Shown here piece by piece: positions 1 to 64,000 of a DNA stretch of 64,000 bases. The DNA comes from Moorena producens. Lineage in GTDB: Bacteria > Cyanobacteriota > Cyanobacteriia > Cyanobacteriales > Coleofasciculaceae. The notes beneath the pieces were generated by a model. That model saw only the letters and a program-made list of their open reading frames with translations. It searched no databases and had not been told where the DNA came from. The translations under genes were made by a program, and so were the position numbers. The stretch lies in the NCBI RefSeq assembly GCF_965240435.1, contig NZ_CBDEKO010000003.1, one strand, 5' to 3'. Numbering within the stretch: position 1 is the stretch's first letter; the number at the start of each line of letters is the position of its first letter.

Positions 1-20
1 GTAAAACTAGAAAGCTTGCT

Positions 21-1598
21 TTGATGTCTCGACATAAGTACAAGAGATTAAAACACCAAATCACCTCAGTACCCAGCCGTTGGTACTTCTGCCTATCTTT
101 GGCTATTACCATACTGCTGGGATGGGTTGGTGTAGCAGCAGCACAAGATAGTAACACGAATAATTTCACTAACCTGTCTACTATCTGGTTGTTAGTTTCA
201 TCTTTTCTAGTCTTTTTTATGAATGCTGGCTTTGCCATGTTAGAAGCCGGGTTATGTAGACGGAGAAATGCGACTAATGTCTTGGCTAAAAATTTAATAG
301 TTTTCTGTATATCAGCCTTAGCCTTTTGGCTACTTGGCTTTGGCTTAATGTTTGGTGATGGCATCACTTACAGTTGTGTTCCAGGAGAAAATACTAGTTT
401 AAGTTTAGTGGGTCAAAAGGGGTTGTTTTTTAATCTTCCCTTTCCCCAATTTGGAAATCTTGGTTTTCCAGAATCAGGATTTAATTGTCTCAATAAAGAT
501 TGGTCTAATCACTCCTTTGCGGCTCTATTTTTATTTCAGTTAGTCTTTGCTGGAACTGCAGCCACTATTGTTTCAGGAGCTGTTGCTGAACGGGTTAAAT
601 TCTGGGCATTTCTGCTATTTAGTTTTTTCCTGGTTGGTTTTATCTATCCCCTAACGGGTCACTGGGTTTGGGGACACTATGGTTGGCTAGCCAAGGCGCT
701 AAAATTTCAGGATTTTGCCGGTTCAACTGTAGTCCATAGTGTTGGTGGTATGGCTGGCTTGGTAGGGGCTTGGCTACTAAAGCCACGACAAGGTCGTTTT
801 GGCTACAATTTAAGAACAGATAGATATGAAGGTCTCGAAACTGAAAAGTTCTCTTCCGATAATCTGGGTTTAGCCACTTTAGGCTGCTTAATTCTTTGGC
901 TGGGCTGGTTTGGCTTTAATGGTGGCTCAGCAAAGGATCTCGATTATGTAGCCAATACCATCACAACTACCATGATGGCAGCAGCAGCTGGTGGAATATC
1001 CAGCGTATTTTTTAGTCCAATTATCCTGGGAAAACCCAGTCTAGCCTCAATTATCAATGGTATTTTAGGTGGGTTGGTAGGAATTACAGCTTCAGCTGCT
1101 TTTGTAGATATCAGAAGTGCATTTATAATTGGCTCGATCAGCGGTATTTTTGTCCTTTTAGGGGAATATTTTCTACAAGTTTGGAAAATTGATGACCCCG
1201 TAGGTTCGGTTCCTGTTCACCTTTTCTGTGGATTTTGGGGAACGATTGCCTTAGGAATCTTTAGTAGCAATAGTTCTCTTTTGTACTCAGAACTTGATGT
1301 ATATGACGATCCATTATTACAAGTGTTGTGTCAGTTCTTAGGCTGGCTGATTATTATTATCGTAACAGCTCTATTGAGTTTAGTAGGTTGGCTATTAGTT
1401 AGCCTAATTTTATATTATGCAAGCCAGATAAATGAGCGGATTAGCGGCAAACAACGCCATCGGAAACAATTCCGTGAAACCCAATATTTTCAATTAGGAG
1501 AATTTATCTTAACTATTTTTGAAATTTCTCGTCGAGGGATAAGAGTATCTTTGGAAGAAGAAATCAGTGGTAGCGATGGAGTTTTTTATAATCCTTAG
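21..1598 (+). CDS. amt: Ammonium transporter (Amt/MEP/Rh family)
   Basis: 525 aa multi-pass membrane protein. Characteristic Amt motifs present (AGFAMLEAG, SGAVAERVKF, HSVGGMAGL, DDPVGSVPVH..GFWG). Translation read directly from the ORF. Confidence 0.9.
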   Translation: MMSRHKYKRLKHQITSVPSRWYFCLSLAITILLGWVGVAAAQDSNTNNFTNLSTIWLLVSSFLVFFMNAGFAMLEAGLCRRRNATNVLAKNLIVFCISALAFWLLGFGLMFGDGITYSCVPGENTSLSLVGQKGLFFNLPFPQFGNLGFPESGFNCLNKDWSNHSFAALFLFQLVFAGTAATIVSGAVAERVKFWAFLLFSFFLVGFIYPLTGHWVWGHYGWLAKALKFQDFAGSTVVHSVGGMAGLVGAWLLKPRQGRFGYNLRTDRYEGLETEKFSSDNLGLATLGCLILWLGWFGFNGGSAKDLDYVANTITTTMMAAAAGGISSVFFSPIILGKPSLASIINGILGGLVGITASAAFVDIRSAFIIGSISGIFVLLGEYFLQVWKIDDPVGSVPVHLFCGFWGTIALGIFSSNSSLLYSELDVYDDPLLQVLCQFLGWLIIIIVTALLSLVGWLLVSLILYYASQINERISGKQRHRKQFRETQYFQLGEFILTIFEISRRGIRVSLEEEISGSDGVFYNP

Positions 1599-1649
1599 AC
1601 TCTGGATTATCAGTAAATAGGGTTTGCTGAAAAAGTCTTTTGGTATTGG

Positions 1650-1690
1650 TAGGAGTCAGGAGTTAGGAGTCAGGAGTTAGGAGAAATGGG
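1650..1690. repeat. Heptanucleotide tandem repeat (GGAGTCA/GGAGTTA)
   Basis: ggagtcaggagttaggagtcaggagttaggag seen directly. A second heptamer run (CCCTGTT x3) lies at about 1973-2000. Confidence 0.7.
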
Positions 1691-2017
1691 AATTATATAG
1701 AAGGTAGTCGGAAGACTTGTCCCTTTATTTTTCGGCTATTGTCTACCAAAAATGCTAAGTTATTGAGCTTTTTCGACCGAAAAGCTGGCATTTTTAGAGA
1801 CCCAAAAAGGCGAAAATCTTTATCTTTCAATGCTTTGAGAGTTAATCAGCAAGCCCTAAATAGCTAAGTCTTGAAAAGTAGGAAATAACAGAAAGTTATC
1901 TTGACTAAAAATATCTAGAATATTAACTTATATTAATTAGTTAGTTAAATGCTTGCTAAAAATCCATACATTTCCTATTCCCTGTTCCCTGTTCCCTGTT
2001 TTCAATTTAACAATTGA

Positions 2018-3211
2018 TTAGCCCAAATATTTAGAAGCGGGACAATCATATTTCATTAGATAGTTTTTCAACCAATTAGCATAATTTTCATTATTCCGAC
2101 CCCATCGACGGAAAAAACGTGAAAGAGATTTTTGTCTAAACTGGTAGTAACCCTGTGATACTTGACAAAGATTTATAGTAGCTTGCTTGAATTCCCCTTG
2201 ACTAGCTAGCTCTTCTATAGCATAGGAAAACTGCAATTTATCTAACATTAACTGACATAGCTTGGGAAAAGTATTATTTTGACTCTTGATCTTTCTAAGT
2301 TGCTCGATTTGTTCTTTTCTGTTAGTAAATTGACGTCTGCATATGTCCTCAGAAGCCAGGTTTTTTAGTTGATCGTCTGCTCTTCTAGAACTAGTACACT
2401 GAAATACGCCAAAGGTAATGACTAGAAACAATGCGATCAAGCCACCCCAAAAGCTAATAGGTGATGGGATTCTGCTAGCTGATGGGGTAGACAAGGTTGT
2501 GGCTTGGTCTGGCTCTAAAGGTACTACAGTTAATCGGTTGGGATTGTCAGTTGTTAGATCTCGGTGTTTGGAATAGTCAGTTGTTGGATCTCGGTGTTTG
2601 GGCTCGTCAGTTGTTAGATCTTGGTCTTGAGTAACTGGGGTGATTGGTAGGTTAGGAAAAGCGATGGCGATGGCTTCATCAGTAGCATCTGTGGTCAGCT
2701 CAGATGCCAGCCAAAAGTCTGTACTGGTCAACTGTGCTAACTCTTGAGCTACCCACGTGTGATTAAAAACAGCCTCATAAATACGGTTAGAAACTTTGAG
2801 ATTTCCCCCCTGGTTAATCACCACACCGGAGTTGAGCAACACTTTTTGTTCCCAACTGTCATTTGCCATCATGACTCCCTGCAAAATTTTCTGATACAGG
2901 CGCAGGAATTGTTCTTCGAGCAAGAAACTACGAATATCTTGCAGAAGTTCAGCGGCTTCCTGAGTTTCCCAATTTTCAACGAAGTGAGTTTTGACGAGTT
3001 CTTCGACTTTAAGAGCTTCATCACCAACAGGGATGGGAGATTTAGAGTCAAGGATAACTTGACAAAGCTTCTGGGTCAAAAAAGGCTGAGAGCCAGTCCA
3101 TGCCAGTACCTCGTCTAACACAACATCAGGGTTGCTCAGATGCTCAGCCAATGCGGGTTTGAATGGTTCGAGGAGTTTAGCCACCTCAGGTTTATCCTGC
3201 TCAGACGTCAT
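2018..3211 (-). CDS. Hypothetical membrane-anchored protein with internal repeat region
   Basis: 397 aa. The N-terminal ~170 aa resemble the C-terminal helical region of cyanobacterial AAA-like (PF14516-type) proteins such as the ORF at 59689-61020. The central region has TTDxxKHRD-type repeats encoded by a ~30-nt DNA tandem repeat (2540-2630). One predicted TM helix (WGGLIALFLVITFGVF). Function unknown. Confidence 0.5.
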   Translation of the reverse strand: MTSEQDKPEVAKLLEPFKPALAEHLSNPDVVLDEVLAWTGSQPFLTQKLCQVILDSKSPIPVGDEALKVEELVKTHFVENWETQEAAELLQDIRSFLLEEQFLRLYQKILQGVMMANDSWEQKVLLNSGVVINQGGNLKVSNRIYEAVFNHTWVAQELAQLTSTDFWLASELTTDATDEAIAIAFPNLPITPVTQDQDLTTDEPKHRDPTTDYSKHRDLTTDNPNRLTVVPLEPDQATTLSTPSASRIPSPISFWGGLIALFLVITFGVFQCTSSRRADDQLKNLASEDICRRQFTNRKEQIEQLRKIKSQNNTFPKLCQLMLDKLQFSYAIEELASQGEFKQATINLCQVSQGYYQFRQKSLSRFFRRWGRNNENYANWLKNYLMKYDCPASKYLG

Positions 3212-3353
3212 TTAATTCCTTGTGTATTCCAGACTATTTTTCCTTCAAACATATTTTGTGATAGTCTTAAATTTTCGATCAAGATTAACAAGGAATTTCT
3301 ATGACCTACAAGGCAGGTTATCGGTAAGATATGGGGTGTAAACTACATGTCCA

Positions 3354-3698
3354 CTACATGTCCATTACATCCAACCCCTCTGATGGCATAACCTTTCCCC
3401 CATAGGACTTAACTACATCTTCAAACAAAGGCATATCATCCTTTGGGATTTCCACTACTACTACCATTTTGGCATATTCCTCTGCTCCTTCTTCCTTGTA
3501 TTCTATTTGCTCGAAGGGCAGGTCTGTTGTCCAATCGTCTAAATTGCTATTAATCATAGGGATGTTGGGCAACAGTTCTTCAACTGGGATAGCGCGAGGT
3601 TTAAAAGGTAGATCGACGCAAAATCGAGGCAGTGCCTGATGAGAAAAATTAACGAAATCCACGGGATTGATAAACACGACTGAAACTTGGACTTTCAT
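3354..3698 (-). CDS. Hypothetical protein
   Basis: 114 aa ORF with no recognisable motifs. Acidic C-terminal half. Confidence 0.35.
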   Translation of the reverse strand: MKVQVSVVFINPVDFVNFSHQALPRFCVDLPFKPRAIPVEELLPNIPMINSNLDDWTTDLPFEQIEYKEEGAEEYAKMVVVVEIPKDDMPLFEDVVKSYGGKVMPSEGLDVMDM

Positions 3699-3984
3699 AA
3701 TCTATGCTATGGTATTCAATCTATTGACACTGACTTGAATTAATACATCATAGCAAAGATGAGCAGTAAGCTTACCCCCGGCTGTTGGCATAGCCTACAG
3801 CCAGGCATAGCACGGGGGCTTTCGCCCAGGCAACAGGCGCGTTGGTTTTCAGTAGCCCTAGCTAACAAACGCGCTTAGATTCCCAATTAATTGAGCCTAA
3901 GGGTTAAGGGCTAAATCTCTAGGTCGGCTTACTCTACGAAAACCCGTAGCTTTTACAACCGATTCAACTCCCGGATGGCTCCAT

Positions 3985-4055
3985 TGAGAATTGAGAATTG
4001 AGAATTGAGAATTGAGAATTTAAAATTGGTATTTCTTGATTCTTGATTCTTCAAC
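3985..4055. repeat. Heptanucleotide tandem repeats (GAGAATT x4, then TTGATTC x3)
   Basis: Seen directly in the divergent intergenic region. Confidence 0.7.
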
Positions 4056-4355
4056 ATTGGTCCGATTTACGTATCACTCGCAGATACTAACCTACTGGCC
4101 TAGCCGTTTTCTCGAGAGCTAAGAGTGCCTTGGCTAATTTCGACCTATATCTATTATACTTTACTGCGCTTAAAACCTTGCTTGCGCTTGATCCCGGCTC
4201 ACTTTGTGACATGGCTTCCGCGTCCTTTGTTTTTTACGTGAGACGGCCTGTGACTTCCAGTAATCCCAAATCTGGGTCTAATACCCCCGTTAACCAAACT
4301 GGTAATATGAACAGTATGTTGTATCGTAATGACTCAATTTAGGAATTGATGCCTG

Positions 4356-4754
4356 GTGAATAAAGATGTATCAAGGGGTTTGGTTTACGAGTTCCAGCCT
4401 CATCAGATTATTTGCTTAGAGCATGACAATACTCGTTTATACGCTGAAGTCATCGAATTTGTGTCATCCCGACAAATGTGTTGGGTGCGTTCTATGGTAT
4501 TGGTGACCTTAGAGGATAGTCAAGAGCGTTTGGCAGCGGAACCCTCTGAACACCTCACTCTTTACGACCTACGCTCTGGACCGGATTTACTTTGGCCAGC
4601 GAGTTTATTACGACTAGCCTTAGATACTGAAGTAATTCCTCTGTTGGTTCGGTTAGATGACCCAGATGTCAATGTAGAAAGTGACCCTGCTGCTCGCCAG
4701 CAACTAAGTTATTTTATCTGTGCAGTTTGGCAAGCTTATCCGGACAAGTTCTAA
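4356..4754 (+). CDS. Hypothetical protein
   Basis: 132 aa ORF with no recognisable family. Confidence 0.35.
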   Translation: MNKDVSRGLVYEFQPHQIICLEHDNTRLYAEVIEFVSSRQMCWVRSMVLVTLEDSQERLAAEPSEHLTLYDLRSGPDLLWPASLLRLALDTEVIPLLVRLDDPDVNVESDPAARQQLSYFICAVWQAYPDKF

Positions 4755-4981
4755 GTTTTGTTAAGAGTTAATCGGTAATAGGACTTTGCCAACTCCATGG
4801 TGATCTGATCACGACTTAAGCAGTAGCAAGTCAGAACCCTTAGGAGAGTAAACTAAAGTTGTAGGGGTTTTGCCATATGTAGCTGTCAGAGCTTGCCGCA
4901 ACCCTAAAAGTTATGCCTAAAAGTCATGGACTAGTTACCAAGCCTCCAATCTTGTCTAGCCTTAGTTTATAACCACTGTTT

Positions 4982-5182
4982 CTAGTGACTCGGAACGAGC
5001 TGTACACGACCAGCATCCATCTCAGACATTAATAATTCCAATGCTTCGTAATCCACATCAGAGATGTAACCGGTTTGAGTTAGTTCGTAGTTAATTGCAT
5101 TTTCTATATCAGGAGTCAATTTCCTAATATAGAGGGCTTTTTCTACTAGTTGACGAATAACAAATGTAGTTTTCACAATCAC
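4982..5182 (-). CDS. Hypothetical small protein
   Basis: 66 aa ORF. Supported only by ORF length. Confidence 0.2.
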   Translation of the reverse strand: MIVKTTFVIRQLVEKALYIRKLTPDIENAINYELTQTGYISDVDYEALELLMSEMDAGRVQLVPSH

Positions 5183-5807
5183 TTACCCACAATTCCATAT
5201 AAATTTATTGTCTTCTGAAACTACTAACCACTCTAGTGATTTTTATCTTATTGGTATGTGATCTAAATCACTGATGAGGTGGATTTGTACTCTCTCACAT
5301 ATATATTATAAGCCTTTTTGACTTAACTCAGAAAGCTTAACCTGAACCTAAGAAGCTATGCCGTTTGAAGGCTTAGAGGTATTGAAGTTGAGGCAGTTAT
5401 AAGCAAATACTGCTTAGTACTACTTGCCTCTACACCCTAGTTAACGTTATACTTCCCTAAAGCTAAACATTTGGCTCAAGCCTATAAAAAAAAGTCTTAT
5501 ATTTTTATTTCAGGGCAGCTCTATTGATTTAACGTAACAAAAATTATTAAAATTTAATCCCTACCTATAGGCATGAACTGAGCCATGCTCATAGCAACTT
5601 AGACCATCGGAAATGAAAAATAAATAAATTACTTAACTGTAAAGAAAGTAATATATGATACATTTTGATGGTAAGTTTTATGAAGATTTTAAAAACCATT
5701 AGCCATCTGTAAAGATTCGGCAAAGTCTCTCACAAGTGGTATGGAATTAGGAAAATTCCATACTATCTTCAATATATTCTCTAAAAAATTTTATTGGATT
5801 TGACCAA

Positions 5808-6158
5808 GTGAGGAGTCTACTCATTATGACACAGGCGACCCTAAGTGCAAAATTAAGAATTATTCAACCTTCCGGTCATATTAACGCCTCCAATGCAGTT
5901 GAGTTTAAAAGTCAGTTGACAGAAGCTGTGGTGGCTGGTGAGGATTCGGCTTTGTTGGTTGATATGCATCAGTTAGAGTCACTCGACAGTGCTGGCTTAA
6001 TGGCCTTAATTCATGGTCTGAAGCTAGCAAGACGTCTAGAGAGGCCCTTTGGTCTTTGCTCCGTAGCTCCTTCAATTCGCATTATGCTGGAGCTAACTAA
6101 ATTAGATGGGGTGTTTGAGATTTTTGAGAGCCATGATGCTTTTGCTACAGCCCTGTAA
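5808..6158 (+). CDS. STAS-domain anti-sigma-factor antagonist (SpoIIAA-like)
   Basis: 116 aa with a typical STAS pattern: ..VDMHQLESLDSAGLMALIHGLKLARRLERPFGLCSVAPSIRIMLELTKLDGVFEIFES. Confidence 0.75.
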   Translation: MRSLLIMTQATLSAKLRIIQPSGHINASNAVEFKSQLTEAVVAGEDSALLVDMHQLESLDSAGLMALIHGLKLARRLERPFGLCSVAPSIRIMLELTKLDGVFEIFESHDAFATAL

Positions 6159-6403
6159 GGGGTTGGAGTAGGTTGGAAAGCTAACTCAATGGCTATGAGT
6201 GCAGCAAAATCCTAGGAAATCCAAGGAAGATTAAGTGCTTAAACCGATGACGATGGGAGGAGATAGGGAAATGCTAGTCAAGAAATCTGGTGGTTCTCTA
6301 CTCCCTCACTTCATCACCTTTATCCCCCTATCTCTAGCCTGAGTACTGATAAAATGAAAGGTGGATCAGGGCTAACTGCATTGAAAGCAGTAATAAAGTT
6401 TCT

Positions 6404-9232
6404 ATGGCAATCACTGTAGAGGAAATATTAACACCAGACATCAACAGACCTGCCCGTTACTTAGGTAACGAGTTGGGAGCAGTCCATAAACCTTGGGGAA
6501 AAGCTGAGGTACGCTGGGTATTGACTTATCCAGAAGTATATGAAGTGGGCGCTTCTAACTTAGGCCATATCATCCTCTACAATATATTGAATTCTCAACC
6601 TAGGCAATTATGCGATCGCGCCTATCTACCCGCCCCAGACTTGGCAGCTAAATTACGTTCCACTCAAACCCCTCTGTTTGCTGTAGAGAATCGGCGACCT
6701 CTGACAGATTTTGATATTATTGGCTTTAGCCTTAGCTATGAATTAGGGGCAACCAACATCTTGGAAATGTTGGATTTGGCAGGAATTCCCCTGACCTGGA
6801 AAGACCGTGCTGAGTTTGATATATCGGAAATCCCCCTAATTTTTGCAGGTGGACAAACGGCGACATCGAATCCTGAACCCTATGCTGATTTCTTAGATTT
6901 TGTGGATCTTGGCGATGGGGAAGAATTGTTGCCAGAGATTGGCTTAGTAATCGAAGAGGGCAAAGCAGCTGGCTTAAGTCGAGAAGCGTTACTCCTGGAT
7001 TTGGCTCAGATACCAGGGGTGTATGTCCCCCAATTCTATGATATGACTGAGGATGGCTCAGTTAAACCCAACCGCCCTGATGTGCCGAAGCGGATTTTGC
7101 GGCGTGTGGCTACACCGATGCCTGCCTATGCTATTGGACTAGTACCCTATATCCAAACGGTTCATGACCGACTCAAGATCGAAGTGCGACGGGGCTGTAC
7201 TCGGGGTTGTCGCTTCTGCCAACCTGGGATGCTGACTCGACCAGCGCGGGATGTGGAACCGGAACAAGTGGTGGAAGCTATTGAACAAGGGATGCGTGCT
7301 ACAGGGTATAACGAGTTTTCTCTTCTATCCCTGAGTTGTTCGGATTATCTGGCTCTACCAGCGGTGGGGATGGAAATCAAAAATCGTCTTAAGGATCAGA
7401 ACATTTCCCTGTCCCTACCGAGTCAGCGGGTAGACCGCTTTGATGAGAATATTGCCAATATCCTAGGGGGAAATCGGCAGAGTGGCTTGACCTTTGCCCC
7501 AGAAGCAGGAACTCAGCGGATGCGGGATATTGTTAATAAGGGACTGACTAATGAAGAACTGCTCAGGGGAGTAAAGACGGCATTTGAGCAAGGCTGGGAG
7601 AAAGTCAAGCTCTATTTTATGATTGGTTTGCCTGGTGAAACGGATGTGGATGTGTTGGGGATTGCGGAAACGGTGCGTTGGTTGCAGCAGGAGTGCCGTG
7701 CTAAAGGGAGAAAAACCCTTAAGTTTAACATAACTGTTTCTAATTTTACCCCAAAACCTCACACCCCATTCCAGTGGCATTCCGTATCGACTTCGGAGTT
7801 TAAACGCAAGCAGGAATTGCTCAAACAAGTATTTGGTCAGATCAGGGGGGTGAAGGTTAATTACACCGATGTTCGGATTTCGGCCATGGAAGATTTCGTG
7901 GGACGGGGTGACAGACGCTTAAGTGCGGTGGTGCGCCGTGCTTGGGAATTGGGTGCAGGGATGGATGCCTGGATGGAAAGCTTGGATCGGGCATTTGCTG
8001 CTTGGGAAAATGCGATCGCTTCATCAGGTCTGACCTGGAAATATCGCCAAGTAGAAAGTGGCGAATGGAACGTGATGGCTGGTCTAGAAGAGTTGCAAGT
8101 TGAAAAGTTGTTCGCGAAGCGTGGCCAAAAGGCCAAGGTTGAAAGTTCAGAGCAACCAGCTAACCTACAACCAACTAACCTACAACCAACTAACCTTCAA
8201 CCAACTAACCTTCAACCAACTAACCTTCAACCAACTAACCTTCAACCAACTAACCTTCAACCTTGGCCAAAAGGCCACGCTACGGGAACAACCCTTGATG
8301 CCCTTGATGCCCTTGATGCTCCCTTGCCTTGGGATCATATTGATACGGGAATTGATAAGAATTGGCTCAAGGAAGATTTACAAAAGGCCTTAGATGCAGC
8401 AACAGTACCGGATTGTTCCTTTGATGGGTGTTCTCACTGTGGTGTGTGTGGGATTGATTTTGGTCATAATGTGGTGATTGACCCGCCGCAGATTCCGCAA
8501 TTTGCTGGTCACTTTAAACCCAATACTAATAAGGATCAGCGGCTGCGGGTTTGGTTTGGTAAGTTGGGGGATATGACCTTGTTGGGTCATCTGGATTTGG
8601 CAAGTCTGTTTGAGAGAGCAGTAAGACGGGCTTCACTGCCAATTCGCTATAGTGGGGGGTTTCGGGCTAATGCTCGGATTATGATTGCTAATGCATTGCC
8701 CTTGGGAGCGTCTAGTAGTGGGGAGATTGTGGAGTTTGAGTTAACTGAGAAAATGCCAGTTGAGGAGTTTAGGGAAAGGCTGGTGTCTCAGTTGCCTATA
8801 GAGATTCCGGTGTATGGGGTTGAAGCAGTGGATTTGAAGGAACCTGCTGGAACTCAGCTGTTGGAAAAGGCTGAGTATTTGATTCGAGTTGAGGCAATGT
8901 CATCGGTGTCTTGGGAAGAGTGGCAGGGTTGGATTGAAGCAATTAAGGGTAGTAAGGAAATTTGGTGGGAGCGGTTTACGAAGTCGGGTAAGAAGCAGTT
9001 GGTGAATTTATGCGATCGCTTATTTGACTTCGAGGTGATGGAACCCCAAAAACCCAAAGATGGTGAAGAGGAGGTTGCGGAATCTGGGGTAGTTTTGCGG
9101 TATGTGGGGAGTTGTTTGAATGATGGCACCATGTTGCGACCAGAGCATATTATTTATATGTTGGACCAGGTGGCGCAGCAGGAGTTTCGTTTGTTACATG
9201 TTCATCGCCAACGGTTGATTCTGCGGAATTGA
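6404..9232 (+). CDS. B12-binding radical SAM protein (TIGR03960-like) fused to radical-SAM-associated DUF2344/TIGR03936-like domain
   Basis: 942 aa. Radical SAM motif CTRGCRFCQPG is present. The N-terminal region looks like a B12-binding-type fold. The C-terminal third (DHIDTG...GHLDLASLFERAVRRASLPIRYSGGF) matches the partner protein that is commonly fused to it in cyanobacteria. The linker contains an in-frame repeat insertion (see the repeat feature at 8101-8285). Confidence 0.8.
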   Translation: MAITVEEILTPDINRPARYLGNELGAVHKPWGKAEVRWVLTYPEVYEVGASNLGHIILYNILNSQPRQLCDRAYLPAPDLAAKLRSTQTPLFAVENRRPLTDFDIIGFSLSYELGATNILEMLDLAGIPLTWKDRAEFDISEIPLIFAGGQTATSNPEPYADFLDFVDLGDGEELLPEIGLVIEEGKAAGLSREALLLDLAQIPGVYVPQFYDMTEDGSVKPNRPDVPKRILRRVATPMPAYAIGLVPYIQTVHDRLKIEVRRGCTRGCRFCQPGMLTRPARDVEPEQVVEAIEQGMRATGYNEFSLLSLSCSDYLALPAVGMEIKNRLKDQNISLSLPSQRVDRFDENIANILGGNRQSGLTFAPEAGTQRMRDIVNKGLTNEELLRGVKTAFEQGWEKVKLYFMIGLPGETDVDVLGIAETVRWLQQECRAKGRKTLKFNITVSNFTPKPHTPFQWHSVSTSEFKRKQELLKQVFGQIRGVKVNYTDVRISAMEDFVGRGDRRLSAVVRRAWELGAGMDAWMESLDRAFAAWENAIASSGLTWKYRQVESGEWNVMAGLEELQVEKLFAKRGQKAKVESSEQPANLQPTNLQPTNLQPTNLQPTNLQPTNLQPTNLQPWPKGHATGTTLDALDALDAPLPWDHIDTGIDKNWLKEDLQKALDAATVPDCSFDGCSHCGVCGIDFGHNVVIDPPQIPQFAGHFKPNTNKDQRLRVWFGKLGDMTLLGHLDLASLFERAVRRASLPIRYSGGFRANARIMIANALPLGASSSGEIVEFELTEKMPVEEFRERLVSQLPIEIPVYGVEAVDLKEPAGTQLLEKAEYLIRVEAMSSVSWEEWQGWIEAIKGSKEIWWERFTKSGKKQLVNLCDRLFDFEVMEPQKPKDGEEEVAESGVVLRYVGSCLNDGTMLRPEHIIYMLDQVAQQEFRLLHVHRQRLILRN
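8101..8285. repeat. Composite repeat element inside a CDS: inverted arms GCGTGGCCAAAAGGCCAAGGTTG / CAACCTTGGCCAAAAGGCCACGC flanking 7 x 15-mer (CAACCAACTAACCTT)
   Basis: Seen directly. The arms are perfect inverted repeats apart from the central AAAA. The 15-mer array encodes (PTNLQ)x7 in the reading frame of the radical SAM gene. It is followed by a 3 x CCCTTGATG repeat. Confidence 0.8.
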
Positions 9233-9305
9233 GAAATTTGGCGTTGCTTAATTAAGGTATGATTTGCACTAAAAGCCATAGTTCATGGGTTAATCATTCA
9301 TCCTT

Positions 9306-12008
9306 CTAAGCCATTTGTCGAGCCATCAAATTAGCAAATAACCCTTCCTGATTAAGCAGTTCTTCAAAGGTTCCCTGTTGTACCACTCTCCCAGCCTCCA
9401 GCACATAAATACGGTCTGCTTTGCGGATAGTGCTGAGGCGGTGGGCAATTACGATCCGAGTCACTCGCAATTCGTCAATACTTTGACTAACAATGTTTTG
9501 GGTGCGGTTATCTAAAGCACTGGTGGCTTCATCGAATATCAATAGTCTTGGTTTTAAGACTAAGGCACGAGCAATTAATAGCCGTTGTCGCTGTCCGCCA
9601 GAAAGATTGGTACCACCTTCAGAAATAACGGTGTGCATCCCCATGGGCATAGCTTCAATATCATCAGCAAACCCTGCCATTTTTGCAGCTTCCCAGGCTT
9701 CATCCATGGTAACTAAAGCACCACTGGCAATGTTATCGAAGATAGAAGCACTATTAATTCGACCGTTTTGTAGCACTACTCCTAGTTGCCGACGCACAGC
9801 TGAGATATCTAGTCCAGATAAGTCTTGACCATCGTAGTAAATGGTGCCATTTTCAGAGGTTTCAAACCCCAACAGTAATCGGATAATCGTGGATTTGCCA
9901 CTACCAGATGGACCGACTAAAGCAATAAATTCTCCAGGGTTTGCCTGAATAGTAATATTCTCTAAAATCAAAGGACTATCCTGTCGGTAGCGGAAGCTGA
10001 CATGATCTAATTTAAGTTGCCCCGAAAGCCGTCCTGGATCCGCTTTGCTTAAGTCTAGTTCCGGTGTAGCTTCTAAAATCGGTTGAGTTCGTTCCCATAA
10101 AATACCTATTTCTAAGATATTAATTAGGGTATTGCTTAAATCAGTTGCGCCAGTGATAAAGGTTCCAAAAGCAGTATTGAAGGCTAGGAACGTACCAGTA
10201 GATAAACCTTGCCCAGATTGGGATTTGGTAATGGATTGAACAGCCACGGCGAAGATAATCATTTGGCTGAGGGTAGGAAGTATGGTATTAAATACGTTCA
10301 GTAAGTCTTCCATTAACTGCGTACTTAGCACCAGCTTAATTTGCTGAGTATAGTATTTAGCCCAGTAGGCAAATGCCCGATTTTCTGCCCCTGCTACCCG
10401 GAGTTTAGAAACACCACCAATTAGCTGCACCGTCAGTCCAAAAATTTCTCCTGCTAGCTGTTGCAAGGGTCTTAGCTTGCGCCGGGTTAAAATACCAGAG
10501 GTAGTGGTCAAAATGATCGCAGTTAATGCCACTCCCAACGGGACTAAGGCTAATTGGGCATCGTAGATGAACAGCAAACCCAAATTTAACAGAGAGAAAA
10601 AACTGGTGAATAGGGTTTGCATCACTGTGCCACTGAGTCGGTTACGGATCTCAGAAATTGCTGAAGCCCGGGATATTAGGTCTCCAGTGGAATATTGCTG
10701 AAAAAAAGAAATTCTTAGGTTTAATAATCGGTCCCAAACAGCGGCTTGGCTGGTAGCTTCGCTAATCGTTTGTAATCTCAAGGTGGCAAGCCCTTGAGCC
10801 ACTTGAAAGATGGCACTGCCAAAGCTAGCTGCTAACAGTCCTAACCCTACCTGTCCTAATAATCCCCGGTCAGCATCGGGAATAGCATTGTCAATCAGAA
10901 TGGCAGTGGCTTGAGGAGTGACCATTCCCAAAACAGCAGCGGCGACTCCCGTCAACATCAGGGTGATTAACTCTTTGCTACGACCTCTAAGGGTAAACTG
11001 GAGTAAGTCTAGGGCTTTAATTGCTTGATCGGGGAATGACCGATAAAACATATAAGCCATGGGAGCAACGAAACTAGCATTATTGCCATTGACTGGGACA
11101 CGCTTTCCCGATTCTGGGTCTAGGACCTCATACTCACCCACCCCTATTGGTAGCAGTGCCACAGGTCGATTATCCTCTCGGGTGTAGGCTAATAGAGGCC
11201 CATTGTCCTTCTTCCACCAGTAGTCACGTAGAATCACTCGCCGGATCCGAATGCGGGAAGCACGGGCGATCGCTTCTATGGGTTTTCGGACTCGATTGAG
11301 GTCTTCTGACTGGGCGGGGGGGTTAATTTGAATCCCCATCGCCCGTCCTACAGCACCAGCGGCAATTAAGAGGGGGGTTCCCTGTTGAAAACTCTCTTTT
11401 AACTGGGGCTTGATCACAGATGCTAGTTCTGCAATCGCTTCCGTGGTAACTTGCTGATTGAGGCGTTCCCGTTCTTGGAACTGAGTCAGTTTTTGAGCTG
11501 ATTCTGTCTGTTCGAGTTTAGCCAGGTAGTGGTAGAGGTTACTGTATAGCTGATCCAGATTGGACTGTAGGGACTCCCAACTGTAAACTGCTGAGGTATC
11601 TAATACCGTAGACGGAGTAACCACACCAGGGAAGATGGAAAATCCCTCAATCCATTTCTCGGTCAACCTAATGATGTCCTGGGAAATCCGAGTAGCTGCT
11701 TTACCATTACTATTCCCTTCTAGTTCTATTTCTCTAGTGGTTAACTGACAAACTGTTGCTTCTTCAATTGCCACAGCTAGAATGCTGTAGGGCTTGTCTT
11801 GGGCATTCGCCCCCATCCCAAACAAAGCCTCACCCACTCCCAGGCTGAATAGATAACGGCGTCGCCCCTCTAGAACACCATCGTTACGCTCAACGGCAAA
11901 TATAGCAATAGAACCGGACTTAATCAGCCAAAGCTTCTGTAGATCATCCAACAGTAGGGGACGATTCCCTTTTACTACCAATTGAGGATTACCGGTTACA
12001 GAATCCAC
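9306..12008 (-). CDS. ABC transporter (permease plus ATPase) with N-terminal cyclic-nucleotide-binding domain; bacteriocin/lantibiotic exporter family (TIGR03797-like)
   Basis: 900 aa. N-terminal cNMP-binding-like domain (ILEGRRRYLFSLGVGEALFGM). Six-TM ABC exporter domain. C-terminal NBD with Walker A (GPSGSGKST), signature (LSGGQRQRLLIARAL) and Walker B (LLIFDEATSALD). Confidence 0.8.
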   Translation of the reverse strand: MDSVTGNPQLVVKGNRPLLLDDLQKLWLIKSGSIAIFAVERNDGVLEGRRRYLFSLGVGEALFGMGANAQDKPYSILAVAIEEATVCQLTTREIELEGNSNGKAATRISQDIIRLTEKWIEGFSIFPGVVTPSTVLDTSAVYSWESLQSNLDQLYSNLYHYLAKLEQTESAQKLTQFQERERLNQQVTTEAIAELASVIKPQLKESFQQGTPLLIAAGAVGRAMGIQINPPAQSEDLNRVRKPIEAIARASRIRIRRVILRDYWWKKDNGPLLAYTREDNRPVALLPIGVGEYEVLDPESGKRVPVNGNNASFVAPMAYMFYRSFPDQAIKALDLLQFTLRGRSKELITLMLTGVAAAVLGMVTPQATAILIDNAIPDADRGLLGQVGLGLLAASFGSAIFQVAQGLATLRLQTISEATSQAAVWDRLLNLRISFFQQYSTGDLISRASAISEIRNRLSGTVMQTLFTSFFSLLNLGLLFIYDAQLALVPLGVALTAIILTTTSGILTRRKLRPLQQLAGEIFGLTVQLIGGVSKLRVAGAENRAFAYWAKYYTQQIKLVLSTQLMEDLLNVFNTILPTLSQMIIFAVAVQSITKSQSGQGLSTGTFLAFNTAFGTFITGATDLSNTLINILEIGILWERTQPILEATPELDLSKADPGRLSGQLKLDHVSFRYRQDSPLILENITIQANPGEFIALVGPSGSGKSTIIRLLLGFETSENGTIYYDGQDLSGLDISAVRRQLGVVLQNGRINSASIFDNIASGALVTMDEAWEAAKMAGFADDIEAMPMGMHTVISEGGTNLSGGQRQRLLIARALVLKPRLLIFDEATSALDNRTQNIVSQSIDELRVTRIVIAHRLSTIRKADRIYVLEAGRVVQQGTFEELLNQEGLFANLMARQMA

Positions 12009-12052
12009 GAATCTCTCTTCTATTGATGGGATCCCATGACCAAGGGGTAAAT

Positions 12053-12092
12053 CTCAGCCAAAGGATGCGATTAGCCCGAAGGGCGTTGGCTA
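12053..12092. repeat. Dispersed ~37-nt repeat ATGCGATTAGCCCGAAGGGCGTTGGCTAGCGAACGCA (copy 1 of 3 in window)
   Basis: Identical or near-identical copies at about 37236-37268 and 37314-37350. Contains two small hairpins (GCCC-GAAG-GGC and GCGTT..AACGC). Confidence 0.7.
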
Positions 12093-12363
12093 GCGAACGC
12101 ACTCACCGAGTCTAACACTATTAGCCTAAGACCTAACACCCAAAACCTAACTGCTATTCAGGGTGATCTCTAATTGACAAAAGCGAGCAGAAAAATACGA
12201 TAGAGATAAACAGGAGTAGTGGGATAGAGCTAAGGAAAAAAGCACAACTATAAGCCAAAGGTTGGAAAGTTAGCACAGTGACATAATTCTTAGAATTAAC
12301 CCCAGAATAAGCGACATTAATAGAAATACAATTAGCCCTTGAGATGTGTTCCCACTCAGTGAT

Positions 12364-12425
12364 ACCTAAAACCTAAAACCTAAAACCTAATACCTAAAAC
12401 CTAATACCTAAAACCTAATACCTAA
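12364..12425. repeat. Heptanucleotide tandem repeat (ACCTAAA/ACCTAAT, about 9 units)
   Basis: Seen directly, immediately upstream of the 12434 CDS. Confidence 0.8.
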
Positions 12426-12433
12426 CTAAAAAA

Positions 12434-13564
12434 ATGACTATTGAACTTTTGTCCCACCTAACCGGACGAAACCTCACTCAAGACGATATAACACCGCCTG
12501 TGAGGTTTTTAGCTGCCCTAGTAACCCTTGGGATGGGAGTCATGTATGCTGATGGCGTTGTACAGGACGAAGAGAAGCAGCTACTAGAGAAAACCATTGA
12601 GCGATTAGTACCCCCCCAGAGGGATGTCCGTCAATTGGTGCAGCGTTTGCTTTCTGGACTAGAGAAGAATCCGGTTTATCAAAATCCTCAGCAGTGGTTG
12701 AAGCTAACCACCTCCCTGTCTGAGTCAGAGGGAATTTTGCTCCTTAACTTTTGCTATGCCATGTCAGCGGTGGATGGGACGATTGACCCCAATGAAAGCC
12801 AGTATTTACAGCTAGCCTCAAATTCCCTAGGCATTGATTCCCGCTACCCAGTGCTGATGGAAGCTTGGTTCAAGGGTGAGGAATTTCCAGATCAGTCGGT
12901 TTGGGAAGAGTTGCAATCAAAGCTGCAACCAGAACAGTTTGAGGCTCTAGGTATCCGACTGGTAAATCAGCAAGTTGTTGAATACTTGTCTCGTCTGGTG
13001 GGAAGGCAACTCAGTCTGCTAGATATTACACCAACCATGATTTTTGTGGTATCCTTAGTCACTATTTCCTTGGAAGTAATGTTGGCGGATGGTCAAGTGG
13101 TAGAAGAAGAAACACAGCTGCTGGCAAAAACCATTGACCGCTTAACGCCTCCCGAGGAGGATGATTTGCGTCAATTGGGGCCGTTTTTGATCGGACTTCT
13201 GCTTCGGCAAGTTCAGCGGAACCCTACTGCGTCTAATTGCCCCGAATGGTTAACTTTGACTAAGCCTCTAAGCGATGCTGAGAAGCTACTCCTGTTGTGC
13301 TTTGCTTATGATATGTCAGCGGCGGATGGGGAAATTGACCCTACTGAGCAGAACTATTTACACATAGTGGCTAAGCATCTGGGGATTGATGCTAGGTATA
13401 CAGCAGTCCTGGAGGCAGGATTTAGGGATGAAGATATTCAGGATGAACAGGCTTGGGAGGAGTTGCGCTCCCAGCTCCATCCGGATCAGTTTCAGTATCT
13501 GGATATGGTATTTGTAGATGCGGCTAGATATATGCTCGATTGCCTGGAAGTATGTAGCTTGTGA
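12434..13564 (+). CDS. Tandem TerB-like (tellurite-resistance TerB / DjlA N-terminal-like) domain protein
   Basis: 376 aa made of two homologous halves. Each half contains ..LLxKTIxRLxPP..(W)LxLTxxLSxxExxLLLxFxYxMSAxDGxIDPxExxYLxxxAxxLGIDxRY... Confidence 0.55.
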   Translation: MTIELLSHLTGRNLTQDDITPPVRFLAALVTLGMGVMYADGVVQDEEKQLLEKTIERLVPPQRDVRQLVQRLLSGLEKNPVYQNPQQWLKLTTSLSESEGILLLNFCYAMSAVDGTIDPNESQYLQLASNSLGIDSRYPVLMEAWFKGEEFPDQSVWEELQSKLQPEQFEALGIRLVNQQVVEYLSRLVGRQLSLLDITPTMIFVVSLVTISLEVMLADGQVVEEETQLLAKTIDRLTPPEEDDLRQLGPFLIGLLLRQVQRNPTASNCPEWLTLTKPLSDAEKLLLLCFAYDMSAADGEIDPTEQNYLHIVAKHLGIDARYTAVLEAGFRDEDIQDEQAWEELRSQLHPDQFQYLDMVFVDAARYMLDCLEVCSL

Positions 13565-13657
13565 TGGAAAACTCCTGATGGTTGAAGGTTATTCTTGCCC
13601 AGGTGTCCGAAGTAGCGTAGGTTTACCGTTCACAGCCTTTGACTTTCTCCTAAAGAC

Positions 13658-14827
13658 ATGAAATTTCCAAACTCCCTAGATTTTCGTAGGATAGAATCCT
13701 GCTCCAGCCTGCTCGCCACATATGGTGCTAAGCCTGAGGAAATTGAGGAGTTATTGGCATACAACGAAAATGTCTTTCACGACCCAGACCTCGACCCCCA
13801 GACCTTTCCTCTGGCACCAGAACCCCATGTTGCTGCCTGGGAAGGGTATCATACCCAAGCTCAGGAGGTGGGAGTATTTGAAACATTGCGATCGCATTTG
13901 GTACAGCTACAATTTCCCATCAAGCCAGGCATCAGCCAGACTTTAGCTTACCAAGGGGCTACCCGTCGAGGCCAACCCACTATCGGGATGCTTGAGGCAA
14001 CTGGACTAGCGCTAGAGCAGCCAGACTCCCTACAGCTGATTATCCATCCCAGTGCAGCTGGAGCAATTCCGGTGATCATTGCTAGCTGTCGAAAGGATTT
14101 TGTTAGCTTGGTTCAAGCATTAACCAAACACAATGAACCCCAAGCAATCCCCGACTCCATGGGGGCTGCTATGGTTGGCGGATATAACAATTGGGATAGA
14201 ATTCGCCACTATCGCAGGACTTGGGAAGCTCAGCAGTCACAGCCGGTGAGTGAGGCAGCTTGGAACGCAGAATTCAAAAGAATAATTCCCCAAAAACACC
14301 TCTATCAAGACCGCTTCATAATTCTTTCTCAGGGGAACTACAGTGCGGTTTCTGCCTCTGAGATGGGAATGCCAGAAAGTCAATGGGGCAAATTATCCTT
14401 AACCATTCGCCTAGAGCATGAATGTACCCACTATTTTACCCGTCGGGTATTGGGTTCGATGCGCAATAATTTACTCGATGAGTTAATTGCTGATTACCAG
14501 GGAATTGTAGCTGCTAATGATGGTTACTATCGTGCTGACTGGTTTTTAAAGTTTATGGGCTTAGAATCATTTCCGGACTATCGAGCGGGAGGGAGAGTAG
14601 AAAATTATCGGGGTGAACCGACCCTTTCTGAGGGAGCATTTAGAATTTTGCAGCGGTTGGTAAAAGATGCCGCAGAGAACTTGGAGGCATTTAATTTAGC
14701 TCACCAAAATCAGTTACAGGGCAGGTCAAATCAAGGGAAGATGGTAATCGCGTTAACTCGTTTAAGGTTGGAGGAATTGGCGGATAAGCGACATAATTTT
14801 TTGGAGGAAATCTGGCAGAATGTTTAA
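13658..14827 (+). CDS. Hypothetical protein with HExxH motif (possible zinc-dependent hydrolase)
   Basis: 389 aa with the motif LEHECTHYFTRR. No firm family assignment. Confidence 0.4.
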   Translation: MKFPNSLDFRRIESCSSLLATYGAKPEEIEELLAYNENVFHDPDLDPQTFPLAPEPHVAAWEGYHTQAQEVGVFETLRSHLVQLQFPIKPGISQTLAYQGATRRGQPTIGMLEATGLALEQPDSLQLIIHPSAAGAIPVIIASCRKDFVSLVQALTKHNEPQAIPDSMGAAMVGGYNNWDRIRHYRRTWEAQQSQPVSEAAWNAEFKRIIPQKHLYQDRFIILSQGNYSAVSASEMGMPESQWGKLSLTIRLEHECTHYFTRRVLGSMRNNLLDELIADYQGIVAANDGYYRADWFLKFMGLESFPDYRAGGRVENYRGEPTLSEGAFRILQRLVKDAAENLEAFNLAHQNQLQGRSNQGKMVIALTRLRLEELADKRHNFLEEIWQNV

Positions 14828-14829
14828 TG

Positions 14830-14935
14830 TTAACGTTAACGGTTGAAGGGTAAATGTTAAAGGTTAAATGTTGAAGGTTGAACGCGCACGCGTGGCCATT
14901 CGCGTAGCGTGGCCAATAGGCCAAGGCCAAGGTTA
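14830..14935. repeat. Heptamer array (GTTGAAG/GTTAAAG-like) followed by a GCGTGGCC..GGCCAAGG palindromic element
   Basis: Same element family as 8101-8135, 37273-37300 and 61008-61040. Here it has a TAG at the variable position (cattcgcgTAGcgtggcc). Confidence 0.7.
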
Positions 14936-15067
14936 ACCGCCACCGTTTCCACCGCCTTCCCAGATCCGCTGTTCCCCGTTCCCTGTTCCCTAATCCGAAG
15001 TTCCCTCTTTAACAGTTCTGGCCTAATGGGTCTTGAGTAATCACAATTATCCATTACCGATTATCCA

Positions 15068-16156
15068 TTATCCAGTCTTACCATAATCAACAATAGTTAG
15101 TAAACCTTCTTTGACTAGACGGCGAGCTAAAACCAGTTTGGCCTTGTCACTCAGTGTACCGGGAAAAGACTTAACAGCAAATTGATGATTATCAATCACA
15201 AAGCGAAGGGATGGTTCGATTTTTTTTGGTCCCCATACCTGCTTTTCAGGAAAGATAATACCAACCATATCTTGCCAATCTTCTTGATAAATAATTCGAC
15301 ACGCTGCAGCCGTTATTCCATCCTTTTTGCTAAGAATCGTATCTAGCTCAATTGTGTCGATTTTCTCCTCGTTTTCGACCTTAATCTTATCCTGAATGAA
15401 TAGGTTAACACTGAGTCGCCCTTGACTTGGGTCAGATGATAACATGTCTGGTTTTATATAACCACTGTGCAGCAAATTACTGCTGTAAGCAACTAGTCGG
15501 TTATACTTCATTGGAATAAGTTCTACCAATTCAAAGTCATGATTGGAATCAGTAACATAGTGATGATGGAACTTTGCCTGAGATTCATCATACTCTGGTA
15601 GCCGACTTACTGAAATCGATTCAAAACCAGTTGCTCTATGTCTATAAAAGGCTGTTCCTCCCCAGCACATTTCGGGTAAGGATAGATAATGAACCACAGC
15701 GACTTTTTTATCTGGAACAACTGCATCGAAATGGGGTATAGTTTGTTCAAAGGTTAATTCCTCTGGTTTCATCGTGACCAAACTAAAATAGCCATTACCT
15801 GTGCATTCAGCATCGATTTCAATCTTAAGATGCTCTAACACTGACTTTTCTAAACCATCAATAATGGTATCCGTTTCTTCCTGATGTAGACGATGCCTTA
15901 TTCCTGGATATTTACCTTTTGGAGACGATTTGAACTGAGCCTGATTGATAGCATAGTCTCTGACACGATCAGGAAATTTAAAAAACTGATCAAAAATCAA
16001 GATACAGTTTTTTTCGTTACCAATATACTTAACAGTTAAGTTCGCTGAATCATTGACTTCAAATATAGAGGGATTACAAGCTTGGTTTATTAGTTTTTGT
16101 GCGAATAACTTTTTCAGAAACCCTTTCGGGTTATCAACTGTTTGCGGTTCCATCAA
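15068..16156 (-). CDS. Putative 2OG-Fe(II) oxygenase-like protein
   Basis: 362 aa. Candidate facial triad: HFD (in IPHFDAV), a distal His (in NLLHSG), then RLS (in RLSVNLF) about 18 aa later. Only a 15-nt gap to the upstream halogenase gene on the same strand. Confidence 0.4.
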   Translation of the reverse strand: MMEPQTVDNPKGFLKKLFAQKLINQACNPSIFEVNDSANLTVKYIGNEKNCILIFDQFFKFPDRVRDYAINQAQFKSSPKGKYPGIRHRLHQEETDTIIDGLEKSVLEHLKIEIDAECTGNGYFSLVTMKPEELTFEQTIPHFDAVVPDKKVAVVHYLSLPEMCWGGTAFYRHRATGFESISVSRLPEYDESQAKFHHHYVTDSNHDFELVELIPMKYNRLVAYSSNLLHSGYIKPDMLSSDPSQGRLSVNLFIQDKIKVENEEKIDTIELDTILSKKDGITAAACRIIYQEDWQDMVGIIFPEKQVWGPKKIEPSLRFVIDNHQFAVKSFPGTLSDKAKLVLARRLVKEGLLTIVDYGKTG

Positions 16157-16171
16157 CAGGCAATCCTCATC

Positions 16172-17506
16172 TCAAAACTTCTTTGATAAACAACCTATGC
16201 CACACCCAACCTCAGCAAAACTTGGTGCAGGAAATGAAGCAAACCCTTTTCTGTCGTCTATATTGTCATCTTTTTCTGAAACAATTGAAAACTGATCATG
16301 GTTTTTGAAGGGATGAGGAAGTGCAAGTGCCGCTTGACAGTATTGGTCAAATTCGGCTAAAAGTGGAGAATTTTCTAGCTTCTGTAGCTCAGTCTGAAAA
16401 TTCCCTTTGGCAAATCGCCAAAACTCACTGTCAAAGGCGGATCCCATCCCGTAGTGCCAGCCCACAAATATAGCAGTTTTTAGCACACCGTTCAGTAAGC
16501 TGGCATTAAAGCGCCTCAAATTATTTTCATTCAGTCTTGACTTCTTTCTACCCTGCAACACATACGATACCAGCAACTTACGAAGTGGCCAGCGTGAAAA
16601 ACTTTTCATGTAAGACAAGATCCAGACAATTGCTGTAGCTTCTAGAGGTTCTAAAAATAAGGCAGCATTGCCGATGCGGAAAACAGCACCATCAAAAAAT
16701 GTCCGACAGGCGAAATTGGGAAATGTGAGCTGGCGCTCCGTAGGAGTACAGTGGACTCCTTCGCCATTAAGGAACTGATCAAAATCGGCTCTAACCTCAC
16801 TGATACTGCTAATGTTATGGTTATAGATATAACCGTAAGACGTGCGGGTGGTCAGGGGGATTGTGAAAATCCAACCGTGGGGTCGAGCGATCGCCCGGGT
16901 TGCCGATTGGTATTGGAAGCTACACTGGTCAATTGTAAGGTCAATCTTACCATCCTCAATGGCTGGCCCTCGACGGATTAGTGCAGCATTGGTGGGAATC
17001 AAGTTTAGTTCAATATGTTCAGGACCCAAGGATTTAGGTAAGCCACGAGCATCAATGGCGAAATCAACCTCCAAATTGGTGTCATCCCCAAACTTGATAT
17101 TGGCAACTACACCATCACTTTCAATCTCAACAACCTTCTTCTGAATATGAGTTGCTGAAACATAGTCTGCTAGCAATTCCACTAATTTATCAGCAGAAAT
17201 ATGGTAAGCATAATCGCTCCGGATTGGATAGAAGTGATGAAAGAATTGCTGATACTGGGTTCCCCAATTTTCAAATTTAATCCCAAATTTGCGAGTTAGA
17301 AAACACCGCTGAGCTAACTCAGCATCCTTGAGATTGGTAATGTCTTGGAGCCAATACCGAAAAAATGGTGTTGTTCCCTCCCCTACACCAATGGTAGGAA
17401 TGTTTGGATCAAAGATGTGATACAGCTCGAAAGCTGGAAAATATTTGGTCAAATGGGCAGCAGCGATAAAACCAGCTGTGCCACCACCAATGATTGCAAT
17501 TTTCAT
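16172..17506 (-). CDS. Flavin-dependent halogenase-like FAD oxidoreductase (tryptophan halogenase family)
   Basis: 444 aa. N-terminal GxGxxG (IIGGGTAGFIAA). IGVGEGTTP segment as in the Trp-halogenase Lys region. GWIFTIPL resembles the WxWxIP signature, with F in place of the second W. Confidence 0.55.
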   Translation of the reverse strand: MKIAIIGGGTAGFIAAAHLTKYFPAFELYHIFDPNIPTIGVGEGTTPFFRYWLQDITNLKDAELAQRCFLTRKFGIKFENWGTQYQQFFHHFYPIRSDYAYHISADKLVELLADYVSATHIQKKVVEIESDGVVANIKFGDDTNLEVDFAIDARGLPKSLGPEHIELNLIPTNAALIRRGPAIEDGKIDLTIDQCSFQYQSATRAIARPHGWIFTIPLTTRTSYGYIYNHNISSISEVRADFDQFLNGEGVHCTPTERQLTFPNFACRTFFDGAVFRIGNAALFLEPLEATAIVWILSYMKSFSRWPLRKLLVSYVLQGRKKSRLNENNLRRFNASLLNGVLKTAIFVGWHYGMGSAFDSEFWRFAKGNFQTELQKLENSPLLAEFDQYCQAALALPHPFKNHDQFSIVSEKDDNIDDRKGFASFPAPSFAEVGCGIGCLSKKF

Positions 17507-17754
17507 AACCTGCTTGTAAGCAATCAGCTATTAGCTATTAGCTATCAGCTTGTAATTAAAATTAATTACTTATTGCGATTCACCCAATTATAGCTTATAG
17601 TGTTTTTGAAAAGTTTGAAACGTTTGAAAAGTTGGCGTCATCGTGAACCATGGGGCTATACTAACAAAGTCCGCTACCCATTAACAAGTTTTCATCAACA
17701 ATTCCCCTGAAGACGAAGTGATTAACTAGAGAATATATCAAGACAAGATATCAC

Positions 17755-18825
17755 TTGCCAATGGCTACTTCTTACAGCAAACTTATCCATACTACCTTAG
17801 CATCTTGCGAGCAAGGTTCCAAAAAGTCGATTCAGCTGACATCGTGGAAACCTGGTAGCGCTGTCCGTGAAAGTGCGAAAATGCTGATGGATTGCCGCTT
17901 ATCGTTTATCGATAAGTTGTTCATACGCCAACATTATCTTGTTCTTCGTCAAGGTCTAGTCACTGCTCGCCAAGGTCAACTGATCAAGGCTGAGCAACAC
18001 TTCACGGCGGCACAGAAATTCCTTCAATCAAACCAGTTTTCCCCTGAAGGTGATCTAATTTGCAAATCCTTCCAACAGACGGCACAAGCCTATCTCGACT
18101 ATCGAAGAGGTGATTTCAACCAAGCTCGCACCCGGACGTTGGAAGCCTTAGCCATTGATACAGCCTTGGAAGAAGACTATAATTTCGATCTTCTCGGTCA
18201 TTCTCATCGCCTCGAACTTGCTGGGAATCTGATACGTATTGATTCGAGGTGGATGCAATGCCAGCGTGCTGTTGAACTAGCTGGTCAACTTCTGAGTTAT
18301 CTCGAAGGAGTATTAGAAGAATTACCCCTTTCAGGTTCGTGGAGTTCCCAGCAGGTTGTGCTGCTACCCGTTGAATCTGCTCTGGGGATATTCCTAGCGG
18401 TAACCAGTGAAGTGGCTCTGATGTTGGCAGGAAAAAACCGTCAGGTTGCTCGTGAGCTGTTTGAAATTATGGCTTACCCCATGCAGTTACCCGCTAATCA
18501 AAACCGTTGCCTCCACCCCCGAGTTCATACTTGGTTCTTGCTTAAACAAGCATTCGTCAAGGGCGACACTACCACCTTTCTAGAACAAGCGTCTCATTTC
18601 CTAGCTGAGGGACGTGGTGATATACCGTTACTTTGGTATGGGACTGTTGTTGATCTAGTTACCCTATGTGATCAGCTTGCTTTACCAAACTCAGAGTTAG
18701 TGAGACAGGATATTGCTAGAAATGCCGCTACATGGGAAAAGCTGCCAAAACCGTTTTTTCCTTTGCTTGGAGTCCTTGAAAAAAGCAACAGTTACAACAA
18801 ATTGAAATCATGCTCCCACCCGTAA
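17755..18825 (+). CDS. Hypothetical protein
   Basis: 356 aa. Overlaps the next gene by 16 nt, which suggests co-transcription. The true start may be internal. Confidence 0.4.
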   Translation: MPMATSYSKLIHTTLASCEQGSKKSIQLTSWKPGSAVRESAKMLMDCRLSFIDKLFIRQHYLVLRQGLVTARQGQLIKAEQHFTAAQKFLQSNQFSPEGDLICKSFQQTAQAYLDYRRGDFNQARTRTLEALAIDTALEEDYNFDLLGHSHRLELAGNLIRIDSRWMQCQRAVELAGQLLSYLEGVLEELPLSGSWSSQQVVLLPVESALGIFLAVTSEVALMLAGKNRQVARELFEIMAYPMQLPANQNRCLHPRVHTWFLLKQAFVKGDTTTFLEQASHFLAEGRGDIPLLWYGTVVDLVTLCDQLALPNSELVRQDIARNAATWEKLPKPFFPLLGVLEKSNSYNKLKSCSHP

Positions 18826-20960
18826 AATCACAAAAAGCGGTCTACGATGTTGTCATTGTTGGTGGTGGACTTGCTGGCTTAACAGCAGGGTACCTGTTAA
18901 AGGATTTAAACATATTAGTACTTGAAAAAGAAGCCCAAGCTGGTGGACGGATACTTAGCCATTCTGCCGATGGTATCCCTTACGATCTCGGTGCTGTCTT
19001 TGCCTACAATCCAGGCAGCTTGCCTTTCGAGGTGAACTCTTCTGGTCTGATTCGTGAAAGTGAACAGATTGGCATTTTCTATGGTGGTCAAGTTCATTAT
19101 GGCTCTAGCCCCATAGATTGCCTTAAAAAGTTAGATCTGGAGCCACACTATTTGCAGCAACTTGATAACTTTCAGGTTCACCCAGCACAAAAAACAGCAC
19201 GATTATCGGATAAATTATATACCCTCCTAAATGCTTTTTTTCAGGTGATTCATCCTGGAGATATATGGGACTATTTACCTTCGCTGCAACAGGATGCCTT
19301 GAGAAAGTTTTCAACTGATCACTACGAGACTAGTAATGGAGAGTTGATTGAACAGTTTCAGAGCCACCTTGGGTCACTACTTAATTTAAATACCCAAGTT
19401 ATTGAAATTATCGACAAGCAAAGCTGTGTTCAACTTATTATTGAGACCGCCGATGACATTGAGACACTATGGGCAAAAACGGTTATCTTAACAACCCCTG
19501 CTCCTATCGCCTTATCCCTGCTTAAATCCATACAAGAGCCTTGCCAGTCTTTTTTACAATCTGTTCAGTATGGTAGAGGCACTGTCGTTGCTATTGGTTT
19601 TAAAAACCTTGAATTAACCAGTTTTGCTTATCTCGTAACCCCAGATTTGCCTAGTGCTACAATTATCCAACATAATATCCAACATAATAGCAATAAGGTG
19701 TTGCTTGTCTACTATGTTGGAGAAGTATCAGCCCAATTGCAGGCTATCCCAAACCAACAAATTATTCAGCAAACCTTAGGAATTTTGCAGCAACTAGGAA
19801 TTGGTGATATCTCTGAGGATAAAGTGCTGTTTACCGATGTACATCATTGGCCAATGGTAGGTACTATTATCTCTGAAGACAGCTATGGGCAATGGAAGCA
19901 ACAACTATCTCATCCGTCTAGACGAGTGTGGTTAGCTGGAGATTATGTTTTTGCCAATACTGAACAAATCATTCCCTATGGTATGGAAGCCGCAATTCTC
20001 TCAGGTAAACAGGTGGTCAAGAAGGTCAAGCAATATCTAAATAAGGAATTTTTCGCAGAGCTTATAACCAAAAAAACGCCATCAGAACAGTTTAAGTCAA
20101 ACTTTTTGATTGACACATCTATCTATCAGCTTTCATCAGATAAACCCGTTTTCCTAGAGAACAAAGAAGAAGGCAACATTGCTTTTTATGGTCTGATCCT
20201 ACAAGCACACCCTGATAAAACCCTTCAAACTTATCTCCTGAACCAGGCTACAACAGAGCATCTCTGGGAATATCAAATCGACTATGGCATCACGGCAGAT
20301 GATAGTGCTTTGGTAATTGAAGGGCTGATGGAAACTGGTGTATCTGATCAGGTGTTAATGCCTAGTCTCAAGAAACTAGTTGAATGTTTTTATGATTCAG
20401 AGCAAGGAGCTTTTCGCACGATACGTAAACAAGGGCGTGCAGTCTATTGGCAAGGATCATCTATTGATGCAACTGCTCAAGTTGGGTATTTACTCCATCG
20501 AATTGCCCCAGATCAGTTTCAATCAGAAATTGCAGCCTGTACTCGTTATCTCCAGCAAAATCAGTCTGAACAAGGATACTGGCAAAGTCGTTGGTTTCCG
20601 TCAGTGATGCTAACCACTTACTATGCCATACGACTTCTGTGGTCCTTCCCTCAATACCAAAAAACCCTAAAGAAAACTAGGAATTACATCCTGCGTACTC
20701 AGACTGACAATGGTAGCTGGGGGAACTCTATAATTGAAACGGCTACAGCAATTTTGGCACTTCAAACTATGAATGTGGGTGCATCAGCTCAAACCGAAGC
20801 AAAGCAGTGGATTTTGTCTCAAAAAACAGACCAGGGATGGCGAGGAGAGCCAGTACTCTATTACTGGTATGAAATCAACCCAGATAAAAAACTATTTTTT
20901 CATTGTATGGATAAAGGAAAAATCACTACTGCCTGGGCGACTTTGGCTCTCAACGGTTAA
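18810..20960 (+). CDS. FAD-dependent amine-oxidase-like domain fused to prenyltransferase/squalene-cyclase-like QW-repeat domain
   Basis: 716 aa. N-terminal dinucleotide-binding motif VVIVGGGLAGLTAGYLL...LEKEAQAGGR, and a C-proximal FAD motif WLAGDYVFANTEQIIPYGMEAAILSG. The C-terminal ~280 aa contain three QxxxGxW-type repeats (QSEQGYWQS, QTDNGSWGN, QKTDQGWRGE). Confidence 0.55.
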   Translation: MLPPVKSQKAVYDVVIVGGGLAGLTAGYLLKDLNILVLEKEAQAGGRILSHSADGIPYDLGAVFAYNPGSLPFEVNSSGLIRESEQIGIFYGGQVHYGSSPIDCLKKLDLEPHYLQQLDNFQVHPAQKTARLSDKLYTLLNAFFQVIHPGDIWDYLPSLQQDALRKFSTDHYETSNGELIEQFQSHLGSLLNLNTQVIEIIDKQSCVQLIIETADDIETLWAKTVILTTPAPIALSLLKSIQEPCQSFLQSVQYGRGTVVAIGFKNLELTSFAYLVTPDLPSATIIQHNIQHNSNKVLLVYYVGEVSAQLQAIPNQQIIQQTLGILQQLGIGDISEDKVLFTDVHHWPMVGTIISEDSYGQWKQQLSHPSRRVWLAGDYVFANTEQIIPYGMEAAILSGKQVVKKVKQYLNKEFFAELITKKTPSEQFKSNFLIDTSIYQLSSDKPVFLENKEEGNIAFYGLILQAHPDKTLQTYLLNQATTEHLWEYQIDYGITADDSALVIEGLMETGVSDQVLMPSLKKLVECFYDSEQGAFRTIRKQGRAVYWQGSSIDATAQVGYLLHRIAPDQFQSEIAACTRYLQQNQSEQGYWQSRWFPSVMLTTYYAIRLLWSFPQYQKTLKKTRNYILRTQTDNGSWGNSIIETATAILALQTMNVGASAQTEAKQWILSQKTDQGWRGEPVLYYWYEINPDKKLFFHCMDKGKITTAWATLALNG

Positions 20961-21125
20961 GCTGAGTGCAGAGCGTGCTGAGTCTTGAGTGCTGAGTCTT
21001 ATATAGGGGTTCCATGGGTGAGGTACATGCCCATTATCTACCACCTAATACCTAACACCTAATGCTTACTATGACCGAATAAATTGTGTACCTGATTAAG
21101 AGGATATCTGAAAAGTTTTTTGATA

Positions 21126-21235
21126 CTGAATTTTGCCCCCCTAGCCCCCCAACTTTGGGGGGAACAAGAGTCAATTTGCTTCTAAAAGTCCCCCGCCCCC
21201 CTAACCCCCCAATTCTGGGGGGAATTAGCGGATGC
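21126..21235. terminator. Two copies of a CCCCCC..(AAyTyT)..GGGGGG hairpin element between convergent genes
   Basis: gccccccctagccccccaactttggggggaa and cccccgcccccctaaccccccaattctggggggaa. Strong GC hairpins. No T-run, so they may be repeat elements or bidirectional terminators. Confidence 0.35.
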
Positions 21236-21318
21236 TTCGCTTTTTTACAGATGGGGACCAACGGGGGCTTGGATGTAGCAAATGGGACTTCTCAGACAAC
21301 CTCTAAGAAAGAAAACTG

Positions 21319-22446
21319 CTATAATTCCTTTTGCTGATCAAGTTTGGCATAGGGCAGCCAATGGTGCCATAGTGCTAAATAGGCTTTTGCGATCAAGTCC
21401 TGGTAAGGTTGATAAACAACTTTGATGTGATTTAGTCTTTTGGCAAAGGTACTTAAATAGCCCCGTTTCAATAACGAAGCCTGCCACTTGAGATAGGAAG
21501 GCCACTGCTGAGGATTTTGCCTTTGATGGATATAGCCCGGATAGGCTAAAATGCGATCGCGTTTTTCTGGTAAACAGAGTCCTTTCTTCACTAGATAGTC
21601 TAGTAGTTGCTCGGTTTCAGTTTTATTTCTGACATAGCATTCCAGGCCGACTTTGGGTAATACTCTCTGGCATACATCCAAATCAATGACTAGAGAAGAT
21701 GCCACATTAGCCAACTCACAAACCAAGGCTTCAAGTTCATCGGTATCACCTTGCCAACCGATTCGATTTAAATAGGGGATAATTTCGGCTGGCGCTAGAC
21801 CCATACAGACTCGGACAACATCTGAATCCCTGGCCAGCATTGCACCAATGGTAAAGACGTCAGCTCCAGAAGGCAAACTCTCGAAGCAATTAAACAAACA
21901 TTGCTCAACTTCTGGGGATAGTACTCTACCTAATAACAGTTTCAGAGCAGTTTGGCTTACCCATTGATACCCTCCCCCTGGTAAGATGCTGTAGTCAAAG
22001 AAATCAAAGAAAACACTGGGCAATGGAATTGGTGCTGGTTCCGGATTGACGTCAAACTCTAGCCAAATCTGGTCAATTTTATCGAAAAGTGGTGAAGAGG
22101 GGTCTGCCCATTGGGTGCAGAAGTTACAAACCCGCTGCCATATGGGATCAACTTGGAAGGTTTCTGGCAGGAGGTTGATGTTGTTGTTCTCTGCTAAAAT
22201 TCCTCGCCCTTCCTCTCCAATGCACAACAAAATATCTGCTTGGGGAAGACTTGATTGTAAAGGGCACTCAAATCCAAAGCCTTTGGTAATAGTCAGTTGA
22301 CTGGGTAGAGATTGGACAGTTTGGTAGATGTGGTTCCAATCAGAGGAACCAATTAAGGCCGAGGGAATATTTGGGGCAACAATCCTGCTGAGGGTATGGG
22401 ATAGACAGTAGTCATTGGTGGCTGGTGTAGTGCGATCGCAAACCAT
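21319..22446 (-). CDS. Hypothetical protein (last gene downstream of the lanthipeptide precursor)
   Basis: 375 aa with no recognised family. Confidence 0.4.
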   Translation of the reverse strand: MVCDRTTPATNDYCLSHTLSRIVAPNIPSALIGSSDWNHIYQTVQSLPSQLTITKGFGFECPLQSSLPQADILLCIGEEGRGILAENNNINLLPETFQVDPIWQRVCNFCTQWADPSSPLFDKIDQIWLEFDVNPEPAPIPLPSVFFDFFDYSILPGGGYQWVSQTALKLLLGRVLSPEVEQCLFNCFESLPSGADVFTIGAMLARDSDVVRVCMGLAPAEIIPYLNRIGWQGDTDELEALVCELANVASSLVIDLDVCQRVLPKVGLECYVRNKTETEQLLDYLVKKGLCLPEKRDRILAYPGYIHQRQNPQQWPSYLKWQASLLKRGYLSTFAKRLNHIKVVYQPYQDLIAKAYLALWHHWLPYAKLDQQKEL

Positions 22447-22935
22447 TGGCTAGTCAGTTTAAAAGCTTGAAATAAGTGTTTGGTTAACAGGTTTTGAAAT
22501 TAGTTAAGGATTAATCCTTCAGTGACGTTGCTGAACGTTTAACGACTTGGTAATGATAGCTAAGGGCACCATAGGAATTTACCCTGCTGTAACCTTTGAC
22601 TATGATTATGAAATCACCAACACCCTGCTAAAACATCGATTCATTGTCTTGATGCAGTCGCTCATGGGGGGAACCCCCAAGACCGCGCTGCATCGCTCAT
22701 AGAAATTATATGAAAATTATGCTGAGCACCGTTGAGTATGTAGAAGCTATGGTTTTCTAAACTTAACTCTACTTCCGATGGGCATAAACTTAGCTTTTGC
22801 CTTAGCTGTTGAGCTAATCGCTGCATTTGCTACAGGGGCTGACTACTGATAGCTTAAAGCTTATTCCTAAAAGCATAAGATTAGGATTACAAAGCTTGAG
22901 GATTAGTTAATTTATCTTATATAATTACTAATTCC

Positions 22936-23214
<279 letters not shown>

Positions 23215-23477
23215 TTAAGCCACACCATGGTATACAAAGAAACTCTTTGTGTAAACTTGATAAAAATATCTCCGATGAGGGAATAATAAATTGGTATGGC
23301 GCTACGGGCAATGGCATTGGCAACAGGCAAGAGGCAACAGTTTACTAAAAACGCTTTTGCTGCTTTCATCAATGTCCTAACTTTAATGCGTAGTGCTATA
23401 ATAATTATTAGTTTTGATCAAAGCTGGGCAGATTAATGATAGGATGTTTTTTGTAGCCCCTTGAAATCCCGGGTGCT

Positions 23478-24458
23478 TCAATCAGGAGATGAGATTAAGG
23501 GTTGATTCAAGCTTTGAGCTGCCAAAATTTCGTCGATAGACATTACATTAATATCGTAAACCTCACCAAGTTGCTCAAGCAGCAAATCCTCAATAAATTT
23601 CCACTGGTCATCCGGTGTATAGCCACTGATTCTAGAGCGACACAGACAAACTAGTTGTAGCTTAACATTATTGTTTTCTAAAAAGCCAACTAACTCCTTG
23701 ATGCGCTTAACAATTTCAGATTCCGAAACCTTCTTCTGTCCCTGGTAAACATTACTGCTGTAGGGGTTATGCTTGAAAACAAGGTAGTACTTGCCATCTT
23801 CAACTCGGGTTGAAACTCCACTTCCTAATAAAACTCGCAAGTAATGATACCGATCCTGAATAAAAGATTGATATTGTGCTTCGGTAATTTCTATATTTCC
23901 TTGTAGGATTTTGAATTCTTGGTTACAAGAAAAGTAATCCAAATCAATATCTAGAACTACCAATTGATTGTCTGTAAATTCGTCATATACCGTTAAATTA
24001 TGAATCTGAGCGAGTTGATAGTTAGGATCAATCAGCCACTTAAAATAAGTTTTAGCATTGACTTCATTTTTCTGAAACGTTTTTGATATCAAACAGTTAC
24101 CCTCTGAATTAGAGCTATAAATGCAAATTGACTTAGGGGTTGTTGATAAATTTTGATAAGGGTGCTGTAGCCAATAAAATTGCTTAAATAGTCCTTGATA
24201 AATCGCTGGAATTATGAAGTTTTCAATATTCAGTTCATTGTAGGTAAAGTGATATATATCTGTTAGGTTTGTTCTGTCAAGAGCATCAATGGACTTATTT
24301 AAGCGAGGGGATCTAAAGTCCGAATGTTCATCCACATGAAGTAGGATATTATTTGATGCTAGCATTAGCTTTTCCATGACAGCATAATGCCAGATCAAGA
24401 AAGCCTCATTGTGTTCCTCGACAATAAAAACTGGAATCATACTAACTATCTGCTCCAC
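23478..24458 (-). CDS. UPF0489-like protein with arginase/ureohydrolase-like metal-binding motifs
   Basis: 326 aa. Motifs EEHNE (about residue 14-18), HVDEHSD (a D-x-H-x-D pattern like arginase DAHxD), and LDIDLDYFS (a D-x-D pattern like arginase SxDxDxxDP). The spacings between motifs are plausible for the arginase fold. Paralogous to the N-terminus of 24523-26124. Confidence 0.5.
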   Translation of the reverse strand: MEQIVSMIPVFIVEEHNEAFLIWHYAVMEKLMLASNNILLHVDEHSDFRSPRLNKSIDALDRTNLTDIYHFTYNELNIENFIIPAIYQGLFKQFYWLQHPYQNLSTTPKSICIYSSNSEGNCLISKTFQKNEVNAKTYFKWLIDPNYQLAQIHNLTVYDEFTDNQLVVLDIDLDYFSCNQEFKILQGNIEITEAQYQSFIQDRYHYLRVLLGSGVSTRVEDGKYYLVFKHNPYSSNVYQGQKKVSESEIVKRIKELVGFLENNNVKLQLVCLCRSRISGYTPDDQWKFIEDLLLEQLGEVYDINVMSIDEILAAQSLNQPLISSPD

Positions 24459-24522
24459 TAGGTTAGTAGTAGTAGGGTGCCTTAATAATAGACCCTACTA
24501 AGGGCGAGTTACTGGGGGCGAG

Positions 24523-26124
24523 TTACTGGGTAAATCCTGACTCTGAAGAGTCCTCAGTAGGCGGCGGAAATTGATAAGCCACCGTTATGCGCAACTTATT
24601 ACACAGACGGCTTGGCGGACATCCCCGATGGGGAATGGTTCCATCGAAAATGAGAACGCGACCTGGCTTTGGCAAACAGGCATAGATTAAGTCTGCTTTA
24701 CTGGGATCGCGTTCAGAATAAAGCTTTGTCTCTCCATCCCAGTCAGCTCTCCACATCGGATTAATATAACAGATAGCTGTTTGACCAGGATTCTTGATGT
24801 TAGATGAATCCCGATGGATACCATCTCCGAGACCAAATAAATGACCATTAACAACGATGCGAGGGTCTTTAGCCTCGTAGGGAAGTTGCCGCCGGACAAT
24901 TTCTCTAAGCTCGTAGATGCTATCAGGAAAATCTTTTGGTACCCAAAAGGAGGTCAGTAGGTCATCCTCATCTCCACGATTCTGAAACTCCCATCTCAAA
25001 CCATTCAAGTAGTAATTATAGATTTGCTTGAGCAGATACCTAGGGACTAAATCTTCATAGACTGCAATTCTACCGACAGAGGTGTTGAGGCTGATTGTAG
25101 GAGTGTTCGAATTTTCTTTAATCGATTGATCTAATTGATCTAATTGATCTAATTTAGTATGGGTTTCAGTTGCTTGTGTTTGGCTTACTACCAATGCCCT
25201 GGTGCTAAACATCACATCTGGATTTAAGTCTTCTTCAAGCAAAACTTTATCGATCGAGGTAAGTTGGATATCATAAACCTCACCAAGTCTTTTAAGCAAA
25301 TAATCCTCAATCAACTCCCAGTTTTCATCTGCTGCAAATCCACTAATTCTGGAACGACGGAGACAAATAAGCTGTAGCTGAACCTGATTATTTTGCAAAA
25401 AGCCGATTAATTCCTCAATTCTCCTGATAATTTCCGAATCCGATAGATTACGTTTCTTGGTAATTTCATCGTTTTTACTGGAATTAGTGAACACAATGTA
25501 GTATTTTTTATGCTCAACTTTAGTTTCAATTCCACTACCAAATTGACGCCTCAGGTAGTGATTATTATCTTGAAGAAAAGCTTGATATTGTTCTTCAGTG
25601 ATTTCTAATCGTCCTTGAGGGGTGCTGCCGCCAGTATTTTCCAAAAAGTAATCCAAGACAACGTCTAAAACCACCGATTGATTTTCTATAAAATCATCAT
25701 TTACTGTTAGATATTGAATATCAGTCAGGTTATACTTAGGATTGAGTAGCCATTTAAACCGCGTCTGTGCTGTAACGTCATCCTTCTGAAACATCTTGTA
25801 TATTAAACACTTATCACTTACCTCAGACGGATAAATACAGAGAGACTGGGATTTTGTAGGTAACTTTAAATTAGGCTGATGTAACCAGTAAAATTGATTA
25901 AAAATTCCTCGATAAATCGCGGGAATAATAAAATTCGCAATCGTTACTTCCTTGGATGTGAATCGATAGAGCTGGGATAAGCTATTTTTGTCAAGGGAAT
26001 CATCTGAATACTTATCCACATGGAGGAGACTATTTTTTGATGCTGGTATTACCTTTTTATCAACTGCATAATGCCAGATTAAGGAAGCCTCGTTGTGATC
26101 CTCGAACACAAAAACCGGAATCAT
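24523..26124 (-). CDS. Fusion protein: degenerate UPF0489/arginase-like N-domain plus C-terminal 2OG-Fe(II) oxygenase (prolyl-4-hydroxylase-like) domain
   Basis: 533 aa. The N-domain is homologous to 23478-24458 but has HVDKYSD (Tyr where His is expected) and LDVVLDYF. The C-domain has HRD (in GDGIHRDSS), a second His (in TIPHRG) and RIT (in RITVAYQF), which is a typical HxD...H...RxS/T arrangement. Confidence 0.6.
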   Translation of the reverse strand: MIPVFVFEDHNEASLIWHYAVDKKVIPASKNSLLHVDKYSDDSLDKNSLSQLYRFTSKEVTIANFIIPAIYRGIFNQFYWLHQPNLKLPTKSQSLCIYPSEVSDKCLIYKMFQKDDVTAQTRFKWLLNPKYNLTDIQYLTVNDDFIENQSVVLDVVLDYFLENTGGSTPQGRLEITEEQYQAFLQDNNHYLRRQFGSGIETKVEHKKYYIVFTNSSKNDEITKKRNLSDSEIIRRIEELIGFLQNNQVQLQLICLRRSRISGFAADENWELIEDYLLKRLGEVYDIQLTSIDKVLLEEDLNPDVMFSTRALVVSQTQATETHTKLDQLDQLDQSIKENSNTPTISLNTSVGRIAVYEDLVPRYLLKQIYNYYLNGLRWEFQNRGDEDDLLTSFWVPKDFPDSIYELREIVRRQLPYEAKDPRIVVNGHLFGLGDGIHRDSSNIKNPGQTAICYINPMWRADWDGETKLYSERDPSKADLIYACLPKPGRVLIFDGTIPHRGCPPSRLCNKLRITVAYQFPPPTEDSSESGFTQ

Positions 26125-26240
26125 GATTAACCGCTTGTAGTATTATCTCGATCGGATTTTTTATTGGATTGTTAATTAACAACTAACAATTAACAATTTA
26201 CTTGAACCAGAAGTGATTAACCACAGGATATATCAAGCCC

Positions 26241-29200
26241 CTATTGCCACAATAACACTGAGGGCAGCTTACCAGAAGCTAAACGCAACAGCTCGTAACC
26301 AATCCCTGCTGTTCCCTGAAAGAAGCCAGGACTCCAGACAGAACTTGGCAAATTGTCAAACAGTTGATAACTTCCTGTTCGTCTTGCCCTCGCCACCACA
26401 TTTGTTCCTCGTTGGAGGGCGAGTTGCCGTAAATCAGGACGGGAAAATCCTTCGGCTGCAATCAACAGAACCTCAATCCGTCCGAAGTTACCGCAGCACA
26501 AATGGTCAATGCCTTGTAAGCCAAATTGCTGGGTCTTTTGCAACCCTACCTCAATGTCCTGCTGAATATCTGCCGTATCCAGCATGGGCAATCCACCCAG
26601 TCGTCCTAGGGCAATCCCCGGTGCTCCATGACACCAACTCACCATAAAGCCCGGTTGCCCCTTGTCCTGCTGGAATTCGCGGAAATCCGGCCAATTACCT
26701 GCCTTCTCAGAAAAAACACTGCGTTCGTAGGCAATACCTTCTTCTGCTGCTTCACGGTAACGATGGTCTTGGGTGACAGCATACAGGCGCAGCAAAGCAT
26801 AGGCAATTCCAGCCGCACCGTGGGAGAACCCCGTGAGGGGCTGTTCCCTGAGAGTTTGCCATGCCTTGGGAGACCCCTTGATACTCACGCGCTGCTGTAA
26901 TAGATGGTTAGCACAAGCTTGAGCTTTCTCTAGAACGTCTGGATCCTGAGTAGCTTCGTACAAGGGTAACAGACCCAAGATTGCTCCGGCAGCTCCTCCC
27001 ATCACATCCAGTTGTTGATCAGTCGCAATCAATTCAGCAGTAATACTCTTGACAAAAAGCTCAGCATCCGCAAGTAATGCTGTATCCCCCAAGAATTGGC
27101 TGACTTTTGTGAAAGTATAGATGATAGAACTAACTCCGGTAGCTCCTCCAATTCCCAAATTTCTCGCCAGTCTCTGACGAGTATCAGCCAGCTGAGTTAG
27201 CTTTCGTAAACGCTGTAAAGCTTGCAAAGCTAATTCACCAAATTCTTGACGACCCCTTACCCAATCCAATGCTGATAGAAACAGGGCAATTCCACATTTG
27301 CCATCGTAGAGGGAGTTGCCCAGCAGCTGTAGTTGAAACCGTTCAGCTTTAGAAACAAACCCCATGCCAATCCAGTTAACACAGCCATTTGGATCTGGAA
27401 TTGCTTTGGCCTGGATTTCCCTAGCGATCGCATCAGCCTCTTGAATCAACTGATCCGGTGTCAGCGGTGGTAGGGACTGTACTTCCCATGCCCCGGTTTC
27501 TCCAGTTGGTTTTCGTGCCACCCGTGCATAAAGAGCTTGCCGGATCAAACAGAGTTGTTGCCCTAGGTTTGTTTCACTGAATTGCTGTAGCTCGGTGATC
27601 ACCTGCTCATAACTCGGTTGCTTAAAAGCCTGGGGAATAGTTTCTCCGGTAGGTAGGGGTAAAGCCTGACTAGCAGAGTTGCCCTGAAAGTATGGAATAT
27701 CGAGTTGTGCCATTACCTGCAACTCAGCAGCTAAGATCGGCCAAGCTTTTGGTTTCTGCTGATCAACCAGGAACCCTCGACTGATGATGTCTAGCTCAAG
27801 ACTGTAATCAACTCCATCTTGGCAGAATTCAGGGGTCAAGGTTTTCTGCAAAACTGTCCGATACACTTTAGTTGACCGAAAGATAAACCGGATGGGTTGG
27901 TCTTGCAGGGCTGCTAGTGGTCCATCAACAGCAAGCATTGCCTCTCCCTGGCCGATCACGAAGCGATACACCTGCTCAAACCCCTCAACCAGCTGCTCCA
28001 CATAGTCGTTAGGAGACAGGATCTGCTCACCAAGGTAAGACACATTTTTCGACCTGGGTCGAGTGATATTATCGTAGCCCAGATGCATATGATCAGTGTT
28101 GATAGCCTTCCAGCAGCGAGCTTTATGAGCTTTATTAGAGCTAGGTTGGGACTCAATACTTCCCAAACCGCTAATGTCATAGGCAATGCTGCGATCGCTA
28201 CTAAAATCCCATCGGGGCAACAACCCCGTCCGCAAGACAGAATGGTAAAATTGTTGCCCTGCAGTGGATTCCATCTCTTGGGCATCCAGGGAATTGTCTA
28301 TCAGTTTGACTTCCGGGTCAAGGAGAGTTTCTAGATCCACCAACACCAAATGCTCACCACTCGCAATCAGGTTTTGATAGTGGCAGTCTATTCCCCGCAA
28401 AGCATAAAGCCAGCACAATAGCATCCCAGCGCGCTGATAAAACCGTTGCGCCGCTGCTTCATTTTCGCAGGGCTGATGTTCCACATACTCAACCCAGCCA
28501 TACCCACTTTGATTGAGAACTCGTAATACTTTGAATTTGAGCAGTTCTTCGTGTTGATTGCACCAAGCCAACAGGTTATTAAACGCTACTTCCAGCCCTA
28601 AATCTTTGGGTTTGTAGACTACCTTGAGTCCAGAATCAAAGGTGAGTACAAACACTGAGCGTCCTCCATTGTGGGGGTCCGATAACCCTGTCTTAATATC
28701 AGTGACCTGACCGAGACCTTTCAATGATGTTGTTCCTTGCTCCCCTTCAGGGGTTTGGGTTTTACCAAACATTTGATCAATGGCTTCATAGTCCCAGCTC
28801 AACCGTTGCAGTAACTCTACCGTTGCCTCTAGCCAAAGGTTGATACAGGTAGCAACCAATCGCCCCAGCACCGGATAGTTTTCGACAAGGGTAAGGTAAC
28901 CTTCTCGCAAGTGTTGCTCGACAAAGGCATCATAGAAAGTCGTTTGACCATTGCCCTGGAGAGCTGGTAGAAGTAAGTTCAGCAATCTATATCCACCTGG
29001 ACGGGCTTTGGAGAACTCAGCATTCAGTGTCTTAGCACAAAGCGTTGTTACTTGTTGCAGCAGAGTGCGCTCTAGACAACGGTAGGCTGTTTTAGATAAC
29101 AAAGCATTGGCTTGACCTACCACTGGCAAGGCAAAATCCTTGAACCTTTCCTGTAGCTTTGCTCTGGCCACCACCACCACAGGTAGCAGTAGATCTTCAA

Positions 29201-29546
29201 AGGGAAGAGGATTGTCTAGATCAATTGGCAAGTCAGGATAATCCTGAGGCTGAAAGCCTTTAGCGGTTTCCATTACCTGTGCTAGGGTGTTTGCCCACTT
29301 GGGTAGTTGTTCAGCAACTAAACGCACAGTACCTAGGCATGGACGAACTTTGTCTATATCTAATCCATCCCACTGTAAGCGTCGCTGAAACTTGTCCCAG
29401 TTTCCCTGAGCCACCACATTGCACCAGCGCTCAAGTCTTTGTGATACTTGTGCTTCACTGTTGCTATTAAGCTCCGGTACGAATTGCTTGATATCAAGGC
29501 GTTCCCACCAGAAACTAGCTTTAGCAACTATTGATCTACCTAACAA
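26241..29546 (-). CDS. lanM: Class II lanthipeptide synthetase LanM (ProcM-like, CCG zinc-ligand type)
   Basis: 1101 aa. N-terminal LanM dehydratase domain. C-terminal LanC-like cyclase with WCHGAPGIALGRL and HLCCGNFGRIE (CCG rather than CHG, as in ProcM). Confidence 0.85.
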   Translation of the reverse strand: MLGRSIVAKASFWWERLDIKQFVPELNSNSEAQVSQRLERWCNVVAQGNWDKFQRRLQWDGLDIDKVRPCLGTVRLVAEQLPKWANTLAQVMETAKGFQPQDYPDLPIDLDNPLPFEDLLLPVVVVARAKLQERFKDFALPVVGQANALLSKTAYRCLERTLLQQVTTLCAKTLNAEFSKARPGGYRLLNLLLPALQGNGQTTFYDAFVEQHLREGYLTLVENYPVLGRLVATCINLWLEATVELLQRLSWDYEAIDQMFGKTQTPEGEQGTTSLKGLGQVTDIKTGLSDPHNGGRSVFVLTFDSGLKVVYKPKDLGLEVAFNNLLAWCNQHEELLKFKVLRVLNQSGYGWVEYVEHQPCENEAAAQRFYQRAGMLLCWLYALRGIDCHYQNLIASGEHLVLVDLETLLDPEVKLIDNSLDAQEMESTAGQQFYHSVLRTGLLPRWDFSSDRSIAYDISGLGSIESQPSSNKAHKARCWKAINTDHMHLGYDNITRPRSKNVSYLGEQILSPNDYVEQLVEGFEQVYRFVIGQGEAMLAVDGPLAALQDQPIRFIFRSTKVYRTVLQKTLTPEFCQDGVDYSLELDIISRGFLVDQQKPKAWPILAAELQVMAQLDIPYFQGNSASQALPLPTGETIPQAFKQPSYEQVITELQQFSETNLGQQLCLIRQALYARVARKPTGETGAWEVQSLPPLTPDQLIQEADAIAREIQAKAIPDPNGCVNWIGMGFVSKAERFQLQLLGNSLYDGKCGIALFLSALDWVRGRQEFGELALQALQRLRKLTQLADTRQRLARNLGIGGATGVSSIIYTFTKVSQFLGDTALLADAELFVKSITAELIATDQQLDVMGGAAGAILGLLPLYEATQDPDVLEKAQACANHLLQQRVSIKGSPKAWQTLREQPLTGFSHGAAGIAYALLRLYAVTQDHRYREAAEEGIAYERSVFSEKAGNWPDFREFQQDKGQPGFMVSWCHGAPGIALGRLGGLPMLDTADIQQDIEVGLQKTQQFGLQGIDHLCCGNFGRIEVLLIAAEGFSRPDLRQLALQRGTNVVARARRTGSYQLFDNLPSSVWSPGFFQGTAGIGYELLRLASGKLPSVLLWQ

Positions 29547-30409
29547 TTATTATTTCTAATCCTGCCATTAGGCATAATAGTGTTACAGAAAATAGCATCA
29601 TTTAAATCAGCCTTAGCTAATTTAGCCTTTTTAAGATTAGCATGGCTCAAATTAGCCTCACTCAAATCAGCATCATGAAAGTCAACACCTTCTAAATTGG
29701 CATAACTTAGGTTGGCTGCTCTCAAGTTACTATTATAGAGTCTTGCACCACTCAAATTAGCATGACTAAGGTTAGCGCCAGACATTTCCTCATAACCTAG
29801 GTTAATATTTTTCAAGTCCAAACCGCTTAAGTCAGCCTCTGCACAAATAAAGATCGCTCCTGCTTTTGATGGGTTAAATCCAGTGGGAAACTCAGTGCAT
29901 GATGTATAGATAGCTTTGGTAAAATTTATACTACTCAGGTCAGCTTTTTTCCAGCCATCAACCCCTAGCATACGGGCATAACTGAGGTTAGCATTGCTCA
30001 GGTCAGAATCACCTACGTAAACCTCACATAAGGTAGCATAACTAAAATTGGCATCCCTGAGCTTAATACCAGCCATATAAATTACAGATAAATCAGCATA
30101 ACTCAGATCAGTACCACTAAAGTCGCAGTTTTCCAAGGTTGATTCAGATGCTACGAGATGACTCAAATTAGCCTTAGTGAAGTTGGAATTTTCGATAGTA
30201 GTTTCGTATAGATAAGCATTCCTCAAGTTAGCATGACTTAGATCCACATCATCCCAAGTGGCTTCCTCTAAATCAGCATTACTCAAGTCCGCATAATTTA
30301 GACAAACACCCTTGAGGTTAGTACTTTTCAAGTTAGCCTTTTTCAAATTAATACCAGAAAAATCTTTTTCACCGGCTTCGTAGCGTTTTAGGAATTCATC
30401 ACGATTCAT
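29540..30409 (-). CDS. Pentapeptide-repeat protein
   Basis: 289 aa of A(D/N)LSxANLxxA-type pentapeptide repeats. The stop overlaps the LanM start by 7 nt, which suggests translational coupling. Confidence 0.8.
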   Translation of the reverse strand: MNRDEFLKRYEAGEKDFSGINLKKANLKSTNLKGVCLNYADLSNADLEEATWDDVDLSHANLRNAYLYETTIENSNFTKANLSHLVASESTLENCDFSGTDLSYADLSVIYMAGIKLRDANFSYATLCEVYVGDSDLSNANLSYARMLGVDGWKKADLSSINFTKAIYTSCTEFPTGFNPSKAGAIFICAEADLSGLDLKNINLGYEEMSGANLSHANLSGARLYNSNLRAANLSYANLEGVDFHDADLSEANLSHANLKKAKLAKADLNDAIFCNTIMPNGRIRNNNC

Positions 30410-32879
30410 AGCATGCCCCTTATTTGTTTAATCTTAACTAGTAATAATCCTGATTATACTCTAAAAAAAAATATTAGTATTTTTATCAGTTTGGTTAATC
30501 ATTAATGGTTAATAGTTGTTAGTACTTAATGCTATCAAGCCTAATATAAAGTGGCCTCATGCCTAATCGTTAATGTTCCAATCAGCAATCACATCTCTTA
30601 CCCCAGGGGTTTGATGAAGTTGCTACCAACTCAATCAAACAAACGTACTCATAACGAGTTTGGGTTATTTTGGCAGAGCAGAAAAAGAAAGGTTAGGTTA
30701 GTTTTATAGCGACTTCCTTTGCTGTCAGGTTACAAAATAGTTGATTGTTGATTAGGCTTTAGGGATAAACCATGAACTATAGCAATCCGACATAAATCGT
30801 GAGACTTCCTGATCCGAAGCTCCCTTGGTAAAACAATTTTGCTCACAACTGACTTGGGATTTCTATAGGCACAACACTGTATATAAATACCTGAACATAA
30901 ATGCTGTTAACTGTGTTGAAACCCTTAACGTTGCTCAACCCATTGATGGTCTTAGTTTGCCATTACCTATGCCTTTATCCTATCAGTCAACTTTAATTGT
31001 GTCTGACGACTTACTACCTATGAAGGCAACTTAGTAATCTATTTTGATTAGACCCAAACTATGACTACAACTGAGCGTAAAACAGAGAAGAAAATGGAAG
31101 TGCCTAGGACAACTAGTGAAGTTATTCGCATCAAGCCCCAACAGTTTATTCATGTTCTAGACAACAACACTGGTGTTACCCGACTGGAGGTTGGTCCTCA
31201 AACCATTACCCTTCGCGATCACGAGCGGCTGATATTAAAACCTGAACCGATGATTATTGTGCCGCCTCGATATTATTGTGTGGTTGCTAATCCATTACTC
31301 CGGGATGAAGACGGTCAACCCATTGCTGATCAGCATGGTCAAATTCGACTGCGCTACGGTGATCTGGAAATTCGTTTTGCGCAAGATCCCTTTCCCCTTT
31401 ATCCAAACGAGAAACTAGTAGGGGATGTCACGCAACTGGCAGTAGTCGAGACCAATCAAGCACTGCGTCTGAGAGCAATTCGGGATTTTACCGATACGGT
31501 TACGAGAATAGTTGATGGAGAAACCCAGACTGAAACAATTAACCGTTTAGCAGGTGATGAATGGCTGTTTGAAGGACCTGGAACTTATATTCCCCGGGTG
31601 GAGGTTGAAGTAGTTGAGACAGTGACAGCTGAGGTGATTAAACCTAACCAAGCCTTACACCTGTTAGCACGGCAAAATTGCACCGATCGTCAAAGGAATA
31701 GACGTAGAGCAGGTGAAGAATGGCTGGTTAGAGAAGAAGGAGCCTATTTACCTGGTGTAGATGAAGAAGTAATTGGCATTATTAATGCTTACATTTTGAC
31801 AGAACAAAAAGCATTACATCTGAAAGCTAAACGCACCTTTACTGATATTTTTGGTCGTCAGCGTAAAGCTGGAGATGAATGGTTGGTCACCTTTGAAGAT
31901 GCAGAAATTCATATTCCCGATGTTTATGAAGATGTAGTGGGAGAAGTTACGATTACTACCCTCAGCGATCACGAATGGTGTATTGTGCTTGACCCGATTG
32001 ATGAATCTGGTAAACCTCAGCTCGGTATGCGAGAAGTGCGCCAGGGTAGAACATCATTTTTCTTGCATCCTGGTGAGTCCTTAGAGAATGGTATCCAAAA
32101 CATCTATGTTCTCAGTGAGCTAGAAGCACTGTTGCTTCGAGCCAAAGAAGCTTTTAATGAGGGGGAAGGTGACCAGGTCATTACTCATCAACCAGGGGAT
32201 TTGTGGATGATTGCTGGGCCACAAGATTATATTCCCCCTGTGGAAGTGGAAGTGGTTGAGAAGCGTCAAGCCATTCCCCTCGATAAGAATGAAGGTATCT
32301 ATGTGCGTAACATTCAGACTGGTGAACTCAAACTGGTCGGTGGTCCTCAGGCTTATATGCTCACTCCCTATGAGAAGCTTTGGGAAAAAGAACTGCCATC
32401 GGTAGTTGAGGAACTGTTGATGCAAAAAATAGACCCATTGTCTGGGCGTGGTCAGCATTCTCTAGCTGGGGGCGATCAGTCGGAGCGAAAATCAGGAGTG
32501 CGCCAAGGTCTATACCAACGGGATAAGACTAGAGCAGTTGTGTTTCATATTCCTCAAAATGCTGCTGTGCAGCTCCATGATTATAAAAACAGAACTGCAA
32601 GAACTGTATTTGGACCGGACTTGGTGATGCTCGAACCAGATGAAGCCTTTACTGTGCTTTCTTTGTCAGGTAGCAAGCCCAAACGACCTAATGTCATCAA
32701 ATCCTTAGCCTTATTACTCGGTCCTGATTTTATGACCGATATCTTTACCGTAGAGACAGCAGACCATACCAGATTGCAGCTACAACTGTCCTATAACTGG
32801 TACTTTGATGTGGACAGACACGATGAACAGACTGCAGCCAGACTGTTTCAAGTACCTGATTTTGTGGGAGATACTTTTG

Positions 32880-33399
32880 ACACTCCCCGGCCTGAAGGCG
32901 CGGGGATTCCTAGATCAACGAGCCGCCTTAAACCGTCGAGTTCCCATCTATGACGCCGCCAAAAATGGGACAATACTTAACCGAGAATCCGTCAATACCA
33001 AATTCCTAGTTAATTCACGACAGACCCAGAGGGCAGTTCTCCTTAGGCGTTTAACTACTTATTGGAAGTGCCTTATTAAGTCCGTTTCCCTTCCTTTCGT
33101 TTGGTTTCGGTGTGCCCCACCGTACCGTTTTCTCGTCCATAGTGATTCTTCTGGGTTCACACACCAACTGTTAATTGATGATTGGGTTTTTAAAGAGGAC
33201 TTTCCCTTCCCTCTAGACATTACTACTTTAAGGTCGATAAGTTACGGGTCTCTCTCCCGGCTCAGCCTACGGTTTTTCAGCCTGTATGTATCTTGATTAT
33301 ACGATAAATATTCGTGTGTGTCCATAGTTGCTCTTTTTTTTATAGGTTCCTAATAGAAAGCCGTCCTATAAGGACGGGGCTTTAAACCCAAATCTTTTG
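32880..33399 (+). mobile_element. 520-bp non-coding insertion in MVP gene, flanked by CTTTTG direct repeats
   Basis: No coding potential in the MVP frame. Hairpin near the 5' end (CCCCGG..CGCGGGG) and near the 3' end (CCGTCCTATAAGGACGG). The 6-bp direct repeat CTTTTG occurs at 32874-32879 and 33394-33399. Removal restores the frame (520 mod 3 = 1). Confidence 0.45.
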
Positions 33400-33837
33400 G
33401 TAAAGCGATCGCATCCCGAGTGCGGGGTGCTGTAGCAGGGGAAAAATTTGATGAATTTCACCGCAATTCAGCCCGGATTATCCGACTGGCGGTGTTTGGC
33501 ACTGATCAAGAAGGTCATATTCGAGATGAATTTCGTTTCCGAGCCAATAACCTAGTAATTACCAATATTGACATTCAGTCAGTGGAGCCAGTGGATGAAG
33601 AAACCTTAAGGAGCTTGCAAAAGTCAGTGCAGCTAGCGATTCAAATTACCACTGATGCTCAAGAAGCTGCTGCACGCCAAGATGCAGAACGGATTGAGCA
33701 AGAAGCGAAAGCCAGGTTGGAAAGGCAAGTAATTTTGGATCAAAGTGGAGCAGAAGCAGAACGCAAAAAACTTCTAGAATTACAGGCAGAAAATATAGCC
33801 ATTGAGTCTACAGGTCAAGCAACAGCAGAAGCAAGAG

Positions 33838-34101
33838 GTGACATACTCCCACATTGAATCGAAGATTACAGTGTGGGCTTCTTACCAACTCCACCCAACG
33901 GTTCGGATACTCGGTAAGCTTTATTAACGATACAGGATGCCCCTCCGCACCGGAACAATACAATAAGTTCTATTTTTTAATTAGTAGGTGGCGGTTAGCT
34001 CTTATTTGGTTTTCCCTACTATATCTAGTATAAACGATTTTTATCCTGTCCGCAATTCATCTGACACTCATGCTGCGCATGTTCGTTGTGAGGCATAAGA
34101 G
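33838..34101 (+). mobile_element. 264-bp non-coding insertion in MVP gene, flanked by AAGAG direct repeats
   Basis: Direct repeat AAGAG at 33833-33837 and 34097-34101. Hairpins CCCACA..TGTGGG near the 5' end and CATGC-TGC-GCATG near the 3' end. Removal restores the MVP frame (264 is divisible by 3). Confidence 0.45.
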
Positions 34102-34596
34102 CGGATGAAGCTAAGGCTGAAGCGGCTCAGATTCAAGGACAATTAGCAGTTAACTTGGCTCAGCAAGAAGCCGAGGCGGCTCGGATTCGCAATCAAATCG
34201 AGTTAGCTCAACTCAAAGCACGTCAGGAAGCTGAATTAGCCCATCAACAAGCCTTTAATAACCTAGAGATTGCCAAAGCTGAGCGTATGGCTCACATTAA
34301 GAGTGAAGAATACCGACAGAAAGTAGAAGCAATTGGTCCTCAAACCATTCAAGCGATCGCACAAGCAGGTCCGGAAATGCAGGCAAGACTTCTAGAAGCA
34401 CTTGGTATCCAGAGTGTTTTGATTACCGATGGCAAAAATCCCATCAATCTATTTGGTGCAGCTAATGGTCTGATTACTCCCCCAACTTCTAACTAAGTGC
34501 ATCTGTGTCTGCTGCGCGCTGTGTCTGCTGCGTGCTGGCACGGCTTCCCTTATACACAGATACACCGATAACCCAACCCTATCTTACCGGTCTATC

Positions 34597-34818
34597 TTAC
34601 CGGTCTATCTGTGTCGAAGGTTGAGAGTTGAGGTGTTGCTCGACTTTGTTAATTACCCCTAGTACGAGAAACAGAGCAAATACTACAGCAACACCGATAG
34701 CAGTCCACTTGAAAAAAACTAACTTTGGCCGACCTTTAGCTGGATAACCACAACTGAGGCAAATTTCATCGTTGGTGCTGGTTAAAGACCCACAAACGTT
34801 ACACTGTTCTAAAGCCAT
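34597..34818 (-). CDS. Small zinc-ribbon membrane protein (hypothetical)
   Basis: 73 aa with CxxC...CxxC (CNVCG..CLSCG) followed by one TM helix. Confidence 0.4.
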   Translation of the reverse strand: MALEQCNVCGSLTSTNDEICLSCGYPAKGRPKLVFFKWTAIGVAVVFALFLVLGVINKVEQHLNSQPSTQIDR

Positions 34819-35015
34819 AGTTCTTGGAAATCTCTACCGTCATAAGATAACTGAAAAAATTATCAGGTGGGTAGAGTACTTTGAGCCTTCGTTACCAACT
34901 CCTTGATGCCCAAGTTGCTTACTTCAGGTGAGGTAAGTTACCAAAAAATCAGGGCACAAGGGAAAACCTCCAGGTATGAAGCCTGTGACCAATAACCGAT
35001 TACCCATTCCTAATC

Positions 35016-37217
35016 ATGGCCTCAGGACACAATTTAATTCTGGATCTAACCACAGTTCTAGGGGCTTCTGCTTTGGGAGGCTACCTTGCCAATCGGCTAC
35101 GTCAACCTGTACTTTTAGGCTATTTAGCCAGTGGTTTATTGGTTGGTCCGTTTGGTCTTAAACTCGTAGGCGAATTAGAACAAGTCAAATCCCTAGCTGA
35201 AATTGGGATTGTTTTTTTGTTATTCACCTATGGGGTAGAGTTTTCTCTATCCCAGCTTAAACGATTTAAAGATATTGTCCTGAAAGGTAGTTTACTGCAA
35301 ATTAGTCTCACTATTACCCTAGTTGCAGTTTTAGCCAATGGACTTGGTTGGGTTGACGGATTTACTCCGGGAATAATGCTCGGATTCATCATCTCCCTTT
35401 CCTCCACCTCAGTAGTTCTTAAAACCCTGATGGAAAGAGGAGAAACCAATACCCTTCATGGTCAAGTGATGCTGGCAATTTTGATTGCTCAAGACCTTAG
35501 TTTAGGTCTGATGTTAGCCGTCATACCCGCCCTTCAGCAGCCCTCAGATATTGGCTCAGCTTTAGTTGTTGCTTTACTCAAAGCATTGGTGTTTCTAGCT
35601 GCTGCTCTAGCAGCCGGTCGCTGGATAATTCCCCATCTCATTAAATATATTGCCCGCACTGAAAACAGTGAGCTATTTCTGATCACAGTAATTGCCCTGT
35701 GTTTAGGGATTGCTTTGATTACTGCTGGACTTGGTCTATCCGTTGAAATGGGAGCATTTGTGGCAGGATTAATGATGGCTGAAATTGATTATGCTGACCA
35801 AGCCGTTGCCAAAATAATCCCCCTTAAAGACACATTTGTATGTCTATTTTTTGCATCCATAGGAATGCTTATTGAGCCGGAAGTGCTGCTCGATAACTTC
35901 AGCATAATCATCGGTTTAGTGATGTTAGTGATGGGAGGAAAAGCAGCAATCATCCTACCGATTGTACTGAAATTTGGCTATTCCTTTAAAACTGCTTTTA
36001 TTGTTAGTTTTGGTCTCAATCAAATTGGAGAATTTTCCTTTGTCTTAGCAGTGGTTGGCTTTGAGTTAGGATTTATCACTAGGGATCAGTATCTACTCCT
36101 GGTCGGAACCACAGCCATTACCCTAGTTCTGACACCCATGTGGCTGAGATGGTCTCCCCGAATAGCAGACCACCTGGTAAATCTGCCGTTTCTGAAAAGC
36201 TACCTGCGTCAGTTTCAGGGTACTAAAGCTTTGTCAATTCCAGAAACGATTTGTAATCATGTGGTAGTGGCTGGCTATGGACGAGTTGGGCGAGTACTGG
36301 TCAAAATCCTGCGCAATCAAGGGCATGAGGTCCTAGTGATTGAAAATAGCGAAGCTGCTATTCAACGCTTGAGACATGAGAAAATTCCCTATATGTTTGG
36401 GGATGCTCACTCGGAACTGGTGTTAGAAAAAGCCCATCTAGAAAAAGCTAAAGCCCTAGCCATTGCCCTACCCGATCCTGGCAGTACCCGCTTGTTGCTC
36501 AAACGTGCCCTCAAGTTTGCCCCAGGACTGGATATCGTGGCTCGTTCTCACAAAAATAGCGAAATTGACCTACTTACCCAGTTAGGGGCGCGGGAAGTAG
36601 TGCAACCGGAATTTGAGGCAGCATTGGAAATGGGAGCCCATGTGCTAGTAGCACTGGGAGAAACCCAAGGTATGATTCAGTCGGTGATCAATCGGATTCA
36701 CCAAGACCGCTATTTGAGTGTACGACCTGAACAAGCTACCTATTCAAAGCAGCAAGAGATCACTGATGTTGCTGAAGAACTCCACAGTGAGTGGGTCACC
36801 TTGAGTCAAACTTCCCGTCTAGATTGGGTAACTCTGGCAGCAGCAGATATCCGTAACGTGACTGGGGTAACAGTTTTGACAATTCAACAAGGTAATGATA
36901 CTATCAACTACCCACAAGGTAAGATGACGTTGCGTTCAGGGGATCGATTGCTCGTTGTTGGGGAACCGGAAGAATTAGCAGTGTTTCGAGACTGGATCGA
37001 AAGTCGCAGTTTCCTTAGTGAGGGATCTAAGCATTGGGTAACTTTGGTAGAGAATTCAAGTTTGGTGGGTATGAAGCCAATTGATCTCCAGCATCAATAC
37101 AATGTGATGGTTCAGGCGTTGCGTAGACAAGGGAAACTATATAATCCGGTGGATGAAGCTGGAGTATTGCAGGTGGGGGATTGTGTGTTGTTGTCTGGGG
37201 AATGGGATGAGGACTGA
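35016..37217 (+). CDS. CPA2-family cation:proton antiporter (Kef/NapA-like) with RCK (TrkA-N/TrkA-C) domains
   Basis: 733 aa. N-terminal 12-TM Na+/H+-exchanger-like domain, then a Rossmann motif VVAGYGRVGRVL (TrkA-N) and two TrkA-C-like segments. Confidence 0.8.
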   Translation: MASGHNLILDLTTVLGASALGGYLANRLRQPVLLGYLASGLLVGPFGLKLVGELEQVKSLAEIGIVFLLFTYGVEFSLSQLKRFKDIVLKGSLLQISLTITLVAVLANGLGWVDGFTPGIMLGFIISLSSTSVVLKTLMERGETNTLHGQVMLAILIAQDLSLGLMLAVIPALQQPSDIGSALVVALLKALVFLAAALAAGRWIIPHLIKYIARTENSELFLITVIALCLGIALITAGLGLSVEMGAFVAGLMMAEIDYADQAVAKIIPLKDTFVCLFFASIGMLIEPEVLLDNFSIIIGLVMLVMGGKAAIILPIVLKFGYSFKTAFIVSFGLNQIGEFSFVLAVVGFELGFITRDQYLLLVGTTAITLVLTPMWLRWSPRIADHLVNLPFLKSYLRQFQGTKALSIPETICNHVVVAGYGRVGRVLVKILRNQGHEVLVIENSEAAIQRLRHEKIPYMFGDAHSELVLEKAHLEKAKALAIALPDPGSTRLLLKRALKFAPGLDIVARSHKNSEIDLLTQLGAREVVQPEFEAALEMGAHVLVALGETQGMIQSVINRIHQDRYLSVRPEQATYSKQQEITDVAEELHSEWVTLSQTSRLDWVTLAAADIRNVTGVTVLTIQQGNDTINYPQGKMTLRSGDRLLVVGEPEELAVFRDWIESRSFLSEGSKHWVTLVENSSLVGMKPIDLQHQYNVMVQALRRQGKLYNPVDEAGVLQVGDCVLLSGEWDED

Positions 37218-37230
37218 ATGATTTGGTTTC

Positions 37231-37352
37231 AAGACTATGCGATTAGCCCGAAGGGCGTTGGCTAGCGATGAAGCGTTCGCGAAGCGTGGCCAAAGGCCTC
37301 AGCTTCCGCGCTTATGCGATTAGCCCGAAGGGCGTTGGCTAGCGAACGCATA
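37231..37352. repeat. Two copies of the 37-nt dispersed repeat (ATGCGATTAGCCCGAAGGGCGTTGGCTAGCGA) flanking a GCGAAGCGTGGCCAAAGGCC element
   Basis: Seen directly. The same families occur at 12053 and 8101/14897/61008. Confidence 0.7.
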
Positions 37353-37788
37353 CGGGCGAGAATTGCATCATTTGATCTCCAAATCCCCCGATTTCACATA
37401 AATCCATACAGCAAGCAAATTTTTGTCAAACTAATTCTCAAACTAACTAGACACCTTTAGTAAAATACTATATACTATATAATAGTGGCATTATGACAGT
37501 TGCTTCATCAGCAACTGATTAGCTGCGTGTGCTGTGGGCTGAGAAGTAGGTTCGAGGCAAGACAATATACACAGCATATCATGTGTTTGTTTTGGCATCA
37601 GGGCTAAAGTAGGTCAAAGACAGTTAGGTTTAAACAACTCCCATCAGTTCTTGGGTCTACTTTGGGTCAATAAGTGCTTACACTTTCGTGGATCAAGGGA
37701 TACTGAGTGATTAACAACTTAAGTCCCAGCGAAGTCAGGCGAGTTTAATAGCCTTTTCTGACCAGTAAACGCAATTGAACGAGAATCT

Positions 37789-37815
37789 AGCTCGACCCTC
37801 ATGCCGAGCTAGATA
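37789..37815. promoter_or_regulatory. Perfect 8-bp inverted repeat hairpin (CTAGCTCG..CGAGCTAG) upstream of rplC operon
   Basis: Seen directly about 150 nt upstream of rplC. Could be a terminator or leader structure. The function is inferred only. Confidence 0.2.
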
Positions 37816-37967
37816 AAAGTGGGCTCTCTGCTTATTTTTTGAGGAGAGGTTTATCCACTATAAATAGTGACCAGGTTTATAATGACCAGGTTTGTGGCAC
37901 AAAGGGAATTCAGGTTATTGAATATCCCTGCTGCCAGACTGCTGCAATGTCTACAAAGGAGAAACCA

Positions 37968-38603
37968 GTGTCTGTCGGTATCCTCGGTACCAAACTCGGT
38001 ATGACCCAAGTGTTCGATGATGAAGGAAGAGCGATTCCCGTAACCGTCGTCAAAGCTGGGCCATGCACTGTGACCCAAATAAAAACCAACCAGACAGATG
38101 GCTACAATGCCATTCAAATTGGTTATGACCAAGTCAAGCCAAAGGCAATTACTAAGCCTGAAATAGGACACTTGGCTAAGTCCAGCGCCCCACCCTTACG
38201 CCACCTACGTGAGTACCGCGTGGATGATACCAGTAATTTTGAACTGGGTCAGCCAGTCAATACCGATATGTTCAGTATTGGTCAAATTATCGATGTCAGC
38301 GGTAAAAGCATTGGTCGCGGGTTTGCGGGTTATCAGAAACGTCACAACTTCAGGCGAGGACCGATGGCTCATGGTTCCAAAAACCACCGCCTCCCAGGTT
38401 CCACTGGAGCAGGGACAACCCCTGGTCGTACCTATCCAGGTAAGAAAATGGCTGGTCGTTACGGCGGTACCAAGGTGACAATTCGCAAACTTGAGGTAGT
38501 CAAGATAGATGCAGAGCGCAATTTGCTGCTGATTAAAGGTGCAGTTCCCGGTAAACCAGGGACACTCTTGAGCATTGCACCCACTAATAAAGTCGGACGT
38601 TAG
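37968..38603 (+). CDS. rplC: 50S ribosomal protein L3
   Basis: Conserved [17 protein letters not shown]...; likely GTG start at 37968 preceded by AAGGAG. The ORF track's start at 37839 looks like an over-extension. Confidence 0.9.
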
Positions 38604-38750
38604 TCAGAAGGAAAAAGCAATTAGCTCCCTCATCGTTAGGTGTAAGCCTGATGTATATGTAACTGTTTATTTTTACTACTAGCACCCCCTGAGTGCTTAA
38701 AAGCTAACAGCTAATTGCTAAACGCTTGCTCGCTAAGAAGGAGAGAACAA

Positions 38751-39389
38751 ATGGTAGATTGTTCAGTGCGAAACTGGCAAGGGGAAGAAGTAGGGCAGGC
38801 AACACTCCAGATGCGAGTTGCCAAAGAAGAAAACGCTGCCCACATTGTTCACCGGTCACTGGTTAGACAAATGGCCAATGCTCGTCAAGGCAATGCTTGT
38901 ACAAAAACTCGTTCCGAAGTTAGAGGTGGAGGACGCAAACCTTGGCGACAAAAGGGAACCGGTCGTGCTCGTGCTGGTTCGAATCGTTCACCCCTATGGC
39001 GTGGTGGTGGTGTGATCTTTGGTCCGAAACCCAGAGACTATAGCCAGAAAATGAACCGCAAAGAGCGTCGCTTGGCTCTAAGAACAGCGTTTATGAGTCG
39101 AGCCGAGGATTTGATTGTGGTAGAGGAATTTGTTGAGCAACTACCACGACCCAAGACCAAGGATGTGGTGGCAGCAATTGGTCGGTGGGGAATTGAGCCT
39201 GAGTCAAAAGTTCTCCTAATCCTAGCTCAGCCAGAAGAAAAGGTTTATTTGTCAGTCCGTAACCTAGCAACTGTCAAGTTGATTTATGCCACCAACTTGA
39301 ATATCTATGATATCCTTGACGCTGATAAAATCGTGACCACTAACACAGCTCTTGCCAAAATTCAGGAGGTTTACAATGACGGAGTATAA
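38751..39389 (+). CDS. rplD: 50S ribosomal protein L4
   Basis: ATG at 38751 after [21 protein letters not shown]...[33 protein letters not shown]. Confidence 0.9.
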
Positions 39390-39678
39390 CCCCCGTGACC
39401 TTGCTGATTTGGTGATTCGCCCAATTGTGACTGAAAAGGCGACCCTACTGATGGAGCAAAACAAGTATGTCTTTGATGTGATTATCAAAGCGACAAAGCC
39501 ACAAATTAGAGCCGCGATTGAAAGTCTTTTTGAAGTAAAAGTGGTGGCAGTAAATACCCTACGTCCGCCACGGAAAAAGCGTCGAGTGGGAAAATTTGTA
39601 GGTTACAAAACCCAGTACAAACGGGCGATTGTTACCCTAGCTCCAGGAGATTCGATTACTCTATTCCCAGACGTATAA
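39376..39678 (+). CDS. rplW: 50S ribosomal protein L23
   Basis: [23 protein letters not shown]... Overlaps the rplD end by 14 nt. Confidence 0.9.
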
Positions 39679-39801
39679 AACTGGCTAATTGCTAATTGCT
39701 AATTCTTAATTTGGTTAATTGCCAATTGGTAGATTGTCAATTGTTAAGACAAACTAGTCAAGACAAACTAGTCAAGACAAACTAAGTAAAAAATACTTGT
39801 T

Positions 39802-40665
39802 ATGGGCATCCGTAGCTATCGACCATACACCCCAGGCACTCGTCAGGGTACTGTCTCAGACTTCGCTGAGATTACTCGGACTGAGCCAGAAAAATCCTTA
39901 ACCAAGTCTAAGCATCGTAAAAAAGGTCGCAATAATCGCGGTGTTATTACCTGTCGCCATCGCGGTGGCGGACATAAGCGTCTATACAGGGTAATTGACT
40001 TCCGCCGGGATAAGCACAATATTCCCGCAAAAGTGGCAGCAATTGAGTATGACCCTAATCGGAATGCTAGGATTGCTCTTCTCTACTATCAAGATGGGGA
40101 AAAGCGATATATCTTGCATCCTGTGGGTTTGGAAGTGGGGTCAAGCATCATATCTGGGCCTGACTCTCCCATCGAAATAGGCAATGCCTTGCCCCTAAAG
40201 GATATTCCCTTAGGCACCAACGTGCATAACGTTGAACTGATCCCAGGGCGAGGAGCACAGATTGTTCGTGCAGCCGGGGCAACTGCTCAAGTGCAAGCTA
40301 AAGAAGGTGACTATGTCACCCTAAAGCTGCCGTCTAGTGAAGTCAGGATGTTGCGTAAAGAATGCTACGCCACTATTGGACAGGTCGGTAATGTTGAAGC
40401 GAGAAACTTGAGTTTAGGTAAAGCTGGTCGCAATCGACATAGAGGCCGTCGTCCCCAAGTACGGGGCAGTGTAATGAACCCGGTAGATCACCCCCATGGC
40501 GGTGGTGAGGGTAGAGCTCCTATTGGTAGAAGTGGTCCAGTGACCCCCTGGGGTAAACCAGCCTTGGGAGCAAAAACTCGTAAGGTCAAAAAGCAAAGTA
40601 GTTCTTTAATTGTCCGGCGTAGGCGGAAATCCTCTAAGCGAGGGCGCGGCGGTCGCGATTCTTAA
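39802..40665 (+). CDS. rplB: 50S ribosomal protein L2
   Basis: [15 protein letters not shown]... with the conserved ..HPHGGGEG.. segment. Confidence 0.95.
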
Positions 40666-40777
40666 GGAGTTGAACGTTAAAGTTAGCAGGTTAAACGTTG
40701 TAACTAGCAACTACTAACTACCAAAAACGCAACTATTAACTACCAACTAACAACTAAAAACTAACGAGCGTTGAATT

Positions 40778-41053
40778 ATGGGTCGTTCATTAAAAAAAGG
40801 TCCTTTTATAGCCGATAGTCTTCTGACTAAAATTGAAACCTTGAATGCTAAAGGCGAAAAACAGGTGATTAAAACCTGGTCAAGAGCCTCGACCATTGTG
40901 CCGCAGATGGTAGGTCACACCATTGCCGTGCATAACGGGCGGACACATGTACCAGTTTTTATCAATGAGCAGATGGTAGGTCATAAGCTGGGCGAATTTG
41001 CCCCGACTCGAACATTTCGGGGACATGTTAAGGATGGTAAGGCCCGTCGTTAA
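40778..41053 (+). CDS. rpsS: 30S ribosomal protein S19
   Basis: [16 protein letters not shown]...[28 protein letters not shown]. Confidence 0.95.
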
Positions 41054-41103
41054 AGTGATTAGTTCAGTAGTTAGTAGCTATAAAGAAAGCAAATGATGGA
41101 ACG

Positions 41104-41463
41104 ATGGCCATAGACACTACAGCAGAAACTAAAGCGATCGCACGCTACATTCGGATGTCTCCAAGCAAGGTCAGGCGAGTACTTGACCAAATTCGGGGGC
41201 GTTCCTATCGGGAAGCTCTGATCATTCTGGAATTCATGCCCTACCGGGCTTGCCAACCAGTATTGAAAGTACTACGCTCCGCTGTTGCCAATGCTGAACA
41301 CAATTCAGGTATTGACCCGGCTAGCTTATACATCACTAAAGCTTTTGCGGATATGGGACCAAGCTTGAAGCGGTATCGACCAAGGGCTCAAGGTCGTGCT
41401 TATCAGATTCGCAAGCCAACCTGTCATATCACCGTGGCTGTTTCTCCAGAAGTAGATGATTAG
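41104..41463 (+). CDS. rplV: 50S ribosomal protein L22
   Basis: ..[33 protein letters not shown]. Confidence 0.9.
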
Positions 41464-41539
41464 TTAGTGAGTTAATTGAGAATTACCAACGGCAAACACT
41501 AATAGCGCTATGCCTCGATAATAGGGAAAGAAAAGAACA

Positions 41540-42265
41540 GTGGGACAGAAAATACATCCAATTGGTTTTCGGCTAGGTATCACGCAAGAGCATCGCTCTC
41601 GCTGGTTTGCCGACTCAAAGCGTTATCCGCTTCTGTTGCAGGAAGACTACCAAATCAGACAATATGTTGAGAAAAACCTCAATAATGCTGGAATTTCCGA
41701 CATCCGGATTGAGCGCAAAGCTGACCAGATTGATTTAGAAATTCATACAGCTCGACCTGGGGTAGTTGTTGGTCGTGGTGGCAGTGGTATTGAGTCTTTG
41801 CGTGTCGGTCTGCAAAAAGCCCTGGGCAACAATCGTCAGATTCGCATCAATGTCGTAGAAGTATCACGGGTGGATGCAGATGCGACCCTAATTGCCGAGT
41901 ACATTGCCCAACAGCTAGAGCGCCGAGTTTCCTTCAGACGAGTGGTTCGTCAAGCAATTCAGCGGGCTCAGCGGGCTGATGTCCAAGGCATTAAAGTTCA
42001 GGTAGGTGGTCGGTTAAATGGAGCTGAAATTGCCCGAAGCGAGTGGACTCGTGAAGGACGAGTTCCCCTCCATACCCTCCGGGCAAATATTGATTATTCC
42101 TACAAAACGGCCCAAACCATTTATGGAATTTTGGGCATTAAAGTTTGGGTTTTCAAAGGGGAAGTGATTCCCGGTCAAGAAGAAAAGCCTGCCCCTAACA
42201 CAGCTCAACCTCGTCGCCGTCAGCCAAAACGCCGCCAGCAGTTTGAAGACCGGTCAAATGACTAG
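41540..42265 (+). CDS. rpsC: 30S ribosomal protein S3
   Basis: [23 protein letters not shown]...; KH and S3-C domains. GTG start. Confidence 0.95.
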
Positions 42266-42354
42266 TCATTAGTAACTAGTCATTTTAAAATTGCTTGCTT
42301 GTTAATTGTCAGTTTTCAAGTTTCGATTTTCAATTAACAAAGAACAAATTAATT

Positions 42355-42774
42355 ATGTTAAGTCCAAAAAGAACAAAATATCGCAAACAGCACCGGGGAC
42401 GAATGAAAGGTATGGCCACTCGTGGCAGTACCATTAACTTTGGTGATTATGCGCTGCAAGCCACAGAACCAGCTTGGATTACCTCCCGCCAAATCGAAGC
42501 AGGTCGTCGGGCAATGACGCGCTACGTTCGTCGTGGTGGCAAAATCTGGATTCGAATTTTCCCAGATAAACCAGTCACCATGCGTCCAGCAGAAACTCGT
42601 ATGGGTTCTGGAAAAGGTTCCCCAGAGTTTTGGGTAGCAGTAGTTAAACCCGGTCGGATTATCTATGAAATCGCTGGGGTAAGCGAAGAGGTTGCTCGCG
42701 AAGCCATGCGTCTGGCTGCTAACAAATTTCCCATTAAATTGAAGTTCATTTCTCGTGAAGGGGAACAGGTATAA
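42355..42774 (+). CDS. rplP: 50S ribosomal protein L16
   Basis: [25 protein letters not shown] at 42355; the track's start at 42295 is over-extended. Confidence 0.9.
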
Positions 42775-42777
42775 GCT

Positions 42778-43062
42778 ATGGCTCTGCCCAAGATAGAAGA
42801 TGCTAGAAGTCTGAGCGATGCCGAACTAGAGCAGGAAATTTTAGCAGCTAAGCGTCAGTTGTTTGACTTGCGCCTGCAAAAGGCAACCAAACGCTTAGAA
42901 AAACCTCACCAGTTTAAGCATCTTAAGCACCGAATCGCTCAGCTAATGACAGTAGAACGAGAACGCCAACTCGCTAAACAGAAAGAATCAACAGATACCT
43001 CACAAAGTGATACCCCGCAATCAGAACAAAGTGATACCCCACAATCAGAATCAGACGAATAG
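42778..43062 (+). CDS. rpmC: 50S ribosomal protein L29 with low-complexity C-terminal extension
   Basis: The N-terminal 65 aa are typical L29 ([26 protein letters not shown]). It is followed by the tail [26 protein letters not shown], encoded by a direct DNA repeat. Confidence 0.85.
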
Positions 43063-43070
43063 TAAATAGT

Positions 43071-43319
43071 ATGTCAGCAAAAGAGAGAGTTGGCCTGGTG
43101 GTCAGCGACAAAATGGACAAAACTGTGGTGGTGGCTATTGAAAATAGGTCTCCCCACCCAAAGTACGGCAAAATTGTTGTGCGTACCAAGCGATACAAAG
43201 CTCATGATGAGGAAAATAAATGTAAAGAAGGCGATCGCGTTCGGATTAGAGAAACACGACCACTGAGTCGTACCAAACGCTGGATGGTTGCTGAAATCGT
43301 CAGTAGTTCCTCAAAATAG
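43071..43319 (+). CDS. rpsQ: 30S ribosomal protein S17
   Basis: ..[17 protein letters not shown]...[29 protein letters not shown]. Confidence 0.9.
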
Positions 43320-43471
43320 CGAGTTAACCCTAGTCGATGTGGGTTCTCCACGACCTACAAATGTGCGTGAGATCTCGGAAGAAAATCCTTTCGGACTTGG
43401 AAACAAACCCAAGGTTTAACTCATAACTCGTTTAACTCATAACTGATTACTCTATTAGAGGAGGAACACTG

Positions 43472-43840
43472 ATGATTCAACAAGAGAGCTACCTAAACGT
43501 TGCTGACAACAGTGGAGCCAGAAAAATCATGTGCATCCGCGTTATTGGTGCAGGAAATCGGCGCTACGGTGGTGTGGGTGATGTAATTATTGGTGTGGTC
43601 AAGGATGCCATTCCAAATATGGGGGTCAAAAAGTCAGATGTAGTTAGGGCTGTGATTGTGCGCACCCGCAAGGGGCTACGTCGGGAAAGCGGTATGAGTA
43701 TTCGCTTTGATGACAACGCAGCAGTAATCATAAACGCAGATGGCAATCCCAGAGGTACCCGCGTTTTTGGCCCTGTAGCCCGGGAACTGCGAGAGAAAAA
43801 CTTCACAAAAATTATATCCCTTGCTCCGGAGGTACTCTGA
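43472..43840 (+). CDS. rplN: 50S ribosomal protein L14
   Basis: [24 protein letters not shown]... Confidence 0.95.
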
Positions 43841-44202
43841 TGCCAAGTAAACACAAGAAGGCACAAACTGATACCCCATTACGCTACAAAATGCACGTTA
43901 AAAAAGGCGACACGGTACAAGTGATTGCCGGTCGAGATAAAGGCAAAATTGGAGAAATTTTGCGGACGCTACCCAAAATTAGCAAGGTAGTAGTCAAAGG
44001 AGTTAACGTCAAAACTAAGCATGTCAAGCCTCAACAGGAAGGTGAGAAAGGTCAAATTGCTACGTTTGAAGCTCCAATCCATAGCTCCAACGTTATGCTT
44101 TACTCGAATAAAGAAAAAATTGCTAGCCGCATCTGCTATACCTTTACCGACGATGGTCGTAAGGTGCGGATGCTCAAAAAGACTGGTGAGATTATTGACT
44201 AA
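43840..44202 (+). CDS. rplX: 50S ribosomal protein L24
   Basis: ..[24 protein letters not shown]... The ATGA overlaps the rplN stop. Confidence 0.85.
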
Positions 44203-44358
44203 TTAGTCCCTAGTCCTTAATCCTTAGTCCTCAGTAGTCAAAAAAGTAACAAAAAAATTACTCTTGGCAGTTACTAATGGCTAATGGTCAATGACCAATG
44301 ACTAATAACTAATCACAATTGCCCTGACCAAGCCCAGGGAAATCAAAGGAAAAAAACT

Positions 44359-44904
44359 ATGACAAAAGGGTTAAAAATCCTATACCAGGAAACAATAGTC
44401 CCCAAATTAAAAGAGCAATTCGGTTACAAAAACATTCATCAAGTACCGAAATTAGTCAAAGTTAGTCTTAACCGAGGATTAGGAGAGGCATCTCAAAATG
44501 CCAAGGCTCTGGAATCGTCGGTAAGCGAAATTGCCATTATCACCGGTCAAAAACCGGTGGTCACACGAGCAAAACAAGCGATCGCGGGTTTTAAAATCCG
44601 TGCCGGGATGCCTGTTGGTGTGACGGTTACCCTCCGTTCAGAGCGTATGTACTCCTTTCTAGAGCGGCTAATTAACTTAGCCCTGCCAAGAATTCGGGAC
44701 TTTCGGGGTCTTAGCCCGAGAAGCTTTGACGGTCGTGGTAACTACACTCTTGGGGTGCGAGAGCAACTCATTTTTCCAGAAGTAGACTACGACAGTATCG
44801 ATCAGATTCGTGGTATGGATATTACCATAGTCACCACTGCCAACACTGACGAAGAAGGTCGCGCCTTACTCAAAGAGATGGGAATGCCTTTCCGGGATAA
44901 ATAA
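44359..44904 (+). CDS. rplE: 50S ribosomal protein L5
   Basis: ..[28 protein letters not shown]... Confidence 0.95.
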
Positions 44905-44927
44905 GCCTGTAATCATAGGAAGGAACA

Positions 44928-45329
44928 ATGCCGGCAAACGACACAATTGCAGATATGCTGACCCGCATTAGAAATGCCTGCTTGGTTCGGCATCAAACAA
45001 CAAATGTACAATCAACTAAAATGACCCGGGCGATTGCCCAAGTACTCAAAGAAGAAGGCTTTATTACTGATTTTGAGGAAGCAGGCGAAGGGGTCAAAAA
45101 ATACTTAGTTGTTTCCCTAAAATACAAGGGCAACAATCGCAAACCAATTATCAGATCCCTGAAGCGGGTGAGTAAACCTGGATTGCGAGTTTACTCCAAC
45201 CGTAAAGAACTGCCAAGAGTCTTGGGAGGGATTGGGATTGCTATTATCTCTACTTCTAATGGCATCATGACCGACCGGGAAGCAAGGCGTCGGGGAATTG
45301 GTGGTGAAGTTCTGTGTTACGTATGGTAA
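44928..45329 (+). CDS. rpsH: 30S ribosomal protein S8
   Basis: ..[13 protein letters not shown].... Confidence 0.95.
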
Positions 45330-45591
45330 AGGATGAAGCATGAAGGATGAAGGATCTACTAAGAGCCGTCAGCTGACTCGCTGCTTAAAAATCTAGGCTT
45401 GGCAGCTATCAGCTGAAAGCCCCTGTAGATTAGAGCATCAGTTCGATCAATAATCAGCTAAGTATATGCCAAACGGTCCGATAACAACCTAGGATTGATC
45501 GGATTAGCTGATTAACCAATTCATGACATAGTTCATAGTTCATACTTCATACCTTTATATTTCATACTTCTTTAGTTAGGAGGATAATTTT

Positions 45592-46131
45592 ATGTCACGT
45601 ATTGGCAAGCGCCCTATACCAATTCCCAGTAAAGTTACTGTAACAATAGACGGTCAACAGGTGAAGGTCAAAGGTTCCAAAGGTGAACTGGATTGGGTTT
45701 TGCCAGATACAATTAAAGCTGAGCAAGTTGGTGAAACTGTAGAGGTTTCCCGGCGCGAAGAAACCCGAACCGCCCGTGAAAGTCATGGTTTGTCTCGCAC
45801 TCTGGTGGCCAACATGATTGAGGGAGTCTCCAAAGGCTTTGAAAAACGTTTGGACATTCAGGGAGTCGGTTATCGGGCTCAAGTCAAAGGTCGAAATCTA
45901 ATTTTAAACGTTGGTTACAGCCAGCCAGTGGAGATCGTTCCTCCTGAGGGGATTGAAGTTAAAGTTGAAAACAACACCAACGTCATTGTGAGTGGCATCA
46001 ACAAAGAAGTTGTAGGCAACACAGCTGCAAAAATTCGTGCAGTTCGACCCCCAGAAGTCTATAAAGGTAAAGGCATTCGATATGCCGGTGAAATAGTCAG
46101 ACGTAAAGCTGGTAAAGCAGGTAAGAAGTAA
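45592..46131 (+). CDS. rplF: 50S ribosomal protein L6
   Basis: [32 protein letters not shown]. Confidence 0.95.
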
Positions 46132-46134
46132 ACT

Positions 46135-46497
46135 ATGAAACTTACTCGAAAAGAATCTATACGACACAGACATAGGCGGGTACGCCGGAAAGTCAGTGGT
46201 ACTGCTGAACGCCCAAGATTAGCTGTATTTCGCTCTAATGAGCACATTTATGTGCAAGTTATCGATGACAATCAGCAACATACCATAGTGGCAGCTTCAA
46301 CGTTAGAACCAGCTCTGAGATCTGAACTCAAATCTGGAGCAACCTGTGAAGCCTCAGCTAAAGTGGGTCAGTTGGTTGCCCAACGAGCACTAGAAAAAGG
46401 TCTCAAGAAAGTGGTCTTTGACCGTGGGGGCTACCTATATCATGGTCGTGTCAAAGCTTTAGCAGAAGCTGCTCGTGAAGCCGGGCTGGATTTTTAG
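46135..46497 (+). CDS. rplR: 50S ribosomal protein L18
   Basis: ..[32 protein letters not shown]... Confidence 0.95.
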
Positions 46498-46619
46498 TAA
46501 CTGCTAATTAAAAGTTGACAACTGACAATTGCAATTATGCAATTAGCAATTAAAAATTAGCAACGATAAATCAGCTAATTTTTGATTACTTACTATCATG
46601 ATTTAATCTATAGCGAACT

Positions 46620-47141
46620 ATGGCAAATCGTAGAAAAAGCAACCGCTCTAAAGAAAAAGAAAGTAATTGGCAAGAGCGGGTTATCCAAATCCGCCGCGTT
46701 AGTAAGGTGGTCAAAGGGGGTAAAAAATTGAGCTTCCGCGCCATCGTAGTTGTAGGTAATGAAAAAGGTCAGGTGGGGGTTGGTGTAGGCAAAGCCAGTG
46801 ATGTAATTGGTGCTGTCCGTAAAGGGGTTGCTGATGCCAAAAAGCAACTCATTGATGTACCCTTAACCAAAACTAATTCCATTCCTCACCCATCTGGAGG
46901 TAGGGCTGTGGGAGCCAAAGTGATCATGCGACCTGCTGCTCCCGGAACTGGTGTGATTGCTGGTGGTGCTGTGCGCACAGTACTTGAGTTAGCTGGAGTT
47001 AAAAATGTCTTAGCTAAACAGCTTGGTTCCAATAACCCCCTCAATAATGCTAGAGCAGCAATCAACTCTCTTGATTCCCTGCGCACATTTTCAGAGGTTG
47101 CTCAAGAACGGGACATTCCCCTTGAACAAATCTATGCATAG
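46620..47141 (+). CDS. rpsE: 30S ribosomal protein S5
   Basis: ..[39 protein letters not shown]. Confidence 0.95.
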
Positions 47142-47245
47142 ATTAAAAACCAGCTAGGTAGAAATAAAAGTAATAGGCTCAAGGTTGACGGTTTAGCGTC
47201 AGCCGTCAATCAGAGAAAAAAACATTTTTATCCTTACAAAAAACG

Positions 47246-47695
47246 ATGAGAATCAATGATGCAGTCCCCAAACAAGGCTCTAAAAAGCGCCGACGCCGTG
47301 TAGGTCGTGGCATTGCTGCTGGTCAAGGGGCTAGCTGCGGTTTTGGAATGCGTGGTCAAAAATCCCGTTCAGGTCGAGGGACAAGACCTGGTTTTGAAGG
47401 GGGTCAGATGCCCTTATATCGCCGTATACCCAAGTTAAAACACTTTACGGTCATTAACCCCAAACATTACACTACAATCAACGTAGGTAAGTTGGCATCA
47501 CTTCCCGCCAATACTGAGGTAACTTTGGAATCCTTGTTGGAGACAGGTTTAGTCACCACCAATGATGGTCCATTGAAACTACTCGGTGATGGCGATCTGA
47601 ATGTGCCACTCAATATAAAAGCTGCTGCCTTTACAAGTGGTGCCCGCCAAAAAATCGAGGCGGCTGGTGGCAGCTGGGAAGTTATAGCTAAGTAA
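47246..47695 (+). CDS. rplO: 50S ribosomal protein L15
   Basis: ..[46 protein letters not shown]. Confidence 0.95.
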
Positions 47696-47739
47696 CCCCT
47701 TTAGCCCTTATGCTCCTGTATCTTCAAGAGGTACCTTAA

Positions 47740-49080
47740 ATGACAGTCAGTCGAGACAAAGCCCCAACTGCTCAAGAGACGTTTATGCAAATGGCTCAAG
47801 CGGCTGGCCTTAGAGGTCGGCTGCTTGTCACCGTTGGTTTGTTAATTTTAGCCCGCTTGGGTGTCTTTCTTCCTGTACCAGGAATTGATCGAGCCAGATT
47901 TTCAGCAGAACTCCAGAATAGCCCGTTTGTCGGTCTTTTGGACTTTTTCTCTGGTGGTGGTTTTTCCGCCCTAGGGATTTTTGCCTTGGGAATTTTGCCT
48001 TATATTAATGCTTCGATTATCCTACAACTGCTAACGGCAGCAATTCCTTCTTTAGAAAATTTGCAGAAAAATGAAGGTGAAGCAGGGCGTCGAAAAATCG
48101 GTCAGATTACCCGTTATGTTGCCCTAGGCTGGTCTGTGATTCAAAGTATTGGCTTATCGTTGTGGGCACAGCGGTTTGCTGTTGAACCAGGCCCATTCTT
48201 CGTGTTTGAAACTGTCCTTGCCCTCACGGCTGGCTCTATGTTCGTGATGTGGCTATCAGAGTTAATTACCGAACGAGGCATTGGCAACGGAGCGTCACTG
48301 TTGATTTTTGTCAATATTGTTGCTGTTTTGCCCCGCACCTTGGGTCAAACCATTGAACTGGCTCAGACCGGCGGTCGAGAAACGGTGGGTAAGGTAATTG
48401 TGCTGCTGTTAGTTTTCCTAGTCATGATTGTCGGTATTGTCTTTGTGCAAGAAGGAAGCCGACGAATTCCGATTATTACTGCCAGACGTCAAGTTGGTAA
48501 GCGCCTTTACCGGGAGCGGAAAAATTATTTGCCCCTAAGGCTAAACCAAGGTGGCGTAATGCCAATTATCTTTGCCTCAGCCGTCTTAATCCTACCCACA
48601 TCCCTAGCTGGGATAACTAGTGGCGATAATAGCAATGGATTTTTAGGCTCAATCAATCAAGTCCTAATCCAGATTGCCAATTATCTCAACCCCAATGGTC
48701 AAACTCCTTGGGTCTATGTTGCTGTCTATTTAGTCTTGATTTTGTTCTTTAGCTACTTCTACGCCTCCCTGATTATAAACCCAGTAGATATGTCCCAGAA
48801 TTTGAAGAAAATGGGGGCGAGTATCCCTGGTATTCGACCAGGAAGGGCTACGAGTGAATATATAGAGAGAGTTTTGAACCGACTGACCTTATTAGGAGCA
48901 ATTTTCCTAGGACTGGTAGCTGTAGTACCAACTGCAGTCGAAAGCGCCACTGGTGTAACCACATTTAGGGGATTAGGTGCCACATCGTTGCTGATTTTGG
49001 TGGGGGTTGCCATCGACACAGCCAAGCAAATTCAAACCTACGTGATTTCCCAGCGTTACGAAGGTATGGTCAAGCAGTAA
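47740..49080 (+). CDS. secY: Preprotein translocase subunit SecY
   Basis: 446 aa, 10 TM helices, with the conserved ..GIFALGI.PYI.ASII.QLL.. segment. Confidence 0.95.
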   Translation: MTVSRDKAPTAQETFMQMAQAAGLRGRLLVTVGLLILARLGVFLPVPGIDRARFSAELQNSPFVGLLDFFSGGGFSALGIFALGILPYINASIILQLLTAAIPSLENLQKNEGEAGRRKIGQITRYVALGWSVIQSIGLSLWAQRFAVEPGPFFVFETVLALTAGSMFVMWLSELITERGIGNGASLLIFVNIVAVLPRTLGQTIELAQTGGRETVGKVIVLLLVFLVMIVGIVFVQEGSRRIPIITARRQVGKRLYRERKNYLPLRLNQGGVMPIIFASAVLILPTSLAGITSGDNSNGFLGSINQVLIQIANYLNPNGQTPWVYVAVYLVLILFFSYFYASLIINPVDMSQNLKKMGASIPGIRPGRATSEYIERVLNRLTLLGAIFLGLVAVVPTAVESATGVTTFRGLGATSLLILVGVAIDTAKQIQTYVISQRYEGMVKQ

Positions 49081-49207
49081 AGCGATTATTGGGCAATGGG
49101 CGCAGCAGCTTTTTTAGGTGGATGAGCCTCAAATTTTCGGGTCAGTTGGTTGTTGTTCATTGCCTAGGACAAAAACCAACTGACACATCACCCATGACAC
49201 ATGACAC

Positions 49208-49771
49208 ATGAAAAGATTAATCTTTTTAGGACCTCCAGGAGCAGGTAAAGGAACTCAAGCCAAAATTGTGGCTGAACAACTAGGGATTCCTCACATTTCC
49301 ACCGGGGAAATTTTGCGAGGGGCTGTTAGTGCTCAAACCCTCCTGGGTCAAAAAGCTCAGTCCTATATGGATAAAGGAGAATTGGTGCCTGACGAGTTGC
49401 TCATAGATCTAATCCGCGATCGCCTAAATCAACCCGATGCTCAAAAAGGTTGGATTTTAGACGGTTTTCCCCGTAACGTCAGCCAAGCCCATTTCTTGAA
49501 TGACCTGTTGCAGGAGCTTGACCAAACTTTTGATGGTGCCATCAACCTGGAAGTTCCAGATCAGGTTTTGATCGACAGACTATTGGAAAGGGGTCGTAAG
49601 GAGGGACGTACAGATGATAATGAGGAAACTATCCGCACACGTCTTGAGGTCTATAACCTTCAAACAGCTCCTTTGGTGAAGTTTTACCAAGAACACTCCG
49701 CTTTAAAATCTATTAATGGTGATCTCTCCTTAGAGGAAGTCACCGAATCGATTAAACAGGTTCTAGGGTAA
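49208..49771 (+). CDS. adk: Adenylate kinase
   Basis: P-loop [14 protein letters not shown]-less short form of 187 aa. Confidence 0.95.
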
Positions 49772-50093
49772 TGATTTTAGGGTAAGCCCGTGCCGAAAGT
49801 CGGAAACCCCCTGCGTCCGGCAGGTCAGCCATGATCTGACCCTATTGTAGCTAATACCATTAGCCTAATACGACTAATTTAGACTAATGGTTATTCTAAT
49901 GCTTCGACCGGTGTAACCTATGCTTTGAGCTAGCCCACGGGAAAAATGCTTCCCTGACCCCGCTACTCCAAAGTTGGTGGAAAAGTATTTTAGTTGGTAT
50001 AATTTTGGATTTGATAAAATATGTTAAGACTCCCTGAATTAAATAATCAAAATTTAGAACATAGGGGGATAGTTGTATTGAGGTTAAAAAACG

Positions 50094-50318
50094 TTGGCTA
50101 AACAAGACTTAATTGAAATGGAAGGCACGGTGACTGAATCCCTGCCGAATGCCATGTTTAGGGTTGACTTGGACAATGGCTTTAATGTCCTAGCTCATAT
50201 TTCCGGTAAAATCCGTCGGAATTACATCAAAATTCTGCCTGGAGACCGGGTCAAAGTTGAACTAACCCCCTACGATTTAACCAAAGGCAGGATTACCTAC
50301 CGCCTGCGTAAGAAGTAA
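50094..50318 (+). CDS. infA: Translation initiation factor IF-1
   Basis: [66 protein letters not shown]. Apparent TTG start. Confidence 0.9.
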
Positions 50319-50420
50319 AACTAGCAGCGACTTCTGTTTTATTAAAAATAAGTTAAATTTGACAAGTCAACCTAAAAAAAGATATAATAACCAACTGCAT
50401 TATGTCCAGAAAAAAAAGAG

Positions 50421-50534
50421 ATGAAAGTTAGACCATCTGTCCGAAAAATGTGTGAGAAGTGCCGCGTAATTAAACGCCACGGTAGAGTTATGGTAATTTG
50501 CCCCAATCCCAAGCACAAACAGCGTCAGGGATAA
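50421..50534 (+). CDS. rpmJ: 50S ribosomal protein L36
   Basis: Not in the ORF track (37 aa). [37 protein letters not shown], translated by hand. Confidence 0.9.
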
Positions 50535-50605
50535 ATCTCACATCCATACACTTAATCCATACATTTAATTTGTAGCACAAAACTTCAGTCAAGGGAGAAG
50601 CAAGC

Positions 50606-50989
50606 GTGGCTCGGATTGCCAGTGTAGACCTACCTCGCGATAAACGTGTAGAAATAGGTCTGACCTACATTTATGGAATCGGTCTGTCGCGGTCTAAAGA
50701 CATTTTAGCAGCAACAGGAGTTAACCCGGATACGAGGGTTAAGGATTTGACCGATGCGGAGGTGGCTGCCCTCAGAGCAGCTGTCGAAAAAAATTATCAG
50801 GTGGAAGGGGATTTAAGGCGCTGGCAGTCAATGAACATCAAGCGCCTAGTAGATATTGGTACCTATCGCGGACGTCGTCATCGCATGGGACTACCCGTGA
50901 GAGGACAGCGAACCCGCACTAATGCCCGTACCCGTCGCGGTAGACGAGTGACTATCGCTGGAAAGAAAAAAGCACCGGCTAAGAAGTAA
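50606..50989 (+). CDS. rpsM: 30S ribosomal protein S13
   Basis: [25 protein letters not shown]... GTG start. Confidence 0.95.
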
Positions 50990-51175
50990 TAGCTCTAGTC
51001 AGCCCAACTATCCACCCCAGGTTTTTGGTCATTGGTCATTCGTCAAAAGTAACTGCCAGGAGACCTTCTGTTAGTCACTTTGGACAAAAGACTTTCGACA
51101 AAAGACTTTCGACAAAATTGTTCAGGTTACTCAACCCCAAGATAATCAATCACCTATAGAGTAAAGTCAAGTGAC

Positions 51176-51568
51176 ATGGCGCGACCAACTAAAAAAGGTG
51201 GTACAAAAAAGCAGAAACGCAATGTACCCAATGGAATAGCATATATCCAGTCTACGTTCAATAATACTATCGTCACCATTTCTGACACCAAAGGGGATGT
51301 AGTCTCTTGGGCTTCAGCTGGCTCTAGTGGATTTAAGGGGGCAAAAAAAGGAACTCCCTTCGCTGCTCAGACCGCTGCTGACAGTGCTGCCCGACGAGCC
51401 ATAGACCAAGGTATGCGTCAGGTGGAAGTGATGGTGAGTGGACCAGGAGCAGGTCGAGAAACCGCTATTCGGGCCCTGCAAGGAGCCGGACTGGAAATCA
51501 CCCTAATCAGGGATGTAACTCCAATTCCTCATAACGGCTGCCGTCCACCCAAACGGCGTCGAGTATAA
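51176..51568 (+). CDS. rpsK: 30S ribosomal protein S11
   Basis: ..[43 protein letters not shown]. Confidence 0.95.
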
Positions 51569-51720
51569 GAGTATATTTTTTGCGACCGTTAGGTTGAAAG
51601 GAAAGTAGCTTGAAAGGAGGAGGTTGATAAGAAACTTCTTACCCTTTTTACCCTTTGGCTTACTATCCCTTCAACCTGTATTCGGTTAAAGGGGTCTTAT
51701 GAATAGAGGGAGGTCACTCT

Positions 51721-52665
51721 GTGGCGCAGTTTCAGATTGAGTGTGTAGAATCCAAAACACTGAAGAACCAAAGTCAGTATAGCAGATTTGTCCTAGAGCC
51801 TCTCGAACGTGGTCAAGGCACAACGGTTGGCAACGCCCTCAGACGAGTTTTGCTGTCCAACCTAGAAGGGGCAGCAGTGACCGCTGTCCGGATTGCTGGC
51901 GTAAACAATGAGTTTGCCACAATTGAGGGAGTCAGAGAGGATGTCCTGGAAATTATGCTGAATATGAAGGAAGTTGTCCTCAAAAGCTACACCTCTCAAC
52001 CTCAGATAGGTCGAGTGATGATTACTGGGCCATCCACTGTGAGAGCTGCTCAGTTTGATTTGCCCTCGGAGGTGGAAATTATTGCTCCAGGTCAGTATGT
52101 TGCTACCTTAGCAGAAGGGGCTAAGCTGGAAATGGAGTTCCGCATCGAAAAAGGTACAGGATATCGCTCTGTGGAACGGGGGCATGATGAATCAACAGCA
52201 GTAGATTTCCTCCAGATTGACTCTGTGTTCATGCCGGTGACTAAAGTAAATTACAGCGTTGAGAATACTCGCATTGATGGTGCTCTGGAAAAGGATCGCT
52301 TAACTTTAGAGGTCTGGACCAATGGTAGTATAACTCCCCAAGAAGCTCTATCTCAAGCGGCTGGTACCCTGGTGGATCTGTTCAATCCTCTCAAGGATAT
52401 TAATCTCGAATCTATTAAAGATGACTATGGTGATGATGACGATCCGACCAGCCAAATCCCGATCGAAGAATTACAACTCTCGGTTCGGGCTTACAACTGC
52501 CTGAAACGAGCACAGATAAATTCTGTATCCGATTTGCTCGATTATAGTCAGGAAGACCTCCTAGAAATCAAAAACTTTGGTCAAAAGTCGGCTGAAGAAG
52601 TGATTGAAGCTCTGCAACGACGTCTAGGAATTACACTGCCCCACGAAAAATCCGCTAAGACTTAA
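51721..52665 (+). CDS. rpoA: DNA-directed RNA polymerase subunit alpha
   Basis: AQFQIECVESKT.. with an N-terminal dimerisation domain and a C-terminal domain (..LSVRAYNCLKRAQINSVSDLL..). Confidence 0.95.
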   Translation: MAQFQIECVESKTLKNQSQYSRFVLEPLERGQGTTVGNALRRVLLSNLEGAAVTAVRIAGVNNEFATIEGVREDVLEIMLNMKEVVLKSYTSQPQIGRVMITGPSTVRAAQFDLPSEVEIIAPGQYVATLAEGAKLEMEFRIEKGTGYRSVERGHDESTAVDFLQIDSVFMPVTKVNYSVENTRIDGALEKDRLTLEVWTNGSITPQEALSQAAGTLVDLFNPLKDINLESIKDDYGDDDDPTSQIPIEELQLSVRAYNCLKRAQINSVSDLLDYSQEDLLEIKNFGQKSAEEVIEALQRRLGITLPHEKSAKT

Positions 52666-52768
52666 CCACAACAATTAAACTTAAGGGACTGGAGAAGCAC
52701 GCAAGTAGCTAGTCTAAACCCTAGGAATAAAGGCAAATCTTGTTCAAAAAAAAGGAGGAAGCTAAAAA

Positions 52769-53119
52769 ATGCGTCACGGGCGTCGTGTGCCAAAACTGGG
52801 CAAGCCAGCAGATCAACGTCGGGCTCTGATGAGATCCCTGACCACTGAATTACTGCGTCATGGTCGAATCACTACCACTAAAGCTCGGGCAAAAGCCATT
52901 CGTTCGGAGGTGGAGCGAATCATTACCCTGGCCAAGGATGGTTCCTTGGCATCCCGACGTAGGGCAATTGCCTATCTCTACGACAAAAAGTTAGTTCACT
53001 CCCTCTTTGCTGGAGTGAACGAGCGATATGGCGATCGCAATGGCGGATATACCCGAATTCTGCGCACGGTGCGGCGTCGTGGTGATAATGCTGAAATATC
53101 TATTATTGAACTAGTCTGA
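52769..53119 (+). CDS. rplQ: 50S ribosomal protein L17
   Basis: [42 protein letters not shown]. Confidence 0.95.
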
Positions 53120-53177
53120 GGCAATTAACAATTAAAGCAATTAACCATTAGAAATGTCAATTGTTAATCGTTAATCC

Positions 53178-54014
53178 ATGATGTCTGCCAACGATGCTAA
53201 AGCTATCCAGCGAATTGCCCTGGTTATTCAATACCTGGGTAATAACTTTTATGGCTGGCAGCGACAACCAAAGCATCGCAGTGTTCAGTCGGAAATCGAA
53301 ACAGTTCTGTCCACCGTGCAACAGCGAGCCATAACCCTATATGGTGCTGGTCGTACTGATACAGGGGTTCACGCTGCTGCCCAAGTCGCTCATTTTAATG
53401 CCACAGGTCCAATACCAGCCCATCGCTGGGCAGCCTTACTCAATAGTAGACTGCCAGAGGATATCTTAGTCCGAGCATCAGCATTAGTACCACCAGACTG
53501 GCATGCTCGGTTTAGTGCCATCTGGCGTCGTTATCGATACACAATCTATACCGACGCCTGCCCTAACTTGTTTGTGCAACCCTTTTGTTGGCACTATTAT
53601 CAAGCTCCTCTTGATGAATCCCTGATCCAGGCAGCCTTAAAACCACTGCTGGGTAAGCATCACTTGGCAGCCTTTCACCGAAGCAACTCGGGGCGATCGC
53701 ATTCCTGGGTAAATGTGCAAGCAGCCGAATGTTACCGCAATGGATCATTTATTCATATAGAAATTCAAGCTAACGGATTTCTATATGGTATGGTGCGTCT
53801 GTTGGTAGGAATGCTAGTACAAGTGGGAATAGGGAAGCTAACCCCAGAACAGTTTACTGACATCTGGGTTAACCAACAGCGGGACAAAGTGAAACACGCT
53901 TCCCCAGCAAAAGGCTTGTGCTTGCTAAGGGTTGGCTACCCAGAATGCCCCTTTCCCCCAGAAATATGGTATGATACCCAACCCAAATTTATATTACCTC
54001 AATTGACGGGTTGA
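53178..54014 (+). CDS. truA: tRNA pseudouridine(38-40) synthase TruA
   Basis: ..IALVIQYLGNNFYGWQRQP..RSVQSEIE...YGAGRTDTGVHA..QVAHF. Confidence 0.9.
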   Translation: MMSANDAKAIQRIALVIQYLGNNFYGWQRQPKHRSVQSEIETVLSTVQQRAITLYGAGRTDTGVHAAAQVAHFNATGPIPAHRWAALLNSRLPEDILVRASALVPPDWHARFSAIWRRYRYTIYTDACPNLFVQPFCWHYYQAPLDESLIQAALKPLLGKHHLAAFHRSNSGRSHSWVNVQAAECYRNGSFIHIEIQANGFLYGMVRLLVGMLVQVGIGKLTPEQFTDIWVNQQRDKVKHASPAKGLCLLRVGYPECPFPPEIWYDTQPKFILPQLTG

Positions 54015-54228
54015 AGGTTACAGGGGTAACTATGTTTAAGGTTAGTTTTACAGATGTATAACATGAAACCTTTAATCTGTCAATAGTTGACTTTTAGCCT
54101 GTCAACCAAACCGACAAGGGCTCCCTGGGCAAGAACAACCTGTGAAGCCTGGCCTGTAGGACACGCGTGCGCGTTCAACCAACATTGAACGTTTCAAACC
54201 AACCGTAAACCTGATATTGATTGAACTG

Positions 54229-54678
54229 ATGGAAAAAACCCACATCCCAACTAAAGACTCAATTGAAAAAAAGTGGTACGTTGTAGACGCCACCAACCAG
54301 CGTCTAGGACGACTAGCTAGTGAAATTGCCATCATTCTGAGGGGGAAAAACAAACCTACTTACACTCCCCACATGGATACTGGTGACTTCGTGATTGTTG
54401 TCAATGCCGAAAAAGTTATGGTAACTGGCAGAAAACGGGAGCAAAAACTATACCGCCGCCATTCCGGTCGTCCTGGCGGTATGAAGACAGAAACCTTTGC
54501 TCAATTGCAAGCACGTATACCTGAAAGAATTATCGAGAAAGCTGTCAAGGGTATGCTACCTAAAAACTCTCTGGGTCGCCAACTTTTCAAGAAGCTGAAA
54601 GTTTACACTGGTCAGACCCATCCCCATGAAGCACAACAACCCCAAGAACTAACTATTAAAACAATTCCAGGAGGCTAA
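54229..54678 (+). CDS. rplM: 50S ribosomal protein L13
   Basis: ..[48 protein letters not shown].. Likely ATG at 54229, inside the track ORF 54217-54678. Confidence 0.9.
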
Positions 54679-54683
54679 AACCA

Positions 54684-55097
54684 ATGCAAGCAGAAGAACA
54701 AGCAGGTCGCGCTGTTTACTGGGGAACTGGTCGTCGTAAGTCATCAGTTGCTAGAGTGCGTTTGGTTCCCGGTAGCGGTCAGTTGATTGTTAATAAACGT
54801 CCAGGGGACGCTTACTTTAACTTTAACCCCATGTACCTAGCCAGCCTGAAAGCACCTTTGGAAACCTTAGGTTTGGAAAATGAGTACGATATCCTAGTCA
54901 ATGCCCACGGTGGTGGCTTAACGGGACAATCTGATGCTGTGCGTCTAGGGGTGGCTAGAGCATTGTGTGAACTAGACCCAGAAAACCGTCAACCTCTTAA
55001 AATAGAAGGCTACTTGACTCGTGACCCACGGTCAAAAGAGCGCAAGAAATATGGCTTGAAAAAAGCTCGGAAAGCCCCCCAATACTCGAAGCGATAA
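54684..55097 (+). CDS. rpsI: 30S ribosomal protein S9
   Basis: ..[20 protein letters not shown]...NKR.... with a C-terminal ..[23 protein letters not shown]. Confidence 0.95.
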
Positions 55098-55456
55098 ATT
55101 ATCAGCTGGCTAATTTAAAATTCAACATGGTAATTAAAAATTTGTAAGCATTCAGACCTTAGCTATCAGCTATCAGCCATTGCCAATAAACTTTTAGCTA
55201 AAAGCAATAATAAATAAGCTAATAAATTAGCTTATTAAGGGTTGTCCACAATAGCTAATGTATGGGCAATATTAAGCCACATGCCTAAGTTTGACAGGAT
55301 TGAAAAGCTGACTGCTAAGGGGCTGATAGCACCTCAAGTAGCGTACGTGGCACAGGCTTCTAGCCTGTGGTGTAGCGCATATCCTTACCAGAATTTAACA
55401 ATTAGCAATGGAAAATTAGCTAATTATATAGTAAAATACAAAGCAAAGGAGGAACT

Positions 55457-55705
55457 ATGCCAAAACCAGATATTCACCCAGAGTGGTACCCAGAAGCCAA
55501 AGTCTATTGCAACGGGGAAGTTGTGATGACCGTTGGCTCAACTCAGCCAGAACTTCACGTAGATGTTTGGTCTGGGAATCATCCCTTCTACACAGGAACC
55601 CAGAAAATTATTGATACGGAAGGGCGAGTTGAACGCTTTATGCGGAAATATGGCATGCTGGATGCTGCAGAAAATACAGCTAGCTCTGATGGGACAAAGA
55701 AATAG
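55457..55705 (+). CDS. rpmE: 50S ribosomal protein L31
   Basis: MPKPDIHPEWYPEAKVYCNGEVVMTVGSTQPELHVDVWSGNHPFYTG. Confidence 0.9.
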   Translation: MPKPDIHPEWYPEAKVYCNGEVVMTVGSTQPELHVDVWSGNHPFYTGTQKIIDTEGRVERFMRKYGMLDAAENTASSDGTKK

Positions 55706-55925
55706 CTCCTAAAGTTCAAGGGTGAAGGATGAAGGATAAACGATGAACCAGGAGGAATGAACGATGAAATGGGTTTAGCGATGGCTAACTTAAGGTTGAC
55801 TAAAAACTTGATAAACAGTTAGGACTTAAACTTCCCACTTAATACTTCCCACTTCATAATTCATAAATTTATACTTCATCCTTCCTAACTTCTGAGGCTA
55901 TTTCAAGAGAGCGATCGCATAAACC

Positions 55926-57038
55926 ATGGCTGAAACCTACCTGCTGGAAAAACTCAACTCTGTCGAGCAAACCTACCATGAGTTAACAAGGCGTCTGGCT
56001 GATCCAGATATCGCCACAGACCCCAATGAGTTGCAACGAGTGGCAAAAGCTCGTTCCTCCCTAGAAGGAGTTGTTGCTACCTACGACAACTGGAAGCAAA
56101 CCCAAGAGGAGTTGGCAGGAGCACGGCAAATCCTTAAAGAATCCACTGGTGAGCCAGAATTGCAAGAAATGGCAGCTCTGGAAGTTGAGGAACTCCAGAC
56201 CAAGCTAGAGCACCTGGAAAGAGAACTTAAAATATTACTCTTGCCCAAAGACCCGAATGATGAAAAGAATATCATGCTGGAGATTCGGGCAGGAACTGGT
56301 GGCGATGAAGCAAGTATCTGGGCAGGGGACTTGGTACGGATGTACTCACGCTATTCCGAAAGTCAAAACTGGCGAGTAAAGTTATTGAGTGAGTCTCTGG
56401 CGGATATGGGAGGCTTCAAAGAGGCGATATTAGAAATTCAGGGAGACCAAGTTTACAGCAAGCTGAAGTTTGAAGCTGGGGTTCATCGAGTCCAACGAGT
56501 ACCTGTTACTGAGGCTGGCGGTAGAGTTCACACCTCAACAGCAACGGTAGCCGTGATGCCAGAAGTTGATGAGGTGGATGTGGAGATTGACCCCAAGGAG
56601 ATCGAAATTTCTACAGCCCGTTCTGGTGGTGCTGGTGGTCAGAACGTAAACAAAGTCGAAACAGCAGTTGATTTATACCACAAGCCTACAGGAATTCGCA
56701 TTTTTTGTACAGAAGAACGATCTCAGCTGCAAAACCGAGAGCGAGCCATGCAAATTCTCCGGGCTAAGCTGTATGAGATCAAGTTACAGGAACAACAGGA
56801 AGCGGTGACCTCGATGAGGCGTTCCCAAGTTGGTACAGGGGCTCGTTCTGAGAAAATCCGCACCTACAACTACAAAGATAATCGGGTCACCGATCACCGA
56901 CTGGGTCAAAATTATTCCCTCGCTCCTTTGCTGGAGGGGGACTTGGAGGGAGTGATTCAATCTTGCATTAGCCAAGACCAGCAGGAGCAATTGGAAAAAT
57001 TGGCATCTTCTACATCCAACGGTGAATCTTTAACTTGA
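55926..57038 (+). CDS. prfA: Peptide chain release factor 1
   Basis: PxT-region and GGQ motif ([16 protein letters not shown]), 370 aa. Confidence 0.95.
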
Positions 57039-57174
57039 TGCCAAGTTAGCTAAAGGCGCGAGAAGCCTTTAGCTAAAAGCTTTGCCTTATCTCGGGTTTA
57101 CTCTAACTGAAGCCGAGACTAGAAAACGACAGTGTGTTGTTAGGTTTAAACAAGACATCATAATCAAAATTTGG

Positions 57175-59043
57175 TCAACTAGATTTTAAGTGTTGCTTGA
57201 TTTTAGTCACTCCAGAGAGACGAGTATGAAGTTGACATTGTCCAAGATAAATTTGTGCTACACTATCTCCTGGATTCAAGCGTAGACATTCCTGAAACAG
57301 AACTGATGCCTTGGAGAAATAACGCAGATTATAAAGCACCAAGGCTTGTTCAAATTTGCTGCGAGTAATTAACTTGCCTTCTCGCAGTTGAGGTTCATCA
57401 GCATCAAAGATTTCATAAACTGTCACCATTTCGGATTTGCCCTTGACTGGTACCCGATCAATCAAGCGAATGGCATAAGCTAAGGGATTATCTAACTTCC
57501 AATAAGTATGGTGAGTGATTAATAACGGCACCCCATAACGTTTCGTTAATTCTTCTAAACGAGACGCTAAATTAACCCCATCGCTGATAACAGTGCTATC
57601 CATCCGATTTTTTCCTCCCACTGTTCCTAGCATCAACGAACCAGTATTGATGCCAATGCCAACGGTGATGGCTGGGTGTCCTGAGTTTTGCCGAGATTGA
57701 TTATAGTCAGCTAGGGATGTTAGCATAGCAATTCCGGCGTTGACCGCATGATTAGCACTTTCGTTAAACAGAGCCATAATCCCATCCCCCATGTATTTAT
57801 CAATAAAGCCATGATTTTCAGTGATGGCAGATTCCATACGAGAAAGATAGGTATTGATAAATTCAAAATTTTCCTCAGGTGTCATAGTTTCCGAGAGGGT
57901 GCTAAAGGAGCGAATATCGGAAAATAGCACCGACATCTCTTGCTGAACATGATCCCCTAATTGAACATCGGTAATGCTTGGTTTGTTCAATAACTTGAGA
58001 AACTGATGGGGGACAAAGCTTTCATAAGCTTGATTGACTTGCGAGAATTCCTGCATCAAGCGTAGGTGTTCTGCTTCTGCTTTTTTGCGTTGGGTGATAT
58101 CATGAAAAGCTACGATAGCATAGGCAATGTCGCCCAATTCATTAAAGATAGGTGTTCCCCAACTTTCTATAGGGATAATTTTGTCCCCTTGGTGGATTTC
58201 AATATCATCCAGGGTGGCGTTTTCACCTTTTAATGCCTTTACAGCAACTAATTTTTCAGCAAAGTATAGCTGATTGGTTCCGGCAACATAAAGTTGATAA
58301 ACCTCTGGCATTTGCTCAGCTGTAGTTAATGGCACGACTCCCTTGCCGAATAACTGCCGCGCCTTATAATTTAGGAATTCTAGTACCCCCTTATCATTAA
58401 ACACAGCCACACCCACAGGCATCCTTTCTAGGAACTGAGTCAATTGATACTGGTTCTCTAGCAGTTCGTCAACTAAAACAGTTTGCTGACGGTTTATAGC
58501 ACTCAGATGCTGCCACTCTTGATTAGCTTGTTCTGGTGCTGTAGTATATTCTGAAATCTGTGCTGCTTGATCACAGATTATTTTTTCCAACTGCTGATTG
58601 AGTTCCTGAAGTTGGCGATTTTGTGCCTTCAGTGTTTCCTCAAGAAGATAACTATGTATGGCTTCTATGACTGTCAATTTCAGGTCTTCAGATGGACAAG
58701 GCTTCCCTAGGTAACGATATAATTTTGCATACCGAATTGCCTTGGCTGTAGCTTTTAAATCCAGATCACCCGTCAGCATAATTTTGAGAGTTTGGTTATC
58801 GAAAAAATCAGCTATTTTTAATAAGTCATCCCCTTTTAGATCAGGGATAACAGCACCAGCTAAAACTAAAGCCACTTCATACTCATCATTGCGCAAGTCT
58901 TCGACTAACTTTACAACCCCTTTACTCCCTTCAAAATTTTCAATCATATATTCTTTTCCGAAAGTCTTACTTAGAGATATTTTCAGGCTATTTAGAACTG
59001 ATGTATCATTATCAATACAAATAATTATTAATGTTTTTTTCAT
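57175..59043 (-). CDS. Response-regulator receiver / PAS / class III adenylate (nucleotidyl) cyclase multidomain protein
   Basis: 622 aa. Two REC-like N-terminal domains, a coiled-coil, a PAS-like segment, and a C-terminal CHD cyclase domain (..VLFSDIRSFSTLSE..FINTYLSRMESAITENHGFIDKYMGDGIMALF..). Confidence 0.8.
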   Translation of the reverse strand: MKKTLIIICIDNDTSVLNSLKISLSKTFGKEYMIENFEGSKGVVKLVEDLRNDEYEVALVLAGAVIPDLKGDDLLKIADFFDNQTLKIMLTGDLDLKATAKAIRYAKLYRYLGKPCPSEDLKLTVIEAIHSYLLEETLKAQNRQLQELNQQLEKIICDQAAQISEYTTAPEQANQEWQHLSAINRQQTVLVDELLENQYQLTQFLERMPVGVAVFNDKGVLEFLNYKARQLFGKGVVPLTTAEQMPEVYQLYVAGTNQLYFAEKLVAVKALKGENATLDDIEIHQGDKIIPIESWGTPIFNELGDIAYAIVAFHDITQRKKAEAEHLRLMQEFSQVNQAYESFVPHQFLKLLNKPSITDVQLGDHVQQEMSVLFSDIRSFSTLSETMTPEENFEFINTYLSRMESAITENHGFIDKYMGDGIMALFNESANHAVNAGIAMLTSLADYNQSRQNSGHPAITVGIGINTGSLMLGTVGGKNRMDSTVISDGVNLASRLEELTKRYGVPLLITHHTYWKLDNPLAYAIRLIDRVPVKGKSEMVTVYEIFDADEPQLREGKLITRSKFEQALVLYNLRYFSKASVLFQECLRLNPGDSVAQIYLGQCQLHTRLSGVTKIKQHLKSS

Positions 59044-59688
59044 GCAAAAATATCTTAAAAATTATATTTAATTAGTTAAATTAATCCCGGGAAATTATAG
59101 ATTTTTTGATTGTCACAACAAAAGCTGGTCTGCTTATTAATTGATCGTAGTAAATAACAGGTTTAAATTAAAGATCAACTATTAGTCGCTAAACTATTAG
59201 TCATTCACCGTTGACCGTTGAGTGCTAACTTTTAGCCATCAACAGTAAACCACTAACAAGGGATATATTGCGTTTATTTCTACCAACCGCTCGACCTATG
59301 GATTTAGCAGACAAGCTCTATTTTTTGGAGCAACATATAGCATTGTGGCGATAGTACCCTCTACAGTCAACATAAAAATGTAGCCAATTGCTTTGACGAT
59401 TTGGCTACACTATTGACCCAATCTGCTGGAAATTGATCTGATTAATCCACTCAATTAACCCCCAATTCCCTAGACAATCTACCTAAAACCAAATGATTAC
59501 CTTTAAATTAGTTATTTGTCAACTATCCCAAGACAGCCATTTGATAGGCATGTGAGCACAATACATAATATTATGTATTTGTCAACTAGCAAGTGTAGCC
59601 AGTTTAATCACTCAATCAACCTAAATTAATTGTCTGCCTTGTCAGAAACCGTTAAAGTGTCCTTTGAGATATTGGGGAACTGTAAGTG

Positions 59689-61020
59689 ATGACTATTGAT
59701 CAGGTACTTGACATCCTCAAAAGTGTTGAGAAAATCAAGTTAACTCCACTTCAGGAATGGATATTGCACCAAGCCTGGGAAGGAAAAACCTATACCGATA
59801 TGGCGATCGAAGCACACTATGGCCCTGAATACCTCAGAAAGACTGCCTATAAGTTGTGGCGATTACTGGGAGACATTTTTGACAAAACGATCACCAAGAC
59901 CAATTTCCGGAACACCCTGGAGACAACCCCAATTACTCCCTACCATCAACAGCTAATTGAGCAATATTACCGCCGTCAATGCCTACGTAAAATTGCTGAA
60001 TTTCCCAGTGGAGCACTTGCCCTACCATCTCCCCTTTATATAGAGCGTCCTCCGATTGAAGAGCTTTGCTATCAAGCCATTCACCAACCCGGAAGTTTGC
60101 TCCGGATTACAGGACCAAAACAGACAGGGAAAACGTCTTTGCTGTTGCGAATATTAGACCAGGCAAGAGAAAAACAATATCACAAAGTTTATCTCAATTT
60201 TAACCAAGCCGAAACCGCCATTATAAGTAATTTAGACCGGCTATTACGCTGGTTATGTGTTAAAGTCAGTTACCAACTCCAGCTTCCCCACCAACTCGAT
60301 AACTATTGGGATAAAGACCTAGGCAGTAAGGTCAGCTGTATGACCTACTTACAAGAACATATCCTAGAAAAAATAGACCATCCCCTCGTTTTGGCAATGG
60401 ATGAAGTCCATCGGCTGTTTGAGCATACCCAAACTGCTAAAGATTTTTTACCTTTATTGCGTTCTTGGCATGAGGAAGCTAAACAACTACCGGTGTGGCG
60501 AAAGCTGCGGGTAATTGTGGTTTACTCGACAGAAATTTATGTTGCTCTGGAAACTTCCCAATCTCCGTTTAATGTGGGATTACCGATTAAGTTACCCGAG
60601 TTTAACAAACAGCAAATCCAACAGTTAGCTCAGCTTTATAGATTACATTGGTCAAATAGTGAAGCTGCTGACAAACTGATGGCTATGGTGGGGGGACATC
60701 CGGCATTAGTGCAGCTTGCTCTCTATCATTTGGCTTATCATAATATTAGCCTAGAACAATTACTCGCTGAAGCAGCTACTGCTACGGGAATTTATAGTGA
60801 CTATTTGCGGCAACACTTAAGTGTAATTAGGGAAAATCCTGATTTAGCTACTACTCTTAAACAGGTGGTTACAGCAGATAGGGGAGTTGAGCTCGATCCA
60901 ATCAGTATCTATAAGTTACAGAGTATGGGTTTGGTGAGTGTTCAGAGAAATAAAGTCACACTATGTTGTAATTTATATCGTCACTATTTTTTAGAACACC
61001 TTGATATGTTGTTCGCGTAG
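59689..61020 (+). CDS. AAA-like domain (PF14516-type) protein
   Basis: 443 aa. Walker A-like GPKQTGKTS and Walker B-like LVLAMDEVH. The C-terminal helical domain matches the cyanobacterial AAA-like family. The stop codon TAG lies inside a dispersed repeat element (gttcgcgTAGcgtggcc). Confidence 0.7.
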   Translation: MTIDQVLDILKSVEKIKLTPLQEWILHQAWEGKTYTDMAIEAHYGPEYLRKTAYKLWRLLGDIFDKTITKTNFRNTLETTPITPYHQQLIEQYYRRQCLRKIAEFPSGALALPSPLYIERPPIEELCYQAIHQPGSLLRITGPKQTGKTSLLLRILDQAREKQYHKVYLNFNQAETAIISNLDRLLRWLCVKVSYQLQLPHQLDNYWDKDLGSKVSCMTYLQEHILEKIDHPLVLAMDEVHRLFEHTQTAKDFLPLLRSWHEEAKQLPVWRKLRVIVVYSTEIYVALETSQSPFNVGLPIKLPEFNKQQIQQLAQLYRLHWSNSEAADKLMAMVGGHPALVQLALYHLAYHNISLEQLLAEAATATGIYSDYLRQHLSVIRENPDLATTLKQVVTADRGVELDPISIYKLQSMGLVSVQRNKVTLCCNLYRHYFLEHLDMLFA

Positions 61021-61150
61021 CGTGGCCTTTTGGCCAAGGTTTAAGGTTGTCTTTAAGAATGTTGAATGTTGAATGTTGAATGTTGACTGTTGAATGTTGA
61101 ATGTTGACTGTTGACTGTTGAATGTTGAATGTTGAATTCTTAATTCTTAA
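61008..61150. repeat. Repeat element GCGTGGCCTTTTGGCCAAGG followed by about 13 x TGTTGAA/TGTTGAC heptamers and 5 x TTCTTAA
   Basis: Seen directly. Same family as 8101, 14897 and 37273. Confidence 0.8.
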
Positions 61151-61308
61151 TTCTTAATTCTTAATTCTTAATTTAAAAATTGCGTTCCACAAAACTATTC
61201 AAATCATTCCATTATTAAGAAAAGCGCAAAATTCCCCTGTTTTGAAACAGGGGAATTTTGGAACAAACAATTGCTCAGAGCGATCGCTACAGCGACGGAT
61301 TATTGAAT

Positions 61309-61734
61309 TTAATCTAAATAACCCATCAGCTGTGGATCAGCATCAACATCATTTGGGGCGATGGGACGTTTGCCCATGATGTACTCTATTTCATCAAGAT
61401 GAAGATTACTAGCAGCAATTGGCCGCTCCCCAGACACCTTCATGATACCGAGTACCTCAATGTTGCTAGAGGTGATGGGGCGCTCTCCCATTACAGACAT
61501 CGTTTCTAATACCTGGAGATTACTGGCATCAATTGGTCGATGTCCCATTATGCTTTGTGTTTCACTAATATGAAGCTCACTAGGAGCAATGGGACGGTTT
61601 CCAGGTAAAGGGGGAATTGTATCTAATGCAGAGGTTTCCTGTGCTGGAGCTTCTGCTAGCTGAACTGCGGTAGTGTTTTCATTGATTGCAGTGCTATCGC
61701 TCACAGTGCTATCGCTCACAGTGCTATCGCTCAT
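61309..61734 (-). CDS. Repeat protein with 5 x (I/V)MG.RPI..S(N/E)L-type 18-aa repeats
   Basis: 141 aa. The N-terminal SDSTVSDSTVSDST is encoded by a 15-nt tandem repeat. Then GNRPIAPSEL, GHRPIDASNL, GERPITSSNI, GERPIAASNL, GKRPIAPNDV. Function unknown. Confidence 0.5.
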   Translation of the reverse strand: MSDSTVSDSTVSDSTAINENTTAVQLAEAPAQETSALDTIPPLPGNRPIAPSELHISETQSIMGHRPIDASNLQVLETMSVMGERPITSSNIEVLGIMKVSGERPIAASNLHLDEIEYIMGKRPIAPNDVDADPQLMGYLD

Positions 61735-62518
61735 AATCGTATACCTAGAAGTTTTTAACCGAGTTTTTTAGCTATTCGGGCAAGATTAGCCCGTTGGTCC
61801 TACCCGCTGGCGGAGGTGTGGGATTAACTATTGGTGTTATTGCCTCGTTTATGGGCGAGCGGGGTGCTTACAAAGTAGGAGAACAAAAAAAGCTCTGGTT
61901 GCTGTATTGACCTGGAGTCTTTGCTGTAACTGAGTTTAGTAAGGGGTAATTGGTCAATGATAATCATTGATACTCATACCAATACCATTAATTACGTTAC
62001 AGACCGCAACGTTAGCTTAATTTTTGTTCTTGACTAACCTTTACAAGTATTATAAAGCCTTAATTATATTAAGTTACATTTTACGAAAGTAAACAATTAG
62101 GTCAAGGATTATAAAGTAGTTCTCAATTGGGTCAGGTACTTAGGCTCTGGTTCTTAGGGAGTAGAGAGTAGGGAGCAGCCCAGCCATTGGGGAGCCAGGG
62201 CCTTCATGATGGGTTCCCCTCCATGAGCGAGTCCATCAAGATTGGATAAGAAAATTGAATGTACTTGATAACTATGACAAATGCTATAAAGGTTGAGACT
62301 GGCTTCTCACCCCTTTAGCCCTACAATTAAACCAATACAACTAAAGCCCGACAACCGAGACTTCTGGAGCTAACACGTTTGAGAGACTAGAGCCTATTAA
62401 CCGATAACTAAGCACATAACCTACCCTGCACTGGACACTAAAGGTGAATAACTCATTAACCTGCCCTACACTGAAAGTCAATGGGGAATAACCAAATAAC
62501 TTTCATACCTAGGATCGA

Positions 62519-63373
62519 TTGCTGAGTTCTTCACATTTTGTTACAAATGTAGAAGTAACTCTCGCAGGATGCAAGATGGTTATGTTAGGTGGCTTCACCG
62601 GTACAAATAATTCTGGCACCGACTGGGGTGAACAGCTGCTCAATACAGTTGCCAGCAAGACCATTCGCCACCTGTTTACCACAAGCGAATCGGTAGATGT
62701 GTCTGTGCGCTGCTATCCCTCTAGCAAGTTGCTACAAGGTAGCATCGATAGTTTCAAAATGAGTGGTCGTGGTTTAGTGATTCGTCGGGAGTTCCGGACA
62801 GAAGAGATGTCCTTTGAAACCGATGCTGTTTCTCTGGATTTCAGCTCAGTGCTTCAGGGTAAGATTTCTCTGAAACAACCTACTCAAGCGATCGCTCAAG
62901 TTATTCTGACTGAAGCTGACATCAACCAATCCTTTAAAGCACAACTAGTAAGAAAGCGGCTGGAAAACCTTTCTACACCAGGGTTAACCGCACTATCTGG
63001 TGGTGCGCCGGTTTCCTTTACCGAGGTGCAAGTTCAGCTGCAACCGAACAATGGTCTACGGTTATTTGCTAAGGCTGACCTACCCAATTACGGCATAGTA
63101 CCGATTAGTATGACATCTACCATCGGAGTAGAGCGGCGACGGCGGATTTTGTTTAAAGACTCCCAGTTTCAAGCTAATGAAATACCAGAGTCGTTACAAG
63201 AGATATCTAAAACGTTGACAGTAGCCCTGGATGAGATCTTGAACAATATGGTGGATCTAGACCGCTTCAACCTTGATGGTGTCACTATGCGCATCAATCG
63301 TCTAGAGACCCAAGGGAAAAAGCTAGTTTTCAGTGGCTACGCCCAAATCGATCACATCCCCAATAATCCTTGA
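62519..63373 (+). CDS. Hypothetical protein (possibly DUF2993/LmeA-like)
   Basis: 284 aa. The true start is likely MVMLGGFTG at about 62576. The family assignment is from memory only. Confidence 0.4.
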   Translation: MLSSSHFVTNVEVTLAGCKMVMLGGFTGTNNSGTDWGEQLLNTVASKTIRHLFTTSESVDVSVRCYPSSKLLQGSIDSFKMSGRGLVIRREFRTEEMSFETDAVSLDFSSVLQGKISLKQPTQAIAQVILTEADINQSFKAQLVRKRLENLSTPGLTALSGGAPVSFTEVQVQLQPNNGLRLFAKADLPNYGIVPISMTSTIGVERRRRILFKDSQFQANEIPESLQEISKTLTVALDEILNNMVDLDRFNLDGVTMRINRLETQGKKLVFSGYAQIDHIPNNP

Positions 63374-63530
<157 letters not shown>

Positions 63531-63554
63531 CTTACATAAAAACTCAGACAGGGG

Positions 63555-64000
63555 TTAAATTTCATCGGGATTAATACCCATCTGTCGTAACCGTTCTGCT
63601 AGTTGTTGAGCTCGTTGTTGAGCCAGTTCAGCTCGTTGTTGAGCCAGTTCAGCTCGTTGTTGAGCCAATTCCTTCTGTTGACGTTCTTGTTCAGCTCGTT
63701 GCCGTTGAAGTTCGGTTCGGTCTGCCTCAGTGGGAATCCAATTCCCATCTTGATCATACCAACGTAGCCACAACCGATTCAATCCCCGATATTGACCAAG
63801 CCATAGCCCTAGACCCAATTGCAACTCAGGGATCCAAAATTGGGAATTGTCTATGGTTTGGGGTTGATAGCTGCCGCCATCTAACTTAAAAATTCGCAAT
63901 TCATTGCTGACTCGCTCAAAGGTGACATAGTAGGGAATTGCTAAAATCTGCTCGTACACTTCCCATTTGGTGGGTGGTTCTGCCGTTCGTTCACTGTAAC
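63555..64000 (-). CDS. Uma2-family endonuclease-like protein (partial, continues beyond window)
   Basis: C-terminal ..LRWYDQDGNWIPTEADRTELQRQRAEQERQ..(QRAELAQ)x3..LRQMGINPDEI, typical of cyanobacterial Uma2/DUF820 proteins. The reading frame stays open to the window edge. Confidence 0.5.
   Translation of the reverse strand, partial: YSERTAEPPTKWEVYEQILAIPYYVTFERVSNELRIFKLDGGSYQPQTIDNSQFWIPELQLGLGLWLGQYRGLNRLWLRWYDQDGNWIPTEADRTELQRQRAEQERQQKELAQQRAELAQQRAELAQQRAQQLAERLRQMGINPDEI

Follow-up and report, generated by a model that had tools for sequence, protein, structure and literature searches.

A degenerate arginase-like domain fused to a putative 2OG/Fe(II) oxygenase beside a peptide arginase homologue in an mpp-type cluster of Moorena producens

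Two PF12640 genes in an mpp-type cluster

The window, i.e. the whole stretch of 64,000 nt from Moorena producens analysed here, contains two neighbouring minus-strand genes for proteins of the family UPF0489/PF12640: an ORF for a protein of 326 aa (23478..24458), and an ORF for a protein of 533 aa (24523..26124) in which the PF12640 part is followed by a 2OG-FeII_Oxy_3 domain. What could two such proteins do in one lanthipeptide cluster, the core peptide of which has a single Arg? The initial annotation suggested that the smaller protein is an active hydrolase, possibly a peptide arginase, while the larger one uses a degenerate copy of the same fold as a docking domain which delivers a hydroxylase to the same peptide. 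Both ORFs, all motifs quoted in support of this proposal and the single Arg of the core (LCWRWST) are indeed present where it had placed them.

Judged by gene content and nucleotide identity, the window is a variant of the published mpp cluster of M. producens. Its DNA is 96-97 % identical to L005, a Moorena sp. contig with a gene for the core ACWRWSG, and the M. producens protein P0001 is 97 % identical to the 533-aa protein. The gene content is that of an mpp-type cluster: the 84-aa Nif11 precursor with its xCWRWSx core is accompanied by a LanM, by a Trp halogenase that has Lys73 and by two genes of the PF12640 family. The precursor, an MppE homologue (22936..23190, minus strand; Pfam Nif11 and TIGR03798), ends with GG followed by LCWRWST, and its only Arg (Arg81) is flanked by Trp80 and Trp82. 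The published MppE has the same length and residue numbering, but its core is ACWRWSG according to the accessible text of the mpp papers (PMC11791876, PMC12715784). The MppM homologue, a class II lanthionine synthetase (26241..29546, minus strand; TIGR03897 987 bits, DUF4135 and LANC_like), is encoded directly upstream of the fusion gene. The flavin-dependent Trp halogenase (16172..17506, minus strand; Pfam Trp_halogenase 168 bits), in which Lys73 was read directly, is a homologue of MppI, described in the accessible parts of the same papers as the Trp80 5-brominase (PMC11791876, PMC12715784). As far as these parts go, the published cluster also includes the ABBA prenyltransferase gene mppC (PMC11791876, PMC12715784). 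For the 375-aa protein of the window (21319..22446, minus strand), searches of Pfam and NCBIfam gave no match; its position suggests that it is probably the MppC-type, leader-dependent Trp82 geranyltransferase. Further members of the locus are a DUF7005 protein (13658..14827, plus strand; 546 bits) and a 900-aa ABC transporter (9306..12008, minus strand; Pfam ABC_membrane and ABC_tran).

In the mpp cluster of M. producens PAL, both PF12640 proteins, MppA and MppB, are annotated as 'arginases', and the characterisation given in the accessible text is limited to MppE, MppM, MppI and MppC (PMC11791876, PMC12715784). A degenerate metal site or an oxygenase fusion in one of the two copies is not mentioned there.

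The 326-aa protein, a canonical peptide arginase homologue

The 326-aa protein matches Pfam UPF0489/PF12640 with 63.1 bits (gathering score 27) over profile positions 1-167 and the arginase OspR (PDB 8BRP) with an E value of 6.5e-66 over residues 7-311. PF12640 is a published family of peptide arginases with the motifs EEH(N/H)EAF, DXHXD and LDIDLDYFSC; in OspR, its founding member, the Mn ligands are H12, D39, H41, D43, D165 and D167, with Glu11 in addition (PMC10028609, PMC12703449). The window protein carries all three motifs as EEHNEAF, HVDEHSD and LDIDLDYFSC (EEHNE at 24405..24419, HVDEHSD at 24318..24338, LDIDLDYF at 23931..23954, all on the minus strand), which bears out their reading as the binuclear Mn motifs of an arginase-fold enzyme. 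Residues E15, H16, D43, H45, D47, D170, D172 and D174 are kept as in all 121 stand-alone homologues, and in the alignment the six Mn ligands and the catalytic Glu of OspR are intact. Further, the protein aligns to residues 4-301 of the 8BRP chain, gapped but continuously and including the Ser170-Ser234 region, and can be assigned by homology the alpha-beta-alpha arginase fold with the extra dimerisation domain. With the NCBIfam model NF052474 ('peptide arginase, FlmR/OhkR family') it reached 288.5 bits, below the curated cut-off of 350, and we class it as a relative of this narrow subfamily and not as a member.

The length of 326 aa results from a mechanical ORF beginning at a GTG. With the ATG at 24440, where the conserved N-terminus MIPVF begins, the protein has 320 aa, and this is also the length of P0008, a database protein with 93 % identity. 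The ATG at 24440 is probably the true start of the gene.

By its sequence the 326-aa protein is a homologue of one of the published 'arginases' MppA and MppB, and it is predicted to act as a Mn-dependent arginase on Arg81 (Arg to Orn, -42 Da). OspR had been invoked as a mechanistic parallel; the relation is closer than that, since the window protein is a close homologue with every ligand intact and OspR belongs to the same family. OspR from Kamptonema sp. PCC 6506 and the window protein share family, fold, the three motifs, the six Mn ligands, Glu11 and the dimerisation insert, and both come from cyanobacterial RiPP clusters with a LanM-type synthetase. However, the window precursor has a Nif11-type leader instead of an NHLP leader, its lanthipeptide core has seven residues, one of them Arg, and the osp cluster as published has no counterpart of the second, degenerate copy. 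The claim that pairing of an arginase-fold enzyme with LanM is new to this family could not be upheld, because PF12640 was already published and OspR works with the LanM-type OspM in landornamide biosynthesis (PMC10028609, PMC12703449). Taken by itself, the arginase adds little, since its family was already known and its cluster published.

The N-terminal domain of the 533-aa protein

The 533-aa protein consists of a PF12640 domain (residues 1 to about 300, 25225..26124), a variable linker rich in Ser, Thr, Gln and Asp with poor alignment conservation and low pLDDT (residues about 301-343, 25096..25224) and a C-terminal oxygenase domain, all encoded on the minus strand. The N-domain scores 49.3 bits with PF12640 (gathering score 27) and matches 8BRP with an E value of 4.8e-43 in sequence comparison. 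A full-length AF2 run with 12 sequences gave a pLDDT of 55, with about 30 in the oxygenase part, which is unusable. Structure prediction had been proposed as a check for the arginase fold, and for the N-domain the AF2 model passed it with a Foldseek match to 8BRP (E 6e-23, TM 0.66). Model and alignment thus agree that the N-domain keeps this fold, including the dimerisation insert.

Its metal site is degenerate, as suspected. The three motifs are changed to EDH (26095..26103), HVDKYSD (26002..26022) and LDVVLDYF (25645..25668, all minus strand), and relative to OspR the residues Glu11, His41 and Asp165 are replaced by Asp9, Tyr39 and Val156 in all eight members of the fusion family. Conservation of the ligands across homologues, the second check proposed, therefore holds for one part of the family and fails for the other: the complete set of Mn ligands and catalytic Glu is kept in 121 of 121 stand-alone homologues, while three positions are replaced in every fusion. 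The N-domain is, by alignment, a PF12640 homologue which should not be filed as an arginase, and one of the two published mpp 'arginases' is probably not an arginase.

The Moorena copies of the fusion keep four of the six ligands (H10, D37, D41 and D158) and the RSRxSG motif, so residual metal binding may be possible. One could even imagine that the Moorena N-domain is still a hydrolase with a mononuclear or otherwise altered metal site formed by these four residues and Tyr39, for example a second arginase, or a deacylase or amidinohydrolase acting on a modified side chain. Single-metal enzymes of the HDAC type, in which a Tyr is catalytic, are likewise built on the arginase/deacetylase fold. 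Nevertheless we regard such an activity as quite improbable. The domain has lost both the bridging Asp165 and the MnB ligand His41; every ligand is kept in all stand-alone homologues; the three shared substitutions predate the divergence of the fusion family, and its six other members have lost three more ligands. Moreover, the core offers a single Arg, for which the intact neighbouring enzyme is already available. The naming of both genes as arginases in the published annotation, as given in the accessible text (PMC11791876, PMC12715784), speaks for a hydrolase. We prefer to see the N-domain as a non-catalytic relative of its neighbour.

The C-terminal oxygenase domain

The C-terminal domain (residues 344-533 and the stop codon, 24523..25095, minus strand) matches Pfam 2OG-FeII_Oxy_3 (PF13640) with 29.7 bits, which is borderline at a gathering score of 27. 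It contains the facial triad H437/D439 (H437-R-D439, 24808..24816) and H499 (24628..24630), and R512 (R512-I-T514, 24583..24591, all minus strand) is the predicted 2OG-binding Arg. In the alignment A3 with 52 sequences, the Asp, the second His and the Arg are invariant and the first His is at least 90 % conserved; within the fusion family the mean column identity of the domain is 77 %. AF2 with these 52 sequences gave a model with a pLDDT of 92.1, for which Foldseek found PolD (9BLQ), OGFOD1, PHD2 and the P4H of P. putida with probability 1.0 and TM values of 0.6-0.68. Like these enzymes the C-domain has, in the model and the alignment, a double-stranded beta-helix, the HxD…H triad and the 2OG-binding Arg, and it can be described as an intact prolyl-hydroxylase-like 2OG/Fe(II) oxygenase, but it is only 13-20 % identical to them. 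The proposal that the degenerate paralogue is fused to an intact 2OG/Fe(II) oxygenase was thus confirmed, and it extends to the whole family, since the degeneration is common to all eight fusions. These features suggest that the domain may be active as an oxygenase.

With the oxygenase domain as its sole query, a word-index homology search gave no match, although the full-length query had found the fusion family. In a profile search of 1.84 billion representatives, the two fusion clusters came out on top (379 and 365 bits), with the next match at 126 bits. The genomic contexts of three stand-alone relatives (P0128, P0129 and P0135), namely a short contig, a neighbourhood of housekeeping genes and a phage-like island with many 2OG genes, revealed neither a link to arginases nor a functional clue. 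As a separate observation, an oxygenase of the same clade is present on a different N-domain in the protein P0134; the similarity of P0134 to the MppC-like protein of the window (E 0.001) is too weak to use.

Conservation of the fusion protein and of its gene neighbourhood

A scan of genome contigs found the fusion in two species only, and together with metagenomic sequences the family comprises eight members (Moorena, Roseofilum and metagenomes), which is a small comparative set. Phylogenetic analysis indicates that this rare family is monophyletic: the fusion N-domains form one group in 97 of 100 NJ bootstraps and group with the partner arginases in 95 of 100. We also considered recent gene conversion between the two window paralogues. 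They share a single HSP with 67 % identity over 924 bp that lacks a high-identity tract, and appear as sisters in only three of 100 bootstraps; this explanation was rejected.

Six of the eight fusions additionally lack His12, Asp39 and Asp43 (OspR numbering) and a dimerisation insert of about 65 aa. Arginases have 33 positions with a conservation of 95 % or more; 15 of these are shared by every fusion, and what has been lost belongs to the three active-site motifs and to the GYTP motif. At the same time, a new invariant Tyr and a new invariant Val are fixed in all members. The dead domain has a dN/dS of 0.18-0.21, compared with 0.03-0.10 in the oxygenase and 0.07-0.11 in the partner arginases of Roseofilum-type pairs; values of 0.23-0.42 were obtained for the linker. 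Is the N-domain then a mere relic, a decaying duplicate retained as a solubility or folding scaffold for an oxygenase that recognises its substrate alone? Its evolution, two to six times faster than that of the oxygenase domain, and the large deletion in most members would fit such a role. However, a dN/dS of about 0.2 indicates purifying selection, the 15 retained positions and the new Tyr and Val are common to all members, and the reading frame of the domain is unbroken in the members from Moorena, from Roseofilum and from metagenomes. We therefore hold a functionless relic to be very improbable.

The gene neighbourhood was compared in six loci (the window, L001, L002, L003, L006 and L012). 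In all six the fusion gene lies directly upstream of a canonical arginase gene, and five of them yielded Nif11-type precursors whose cores are rich in Arg and Trp. In L003 we found no precursor. Small ORFs upstream of its LanM gene contain core-like 'CWCWR' strings, but these occur on both strands and are paired with PAPA, the reverse-complement reading of CWCW, and were therefore read as a palindromic DNA repeat and not as precursors. A halogenase is also encoded near the pair in L001, L003 and L006, a DUF7005 protein beside it in L001, L002 and L012, Roseofilum-type loci included (the gene is absent from L005), and homologues of the ABC transporter with 863-900 aa in L001, L002, L003 and L012. 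In Roseofilum-type loci there is, in addition, a gene for a JMJD6-like JmjC protein. Pro is missing from the Moorena cores and from most others that were recovered.

The constant adjacency of the two genes and the grouping of their clades also fit another possibility, in which the dead domain does not bind a peptide but uses the arginase dimer interface to form a heterodimer with the true arginase encoded next to it, and in the resulting arginase-oxygenase complex the freshly formed ornithine would pass straight to the oxygenase. Homodimer formation via the Ser170-Ser234 insert is obligatory in peptide arginases (PMC10028609), and the Moorena fusion retains this insert with 43 % identity to that of the neighbouring arginase. 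Yet the insert is deleted in six of the eight fusions and kept by their partner arginases; such a mechanism would thus not be conserved across the family, and we consider it unlikely.

Proposed mechanism and comparison with known systems

The reading we favour, and which we consider probable though far from certain, combines an active arginase with a pseudo-arginase whose task would be to recruit the substrate for the tethered oxygenase. It builds on homology, fold, ligand loss, the intact oxygenase triad, conserved synteny and purifying selection. The 320/326-aa arginase would most likely hydrolyse Arg81 of the leader-bearing L-C-W-R-W-S-T precursor to ornithine with release of urea (-42 Da). 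The 533-aa protein would have arisen by duplication of the arginase and subsequent fusion to a prolyl-hydroxylase-like oxygenase via the flexible linker. With the catalytic Glu changed to Asp, the MnB ligand His to Tyr and the bridging Asp to Val, its N-domain would be unable to assemble the Mn2 cluster and would be kept by selection as a non-catalytic module. Its most probable role would be to bind the precursor as its ancestor did, by the Nif11 leader or by the core containing Arg or Orn, and to present the core to the oxygenase, which would add one oxygen (+16 Da). As target of the latter, the best guess would be the Arg-derived side chain (as Orn, or still as Arg if hydrolysis comes later), followed by a flanking Trp.

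The recruiting role is our inference, and retained precursor binding by the N-domain is an assumption, precursor binding by peptide arginases being itself deduced from AF3 models only. Six of the eight fusions lack the insert which lines the proposed leader-binding cleft of OspR; if this cleft is needed, they could not bind in the same mode. Concerning the oxygenase, the closest folds are those of Pro hydroxylases, but Pro is absent from the Moorena cores and most of the others, and so the target cannot be read from homology, and chemistry or target must differ from those of PHD2, OGFOD1, P4H and PolD.

A peptide arginase and a 2OG-dependent oxygenase are also paired in the biphenomycin-type pathways, where the PF12640 arginases of the pairs BipC/BipG and PbsE/PbsQ are followed by a 2OG/Fe(II) ornithine hydroxylase that acts only after the conversion of Arg to Orn. 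In contrast to the fusion, however, those oxygenases are proteins of their own, of the JmjC/cupin and not of the PHD-like PF13640 type, and are not linked to a pseudo-arginase domain. Their analogue is the JmjC protein encoded as an extra gene in Roseofilum-type loci. Since this JMJD6-like protein resembles the known Orn hydroxylases more than the fused oxygenase does, the latter may do something else. A further comparison is offered by FlmC, which is encoded beside the peptide arginase FlmR in the flm cluster of Flagellimonas meridianipacifica. The C-domain matches the NCBIfam model NF052475 ('FlmC family 2OG-Fe(II) oxygenase'), but only over profile positions 100-178 and with 65.4 bits, far below the cut-off of 240. 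Moreover, FlmC is a stand-alone protein of 196 aa, and the flm precursors are of another type, DD(I/V)LF.

Implications

Arginases associated with Nif11-type precursors had been reported before, which also runs against the novelty assumed at the outset; they are reportedly the subject of a 2020 Angewandte paper. For the fusion of a pseudo-arginase with an oxygenase, we found no description in the searchable literature, a scope outside which the 2020 paper on Nif11-associated arginases falls. It is tempting to go a step further, and we do so tentatively, with somewhat less than even confidence: the dead arginase domain may be a new RiPP substrate-recognition module, a reader of the Nif11 leader and/or of peptidyl-Arg/Orn which recruits a PHD-like oxygenase to Arg/Trp-rich peptides for hydroxylation of a residue other than Pro (Orn/Arg or Trp). 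By analogy, its role would resemble that of PqqD-like RRE domains elsewhere. As part of the same tentative reading, fusion, arginase, DUF7005 protein and ABC transporter may constitute a small, so far unrecognised cyanobacterial RiPP cassette, to which a halogenase, a JmjC protein or LanM is added in some loci.

For Moorena, the fusion predicts an extra +16 Da step in the still cryptic mpp product. More generally, it provides a tractable case in which a dead enzyme domain would be reused as a recruiting module, and it bears on the question of how enzymes acting on Nif11 or NHLP leaders recognise their substrates without classical RRE domains. Last but not least, such a module could possibly be used to direct oxygenases in peptide engineering.

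Gene organization and relation to the mpp cluster

The minus strand of the window carries a series of genes that starts with a LanM gene (29546..26241), followed after a gap of 116 bp by an ORF for a 533-aa protein (24523..26124), after another 64 bp by an ORF for a 326-aa protein (23478..24458), and 287 bp further by the gene for an 84-aa precursor (23190..22936), which has a Nif11-type leader and ends with GG and the sequence LCWRWST. The last gene of the series encodes a 375-aa protein without a Pfam match. Both ORFs, with all motifs quoted in the initial annotation, were located and re-translated from the window coordinates. The length of 326 aa is that of a mechanical ORF; starting from the ATG at 24440, which gives the conserved N-terminus MIPVF, the protein has 320 aa, like the database protein P0008, which is 93 % identical to it.

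A lanthipeptide gene cluster of Moorena producens, mpp, was described by Saha et al. (PMC11791876). MppE consists of a 77-aa Nif11 leader and the core ACWRWSG, the LanM enzyme MppM makes a Cys79-Ser83 ring, and MppI is a Trp80 5-brominase with the catalytic Lys73. Wakeel et al. (PMC12715784) report that MppC geranylates Trp82. The end product is termed cryptic, and the two annotated arginases are characterised in neither paper. The window is a strain or species variant of mpp, since its precursor shares the length and numbering of MppE, its halogenase has Lys73, the top match of the 533-aa protein is an M. producens protein (97 % identity), and its DNA is 96-97 % identical to the Moorena sp. 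contig L005, whose precursor core is ACWRWSG. The window core LCWRWST, in contrast, differs from that of MppE.

A 716-aa protein (18810..20960, plus strand) has a flavin amine-oxidase/desaturase-like domain at its N-terminus and squalene-hopene-cyclase-like repeats at its C-terminus. This protein probably corresponds to the "terpene synthase" reported for mpp, and its substrate could be the geranyl group added by MppC.

Upstream of LanM, a pentapeptide-repeat gene (29540..30409, minus strand) overlaps the annotated TTG start at 29546 by 7 nt. This gene and a major-vault-protein homologue lie in a variable segment of 4.9 kb (29600..34494) that is absent from L005; homology to L005 picks up again at approximately 29599, and thus the insertion boundary is just upstream of the LanM start. 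The vault homologue (31061..34496, plus strand), with Vault repeats and an MVP shoulder domain, is broken over three ORFs (31061..32953, 33420..33857 and 34155..34496, all plus strand) by interruptions of approximately 470 bp and 300 bp, the shoulder domain being severed at profile positions 53/60. An Rfam search of the gaps gave no match.

The 326-aa protein is by homology an intact peptide arginase

Both proteins match the Pfam family UPF0489/PF12640, and their best NCBIfam match is "peptide arginase, FlmR/OhkR family", with 288.5 bits (326-aa) and 178.8 bits (533-aa), which is under the cut-off of 350 bits in both cases. In a PDB search the landornamide peptide arginase OspR (8BRP) was matched by the 326-aa protein over nearly its full length (E 6.5e-66) and by the 533-aa protein with E 4.8e-43. 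PF12640 is the peptide-arginase family, with the motifs EEH(N/H)EAF, DXHXD and LDIDLDYFSC. In OspR, His12 and Asp43 bind MnA, His41 and Asp167 bind MnB, Asp39 and Asp165 are bridging, and Glu11 is the proposed guanidinium stabiliser (PMC10028609, PMC12703449). The arginase motifs had therefore been read accurately in the initial annotation. Glu11, His12, Asp39, His41, Asp43, Asp163, Asp165 and Asp167 (OspR numbering) are kept in all 121 stand-alone homologues, the window arginase included. By homology, the 326-aa protein is predicted to be a functional peptide arginase, with Arg81, the only Arg in the core, as its obvious presumed substrate.

The pairing of arginase-fold enzymes with LanM had been thought undescribed for this family. 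This does not hold, since the landornamide pathway of OspR includes the LanM-type OspM, and arginases with Nif11-type precursors have also been described (PMC10028609, PMC12703449). The window arginase is ordinary, and both the PF12640 family and the mpp cluster are already published.

A degenerate arginase domain fused to an oxygenase

Seven further proteins with the architecture of the 533-aa protein were found by homology search; they come from M. producens (one), Roseofilum species (three) and metagenomes (three). When 1.84 billion representative proteins were searched with a profile, two fusion clusters at 50 % identity alone scored high (379 and 365 bits), the next-best match having 126 bits, and a scan with one genome per species found the fusion in two species only. 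The family is rare.

The suspected degeneracy extends to the whole family: Glu11 is replaced by Asp, His41 by Tyr and Asp165 by Val in all eight N-domains. His12, Asp39 and Asp43 are retained in the two Moorena fusions and substituted in the other six. Residual hydrolase activity of the Moorena copy, which combines these three retained ligands with the three family-wide replacements, seems quite improbable. Stand-alone arginases have 33 positions with at least 95 % conservation; 15 of these persist in all fusions, chiefly core or structural residues along with Asp163, Asp167 and an RSRxSG motif, while the positions lost in all eight map to the three active-site motifs and a GYTP motif. The expected arginase fold was recovered: when the N-domain was modelled with AF2, the model, though of modest quality, had 8BRP as its only strong Foldseek match (E 6e-23).

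The fusion N-domains are monophyletic (97 of 100 NJ bootstraps) and cluster with the adjacently encoded arginases (95 of 100), the Moorena copies branching first. DNA identity between the two window paralogues is uniform at 67 %, which shows that the duplication is old and rules out recent gene conversion. In three close pairs, dN/dS of the dead domain is 0.18-0.21, compared to 0.03-0.10 for the oxygenase domain and 0.07-0.11 for the Roseofilum-type partner arginases. These values show purifying selection on the dead domain that is looser than on the other two, and that this domain is a functionless relic appears very unlikely.

The C-terminal part also matches 2OG-FeII_Oxy_3 (residues 436-514) and is far better conserved within the family than the N-domain (mean column identity 77 % vs 49 % for the whole alignment). 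The HxD...H...R oxygenase motif noticed at the outset was confirmed: H437-x-D439, H499 and R512 are invariant in the fusions, and in a 52-sequence alignment including distant relatives D, H and R still show no variation, with the first H conserved to at least 90 %. The AF2 model from this alignment (pLDDT 92.1) has PolD (9BLQ), OGFOD1, PHD2 and P. putida P4H as Foldseek neighbours (probability 1.0, TM 0.6-0.68, identity 13-20 %). The modelling predicts an intact domain of prolyl-hydroxylase-like 2OG fold. Since proline is absent from the Moorena cores and most other recovered cores, the target of the oxygenase cannot be inferred from these neighbours.

The same oxygenase clade includes P0134, a 553-aa metagenomic protein (locus L011, 955..2616; 30 % identity over 190 aa) with a second architecture. 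It carries this oxygenase behind an unrelated N-domain of approximately 370 aa, which has only weak similarity (E 0.001) to the 375-aa, MppC-like protein of the window, and its gene is followed by a JmjC gene.

Genomic context and precursors

The fusion gene is directly followed by a canonical arginase gene in each of the six loci analysed (the window, L001, L002, L003, L006 and L012), and these arginases are the closest non-Moorena relatives of the window arginase. Precursors, every one with a Nif11-like leader and a GG site, were found in five loci. The Moorena cores are LCWRWST and ACWRWSG, and the others recovered are GWARRAWRGVSRVW, GWARRSWRRASRGTW, GWARRAWRSVSRVW, AHTIRRGARRGWRGTTRGARRYFR, AHTIRRGARRGWRASTRGMRRYFR and GRRRRRRIIRWNGIPSPS; each contains Arg, Trp and Ser/Thr. 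No precursor was found in the metagenomic locus L003, the sequence of which stops just upstream of its LanM gene. Upstream of this gene (66..513), "CWCWR" strings mimicking the CWRWS core occur in three short ORFs located on both strands. These ORFs were rejected as precursor genes, since the strings are paired with PAPA, the reverse-complement reading, and look like a palindromic DNA repeat.

LanM is restricted to Moorena and L003, and most loci, though not L002 and L012, have a Trp halogenase. An ABC transporter of approximately 900 aa and a DUF7005 gene recur, the latter near the fusion/arginase pair of the window (13658..14827, plus strand) and of three Roseofilum-type loci (L001 14499..15653; L002 13063..14268; L012 8435..9661); its product is a candidate that could be the as yet unassigned peptidase of the cluster. 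The corresponding window region (13589..14842) is missing from L005. Directly after the arginase gene, L001 (12372..13004), L002 (12420..13085) and L012 (7792..8457) harbour a JMJD6-like JmjC gene (E 5e-21 to PDB 3LD8), whose product is plausibly analogous to the Orn hydroxylases of biphenomycin pathways. This gene is missing in Moorena, where a DUF6445 protein (15068..16156, minus strand) without detectable similarity to the Roseofilum-type JmjC takes its place.

Proposed role of the fusion protein

The best-supported reading is that the active arginase would convert Arg81 of the core to Orn81, while its duplicate would have lost catalysis and been kept as a non-catalytic module tethered to the oxygenase. 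The simplest role for the dead domain would be to recruit substrate to the oxygenase, given that the ancestral arginase bound peptides with a leader and an Arg. Alternatively, it may heterodimerise with the true arginase encoded next to it. We regard this as rather unlikely; the dimerisation insert of approximately 65 residues is deleted in six of the eight fusions, all of them non-Moorena. For the oxygenase, Orn is a reasonable target by analogy to biphenomycin-type pathways, in which the arginase acts first and an Orn hydroxylase second. However, the additional JmjC in Roseofilum-type loci and the prolyl-hydroxylase-like fold weaken this guess.

In the searchable literature, we came across no PF12640 protein described as degenerate or as fused to an oxygenase. 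The published annotation is corrected here in that one mpp "arginase" is probably not an arginase but a pseudo-arginase-oxygenase fusion. The fusion predicts a missing modification in the cryptic mpp product, and it provides a case in which the use of a pseudo-enzyme for recruitment in RiPP biosynthesis can be put to the test.

Follow-up and report, generated by a model that had tools for sequence, protein, structure and literature searches.

A major vault protein (MVP) is already known in the genus Moorena, and cyanobacterial MVPs have been described since 2013. The MVP of Lyngbya majuscula (UniProt F4Y3B4, 879 amino acids) and those of other Oscillatoriales were reported in that year (PMC3762200) and again in 2019 (bioRxiv 10.1101/872010). 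Among prokaryotes, only the cyanobacterial proteins are closely related to the eukaryotic vault shell, and they bear on both the origin and the function of vaults. PATEs, described separately, are short elements derived from the IS1341 type that have near-terminal palindromes, have neither TIRs nor target duplications, and lack the length needed for a transposase gene (PMC3119063). Here we describe a Moorena producens MVP gene (assembly GCF_965240435.1, contig NZ_CBDEKO010000003.1), lying in a window of 64,000 nucleotides that was analysed as a whole, which is very probably split by two different transposase-less IS200/IS605-family PATEs and, in consequence, most likely non-functional.

Identity and setting of the MVP homologue

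The plus-strand locus at 31061-34496 encodes, once its three segments are joined, a full-length MVP homologue in which a profile search found all of the Pfam vault domains. Vault matched the joined translation in four stretches (3e-68), Vault_2 in two (3.9e-34), Vault_3 at 2.9e-32 and Vault_4 at 7.3e-16, all four exceeding the Pfam curated cut-offs; MVP_shoulder matched at 2.5e-50, and the N-terminal vault repeat array (R1-R9) is present. A single alignment stretch joined residues 18-877 of the query to residues 4-849 of the PDB chains of human and rat MVP (E = 5e-293), covering the cap-helix and C-terminal region of human MVP with shoulder, cap-helix and cap-ring in that order. The first-pass annotation had proposed a near-full-length, collinear homologue from five peptide strings in the N-terminal repeats, shoulder and cap-helix; all five lie in frame on the plus strand, and the full-length alignment bears the proposal out, as the match is neither confined to short low-complexity stretches nor limited to partial profile coverage. 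By these alignment scores the similarity is far above chance and not of low complexity, and the locus is, judged from its sequence, the Moorena orthologue of the cyanobacterial MVP gene. The best PDB score was only 978 bits, so a close cyanobacterial relative with a solved structure is apparently absent.

The gene is flanked by a LanM lanthipeptide cluster on one side and a ribosomal-protein operon on the other. No neighbouring gene is conserved across four other cyanobacterial genera; MVP stands alone and its neighbours vary. The absence of vPARP and TEP1 partners nearby, as first annotated, held among the scanned window ORFs: neither they nor the four other cyanobacterial neighbourhoods contained vPARP/PARP4 or TEP1 (PARP, TROVE or NACHT-WD40 genes). 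No Rfam match to vault RNA was seen in the whole window, and a tRNA/tmRNA scan gave no match. The same annotation had considered bacterial copies rare, but among the best 120 database matches (75-97% identity, plus one partial protein at 99% across 73% of the query) are proteins assigned by name to many cyanobacterial genera, mostly filamentous. As predicted proteins, cyanobacterial MVPs are thus widespread rather than rare.

An allele interrupted twice

To place the boundaries we used syntenic, intact orthologues from three other Moorena assemblies (L001, L002 and L003; 95-98% nucleotide identity), whose MVP genes show no interruption at the sites covered. Insert 1 is missing from all three, and its junction, ACTT/GTAAAG, is unambiguous with 0 bp duplicated. 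Insert 2 does not occur in L001 or L002, where the unoccupied site reads CAAGAG/CTAAGG, and its junction carries a 2-bp (AG) ambiguity or microhomology. The inserts fall after nucleotide 1816 of the gene, in the shoulder, and after nucleotide 2254, in the cap-helix, and both are antisense to MVP (Table 1). Once they are removed in silico, the three joined segments read through 879 codons without an internal stop, or 2640 nucleotides including the stop codon. The pre-insertion product was therefore 879 amino acids long by the empty sites in L001, L002 and L003, and not 883 as first reconstructed. The longer version had placed the junctions at the chance repeats CTTTTG and AAGAG (5-6 nucleotides), which added four residues and which the empty sites rule out.

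Table 1. Positions in the window of the MVP segments, the two inserts and the landmarks of their ends
Feature	Position	Strand	Description
MVP segment 1	31061..32876	+	Starts at ATG; codons 1-605 and base 1 of codon 606; N-terminal vault repeat domains and first half of shoulder (Pfam Vault, Vault_2, Vault_3, Vault_4, MVP_shoulder); collinear with L001 10001-11816
Insert 1	32877..33399	-	523 bp; very probably a non-autonomous IS200/IS605-family element (PATE)
Insert 1 RE hairpin	32885-32905		RE end ...GGGGAGTGTCAA at 32877
Insert 1 LE subterminal hairpin	33357-33383		z = -3.5 when folded as ssDNA
Insert 1 target	33403-33400	-	TTAC in minus-strand reading; LE starts at 33399
MVP segment 2	33400..33837	+	438 nt; second half of shoulder and start of cap-helix; 98.6% nucleotide identity to L001 11817-12254; aligned to human MVP
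Insert 2	33838..34110	-	273 bp; very probably a non-autonomous IS200/IS605-like element (PATE)
Insert 2 RE hairpin	33848-33877		RE end ...GGGAGTATGTCAC at 33838
Insert 2 target	34114-34111	-	TTAG in minus-strand reading; LE starts at 34110
MVP segment 3	34111..34496	+	386 nt with TAA stop; remainder of cap-helix, cap-ring and C-terminus; collinear with L001 12255-12640

Insert 1 shifts the frame and introduces a stop 25 codons inside the insert, and the resulting ORF of 630 amino acids ends at 32953 and joins 605 MVP residues to 25 unrelated ones. No uninterrupted, expressible MVP gene is present in the window, the ORF being whole only after both inserts are removed in silico. Because half of the shoulder and the entire cap-helix and C-terminal region are missing from the truncated product, the allele is most likely non-functional and, going by the frameshift, probably a pseudogene. 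Since insert 1 most likely inactivates the allele, the second insertion would have been selectively neutral.

Both the protein and the insertion sites suggest that the disruption is young. Between the restored frame and L001, 51 codons differ synonymously and 18 non-synonymously, and together with the lack of internal stops this argues for purifying selection until recently. Moorea sp. SIO3I7, whose nucleotide identity is 97.9% over the N-terminal segment and 99.2% immediately past the site, lacks insert 1, and the absence of the insert from so near-identical a sequence indicates that it arrived recently. The present MVP copy is a recently disrupted allele of a known protein.

These comparisons also bear on whether the interruption could be a programmed or reversible switch, in which precise excision by TnpA or during differentiation would turn on vault production, much as DNA elements are excised from nifD, fdxN and hupL in heterocysts. 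Removing both inserts restores a perfect frame, IS200/IS605 excision is seamless, and cyanobacteria do use developmental DNA excision. Nevertheless, the gene is uninterrupted in close relatives, so the insertions are strain-specific and recent rather than a conserved regulatory arrangement. Moreover, the elements excised in heterocysts are of large size and bring recombinase genes with them, whereas the inserts contain no recombinase gene, and to our knowledge Moorena forms no heterocysts. We therefore regard a programmed switch as very improbable and treat the locus as a recently disrupted allele.

Two dissimilar inserts with probable IS200/IS605-type ends

The two inserts resemble each other only at chance level. 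Comparison of their termini likewise gave chance-level scores only, with no TIR in either; the empty sites revealed no TSD at either insert; and the window holds no further copy of either. No transposase was found among the 20 window ORFs scanned, tblastn of TnpB found no tnpB remnant in the inserts or the window, and neither the window nor the related loci examined showed a tnpA (Y1 transposase) gene, tnpB being the only such gene in the relatives found. GC skew in the window was weak and confounded with gene orientation, and so gave no usable indication of a replication-strand bias of the insertions.

Insert 1 is the better connected of the two. Read on the minus strand, it is inserted 3' of TTAC and terminates in TCAA, the pairing for which IS608 is the paradigm. 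Moorena sp. SS36440bin_2 (L012) and M. bouillonii PNG (L019) carry copies that are 97.7-97.9% identical but surrounded by other sequence, and L008 has a partial copy at a contig end; the element is low-copy, an exact match to its RE occurring once or twice in each Moorena genome. In L007, L013, L015, L023 and L024, TnpB genes lie between these same two ends, the TnpB-encoding elements with these ends being 1.35-1.8 kb long and found in Microcoleus and other Oscillatoriales. The shared ends (33-47 nucleotides at the RE, about 43 at the LE) flank proteins of 471-478 amino acids with Pfam OrfB_IS605 and Cas12f1-like_TNB domains, and with HTH_OrfB_IS605 as well in two of the three. In nine loci, including one Ktedonobacteraceae MAG, tnpB adjoins an insert 1-type RE. 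TTAC or TTAT stands 5' of the LE in eight of nine alignments, the RE ends in GTCAA in all, and the GC-rich, 9-bp RE hairpin is kept in every family member.

Insert 2 has a single relative among the sequences found, a 304-bp element (L055 5497-5800) in Moorena sp. SIO4G3 that interrupts a haemagglutinin-like repeat gene at a TTAG target and whose RE end, GGAGTATGTCAC, is identical to that of insert 2. Both members of this family thus have a TTAG target and an RE ending in GTCAC. BLAST aligned 121 nucleotides at 92.6%, and aligned end to end the two elements agree well near the RE but only partly towards the LE. The loop of the RE hairpin, TAATCTTYGATT, is common to a second, L006-type RE, a multicopy PATE- and tnpB-associated type that adjoins the 3' end of tnpB in L053; the stems differ between insert 2, L055 and the L006-type RE and still pair in each. 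The tie between insert 2 and TnpB elements is accordingly an indirect one, running through a related RE beside the tnpB 3' end in L053. The LE palindrome of insert 2 is short and folds no better than shuffled sequence (z = +0.3). In metagenomes, an exact 20-mer of insert 2 had no match, and a degenerate RE pattern recovered the L006-type family only, insert 2 itself being absent. An ORF of 59 amino acids lies inside insert 2, and an exact-protein look-up returned no entry for it.

The features of the inserts agree with the published PATE definition. The shared ends and targets and the lack of TSDs and TIRs lead us to assign both to non-autonomous IS200/IS605-family elements, or PATEs. Beyond the terminal 33-55 nucleotides their interiors show no similarity to tnpB or to TnpB-bearing elements, so neither insert arose simply by deletion from one of the TnpB elements found.

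The ends of the inserts also speak to the possibility that they are assembly or sequencing artefacts, with repeats misplaced into MVP and the real gene whole. Repeated elements often disrupt or confuse assemblies, many of the related right ends in metagenomes are located at contig ends, and the gene collection has no entry for the broken 630-amino-acid ORF of the window. Against this, both inserts have complete ends and base-exact boundaries at their family targets, TTAC and TTAG, which misassembly would not yield twice, and a comparable interrupted gene is found in an independent assembly (L055). An artefact is therefore extremely unlikely.

We rate just as low the probability that the inserts are introns of a self-splicing kind (group I, group II or IStron-like), removed from the mRNA so that full-length MVP is made. 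The first-pass annotation had suspected such junctions; insert 1 does happen to have the U before it and the final G seen in group I introns, and insert 2 starts with GTGAC. The empty sites identify both junctions not as splice junctions but as transposon insertion sites, as the inserts are absent from orthologues 95-98% identical. Furthermore, Rfam 15 yielded no match, only noise (snoM1 and bxd_1, far under threshold), when applied to the whole window with the gathering cut-off, to 32780-34200 with the limit relaxed to E <= 10, and to five related loci. The RNA of both inserts folds no better than shuffles on either strand (z = -0.07 to -1.95), the polarity of the TnpB-bearing relatives puts the elements antisense to MVP, and copies of the elements sit at unrelated, non-homologous sites. 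Spliceosomal-type GT...AG boundaries were rejected as well, since insert 2 is compatible with them and insert 1 is not, and neither insert occurs in close relatives. For annotation, the three ORF fragments are to be read as a single gene carrying two mobile elements, not as a gene with introns and not as independent genes.

Discussion

By analogy with IS200/IS605-family transposition, we suggest that the elements would move as single-stranded DNA, with a Y1 (HUH) TnpA supplied in trans recognising the subterminal hairpins, a dependence on TnpA that is presumed here. Insertion would leave the short target sequence (TTAC at insert 1, TTAG at insert 2) unduplicated on the 5' side of the element, and precise excision may be able to restore the MVP gene. 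The intact product would carry every domain of the eukaryotic vault shell (N-terminal repeats, shoulder, cap-helix and C-terminal end) and, by analogy with eukaryotic structures, may self-assemble into a vault-like shell. We know of no experimental demonstration of a shell formed by a bacterial MVP.

A more speculative proposal, which we consider improbable, is that the PATEs act either as a TnpA-excisable, reversible ON/OFF switch for the vault compartment or as elements maintained by a resident TnpB in a polyploid chromosome set. If the latter were true, a guide RNA made from the RE would extend into the flanking sequence, TnpB would cut MVP alleles that have no insert (TTAC followed by AAGTATCTCCCACAAA...), and the elements would spread in a gene-drive-like manner among the chromosome copies. 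The PATEs retain at most 55 nucleotides of RE-proximal sequence in common with TnpB elements, which argues against their holding a complete guide-RNA scaffold.

Taken as a recent disruption by two PATEs, the allele would be a natural MVP knock-out in a Moorena strain which, if cultured, could be compared with intact-gene relatives for a vault phenotype. The two cyanobacterial PATE families are defined by exact targets and ends (TTAC/TTAT...GTCAA and TTAG...GTCAC), and these can be used in annotating other Moorena and Oscillatoriales genomes.

Several known systems resemble parts of this locus. Compared with eukaryotic MVP (human and rat; PDB 4V60, 4HL8, 7PKZ, 11DR and others), more than half of the aligned residues are identical and the Pfam set is the same; however, the host is bacterial, the gene is interrupted, and neither vPARP/PARP4 nor TEP1 nor vault RNA lies near the Moorena copy, so that the partner components of the complete eukaryotic vault particle are missing from the locus. 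By likeness to the eukaryotic structures, a 39-fold symmetric half-vault and a 78-mer shell may be predicted for the intact protein. IStrons and group I and II introns are likewise short and non-coding, break a conserved ORF and are precisely absent in close relatives, but the inserts have no ribozyme signature or structure and are antisense to the host gene.

The closest likenesses are to elements and proteins already described. Like PATEs and IS1341-type (tnpB-only) elements, both inserts lack TIRs and TSDs and are too short for a transposase, and subterminal hairpins occur at both ends, the LE palindrome of insert 2 not being significant. As in IS608 and IS1341-type elements, insertion is 3' of a fixed tetranucleotide, and the ends of insert 1 are common to TnpB-encoding elements; the insert 2 family differs from the IS608-like ends of insert 1 in its TTAG target and GTCAC end. 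PATEs were defined in haloarchaea, whereas the present inserts belong to cyanobacterial families with no Rfam match. Finally, the protein belongs to the same orthologous group as the cyanobacterial MVPs annotated 'colicin uptake protein' in Lyngbya majuscula (F4Y3B4), Allocoleopsis franciscana / Microcoleus sp. PCC 7113 (K9WB38) and Oscillatoria acuminata (K9TKX8) (PMC3762200, bioRxiv 10.1101/872010), and its 879 amino acids equal the length of the Lyngbya majuscula protein. What sets the present copy apart from other cyanobacterial MVPs is its two PATE insertions, the genes of L001, L002 and L003 being uninterrupted where covered.

An MVP gene interrupted at two sites

The window carries a real major vault protein (MVP) homologue, but one known before in this genus, and its gene is a recently disrupted allele holding two non-autonomous IS200/IS605-family elements that the first-pass annotation missed. 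A 630-aa open reading frame (ORF) is followed by two further ORFs that carry on the same protein family, and all five peptide strings quoted in that annotation were found in the window. With the joined translation of the pieces as the query, every Pfam match was far over its curated cut-off: Vault in four stretches (E = 3e-68), Vault_2 in two (E = 3.9e-34), and Vault_3 (E = 2.9e-32), Vault_4 (E = 7.3e-16) and MVP_shoulder (E = 2.5e-50) in one each. In a PDB search, query residues 18-877 aligned in a single stretch with residues 4-849 of the human MVP chain (E = 5e-293, 978 bits), and over half of the aligned positions were identical, from the repeat domains and the shoulder through to the cap-helix and C-terminus. 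These matches bear out the proposal of a collinear, near full-length homologue; similarity is neither confined to low-complexity stretches nor partial in coverage. Because 978 bits was the best PDB score, there appears to be no close cyanobacterial relative with a solved structure.

Bacterial copies had been called rare, but the best 120 matches include proteins named from many cyanobacterial genera (Symploca, Allocoleopsis, Aerosakkonema, Microseira, Planktothricoides, Oxynema, Nostoc, Tumidithrix, Limnofasciculus, Spirulina and others) at 75-97% identity, with one partial protein (P0119, Moorea sp. SIO3I7) at 99% across 73% of the query. They are usually named 'colicin uptake protein' at NCBI and 'major vault protein' at JGI. 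Lyngbya majuscula strain 3L was later renamed Moorea producens. Daly et al. (2013) described cyanobacterial MVPs, listed L. majuscula F4Y3B4 (879 aa, 54% identity) and discussed horizontal transfer (PMC3762200). Cyanobacterial MVPs are also covered by Sokolskyi (2019; bioRxiv 10.1101/872010) and by a 2023 preprint on phage MVPs, and a 2026 preprint reports that the shoulder of human MVP has a pocket binding ADP-ribose/NAD. Our literature search turned up no experimental work on vault particles from bacteria.

The nearest database proteins are uninterrupted. P0001 (879 aa, 97% identical) is encoded on contigs L001 and L002 and P0119 on L003, all syntenic with the window over the shared span; the order in L001 is LanM, pentapeptide-repeat protein, MVP, 73-aa ORF, Kef-type antiporter and ribosomal-protein operon. 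Base-level comparison of empty and occupied sites set the insert boundaries. The site 1 junction is unambiguous, with no bases duplicated, and that at site 2 has a positional ambiguity of 2 bp (AG). Joined, the coding segments give 2640 nt, or 879 codons plus a stop with no internal stops, and not the 883 aa of the earlier reconstruction, whose junctions had been put at chance 5-6-nt repeats. This frame differs from L001 by synonymous changes in 51 codons and non-synonymous changes in 18, so the gene was under purifying selection until recently. L003, with 97.9% nucleotide identity in the N-terminal segment, crosses site 1 without the insert, and insert 1 is therefore very recent.

Features of the window (a slash marks the empty insertion point; parentheses enclose the insert)
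Feature	Position	Strand	Length	Detail
MVP coding segment	31061-32876	+		empty-site comparison
MVP coding segment	33400-33837	+		empty-site comparison
MVP coding segment	34111-34496	+		empty-site comparison
MVP-family ORF	31061-32953	+	630 aa	start to stop
MVP-family ORF	33420-33857	+		
MVP-family ORF	34155-34496	+		
Insert 1	32877-33399		523 bp	empty ...GGAGATACTT/GTAAAGCGATCGC...; occupied ...ACTT(TTGACACTCCCC...AAATCTTTTG)GTAAAG...
Insert 1 left-end hairpin	33357-33383			subterminal
Insert 2	33838-34110		273 bp	empty ...GCAAGAG/CTAAGGCTGAAG...
MITE	~21103-21305		~200 bp	imperfect TIRs GAGGATATCTGAAAAGT... / ...ACTTCTCAGACAACCTC
Intergenic replacement	22521-22696		176 bp	19 bp in L001; small hairpin repeat GATGCAGTCGCTCATGGGGGGAACCCCCAAGACCGCGCTGCATC
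Intergenic motif	37269-37364			GATTAGCCCGAAGGGCGTTGGCTAGCGA..., locally duplicated vs L001
Lanthipeptide-type cluster	21319-29546	-		class II
LanM	26241-29546		1101 aa	

No conserved MVP neighbours were found in four other cyanobacterial genera, and Rfam gave no vault RNA near MVP. PARP4 and TEP1 homologues were absent from the window ORFs scanned and from those four neighbourhoods, in agreement with the first reading. The lanthipeptide-type cluster, directly upstream of MVP, has two UPF0489 genes, of which one carries a 2OG-Fe(II) oxygenase domain as well; gene calling in the syntenic L001 region gives a Nif11-family precursor, and farther upstream lie a Trp-halogenase-like gene, DUF6445 and an amine oxidase/squalene-cyclase-like gene. 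The MITE, absent at syntenic L001, has a TSD-like TAAGAG/TAAGA and internal C6/G6 hairpins and belongs to another element class than the two MVP inserts. The duplicated motif lies downstream of the Kef-type antiporter gene.

Two families of non-autonomous elements

We rejected introns as an explanation of the inserts: Rfam 15 gave no match for the whole window at gathering score and, at E <= 10, nothing of note in 32780-34200, and RNA folds of both inserts, on either strand, did not surpass those of shuffles (z = -0.07 to -1.95). The inserts have no sequence kinship to each other, no terminal inverted repeats (TIRs), no tnpB remnant and no further copies within the window, and they show no relation in their interiors to the TnpB-bearing elements found.

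A 20-mer from insert 1, scanned against one genome per species, hit 21 loci, for the most part in filamentous cyanobacteria. Full-length copies, 97.7-97.9% identical and with unrelated flanks, occur in Moorena sp. SS36440bin_2 (L012) and M. bouillonii PNG (L019), and a third (L008) runs past its contig end. In Microcoleus and other Oscillatoriales (L007, L013, L015, L023, L024), the insert 1 ends (~43 nt; 33-47 nt) flank 1.35-1.8-kb elements with one long ORF on the strand equivalent to window minus. The three ORFs translated (L013, L023, L024; 471-478 aa) have the Pfam domains OrfB_IS605 and Cas12f1-like_TNB, and two also HTH_OrfB_IS605, which identifies the ORF as TnpB. At nine loci, one a Ktedonobacteraceae MAG, tnpB adjoins the insert 1-type right end (RE; ends are read on the window minus strand). 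The tetranucleotide 5' of the element, in tnpB sense, is TTAC in the window, L012 and L023, TTAT in L007, L013, L015 and L024, and TTCC in L019. The left end (LE) of insert 1 has a subterminal hairpin (ssDNA fold z = -3.5), and every RE copy has a GC-rich hairpin and then AGTGTCAA as its terminus. A TTAC target, an RE ending TCAA and subterminal hairpins, with neither TIRs nor target-site duplication (TSD), make up the IS608, or IS200/IS605, pattern.

In the Microcoleus MAG locus L013 (2430-2679), two tandem insert 1-type REs, 217 bp apart, lie downstream of one tnpB. The RE also occurs in Chloroflexota (Ktedonobacterales/Ktedonobacteraceae) MAGs, at 84.6% over 52 nt (L018, L022) or as an exact 22-nt match (L004, L016), and in L018 it adjoins a tnpB with 55.6% identity to one from Microcoleus; these matches suggest that the IS family is common to different phyla.

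An exact-match scan of the metagenome collection gave no relatives of insert 2. In a protein-database search the six-frame translation of insert 2 matched one protein, P0121 of Moorena sp. SIO4G3; a related element encodes the C-terminal tail of P0121. In the contig concerned (L055, JAAHIG010000096.1), a 304-bp element (5497-5800) interrupts a haemagglutinin-like gene of GNGGNLTIDT repeats precisely between repeat codons (GNGGN/LTIET), and the gene is annotated as two proteins, P0121 and the next ORF. Both elements follow a TTAG target and end in the RE GGAGTATGTCAC; a BLAST alignment covers 121 nt with 92.6% identity, and global alignment shows the RE-proximal part well conserved and the LE side partly similar only. 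The fold of the insert 2 LE region is not significant. Its RE hairpin loop, TAATCTTYGATT, is common to another RE type, that of a ~380-bp element highly multicopy in a Hot Lake Phormidium metagenome; the stems differ, each still pairs, and in L053 this other RE adjoins a tnpB 3' end. From its L055 relative, target, RE end and hairpin, insert 2 thus represents a second, distinct family of palindrome-associated transposable elements (PATEs; non-autonomous, IS200/IS605-type), with one relative known and thinner evidence than insert 1.

L055 also has a tnpB-like stretch (3579-4376) in an uncalled gap upstream of the split gene. The ~380-bp PATE (RE ...CCCCCGTTATAATCTTTGATTTAACGGCGGGAGTGTCAA) is highly multicopy in L025-L054 (Hot Lake Oscillatoriales and other metagenome contigs) and occurs in L006 (1-381), its copies mostly falling at the end of a contig or locus, as those of an assembly-breaking repeat would; in L039 (~6770-7200) it is non-coding, between dnaB and an FKBP-type gene.

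Consequences for the vault gene

Insert 1 lies within the shoulder domain, and its length is not a multiple of 3. The product ends after 605 MVP residues and 25 unrelated ones, and lacks the second half of the shoulder, the cap-helix and the C-terminal region. In solved eukaryotic vaults, as in the rat structure, these lost parts hold the half-shell together. Given these losses, the allele, judged from its sequence, is most likely null. Insert 2, in the cap-helix, would have been selectively neutral on arriving after insert 1, and two insertions in one gene are consistent with relaxed selection following the first. IS200/IS605 excision is seamless, so MVP reversion with a perfectly restored frame would be possible in principle. 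We saw no tnpA among the window ORFs scanned or in the fetched loci, and it is therefore from the family's known mechanism that we infer movement of both inserts by Y1 TnpA acting in trans.

PATEs, as defined by Dyall-Smith and colleagues, are derived from IS1341-type elements (PMC3119063), and insert 1, with the ends set out above and too short for protein coding, fits that definition. Both inserts are new members of an already known kind of mobile element.

Follow-up and report, generated by a model that had tools for sequence, protein, structure and literature searches.

In IS608 of Helicobacter pylori, an element moved by a Y1 TnpA through 'peel and paste', TTAC is both the target and the site of left cleavage (CL) and TCAA is the right cleavage site (CR), while the guide tetranucleotides AAAG (GL) and GAAT (GR) lie immediately 5′ of the hairpin feet (PMC5934647; PMC3201880). 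The omega RNAs of TnpB are encoded at the tnpB 3′ end and the right end of the element (PMC8612924), and the flank beyond the right end takes the role of guide (PMC8612924, PMC10055086). Protein-less derivatives of such elements, called PATEs, have been described in Haloquadratum (PMC3119063) and, with omega RNAs, in Geobacillus stearothermophilus (Meers et al., PMC10055086); fusions of IS605/IS607 elements to group I introns are known as IStrons (bioRxiv 10.1101/2023.11.20.567912). Homologues of the eukaryotic vault protein MVP have been described previously in cyanobacteria (bioRxiv 10.1101/872010; PMC3762200). Here we report on a 64-kb stretch of DNA from Moorena producens (the window) in which the gene for one such homologue is interrupted by two inserts, E1 and E2. 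We conclude, with a probability that we put at roughly 0.9 and that covers the mode of insertion as well as the origin, that E1 is a non-autonomous deletion derivative of an IS608-type IS200/IS605 element, that is, a PATE. This class is already described, and E1 represents neither a new kind of element nor a new mechanism.

We determined the limits of E1 by DNA alignment to two syntenic loci that lack the insert, L006 and L008 (95-98% identical), whose contigs are syntenic with the window. By blastn against these loci, the window resolved into three collinear blocks, 30001-32876, 33400-33837, and 34109-36000, and adjacent blocks abut in the orthologue. The insert accordingly spans 32877-33399 (523 bp), and the empty site reads GATACTT/GTAAAGC in both loci (slashes mark junctions throughout). 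An earlier note, made from the letters of the window, had described a hairpin-ended insert of 520 bp that splits the MVP gene; the foreign segment and the hairpin near each end stood, but the limits had to be moved. Removal of 523 bp restores the peptide ..GDTCKAIAS.., which is the same in P0001, P0002, P0119, and every orthologue and which aligns without a gap to ..GDACKAIAS.. of human MVP. The 520-bp deletion (32880-33399) proposed in that note also keeps the frame and restores collinearity with the eukaryotic protein, but its junction, ..DTFGKAIAS.., is found in no orthologue. Indeed, our first rebuild, which used the 520-bp removal, carried one extra residue at the junction (DTFGKAIAS versus human DAC-KAIAS), and this excess suggested that the 520-bp boundaries were slightly off.

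The MVP frame (ORF 31061..32953) reaches a stop inside E1. When both E1 and E2 were removed, an intact MVP ORF of 879 aa emerged, with no stop, no indel, and 18 substitutions in comparison with P0001. Since the gene has no lesion beyond the two inserts, both insertions are recent. Against human and rat MVP, the rebuilt protein gives an end-to-end alignment (E 5e-293, residues 18-877). Intact orthologues include P0001 (98% identity) and P0002 (96% identity), and the closest named protein match is an MVP fragment from Moorena (Moorea) sp., P0119 (99% identity). E1 is missing from the same site in close relatives and constitutes a presence/absence polymorphism among near-identical Moorena strains. 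The MVP gene is presently inactivated by E1 and E2 jointly. Its earlier description as a pseudogene holds insofar as the ORF is broken twice, but the 879-aa frame shows no other damage in comparison with P0001. The coordinates of the gene segments and of the elements are collected in Table 1.

Table 1 Features of the interrupted MVP gene and its two inserts (window coordinates; strands are those of the window)
Feature	Coordinates	Strand	Basis
MVP homologue, segment 1	31061..32876	+	Syntenic alignment, restored ORF
Flank 3′ of the E1 right end, AAGTATCTCCCACAAAATCA	32857..32876	-	From sequence; together with TTAC recreates the empty MVP site
E1, 523-bp protein-less element, very probably an IS200/IS605-family (IS608-like) PATE	32877..33399	-	Empty-site alignment; end homology; no tnpA/tnpB remnant
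Omega-RNA-like module plus right end, 249 nt	32877..33125	-	Alignments A1 and A2; covariance model R1
Interior peculiar to the E1 copy	33126..33295	-	No blastn match in window, plasmid collection, or related loci
Promoter-like TGGACA-17-TATAAT, reading into the element	33296..33324	-	11/12 consensus positions
Left end: CAAAAGATTTGGGTTT, AAAG (guide GL, 33380-33383), imperfect palindrome CCCCGTCC-TTATA-GGACGG (33361-33379)	33361..33399	-	
TTAC, target and left cleavage tetranucleotide (GTAA on +), flank directly 5′ of the left end	33400..33403	-	
MVP homologue, segment 2	33400..33837	+	Syntenic alignment, restored ORF
E2, another PATE-like insert (273 bp) in the MVP gene, unrelated to E1 and in the same orientation	33838..34110	-	
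MVP homologue, segment 3, including stop codon	34111..34496	+	Syntenic alignment, restored ORF

Several features of the gene and its surroundings were recorded alongside. P0002 (863 aa, from L008) is an otherwise intact MVP orthologue in which 16 residues (..PLDKN[EGIYVRNIQTGELKLV]GGPQ..) are missing in comparison with P0001 and the window. The homologue is named 'colicin uptake protein' in public sources; it has more than 2,500 relatives at E <= 1e-50, and the named ones among the top 120 are mostly cyanobacterial. The neighbours in the window encode a LanM-type lanthipeptide synthetase, a pentapeptide-repeat protein, a Kef-type antiporter, and ribosomal protein L3, and an HIP1 octamer, GCGATCGC, lies at 33406-33413; the window is cyanobacterial. 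The lanthipeptide synthetase (1,101 aa, 26241-29546, minus strand; DUF4135 and LANC_like in the orthologue) is encoded just upstream of the MVP gene, and its gene is kept in L006, while other genes take its place in L008.

A sensitive blastn search of the insert against plasmids matched just the two ends of E1. For the low-coordinate end (32874-32934), the matches were to Stanieria pSTA7437.05, where they cover the 3′ end of tnpB and sequence downstream of it, and to an unannotated Dolichospermum site. For the high-coordinate end (33352-33404), an Aphanizomenonaceae plasmid and Microcystis NIES-2481 p1 matched in the stretch that lies just upstream of tnpB. The elements in these four taxa have common ends, ..TTAC/C.. 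on the left and ..GGGGAGTGTCAA/ on the right, with unrelated flanks beyond them. In every plasmid match, tnpB lay opposite to the query strand, and we therefore oriented E1 on the minus strand of the window, which is its top strand, so that its left end falls at 33399 and its right end at 32877.

Read in this orientation, the left end is laid out as ..GCTTTAC/CAAAAGATTTGGGTTT-AAAG-CCCCGTCC TTATA GGACGG.., with 20 nt separating the hairpin foot from the cleavage point and a DNA-fold z of -2.5. The right end is laid out as ..GAAT-CCCCGCGCC TTCA GGCCGGGG-AGTG-TCAA/AAGTATCTCC.. and comprises GAAT (GR, 32906-32909), the palindrome CCCCGCGCC-TTCA-GGCCGGGG (32885-32905), AGTG, and TCAA (CR, 32877-32880). 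On the plus strand, the two hairpins read CCCCGGCC-TGAA-GGCGCGGGG at 32885-32905 and CCGTCC-TATAA-GGACGG(GG) at 33361-33379. The alternative offered in the earlier note, an IS200/IS605-type palindrome-associated element, is thus supported in detail, except that the sites that matter are TTAC and TCAA of the minus strand and not CTTTTG. The TTAC beside E1 is presumably also the TAM for a TnpB.

Related ends recur in Moorena genomes. One scan of species-representative genomes found a 34-nt core of the left end to be identical in 10 loci: M. producens 3L and M. bouillonii PNG have three apiece, two Moorena MAGs have three between them, and Microcoleus sp. has one. In Microcoleus (L019), a full tnpB comes directly after the left end, and its product shares 58-63% identity with the annotated TnpBs. 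At seven Moorena loci, the element is complete but protein-less and measures 396-497 bp. These seven have in common with E1 the left end, the position of a σ70-like promoter, the 23-nt module start, the block GGTACGGTGGGGCACACCGAAACC, and the right end GGGGAGTGTCAA; M. producens 3L and M. bouillonii PNG each contain three of them, and none has the interior of E1. The promoter-like site of E1, as compared by eye, occupies the position of TTGACA..TATTAT in the relatives, a position that is taken by the promoter in the tnpB elements. TTAC directly precedes 15/15 related left ends (14 loci), with unrelated sequence upstream, and all related right ends finish in GGGGAGTGTCAA and then give way to unrelated sequence. 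The E1-type ends can be written as ..TAAAGCCCCGTCCTTATAGGACGGCTTT.. (left) and GAATCCCCGCGCCTTCAGGCCGGGGAGTGTCAA (right), and 15 left ends and 11 right ends retain the subterminal palindromes. A metagenome scan with the right-end hairpin of E1 recovered an identical hairpin in L021, at a tnpB 3′ end. Altogether, tnpB with E1-type ends was present in L001, L002, L005, L019, and L021, and no copy carrying tnpA was seen among the loci examined.

The longest minus-strand ORF in E1 is 53 aa. Searching with four cyanobacterial TnpB proteins by tblastn revealed no tnpB remnant in E1, E2, or the window. A tblastn search with IS608 TnpA, a query validated at 99.4% identity to the annotated tnpA of an H. 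pylori copy (L024), found no tnpA in the 64-kb window or any fetched locus. Because its ends are shared with tnpB elements and with the Moorena relatives, and remnants of tnpA and tnpB are missing, E1 is placed among the PATEs. The BLASTN search for further copies suggested in the earlier note, run on the window, gave no second copy of E1 or E2. No second copy of the E1 interior was found in the window, plasmids, genome loci, or metagenome loci searched, so this variant may be single-copy.

Next to its right end, E1 retains a segment resembling an omega RNA. The module starts with GTACGGTGGGGCACACCGAAACC, a sequence that in L001 and L021 is located at the tnpB ORF's 3′ end; there, the GGTACGG... 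block lies inside the last tnpB codons and runs on to the right end. A consensus fold of 11 relatives, with E1 left out, has compensatory changes in 15/31 pairs. The covariance model R1, also built without E1, has a sole match in the window, 32877-33125 on the minus strand (68.1 bits, E 7e-17, model positions 1-144). The module of E1 measures 249 nt, versus ~144 nt in the relatives, and the ~105 extra nt are located at two variable stem-loops. The 23-nt start is identical to the Moorena consensus. R1 aligns only the two ends of the module confidently and the middle is expanded and poorly aligned, so that the module may be defective. We regard it as possible, though we lean slightly against it, that the omega-RNA module is still functional. 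If it is, a transcript of the module that runs into the flank would carry AAGTATCTCCCACAAAATCA as its guide, and such an RNA would direct cutting of the empty site (TTAC + AAGTATCTCC...) by a TnpB provided in trans, thereby favouring retention of the insert.

The second insert, E2, has a start that is ambiguous by 2 nt (33836-33838). Its empty site in L006 and L008 is GCAAGAG/CTAAGGC, where the orthologues read ..AEAR/AKAEAA.., and it is flanked by TTAG (34111-34114; CTAA on the plus strand). Its right end reads GAAG-CCCACA..TGTGGG-AGTATGTCAC/. Oscillatoria nigro-viridis pOSC7112.02 carries a tnpB element whose 3′ end has 87% identity to this right end, and the tail AGTATGTCA agrees with the right end of IS608. 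No homologue of the E2 left end was found, and the hairpin and guide there could not be fixed; a GAAC/TTAG pairing is possible but speculative. We also considered E2 as a GT-AG spliceosomal-type intron (33838-34101, 264 bp, with an AAGAG repeat), and rejected this, as the orthologues give a true deletion of 273 bp and the right end resembles a tnpB element. The two inserts lie on the same strand, and the GC skew of the window (+0.02) is too weak to call it leading or lagging.

Other observations were made in the course of comparing the relatives. In Microcystis NIES-2481 p1 (L005), the E1-type right end (1249-1281, minus strand) lies ~520 nt past the annotated tnpB stop (tnpB 1800-2933), much farther from tnpB than in Stanieria; this may reflect an extra insert or a mis-set stop. 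Several Moorena PATEs contain small GC-rich palindromic inserts that are missing from sister copies, e.g., GCGATGCAGCGCGGTCTTGGGGGTTTCCCCCATGAGCGACTGCATCAAGACA (L011, ~4430-4480; L010, ~1360-1460, minus strand; L012, ~7795-7850; L015, ~780-805, minus strand). The motif GTTCGCG.AGCGTG recurs beside other elements (L012 and L016), and these inserts look like a second, still smaller repeat family nested in transposons. M. producens 3L also has a tnpB of Oscillatoria type (34% identity; L011, 2369-3678), whose right end, GAATCCCCATCCCTGAGGCGGGTGGGGAGGTTCAA (~3860-3897), is a few hundred bases from a PATE of the E1 family, indicating that several IS605-type end families coexist in Moorena. Finally, a 50-nt stretch of the Klebsiella pneumoniae plasmid pKpN01-CTX (L023, 3001-3050), shared by ~30 other Klebsiella plasmids, is 84% identical to the E1 right end. 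It is carried by IncF plasmids, and the gene table of PLSDB, which is incomplete, lists no gene there; it may be an unrecognised IS200/IS605-type end.

We propose the following scheme for E1, drawing on the biology of IS608 and ISDra2. A Y1 HUH TnpA encoded elsewhere in the genome would have released the top strand in the form of a single-stranded circle and inserted this 3′ of a TTAC in single-stranded DNA, the AAAG and GAAT guides pairing with TTAC and TCAA to position cleavage. The junction of the circle intermediate would read TCAA/CAAAAG (..AGTGTCAA/CAAAAGATTT..). The same TnpA could excise E1 precisely and so restore MVP. As neither a Y1 tnpA nor tnpB is present in the window, or adjacent to such ends in the fetched Moorena loci, the mobilising enzyme in this genome is assumed. 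A bolder scheme, which we consider unlikely, would make E1, and perhaps E2, a live 'guide-only' transposon. Here, its own promoter would drive an enlarged omega RNA with the MVP flank as guide. In this filamentous cyanobacterium, MVP alleles that are still uninterrupted on sister copies of the chromosome would then be cut by a TnpB whose gene lies elsewhere. The insertion would in this way be driven to fixation even though the vault gene is lost, and TnpA would still be able to excise the element precisely, making MVP switchable on and off in a reversible manner.

One alternative is still live, namely that E1 did originate as an IS608-type PATE but is now an inert relic, immobile and with a dead omega-like module, that persists as a scar on the way to pseudogene decay. 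We give this appreciable weight, although somewhat short of even odds. The two large expansions in the module, of which only the ends align well to the family model, fit such a fossil, as do the interior that is peculiar to E1 with no sister copies found, the lack of tnpA and tnpB within the window, and the second disruption in the same MVP gene. Against it, TTAC, AAAG, both palindromes, GAAT, and TCAA, which are all that the IS608 TnpA requires, are intact; the module start is unchanged from the Moorena consensus; and the host gene is free of further decay, so that the insertion is young. A classical MITE, a cut-and-paste DDE derivative with terminal inverted repeats and the 6-bp CTTTTG as target-site duplication, would suit the small, non-coding E1 and the CTTTTG copies at 32874-32879 and 33394-33399, but this reading, one of the two given in the earlier note, is excluded by the empty site, which contains no CTTTTG and hence nothing that was duplicated. 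The repeat arises because the element starts with CAAAAG and ends with ..TCAA beside a flank beginning with AAG (minus strand). Moreover, the ends of E1 are not inverted repeats of each other, its imperfect palindromes being subterminal (20 nt from the left terminus and 8 nt from the right), and the relatives have no flanking repeats, with TTAC on one side only.

Equally far-fetched is an intron of group I, group II, or IStron-like type that is removed from the MVP transcript and leaves the gene working. The frame is restored upon removal and IStrons exist as a class, but the covariance-model scan that had been recommended matched no intron family, in line with the previous failure to see group I or II signatures: Rfam 15 at gathering scores gave no match across the whole window, and at E <= 10 over 32600-34400 it gave only two chance-level matches (snoM1 and bxd_1), both outside E1. 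The RNA fold of the whole insert was no better than that of shuffled sequence on either strand (z = -0.4 and -0.95), the plus strand included. In addition, the promoter-like site, the omega-like module, and the TTAC/TCAA code are all antisense to MVP, and the polymorphism among near-identical strains is what would be expected of recent transposition. An intron is therefore excluded as well.

The MVP gene of this genome is thus not degraded but interrupted by two young single-strand transposon derivatives, and the chief value of this finding is in annotation: automated callers would report fragments of 630 aa, 145 aa, and 113 aa instead of one 879-aa MVP gene. Furthermore, the Moorena family of protein-less elements that keep a guide-RNA segment could be used to test for TnpB and TnpA acting in trans.

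Among known mobile elements, bacterial MITEs, which derive from DDE transposons (e.g., the cyanobacterial Nezha), have terminal inverted repeats and target-site duplications. They resemble E1 in being small, non-coding, and able to interrupt genes, and are multicopy as a class, whereas E1 lacks both terminal inverted repeats and a target-site duplication. Like E1, IStrons have ends of IS605 type, and genes can tolerate their insertion; however, no ribozyme was detected in E1, and E1 is antisense to the gene that it interrupts. Like E1, the PATEs described to date are IS200/IS605 derivatives that encode no protein and in which both ends and, in many cases, the omega-RNA region are retained; TnpA is presumed to mobilise them and TnpB to serve them in trans. 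E1 differs from them in belonging to another sequence family, found in Moorena and other cyanobacteria, and in having an unusually long omega-like segment and an interior of its own. The tnpB-only (IS1341-type) elements of cyanobacteria, such as those of Microcoleus sp. BR0-C5 (L019), Stanieria pSTA7437.05 (L001), and Microcystis NIES-2481 p1 (L005), have the left-end core (34/34 nt in L019), the TTAC flank, the terminus GGGGAGTGTCAA, and homology over the segment that joins the tnpB 3′ end to the right end. Between the ends, they contain a gene for a TnpB of 377-405 aa, where E1 has ~170 nt of unrelated sequence.

For IS608, we compared E1 with a real copy, that of H. pylori pUM157 (L024), which has annotated tnpA and tnpB. 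Its left end reads TTAC/CCAAAACTAACGCCTT-AAAG-CCCCTAGC.., that is, TTAC, 20 nt ending in AAAG, and the CCCC-hairpin; its right end reads GAAT-CCCCTAGCTTTAGCTATGGGG-AGTATG-TCAA/, that is, GAAT, the hairpin, and AGTATGTCAA. E1 differs in lacking tnpA and tnpB, in its cyanobacterial host, in the sequences of the hairpin stems, and in the distance of the right cleavage site from the hairpin (10 nt in IS608 versus 8 nt in E1). By contrast, all four tetranucleotides are in corresponding places, the AAAG-CCCC arrangement and the 20-nt distance between hairpin foot and left cleavage point are the same, and neither element has a target duplication or terminal inverted repeats. The likeness extends to the left end ..TTAAAGCCCC.. 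and to the right-end tail ..GGGGAGT(AT)GTCAA. The locus thus provides a tidy natural case in which the IS608 recognition code (TTAC/AAAG and TCAA/GAAT) is kept between Helicobacter and cyanobacteria.

Follow-up and report, generated by a model that had tools for sequence, protein, structure and literature searches.

The second of the two interruptions in the MVP gene is very probably a 273-bp gene-less miniature (PATE/MITE) of a cyanobacterial IS200/IS605 TnpB element, which sits within the gene in minus-strand orientation, immediately 3' of a TTAG motif. PATEs are palindrome-associated transposable elements, with examples in Haloquadratum, Geobacillus and Clostridioides. The element keeps a left-end hairpin, a piece of the tnpB leader, the last 19 codons of tnpB and a structured right end, which in full-length relatives overlaps the tnpB 3' end. 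On this reading, the GT...AG interruptions that look like introns in a bacterial gene with a eukaryotic flavour are routine IS200/IS605 miniature insertions, and recognising this keeps them from being annotated as introns or taken for a new class of element. What is gained is a set of exact boundaries, a TTAG target and a predicted omega-RNA scaffold model for a cyanobacterial TnpB lineage.

The MVP gene and the limits of its two inserts

The window, which is the whole 64-kb stretch of DNA analysed here, contains an MVP homologue that starts at 31061 and whose reading frame is interrupted twice in the ORF list with translations (Table 1). With the inserts removed at the coordinates of the preliminary description, the product aligned end to end with human and rat MVP (phmmer, E ~5e-293). 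The bacterial protein (31061–34496 minus both inserts) shares ~57% identity with human/rat MVP across ~860 residues, and such high identity to a eukaryotic protein is noteworthy in itself. Its relatives number more than 2,500, are found mostly in filamentous cyanobacteria and usually bear the annotation 'colicin uptake protein'. The locus is flanked by the r-protein operon, a LanM gene and pentapeptide-repeat genes, HIP1 sites (GCGATCGC, a cyanobacterial repeat) are present in the window, and the nearest protein relatives come from Moorena/Moorea. The LanM-like gene (26241–29546, minus strand) encodes a class II lanthipeptide synthetase of 1101 aa whose ortholog has DUF4135 and LANC_like, and a tryptophan-halogenase-family gene (16172–17506, minus strand) also lies upstream of MVP; these two genes beside MVP may mark a natural-product locus.

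A syntenic contig (L001) carries LanM, a pentapeptide-repeat gene, MVP, a small ORF, a Na+/H+ exchanger and rplC/rplD, and its MVP is uninterrupted, with 879 aa and 97% identity to the window MVP. The closest MVP orthologs are 97% and 96% identical, and neither has an insert at the second site. In a nucleotide alignment to the empty site of L001 (GCAGAAGCAAG|AGCTAAGGCT; on the minus strand TTAG|CTCTTGCTTCTG), the window has exactly 273 extra bases, running from 33836/33838 to 34108/34110 with a placement ambiguity of only two bases, AG. Seven other Moorena copies start with CT (TCATCCGC) directly after TTAG and finish with ...GAGTATGTCAC. The empty site and the ends of these copies together fix the insert at 33838–34110.

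The preliminary description had reported a non-coding interruption of the MVP frame that starts at 33838, which is correct. Deleting the 264 bp that it proposed (33838–34101) does close the frame, with the sequence AG|GTGACA...CATAAGAG|CG as claimed, but the real insert ends at 34110. The shorter excision leaves nine insert bases (CGGATGAAG) in MVP and thus three extra residues, ADE, which are absent from human MVP and from all 53 homologues with a matchable junction motif. Flanking AAGAG repeats had also been described; the right-hand AAGAG (34097–34101) lies within the left end of the element (CCGCTCTTATGCC; the same in copies L017 and L100), so the pair is not a target-site duplication, and comparison with the L001 empty site shows no such duplication at this insert. 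An apparent CTTTTG 'duplication' was ruled out by the empty-site and family alignments. A repeat finder returned neither terminal inverted repeats nor meaningful direct repeats. We also rejected a classical TIR-type MITE (IS630/IS5/Tc1-like), given the lack of a duplication relative to the empty site, ends that are not inverted repeats, and an AAGAG that is internal.

The limits of the first insert against L001 involve neither placement ambiguity nor duplication, and its length is 523 bp (32877–33399) rather than the 520 bp first given. Excising 520 bp yields ...GDTFGKAIAS, where homologues read GD(A/T/S)CKAIAS in 65 of 65 matched cases. In element orientation this insert reads TTAC|CAAAAG...GGGGAGTGTCAA|. 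The preliminary description had suggested comparing the two inserts with each other: by self-BLAST they share no similarity and are not copies of one another, nor does either have a second copy elsewhere in the 64-kb window.

With 523 and 273 bp taken out, the reconstructed MVP coding sequence has 2640 nt and 879 codons and is colinear with that of L001 without any indel. The two coding sequences differ by 54.5 synonymous and 20.5 non-synonymous changes (dS 0.095, dN/dS 0.107), and the gene was under purifying selection until very recently. Because the reconstructed gene is colinear with its ortholog and under purifying selection, both insertions are recent. Read into the 273-bp insert, the MVP frame meets a stop after seven codons, which truncates the translation, and the 523-bp insert also truncates MVP, to a 630-aa ORF. 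The strain should lack full-length MVP unless the inserts are excised, its vault-protein gene being freshly, and potentially reversibly, inactivated.

Table 1. Features of the interrupted MVP gene and of its two inserts, in window coordinates.
Feature	Coordinates	Strand	Basis
MVP coding sequence, first segment	31061..32876	+	ORF list; colinear with uninterrupted ortholog L001; phmmer to human/rat MVP
MVP coding sequence, middle segment	33400..33837	+	alignment to L001
MVP coding sequence, last segment, including stop codon	34111..34496	+	alignment to L001
First insert, 523 bp, non-autonomous IS200/IS605 element, IS608-like subfamily	32877..33399	-	empty sites L001, L003
TTAC target motif (TAM), abuts left end of first insert	33400..33403	-	sequence check, family comparison
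273-bp non-autonomous IS200/IS605 (TnpB-type) element, PATE/MITE (very probable)	33838..34110	-	empty site; seven full copies
TTAG target motif (TAM), abuts left end of 273-bp element	34111..34114	-	family comparison
Left end: 18 nt, imperfect hairpin, then ATGAAT	34045..34110	-	family alignment
-10-like TATACT (34027–34032) and start of retained tnpB 5' leader (TAGTAGG...)	34015..34032	-	homologous segment
tnpB 3' end remnant: last 19 codons NKAYRVSEPLGGVGKKPTL and stop codon	33866..33925	-	tblastn
Right end and predicted omega-RNA scaffold, three helices	33838..33965	-	covariance model R1, covariation
Predicted 20-nt omega-RNA guide portion (CTCTTGCTTCTGCTGTTGCT): DNA flanking the right end, antisense to MVP	33818..33837	-	sequence

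Relatives among cyanobacterial TnpB elements

A BLASTN comparison with plasmids revealed annotated tnpB (RNA-guided endonuclease) genes, on the opposite strand, whose 3' ends match the low-coordinate end of each insert, and an IS200/IS605 tnpA just past which the DNA matches the high-coordinate end of the 523-bp insert; for that insert the plasmids are cyanobacterial. By these matches both inserts are minus-strand elements of IS200/IS605 type. The 273-bp element accordingly has its left end at the high coordinate and its right end at the low coordinate, antisense to MVP. Over its last 45 nt, read in element orientation, it shares 87% identity with the end of a tnpB element from Oscillatoria; the similarity goes no further than ...GTCAC, where both elements stop. 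Ends related to those of the 523-bp insert occur in seven loci (L041, L052, L048, L070, L030, L005 and L006), with TTAC-like targets and a TCAA finish, and both end hairpins of that insert fold. The 523-bp insert is an independent insertion of another subfamily (TTAC, ...TCAA) in the same orientation as the 273-bp element, whose target is TTAG. The earlier view that the two interruptions arose independently is supported. A stretch of L070 (734–769) may be the smallest possible derivative.

A right-end motif scan of one genome per species gave at least 120 loci, all cyanobacterial among the matches listed, with many in Moorena, Okeania, Symploca, Caldora, Nostoc and Scytonema. About 20 loci among the matches listed have an open TnpB frame of 360–467 aa that ends 16–60 nt before the right-end tip, and intact TnpB ORFs of 404–422 aa precede the right end in L038, L012, L061, L080 and L036. 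The TnpB of L038 (M. bouillonii) has Pfam matches to OrfB_IS605, Cas12f1-like_TNB and HTH_OrfB_IS605 and, by eye, keeps the RuvC motifs IDMG, AHE and DRD. All 19 residues of the tnpB remnant in the window copy are identical to the C-terminus of this intact 404-aa protein (tblastn, E 1e-9). At the other end, a segment homologous to the retained leader, TATACTAATAGTAGGTCGAAAAACAGGAG, lies upstream of tnpB in L038, L012, L061 and L080, and the full-length L038 and L080 have the same TTAG and left-end hairpin upstream of tnpB.

Short copies with two ends like those of the insert were found at seven loci in five Moorena genomes, among the matches listed; they are 288–429 bp long and have unrelated flanks. 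TTAG stands immediately 5' of the element in eight of eight aligned copies and in two full-length elements, with unrelated sequence further upstream. Among the matches listed, a left end was recognisable at 30 loci, of which 22 span 281–578 bp and eight span 1368–1722 bp. Over these 30 loci the left-end stem covaries (CTCACA/TGTGAG, CCCACA/TGTGGG, CCCACG/CGTGGG). The exact right-end junction had no match in a metagenome scan. A tblastn search for Y1 tnpA in the window and at the 120 listed loci found only one fragment, in L125, and the mobilising enzyme is for this reason assumed.

Some copies carry further sequence. A divergent ORF of ~53 aa lies between the left end and tnpB in the full-length relatives L012, L061, L038 and L080, in the place expected for tnpA, and has a ribbon-helix-helix/NikA-like match (Pfam E 2e-7). 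Nested in several Moorena copies of both IS605-type families is a long-palindrome miniature element of ~110 bp (...GTTACCGTAAGA...TCTAAGGTTTCGTCTCC), at ~3645–3785 of L100, in L017, at the left ends of L012 and L061, and in L052; it was not found in the window.

Known systems provide close parallels. PATEs are gene-less IS200/IS605 TnpB derivatives that often encode omega-RNAs for use in trans (PMC10055086). Like PATEs/MITEs, the window element is gene-less, has at both ends the subterminal hairpins of a TnpB/TnpA element, lies 3' of a short target motif without duplication and retains the omega-RNA region, and like PATEs it would need mobilisation and use in trans. Unlike known PATEs, it comes from a lineage in cyanobacteria (Moorena) whose target is TTAG and whose elements end in ...GAGTATGTCAC, and it keeps a tnpB leader fragment with a -10 box. 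The preliminary description had raised the prospect of a new mobile-element family; a PATE-type IS200/IS605 TnpB derivative is of a kind already described (PMC10055086). Its broader proposal, a small, hairpin-bearing, precisely excisable mobile element, is supported, with excision itself expected from the IS200/IS605 mechanism.

The comparison extends to cleavage geometry. IS608 of Helicobacter pylori is the mechanistic type element. Its TnpA cuts at two sites, one 3' of TTAC and 19 nt upstream of the left hairpin, the other after TCAA and 10 nt downstream of the right one; single-stranded circles are inserted without duplication and excision is scarless (PMC3201880). As in IS608, a target tetranucleotide precedes the left end of the window element and its right end finishes in a cleavage tetranucleotide, and its hairpin-to-cleavage spacings are 18 nt (left) and 10 nt (right) against 19 and 10. 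The 523-bp insert uses the same TTAC target and ...TCAA end as IS608. Unlike IS608, which is autonomous with tnpA and tnpB, the 273-bp element is gene-less and uses TTAG and TCAC.

End hairpins and the predicted omega-RNA

The two ends of the element form similar subterminal imperfect hairpins, with a left stem CTCACA/TGT(C/G)AG and a right stem CCCACA/TGTGGG. In the window copy the left stem pairs CTCACA (34087–34092) with TGTCAG (34061–34066), leaving one C-C mismatch that is also present in L017 and L079, and the right hairpin has one C-A mismatch. Folded in isolation, the right hairpin of this copy has a z of -2.1, and the left end folds no better than shuffled sequence. The mismatches and the weak left-end folding suggest that the window copy may no longer be mobile. 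The last 10 nt of the element are AGTATGTCAC, of which the final TCAC is the cleavage motif.

The 130 nt next to the right end can be aligned across MITEs and full-length elements, and their helices covary. In the window copy the scaffold consists of 33913–33918 paired with 33881–33886, 33900–33902 paired with 33893–33895, and a terminal hairpin at 33848–33877. The long-range helix shows compensatory changes (CTTACC/GGTAAG, CTCAGT/GCTGAG, CTTTCC/GGAAAG, CTTGCC/GGCAAG and others), as does the 3-bp hairpin. Overall, 96% of cells are paired, compared with 34–49% when the partners are slid, and there are 74 double changes; 0 of 500 shuffles gave a score as high as that observed. Double changes occur at four of six pairs in helix 1 and three of three in helix 2; the terminal hairpin was fixed by the search pattern and is not counted as evidence. 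A covariance model (R1) built from 28 loci, with the window sequence excluded, matches 33838–33965 on the minus strand over its full length (136.9 bits, E ~3e-32) and ends exactly at 33838. In TnpB systems the counterpart of this region is the omega-RNA scaffold. TTAG and the adjoining 20 nt, CTCTTGCTTCTGCTGTTGCT, together make up the empty site of L001, and by the known TnpB mechanism this adjoining MVP sequence would be the guide of the omega-RNA.

The TATACT region might serve as a promoter for the scaffold, a possible but weak candidate; a consensus scan called no canonical promoter in the 273-bp insert, because the -35 at TATACT matches at only three of six positions. An optional insert of ~26 nt (TTCGCG..GCGTGGCCAAAGGCC) adds a GGCC/GGCC hairpin to the omega-RNA region in L117, L079, L096, L017, L121 and L012, and is absent from other copies, including that in the window. 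In the first insert, R1 has a weak match at 33068–33142 on the minus strand (14 bits, E 0.06), and a GCGG.GGGGCA..CCG motif common to both inserts may be a conserved omega-RNA element of both subfamilies. The first insert also contains a near-consensus sigma-70-type promoter sequence, TGGACA-17-TATAAT (11/12, 33296–33324, minus strand), which points in element orientation, antisense into the upstream MVP segment; the short ORF that comes after it looks like a decayed start of tnpB.

Mechanism and alternative explanations

By the established mechanism of the family, the element would have been pasted into MVP as single-stranded DNA by a Y1 TnpA supplied in trans, and the same enzyme could excise it scarlessly and restore the gene. 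Its right end would be transcribed into an omega-RNA whose guide is the adjoining MVP sequence, and with such a guide the TnpB of a full-length relative could cut the vacated TTAG site, forcing the element to be copied back. Meers et al. demonstrated that the donor joint left by excision is cut by TnpB with its omega-RNA (PMC10055086). By analogy, the insertion would be trans-mobilised and potentially reversible, and its RNA could guide TnpB to the site in MVP that excision leaves vacant. The GC skew of the window, looked at for replication direction and the lagging-strand bias of IS200/IS605 elements, follows gene orientation.

The alternative that survives best, possible although we think it unlikely, accepts the same kind of element but takes it for a dead fossil that can be neither excised nor transcribed, and the MVP of this strain for a fresh pseudogene. 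Mismatches in both end hairpins, the weakly folding left end, the lack of a promoter call within the 273 bp and the lack of tnpA at any of the 120 listed loci, one fragment aside, all fit this view, as does the second insertion, which leaves the gene doubly broken. However, the shared C-C mismatch in L017 and L079 may mean that it is tolerated, the predicted omega-RNA helices are intact at 137 bits, and the rest of MVP shows no decay, which makes the insertion young.

A bolder view holds that the short Moorena elements are selected, self-sufficient 'guide-only' genes and that two of them in MVP, in one orientation and with TnpA and TnpB in trans, act as a reversible, drive-protected off-switch for the bacterial vault protein; we regard this as improbable. 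A recurrent deletion does bring the putative omega-RNA scaffold directly up against the left end and the tnpB leader with its -10 box, and short copies are commoner than full-length ones (22 versus 8 among the matches listed).

Far less credible is that the insert is removed at the RNA level and MVP is still made, whether it be a self-splicing IStron-like sequence, a degenerate group I/II intron or a spliceosomal-type intron; degenerate introns were one possibility raised in the preliminary description. IStrons occur in Clostridia and have an intron core of ~300–600 nt. They are IS605/IS607 elements fused to group I introns and do splice out of host genes (10.1101/2023.11.20.567912), and the window element resembles them in being a TnpB-family transposon inside a protein-coding gene with boundaries that permit exact removal. 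Also in favour of such removal are the ends, formally GT...AG, and the length of 273 bp, a multiple of 3. However, IStrons have a group I ribozyme in sense orientation and splice at the RNA level, whereas the 273-bp element is antisense, so that the mRNA would carry the complement of its structured RNA, and it has no detectable ribozyme and lacks the IStron intron core. No group I/II intron model matched either strand even at E up to 10: Rfam 15 at gathering threshold gave no intron, ribozyme or other family across the window, and at E up to 10 gave no intron family on either strand of 32700–34300, only chance snoRNA and lncRNA matches. Orthologs in sister strains, moreover, lack the insert.

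The terminal bases themselves point to the IS200/IS605 element. That GT...AG might be coincidental had been allowed for from the start, and splice signals are not involved: reverse-complementing the family's conserved start (CT...) and end (...GTCAC) gives these very bases. Every family member reads GTGAC...AG on the plus strand, which accounts for the formal match, and the same conserved transposon termini are present at intergenic copies too. The 523-bp companion has no GT...AG ends, as previously noted.

There is a negligible prospect that the insert is a spliceosomal intron which arrived with a eukaryotic MVP gene by horizontal transfer: although MVP is best known from eukaryotes, the protein is ~57% identical to human MVP and the ends read GT...AG, the reading is effectively refuted by the empty sites of the closest orthologs (97% and 96%) and of more than 50 other cyanobacterial homologues, and by the dispersal of the same sequence family elsewhere in Moorena genomes, with unrelated flanks and tnpB genes.
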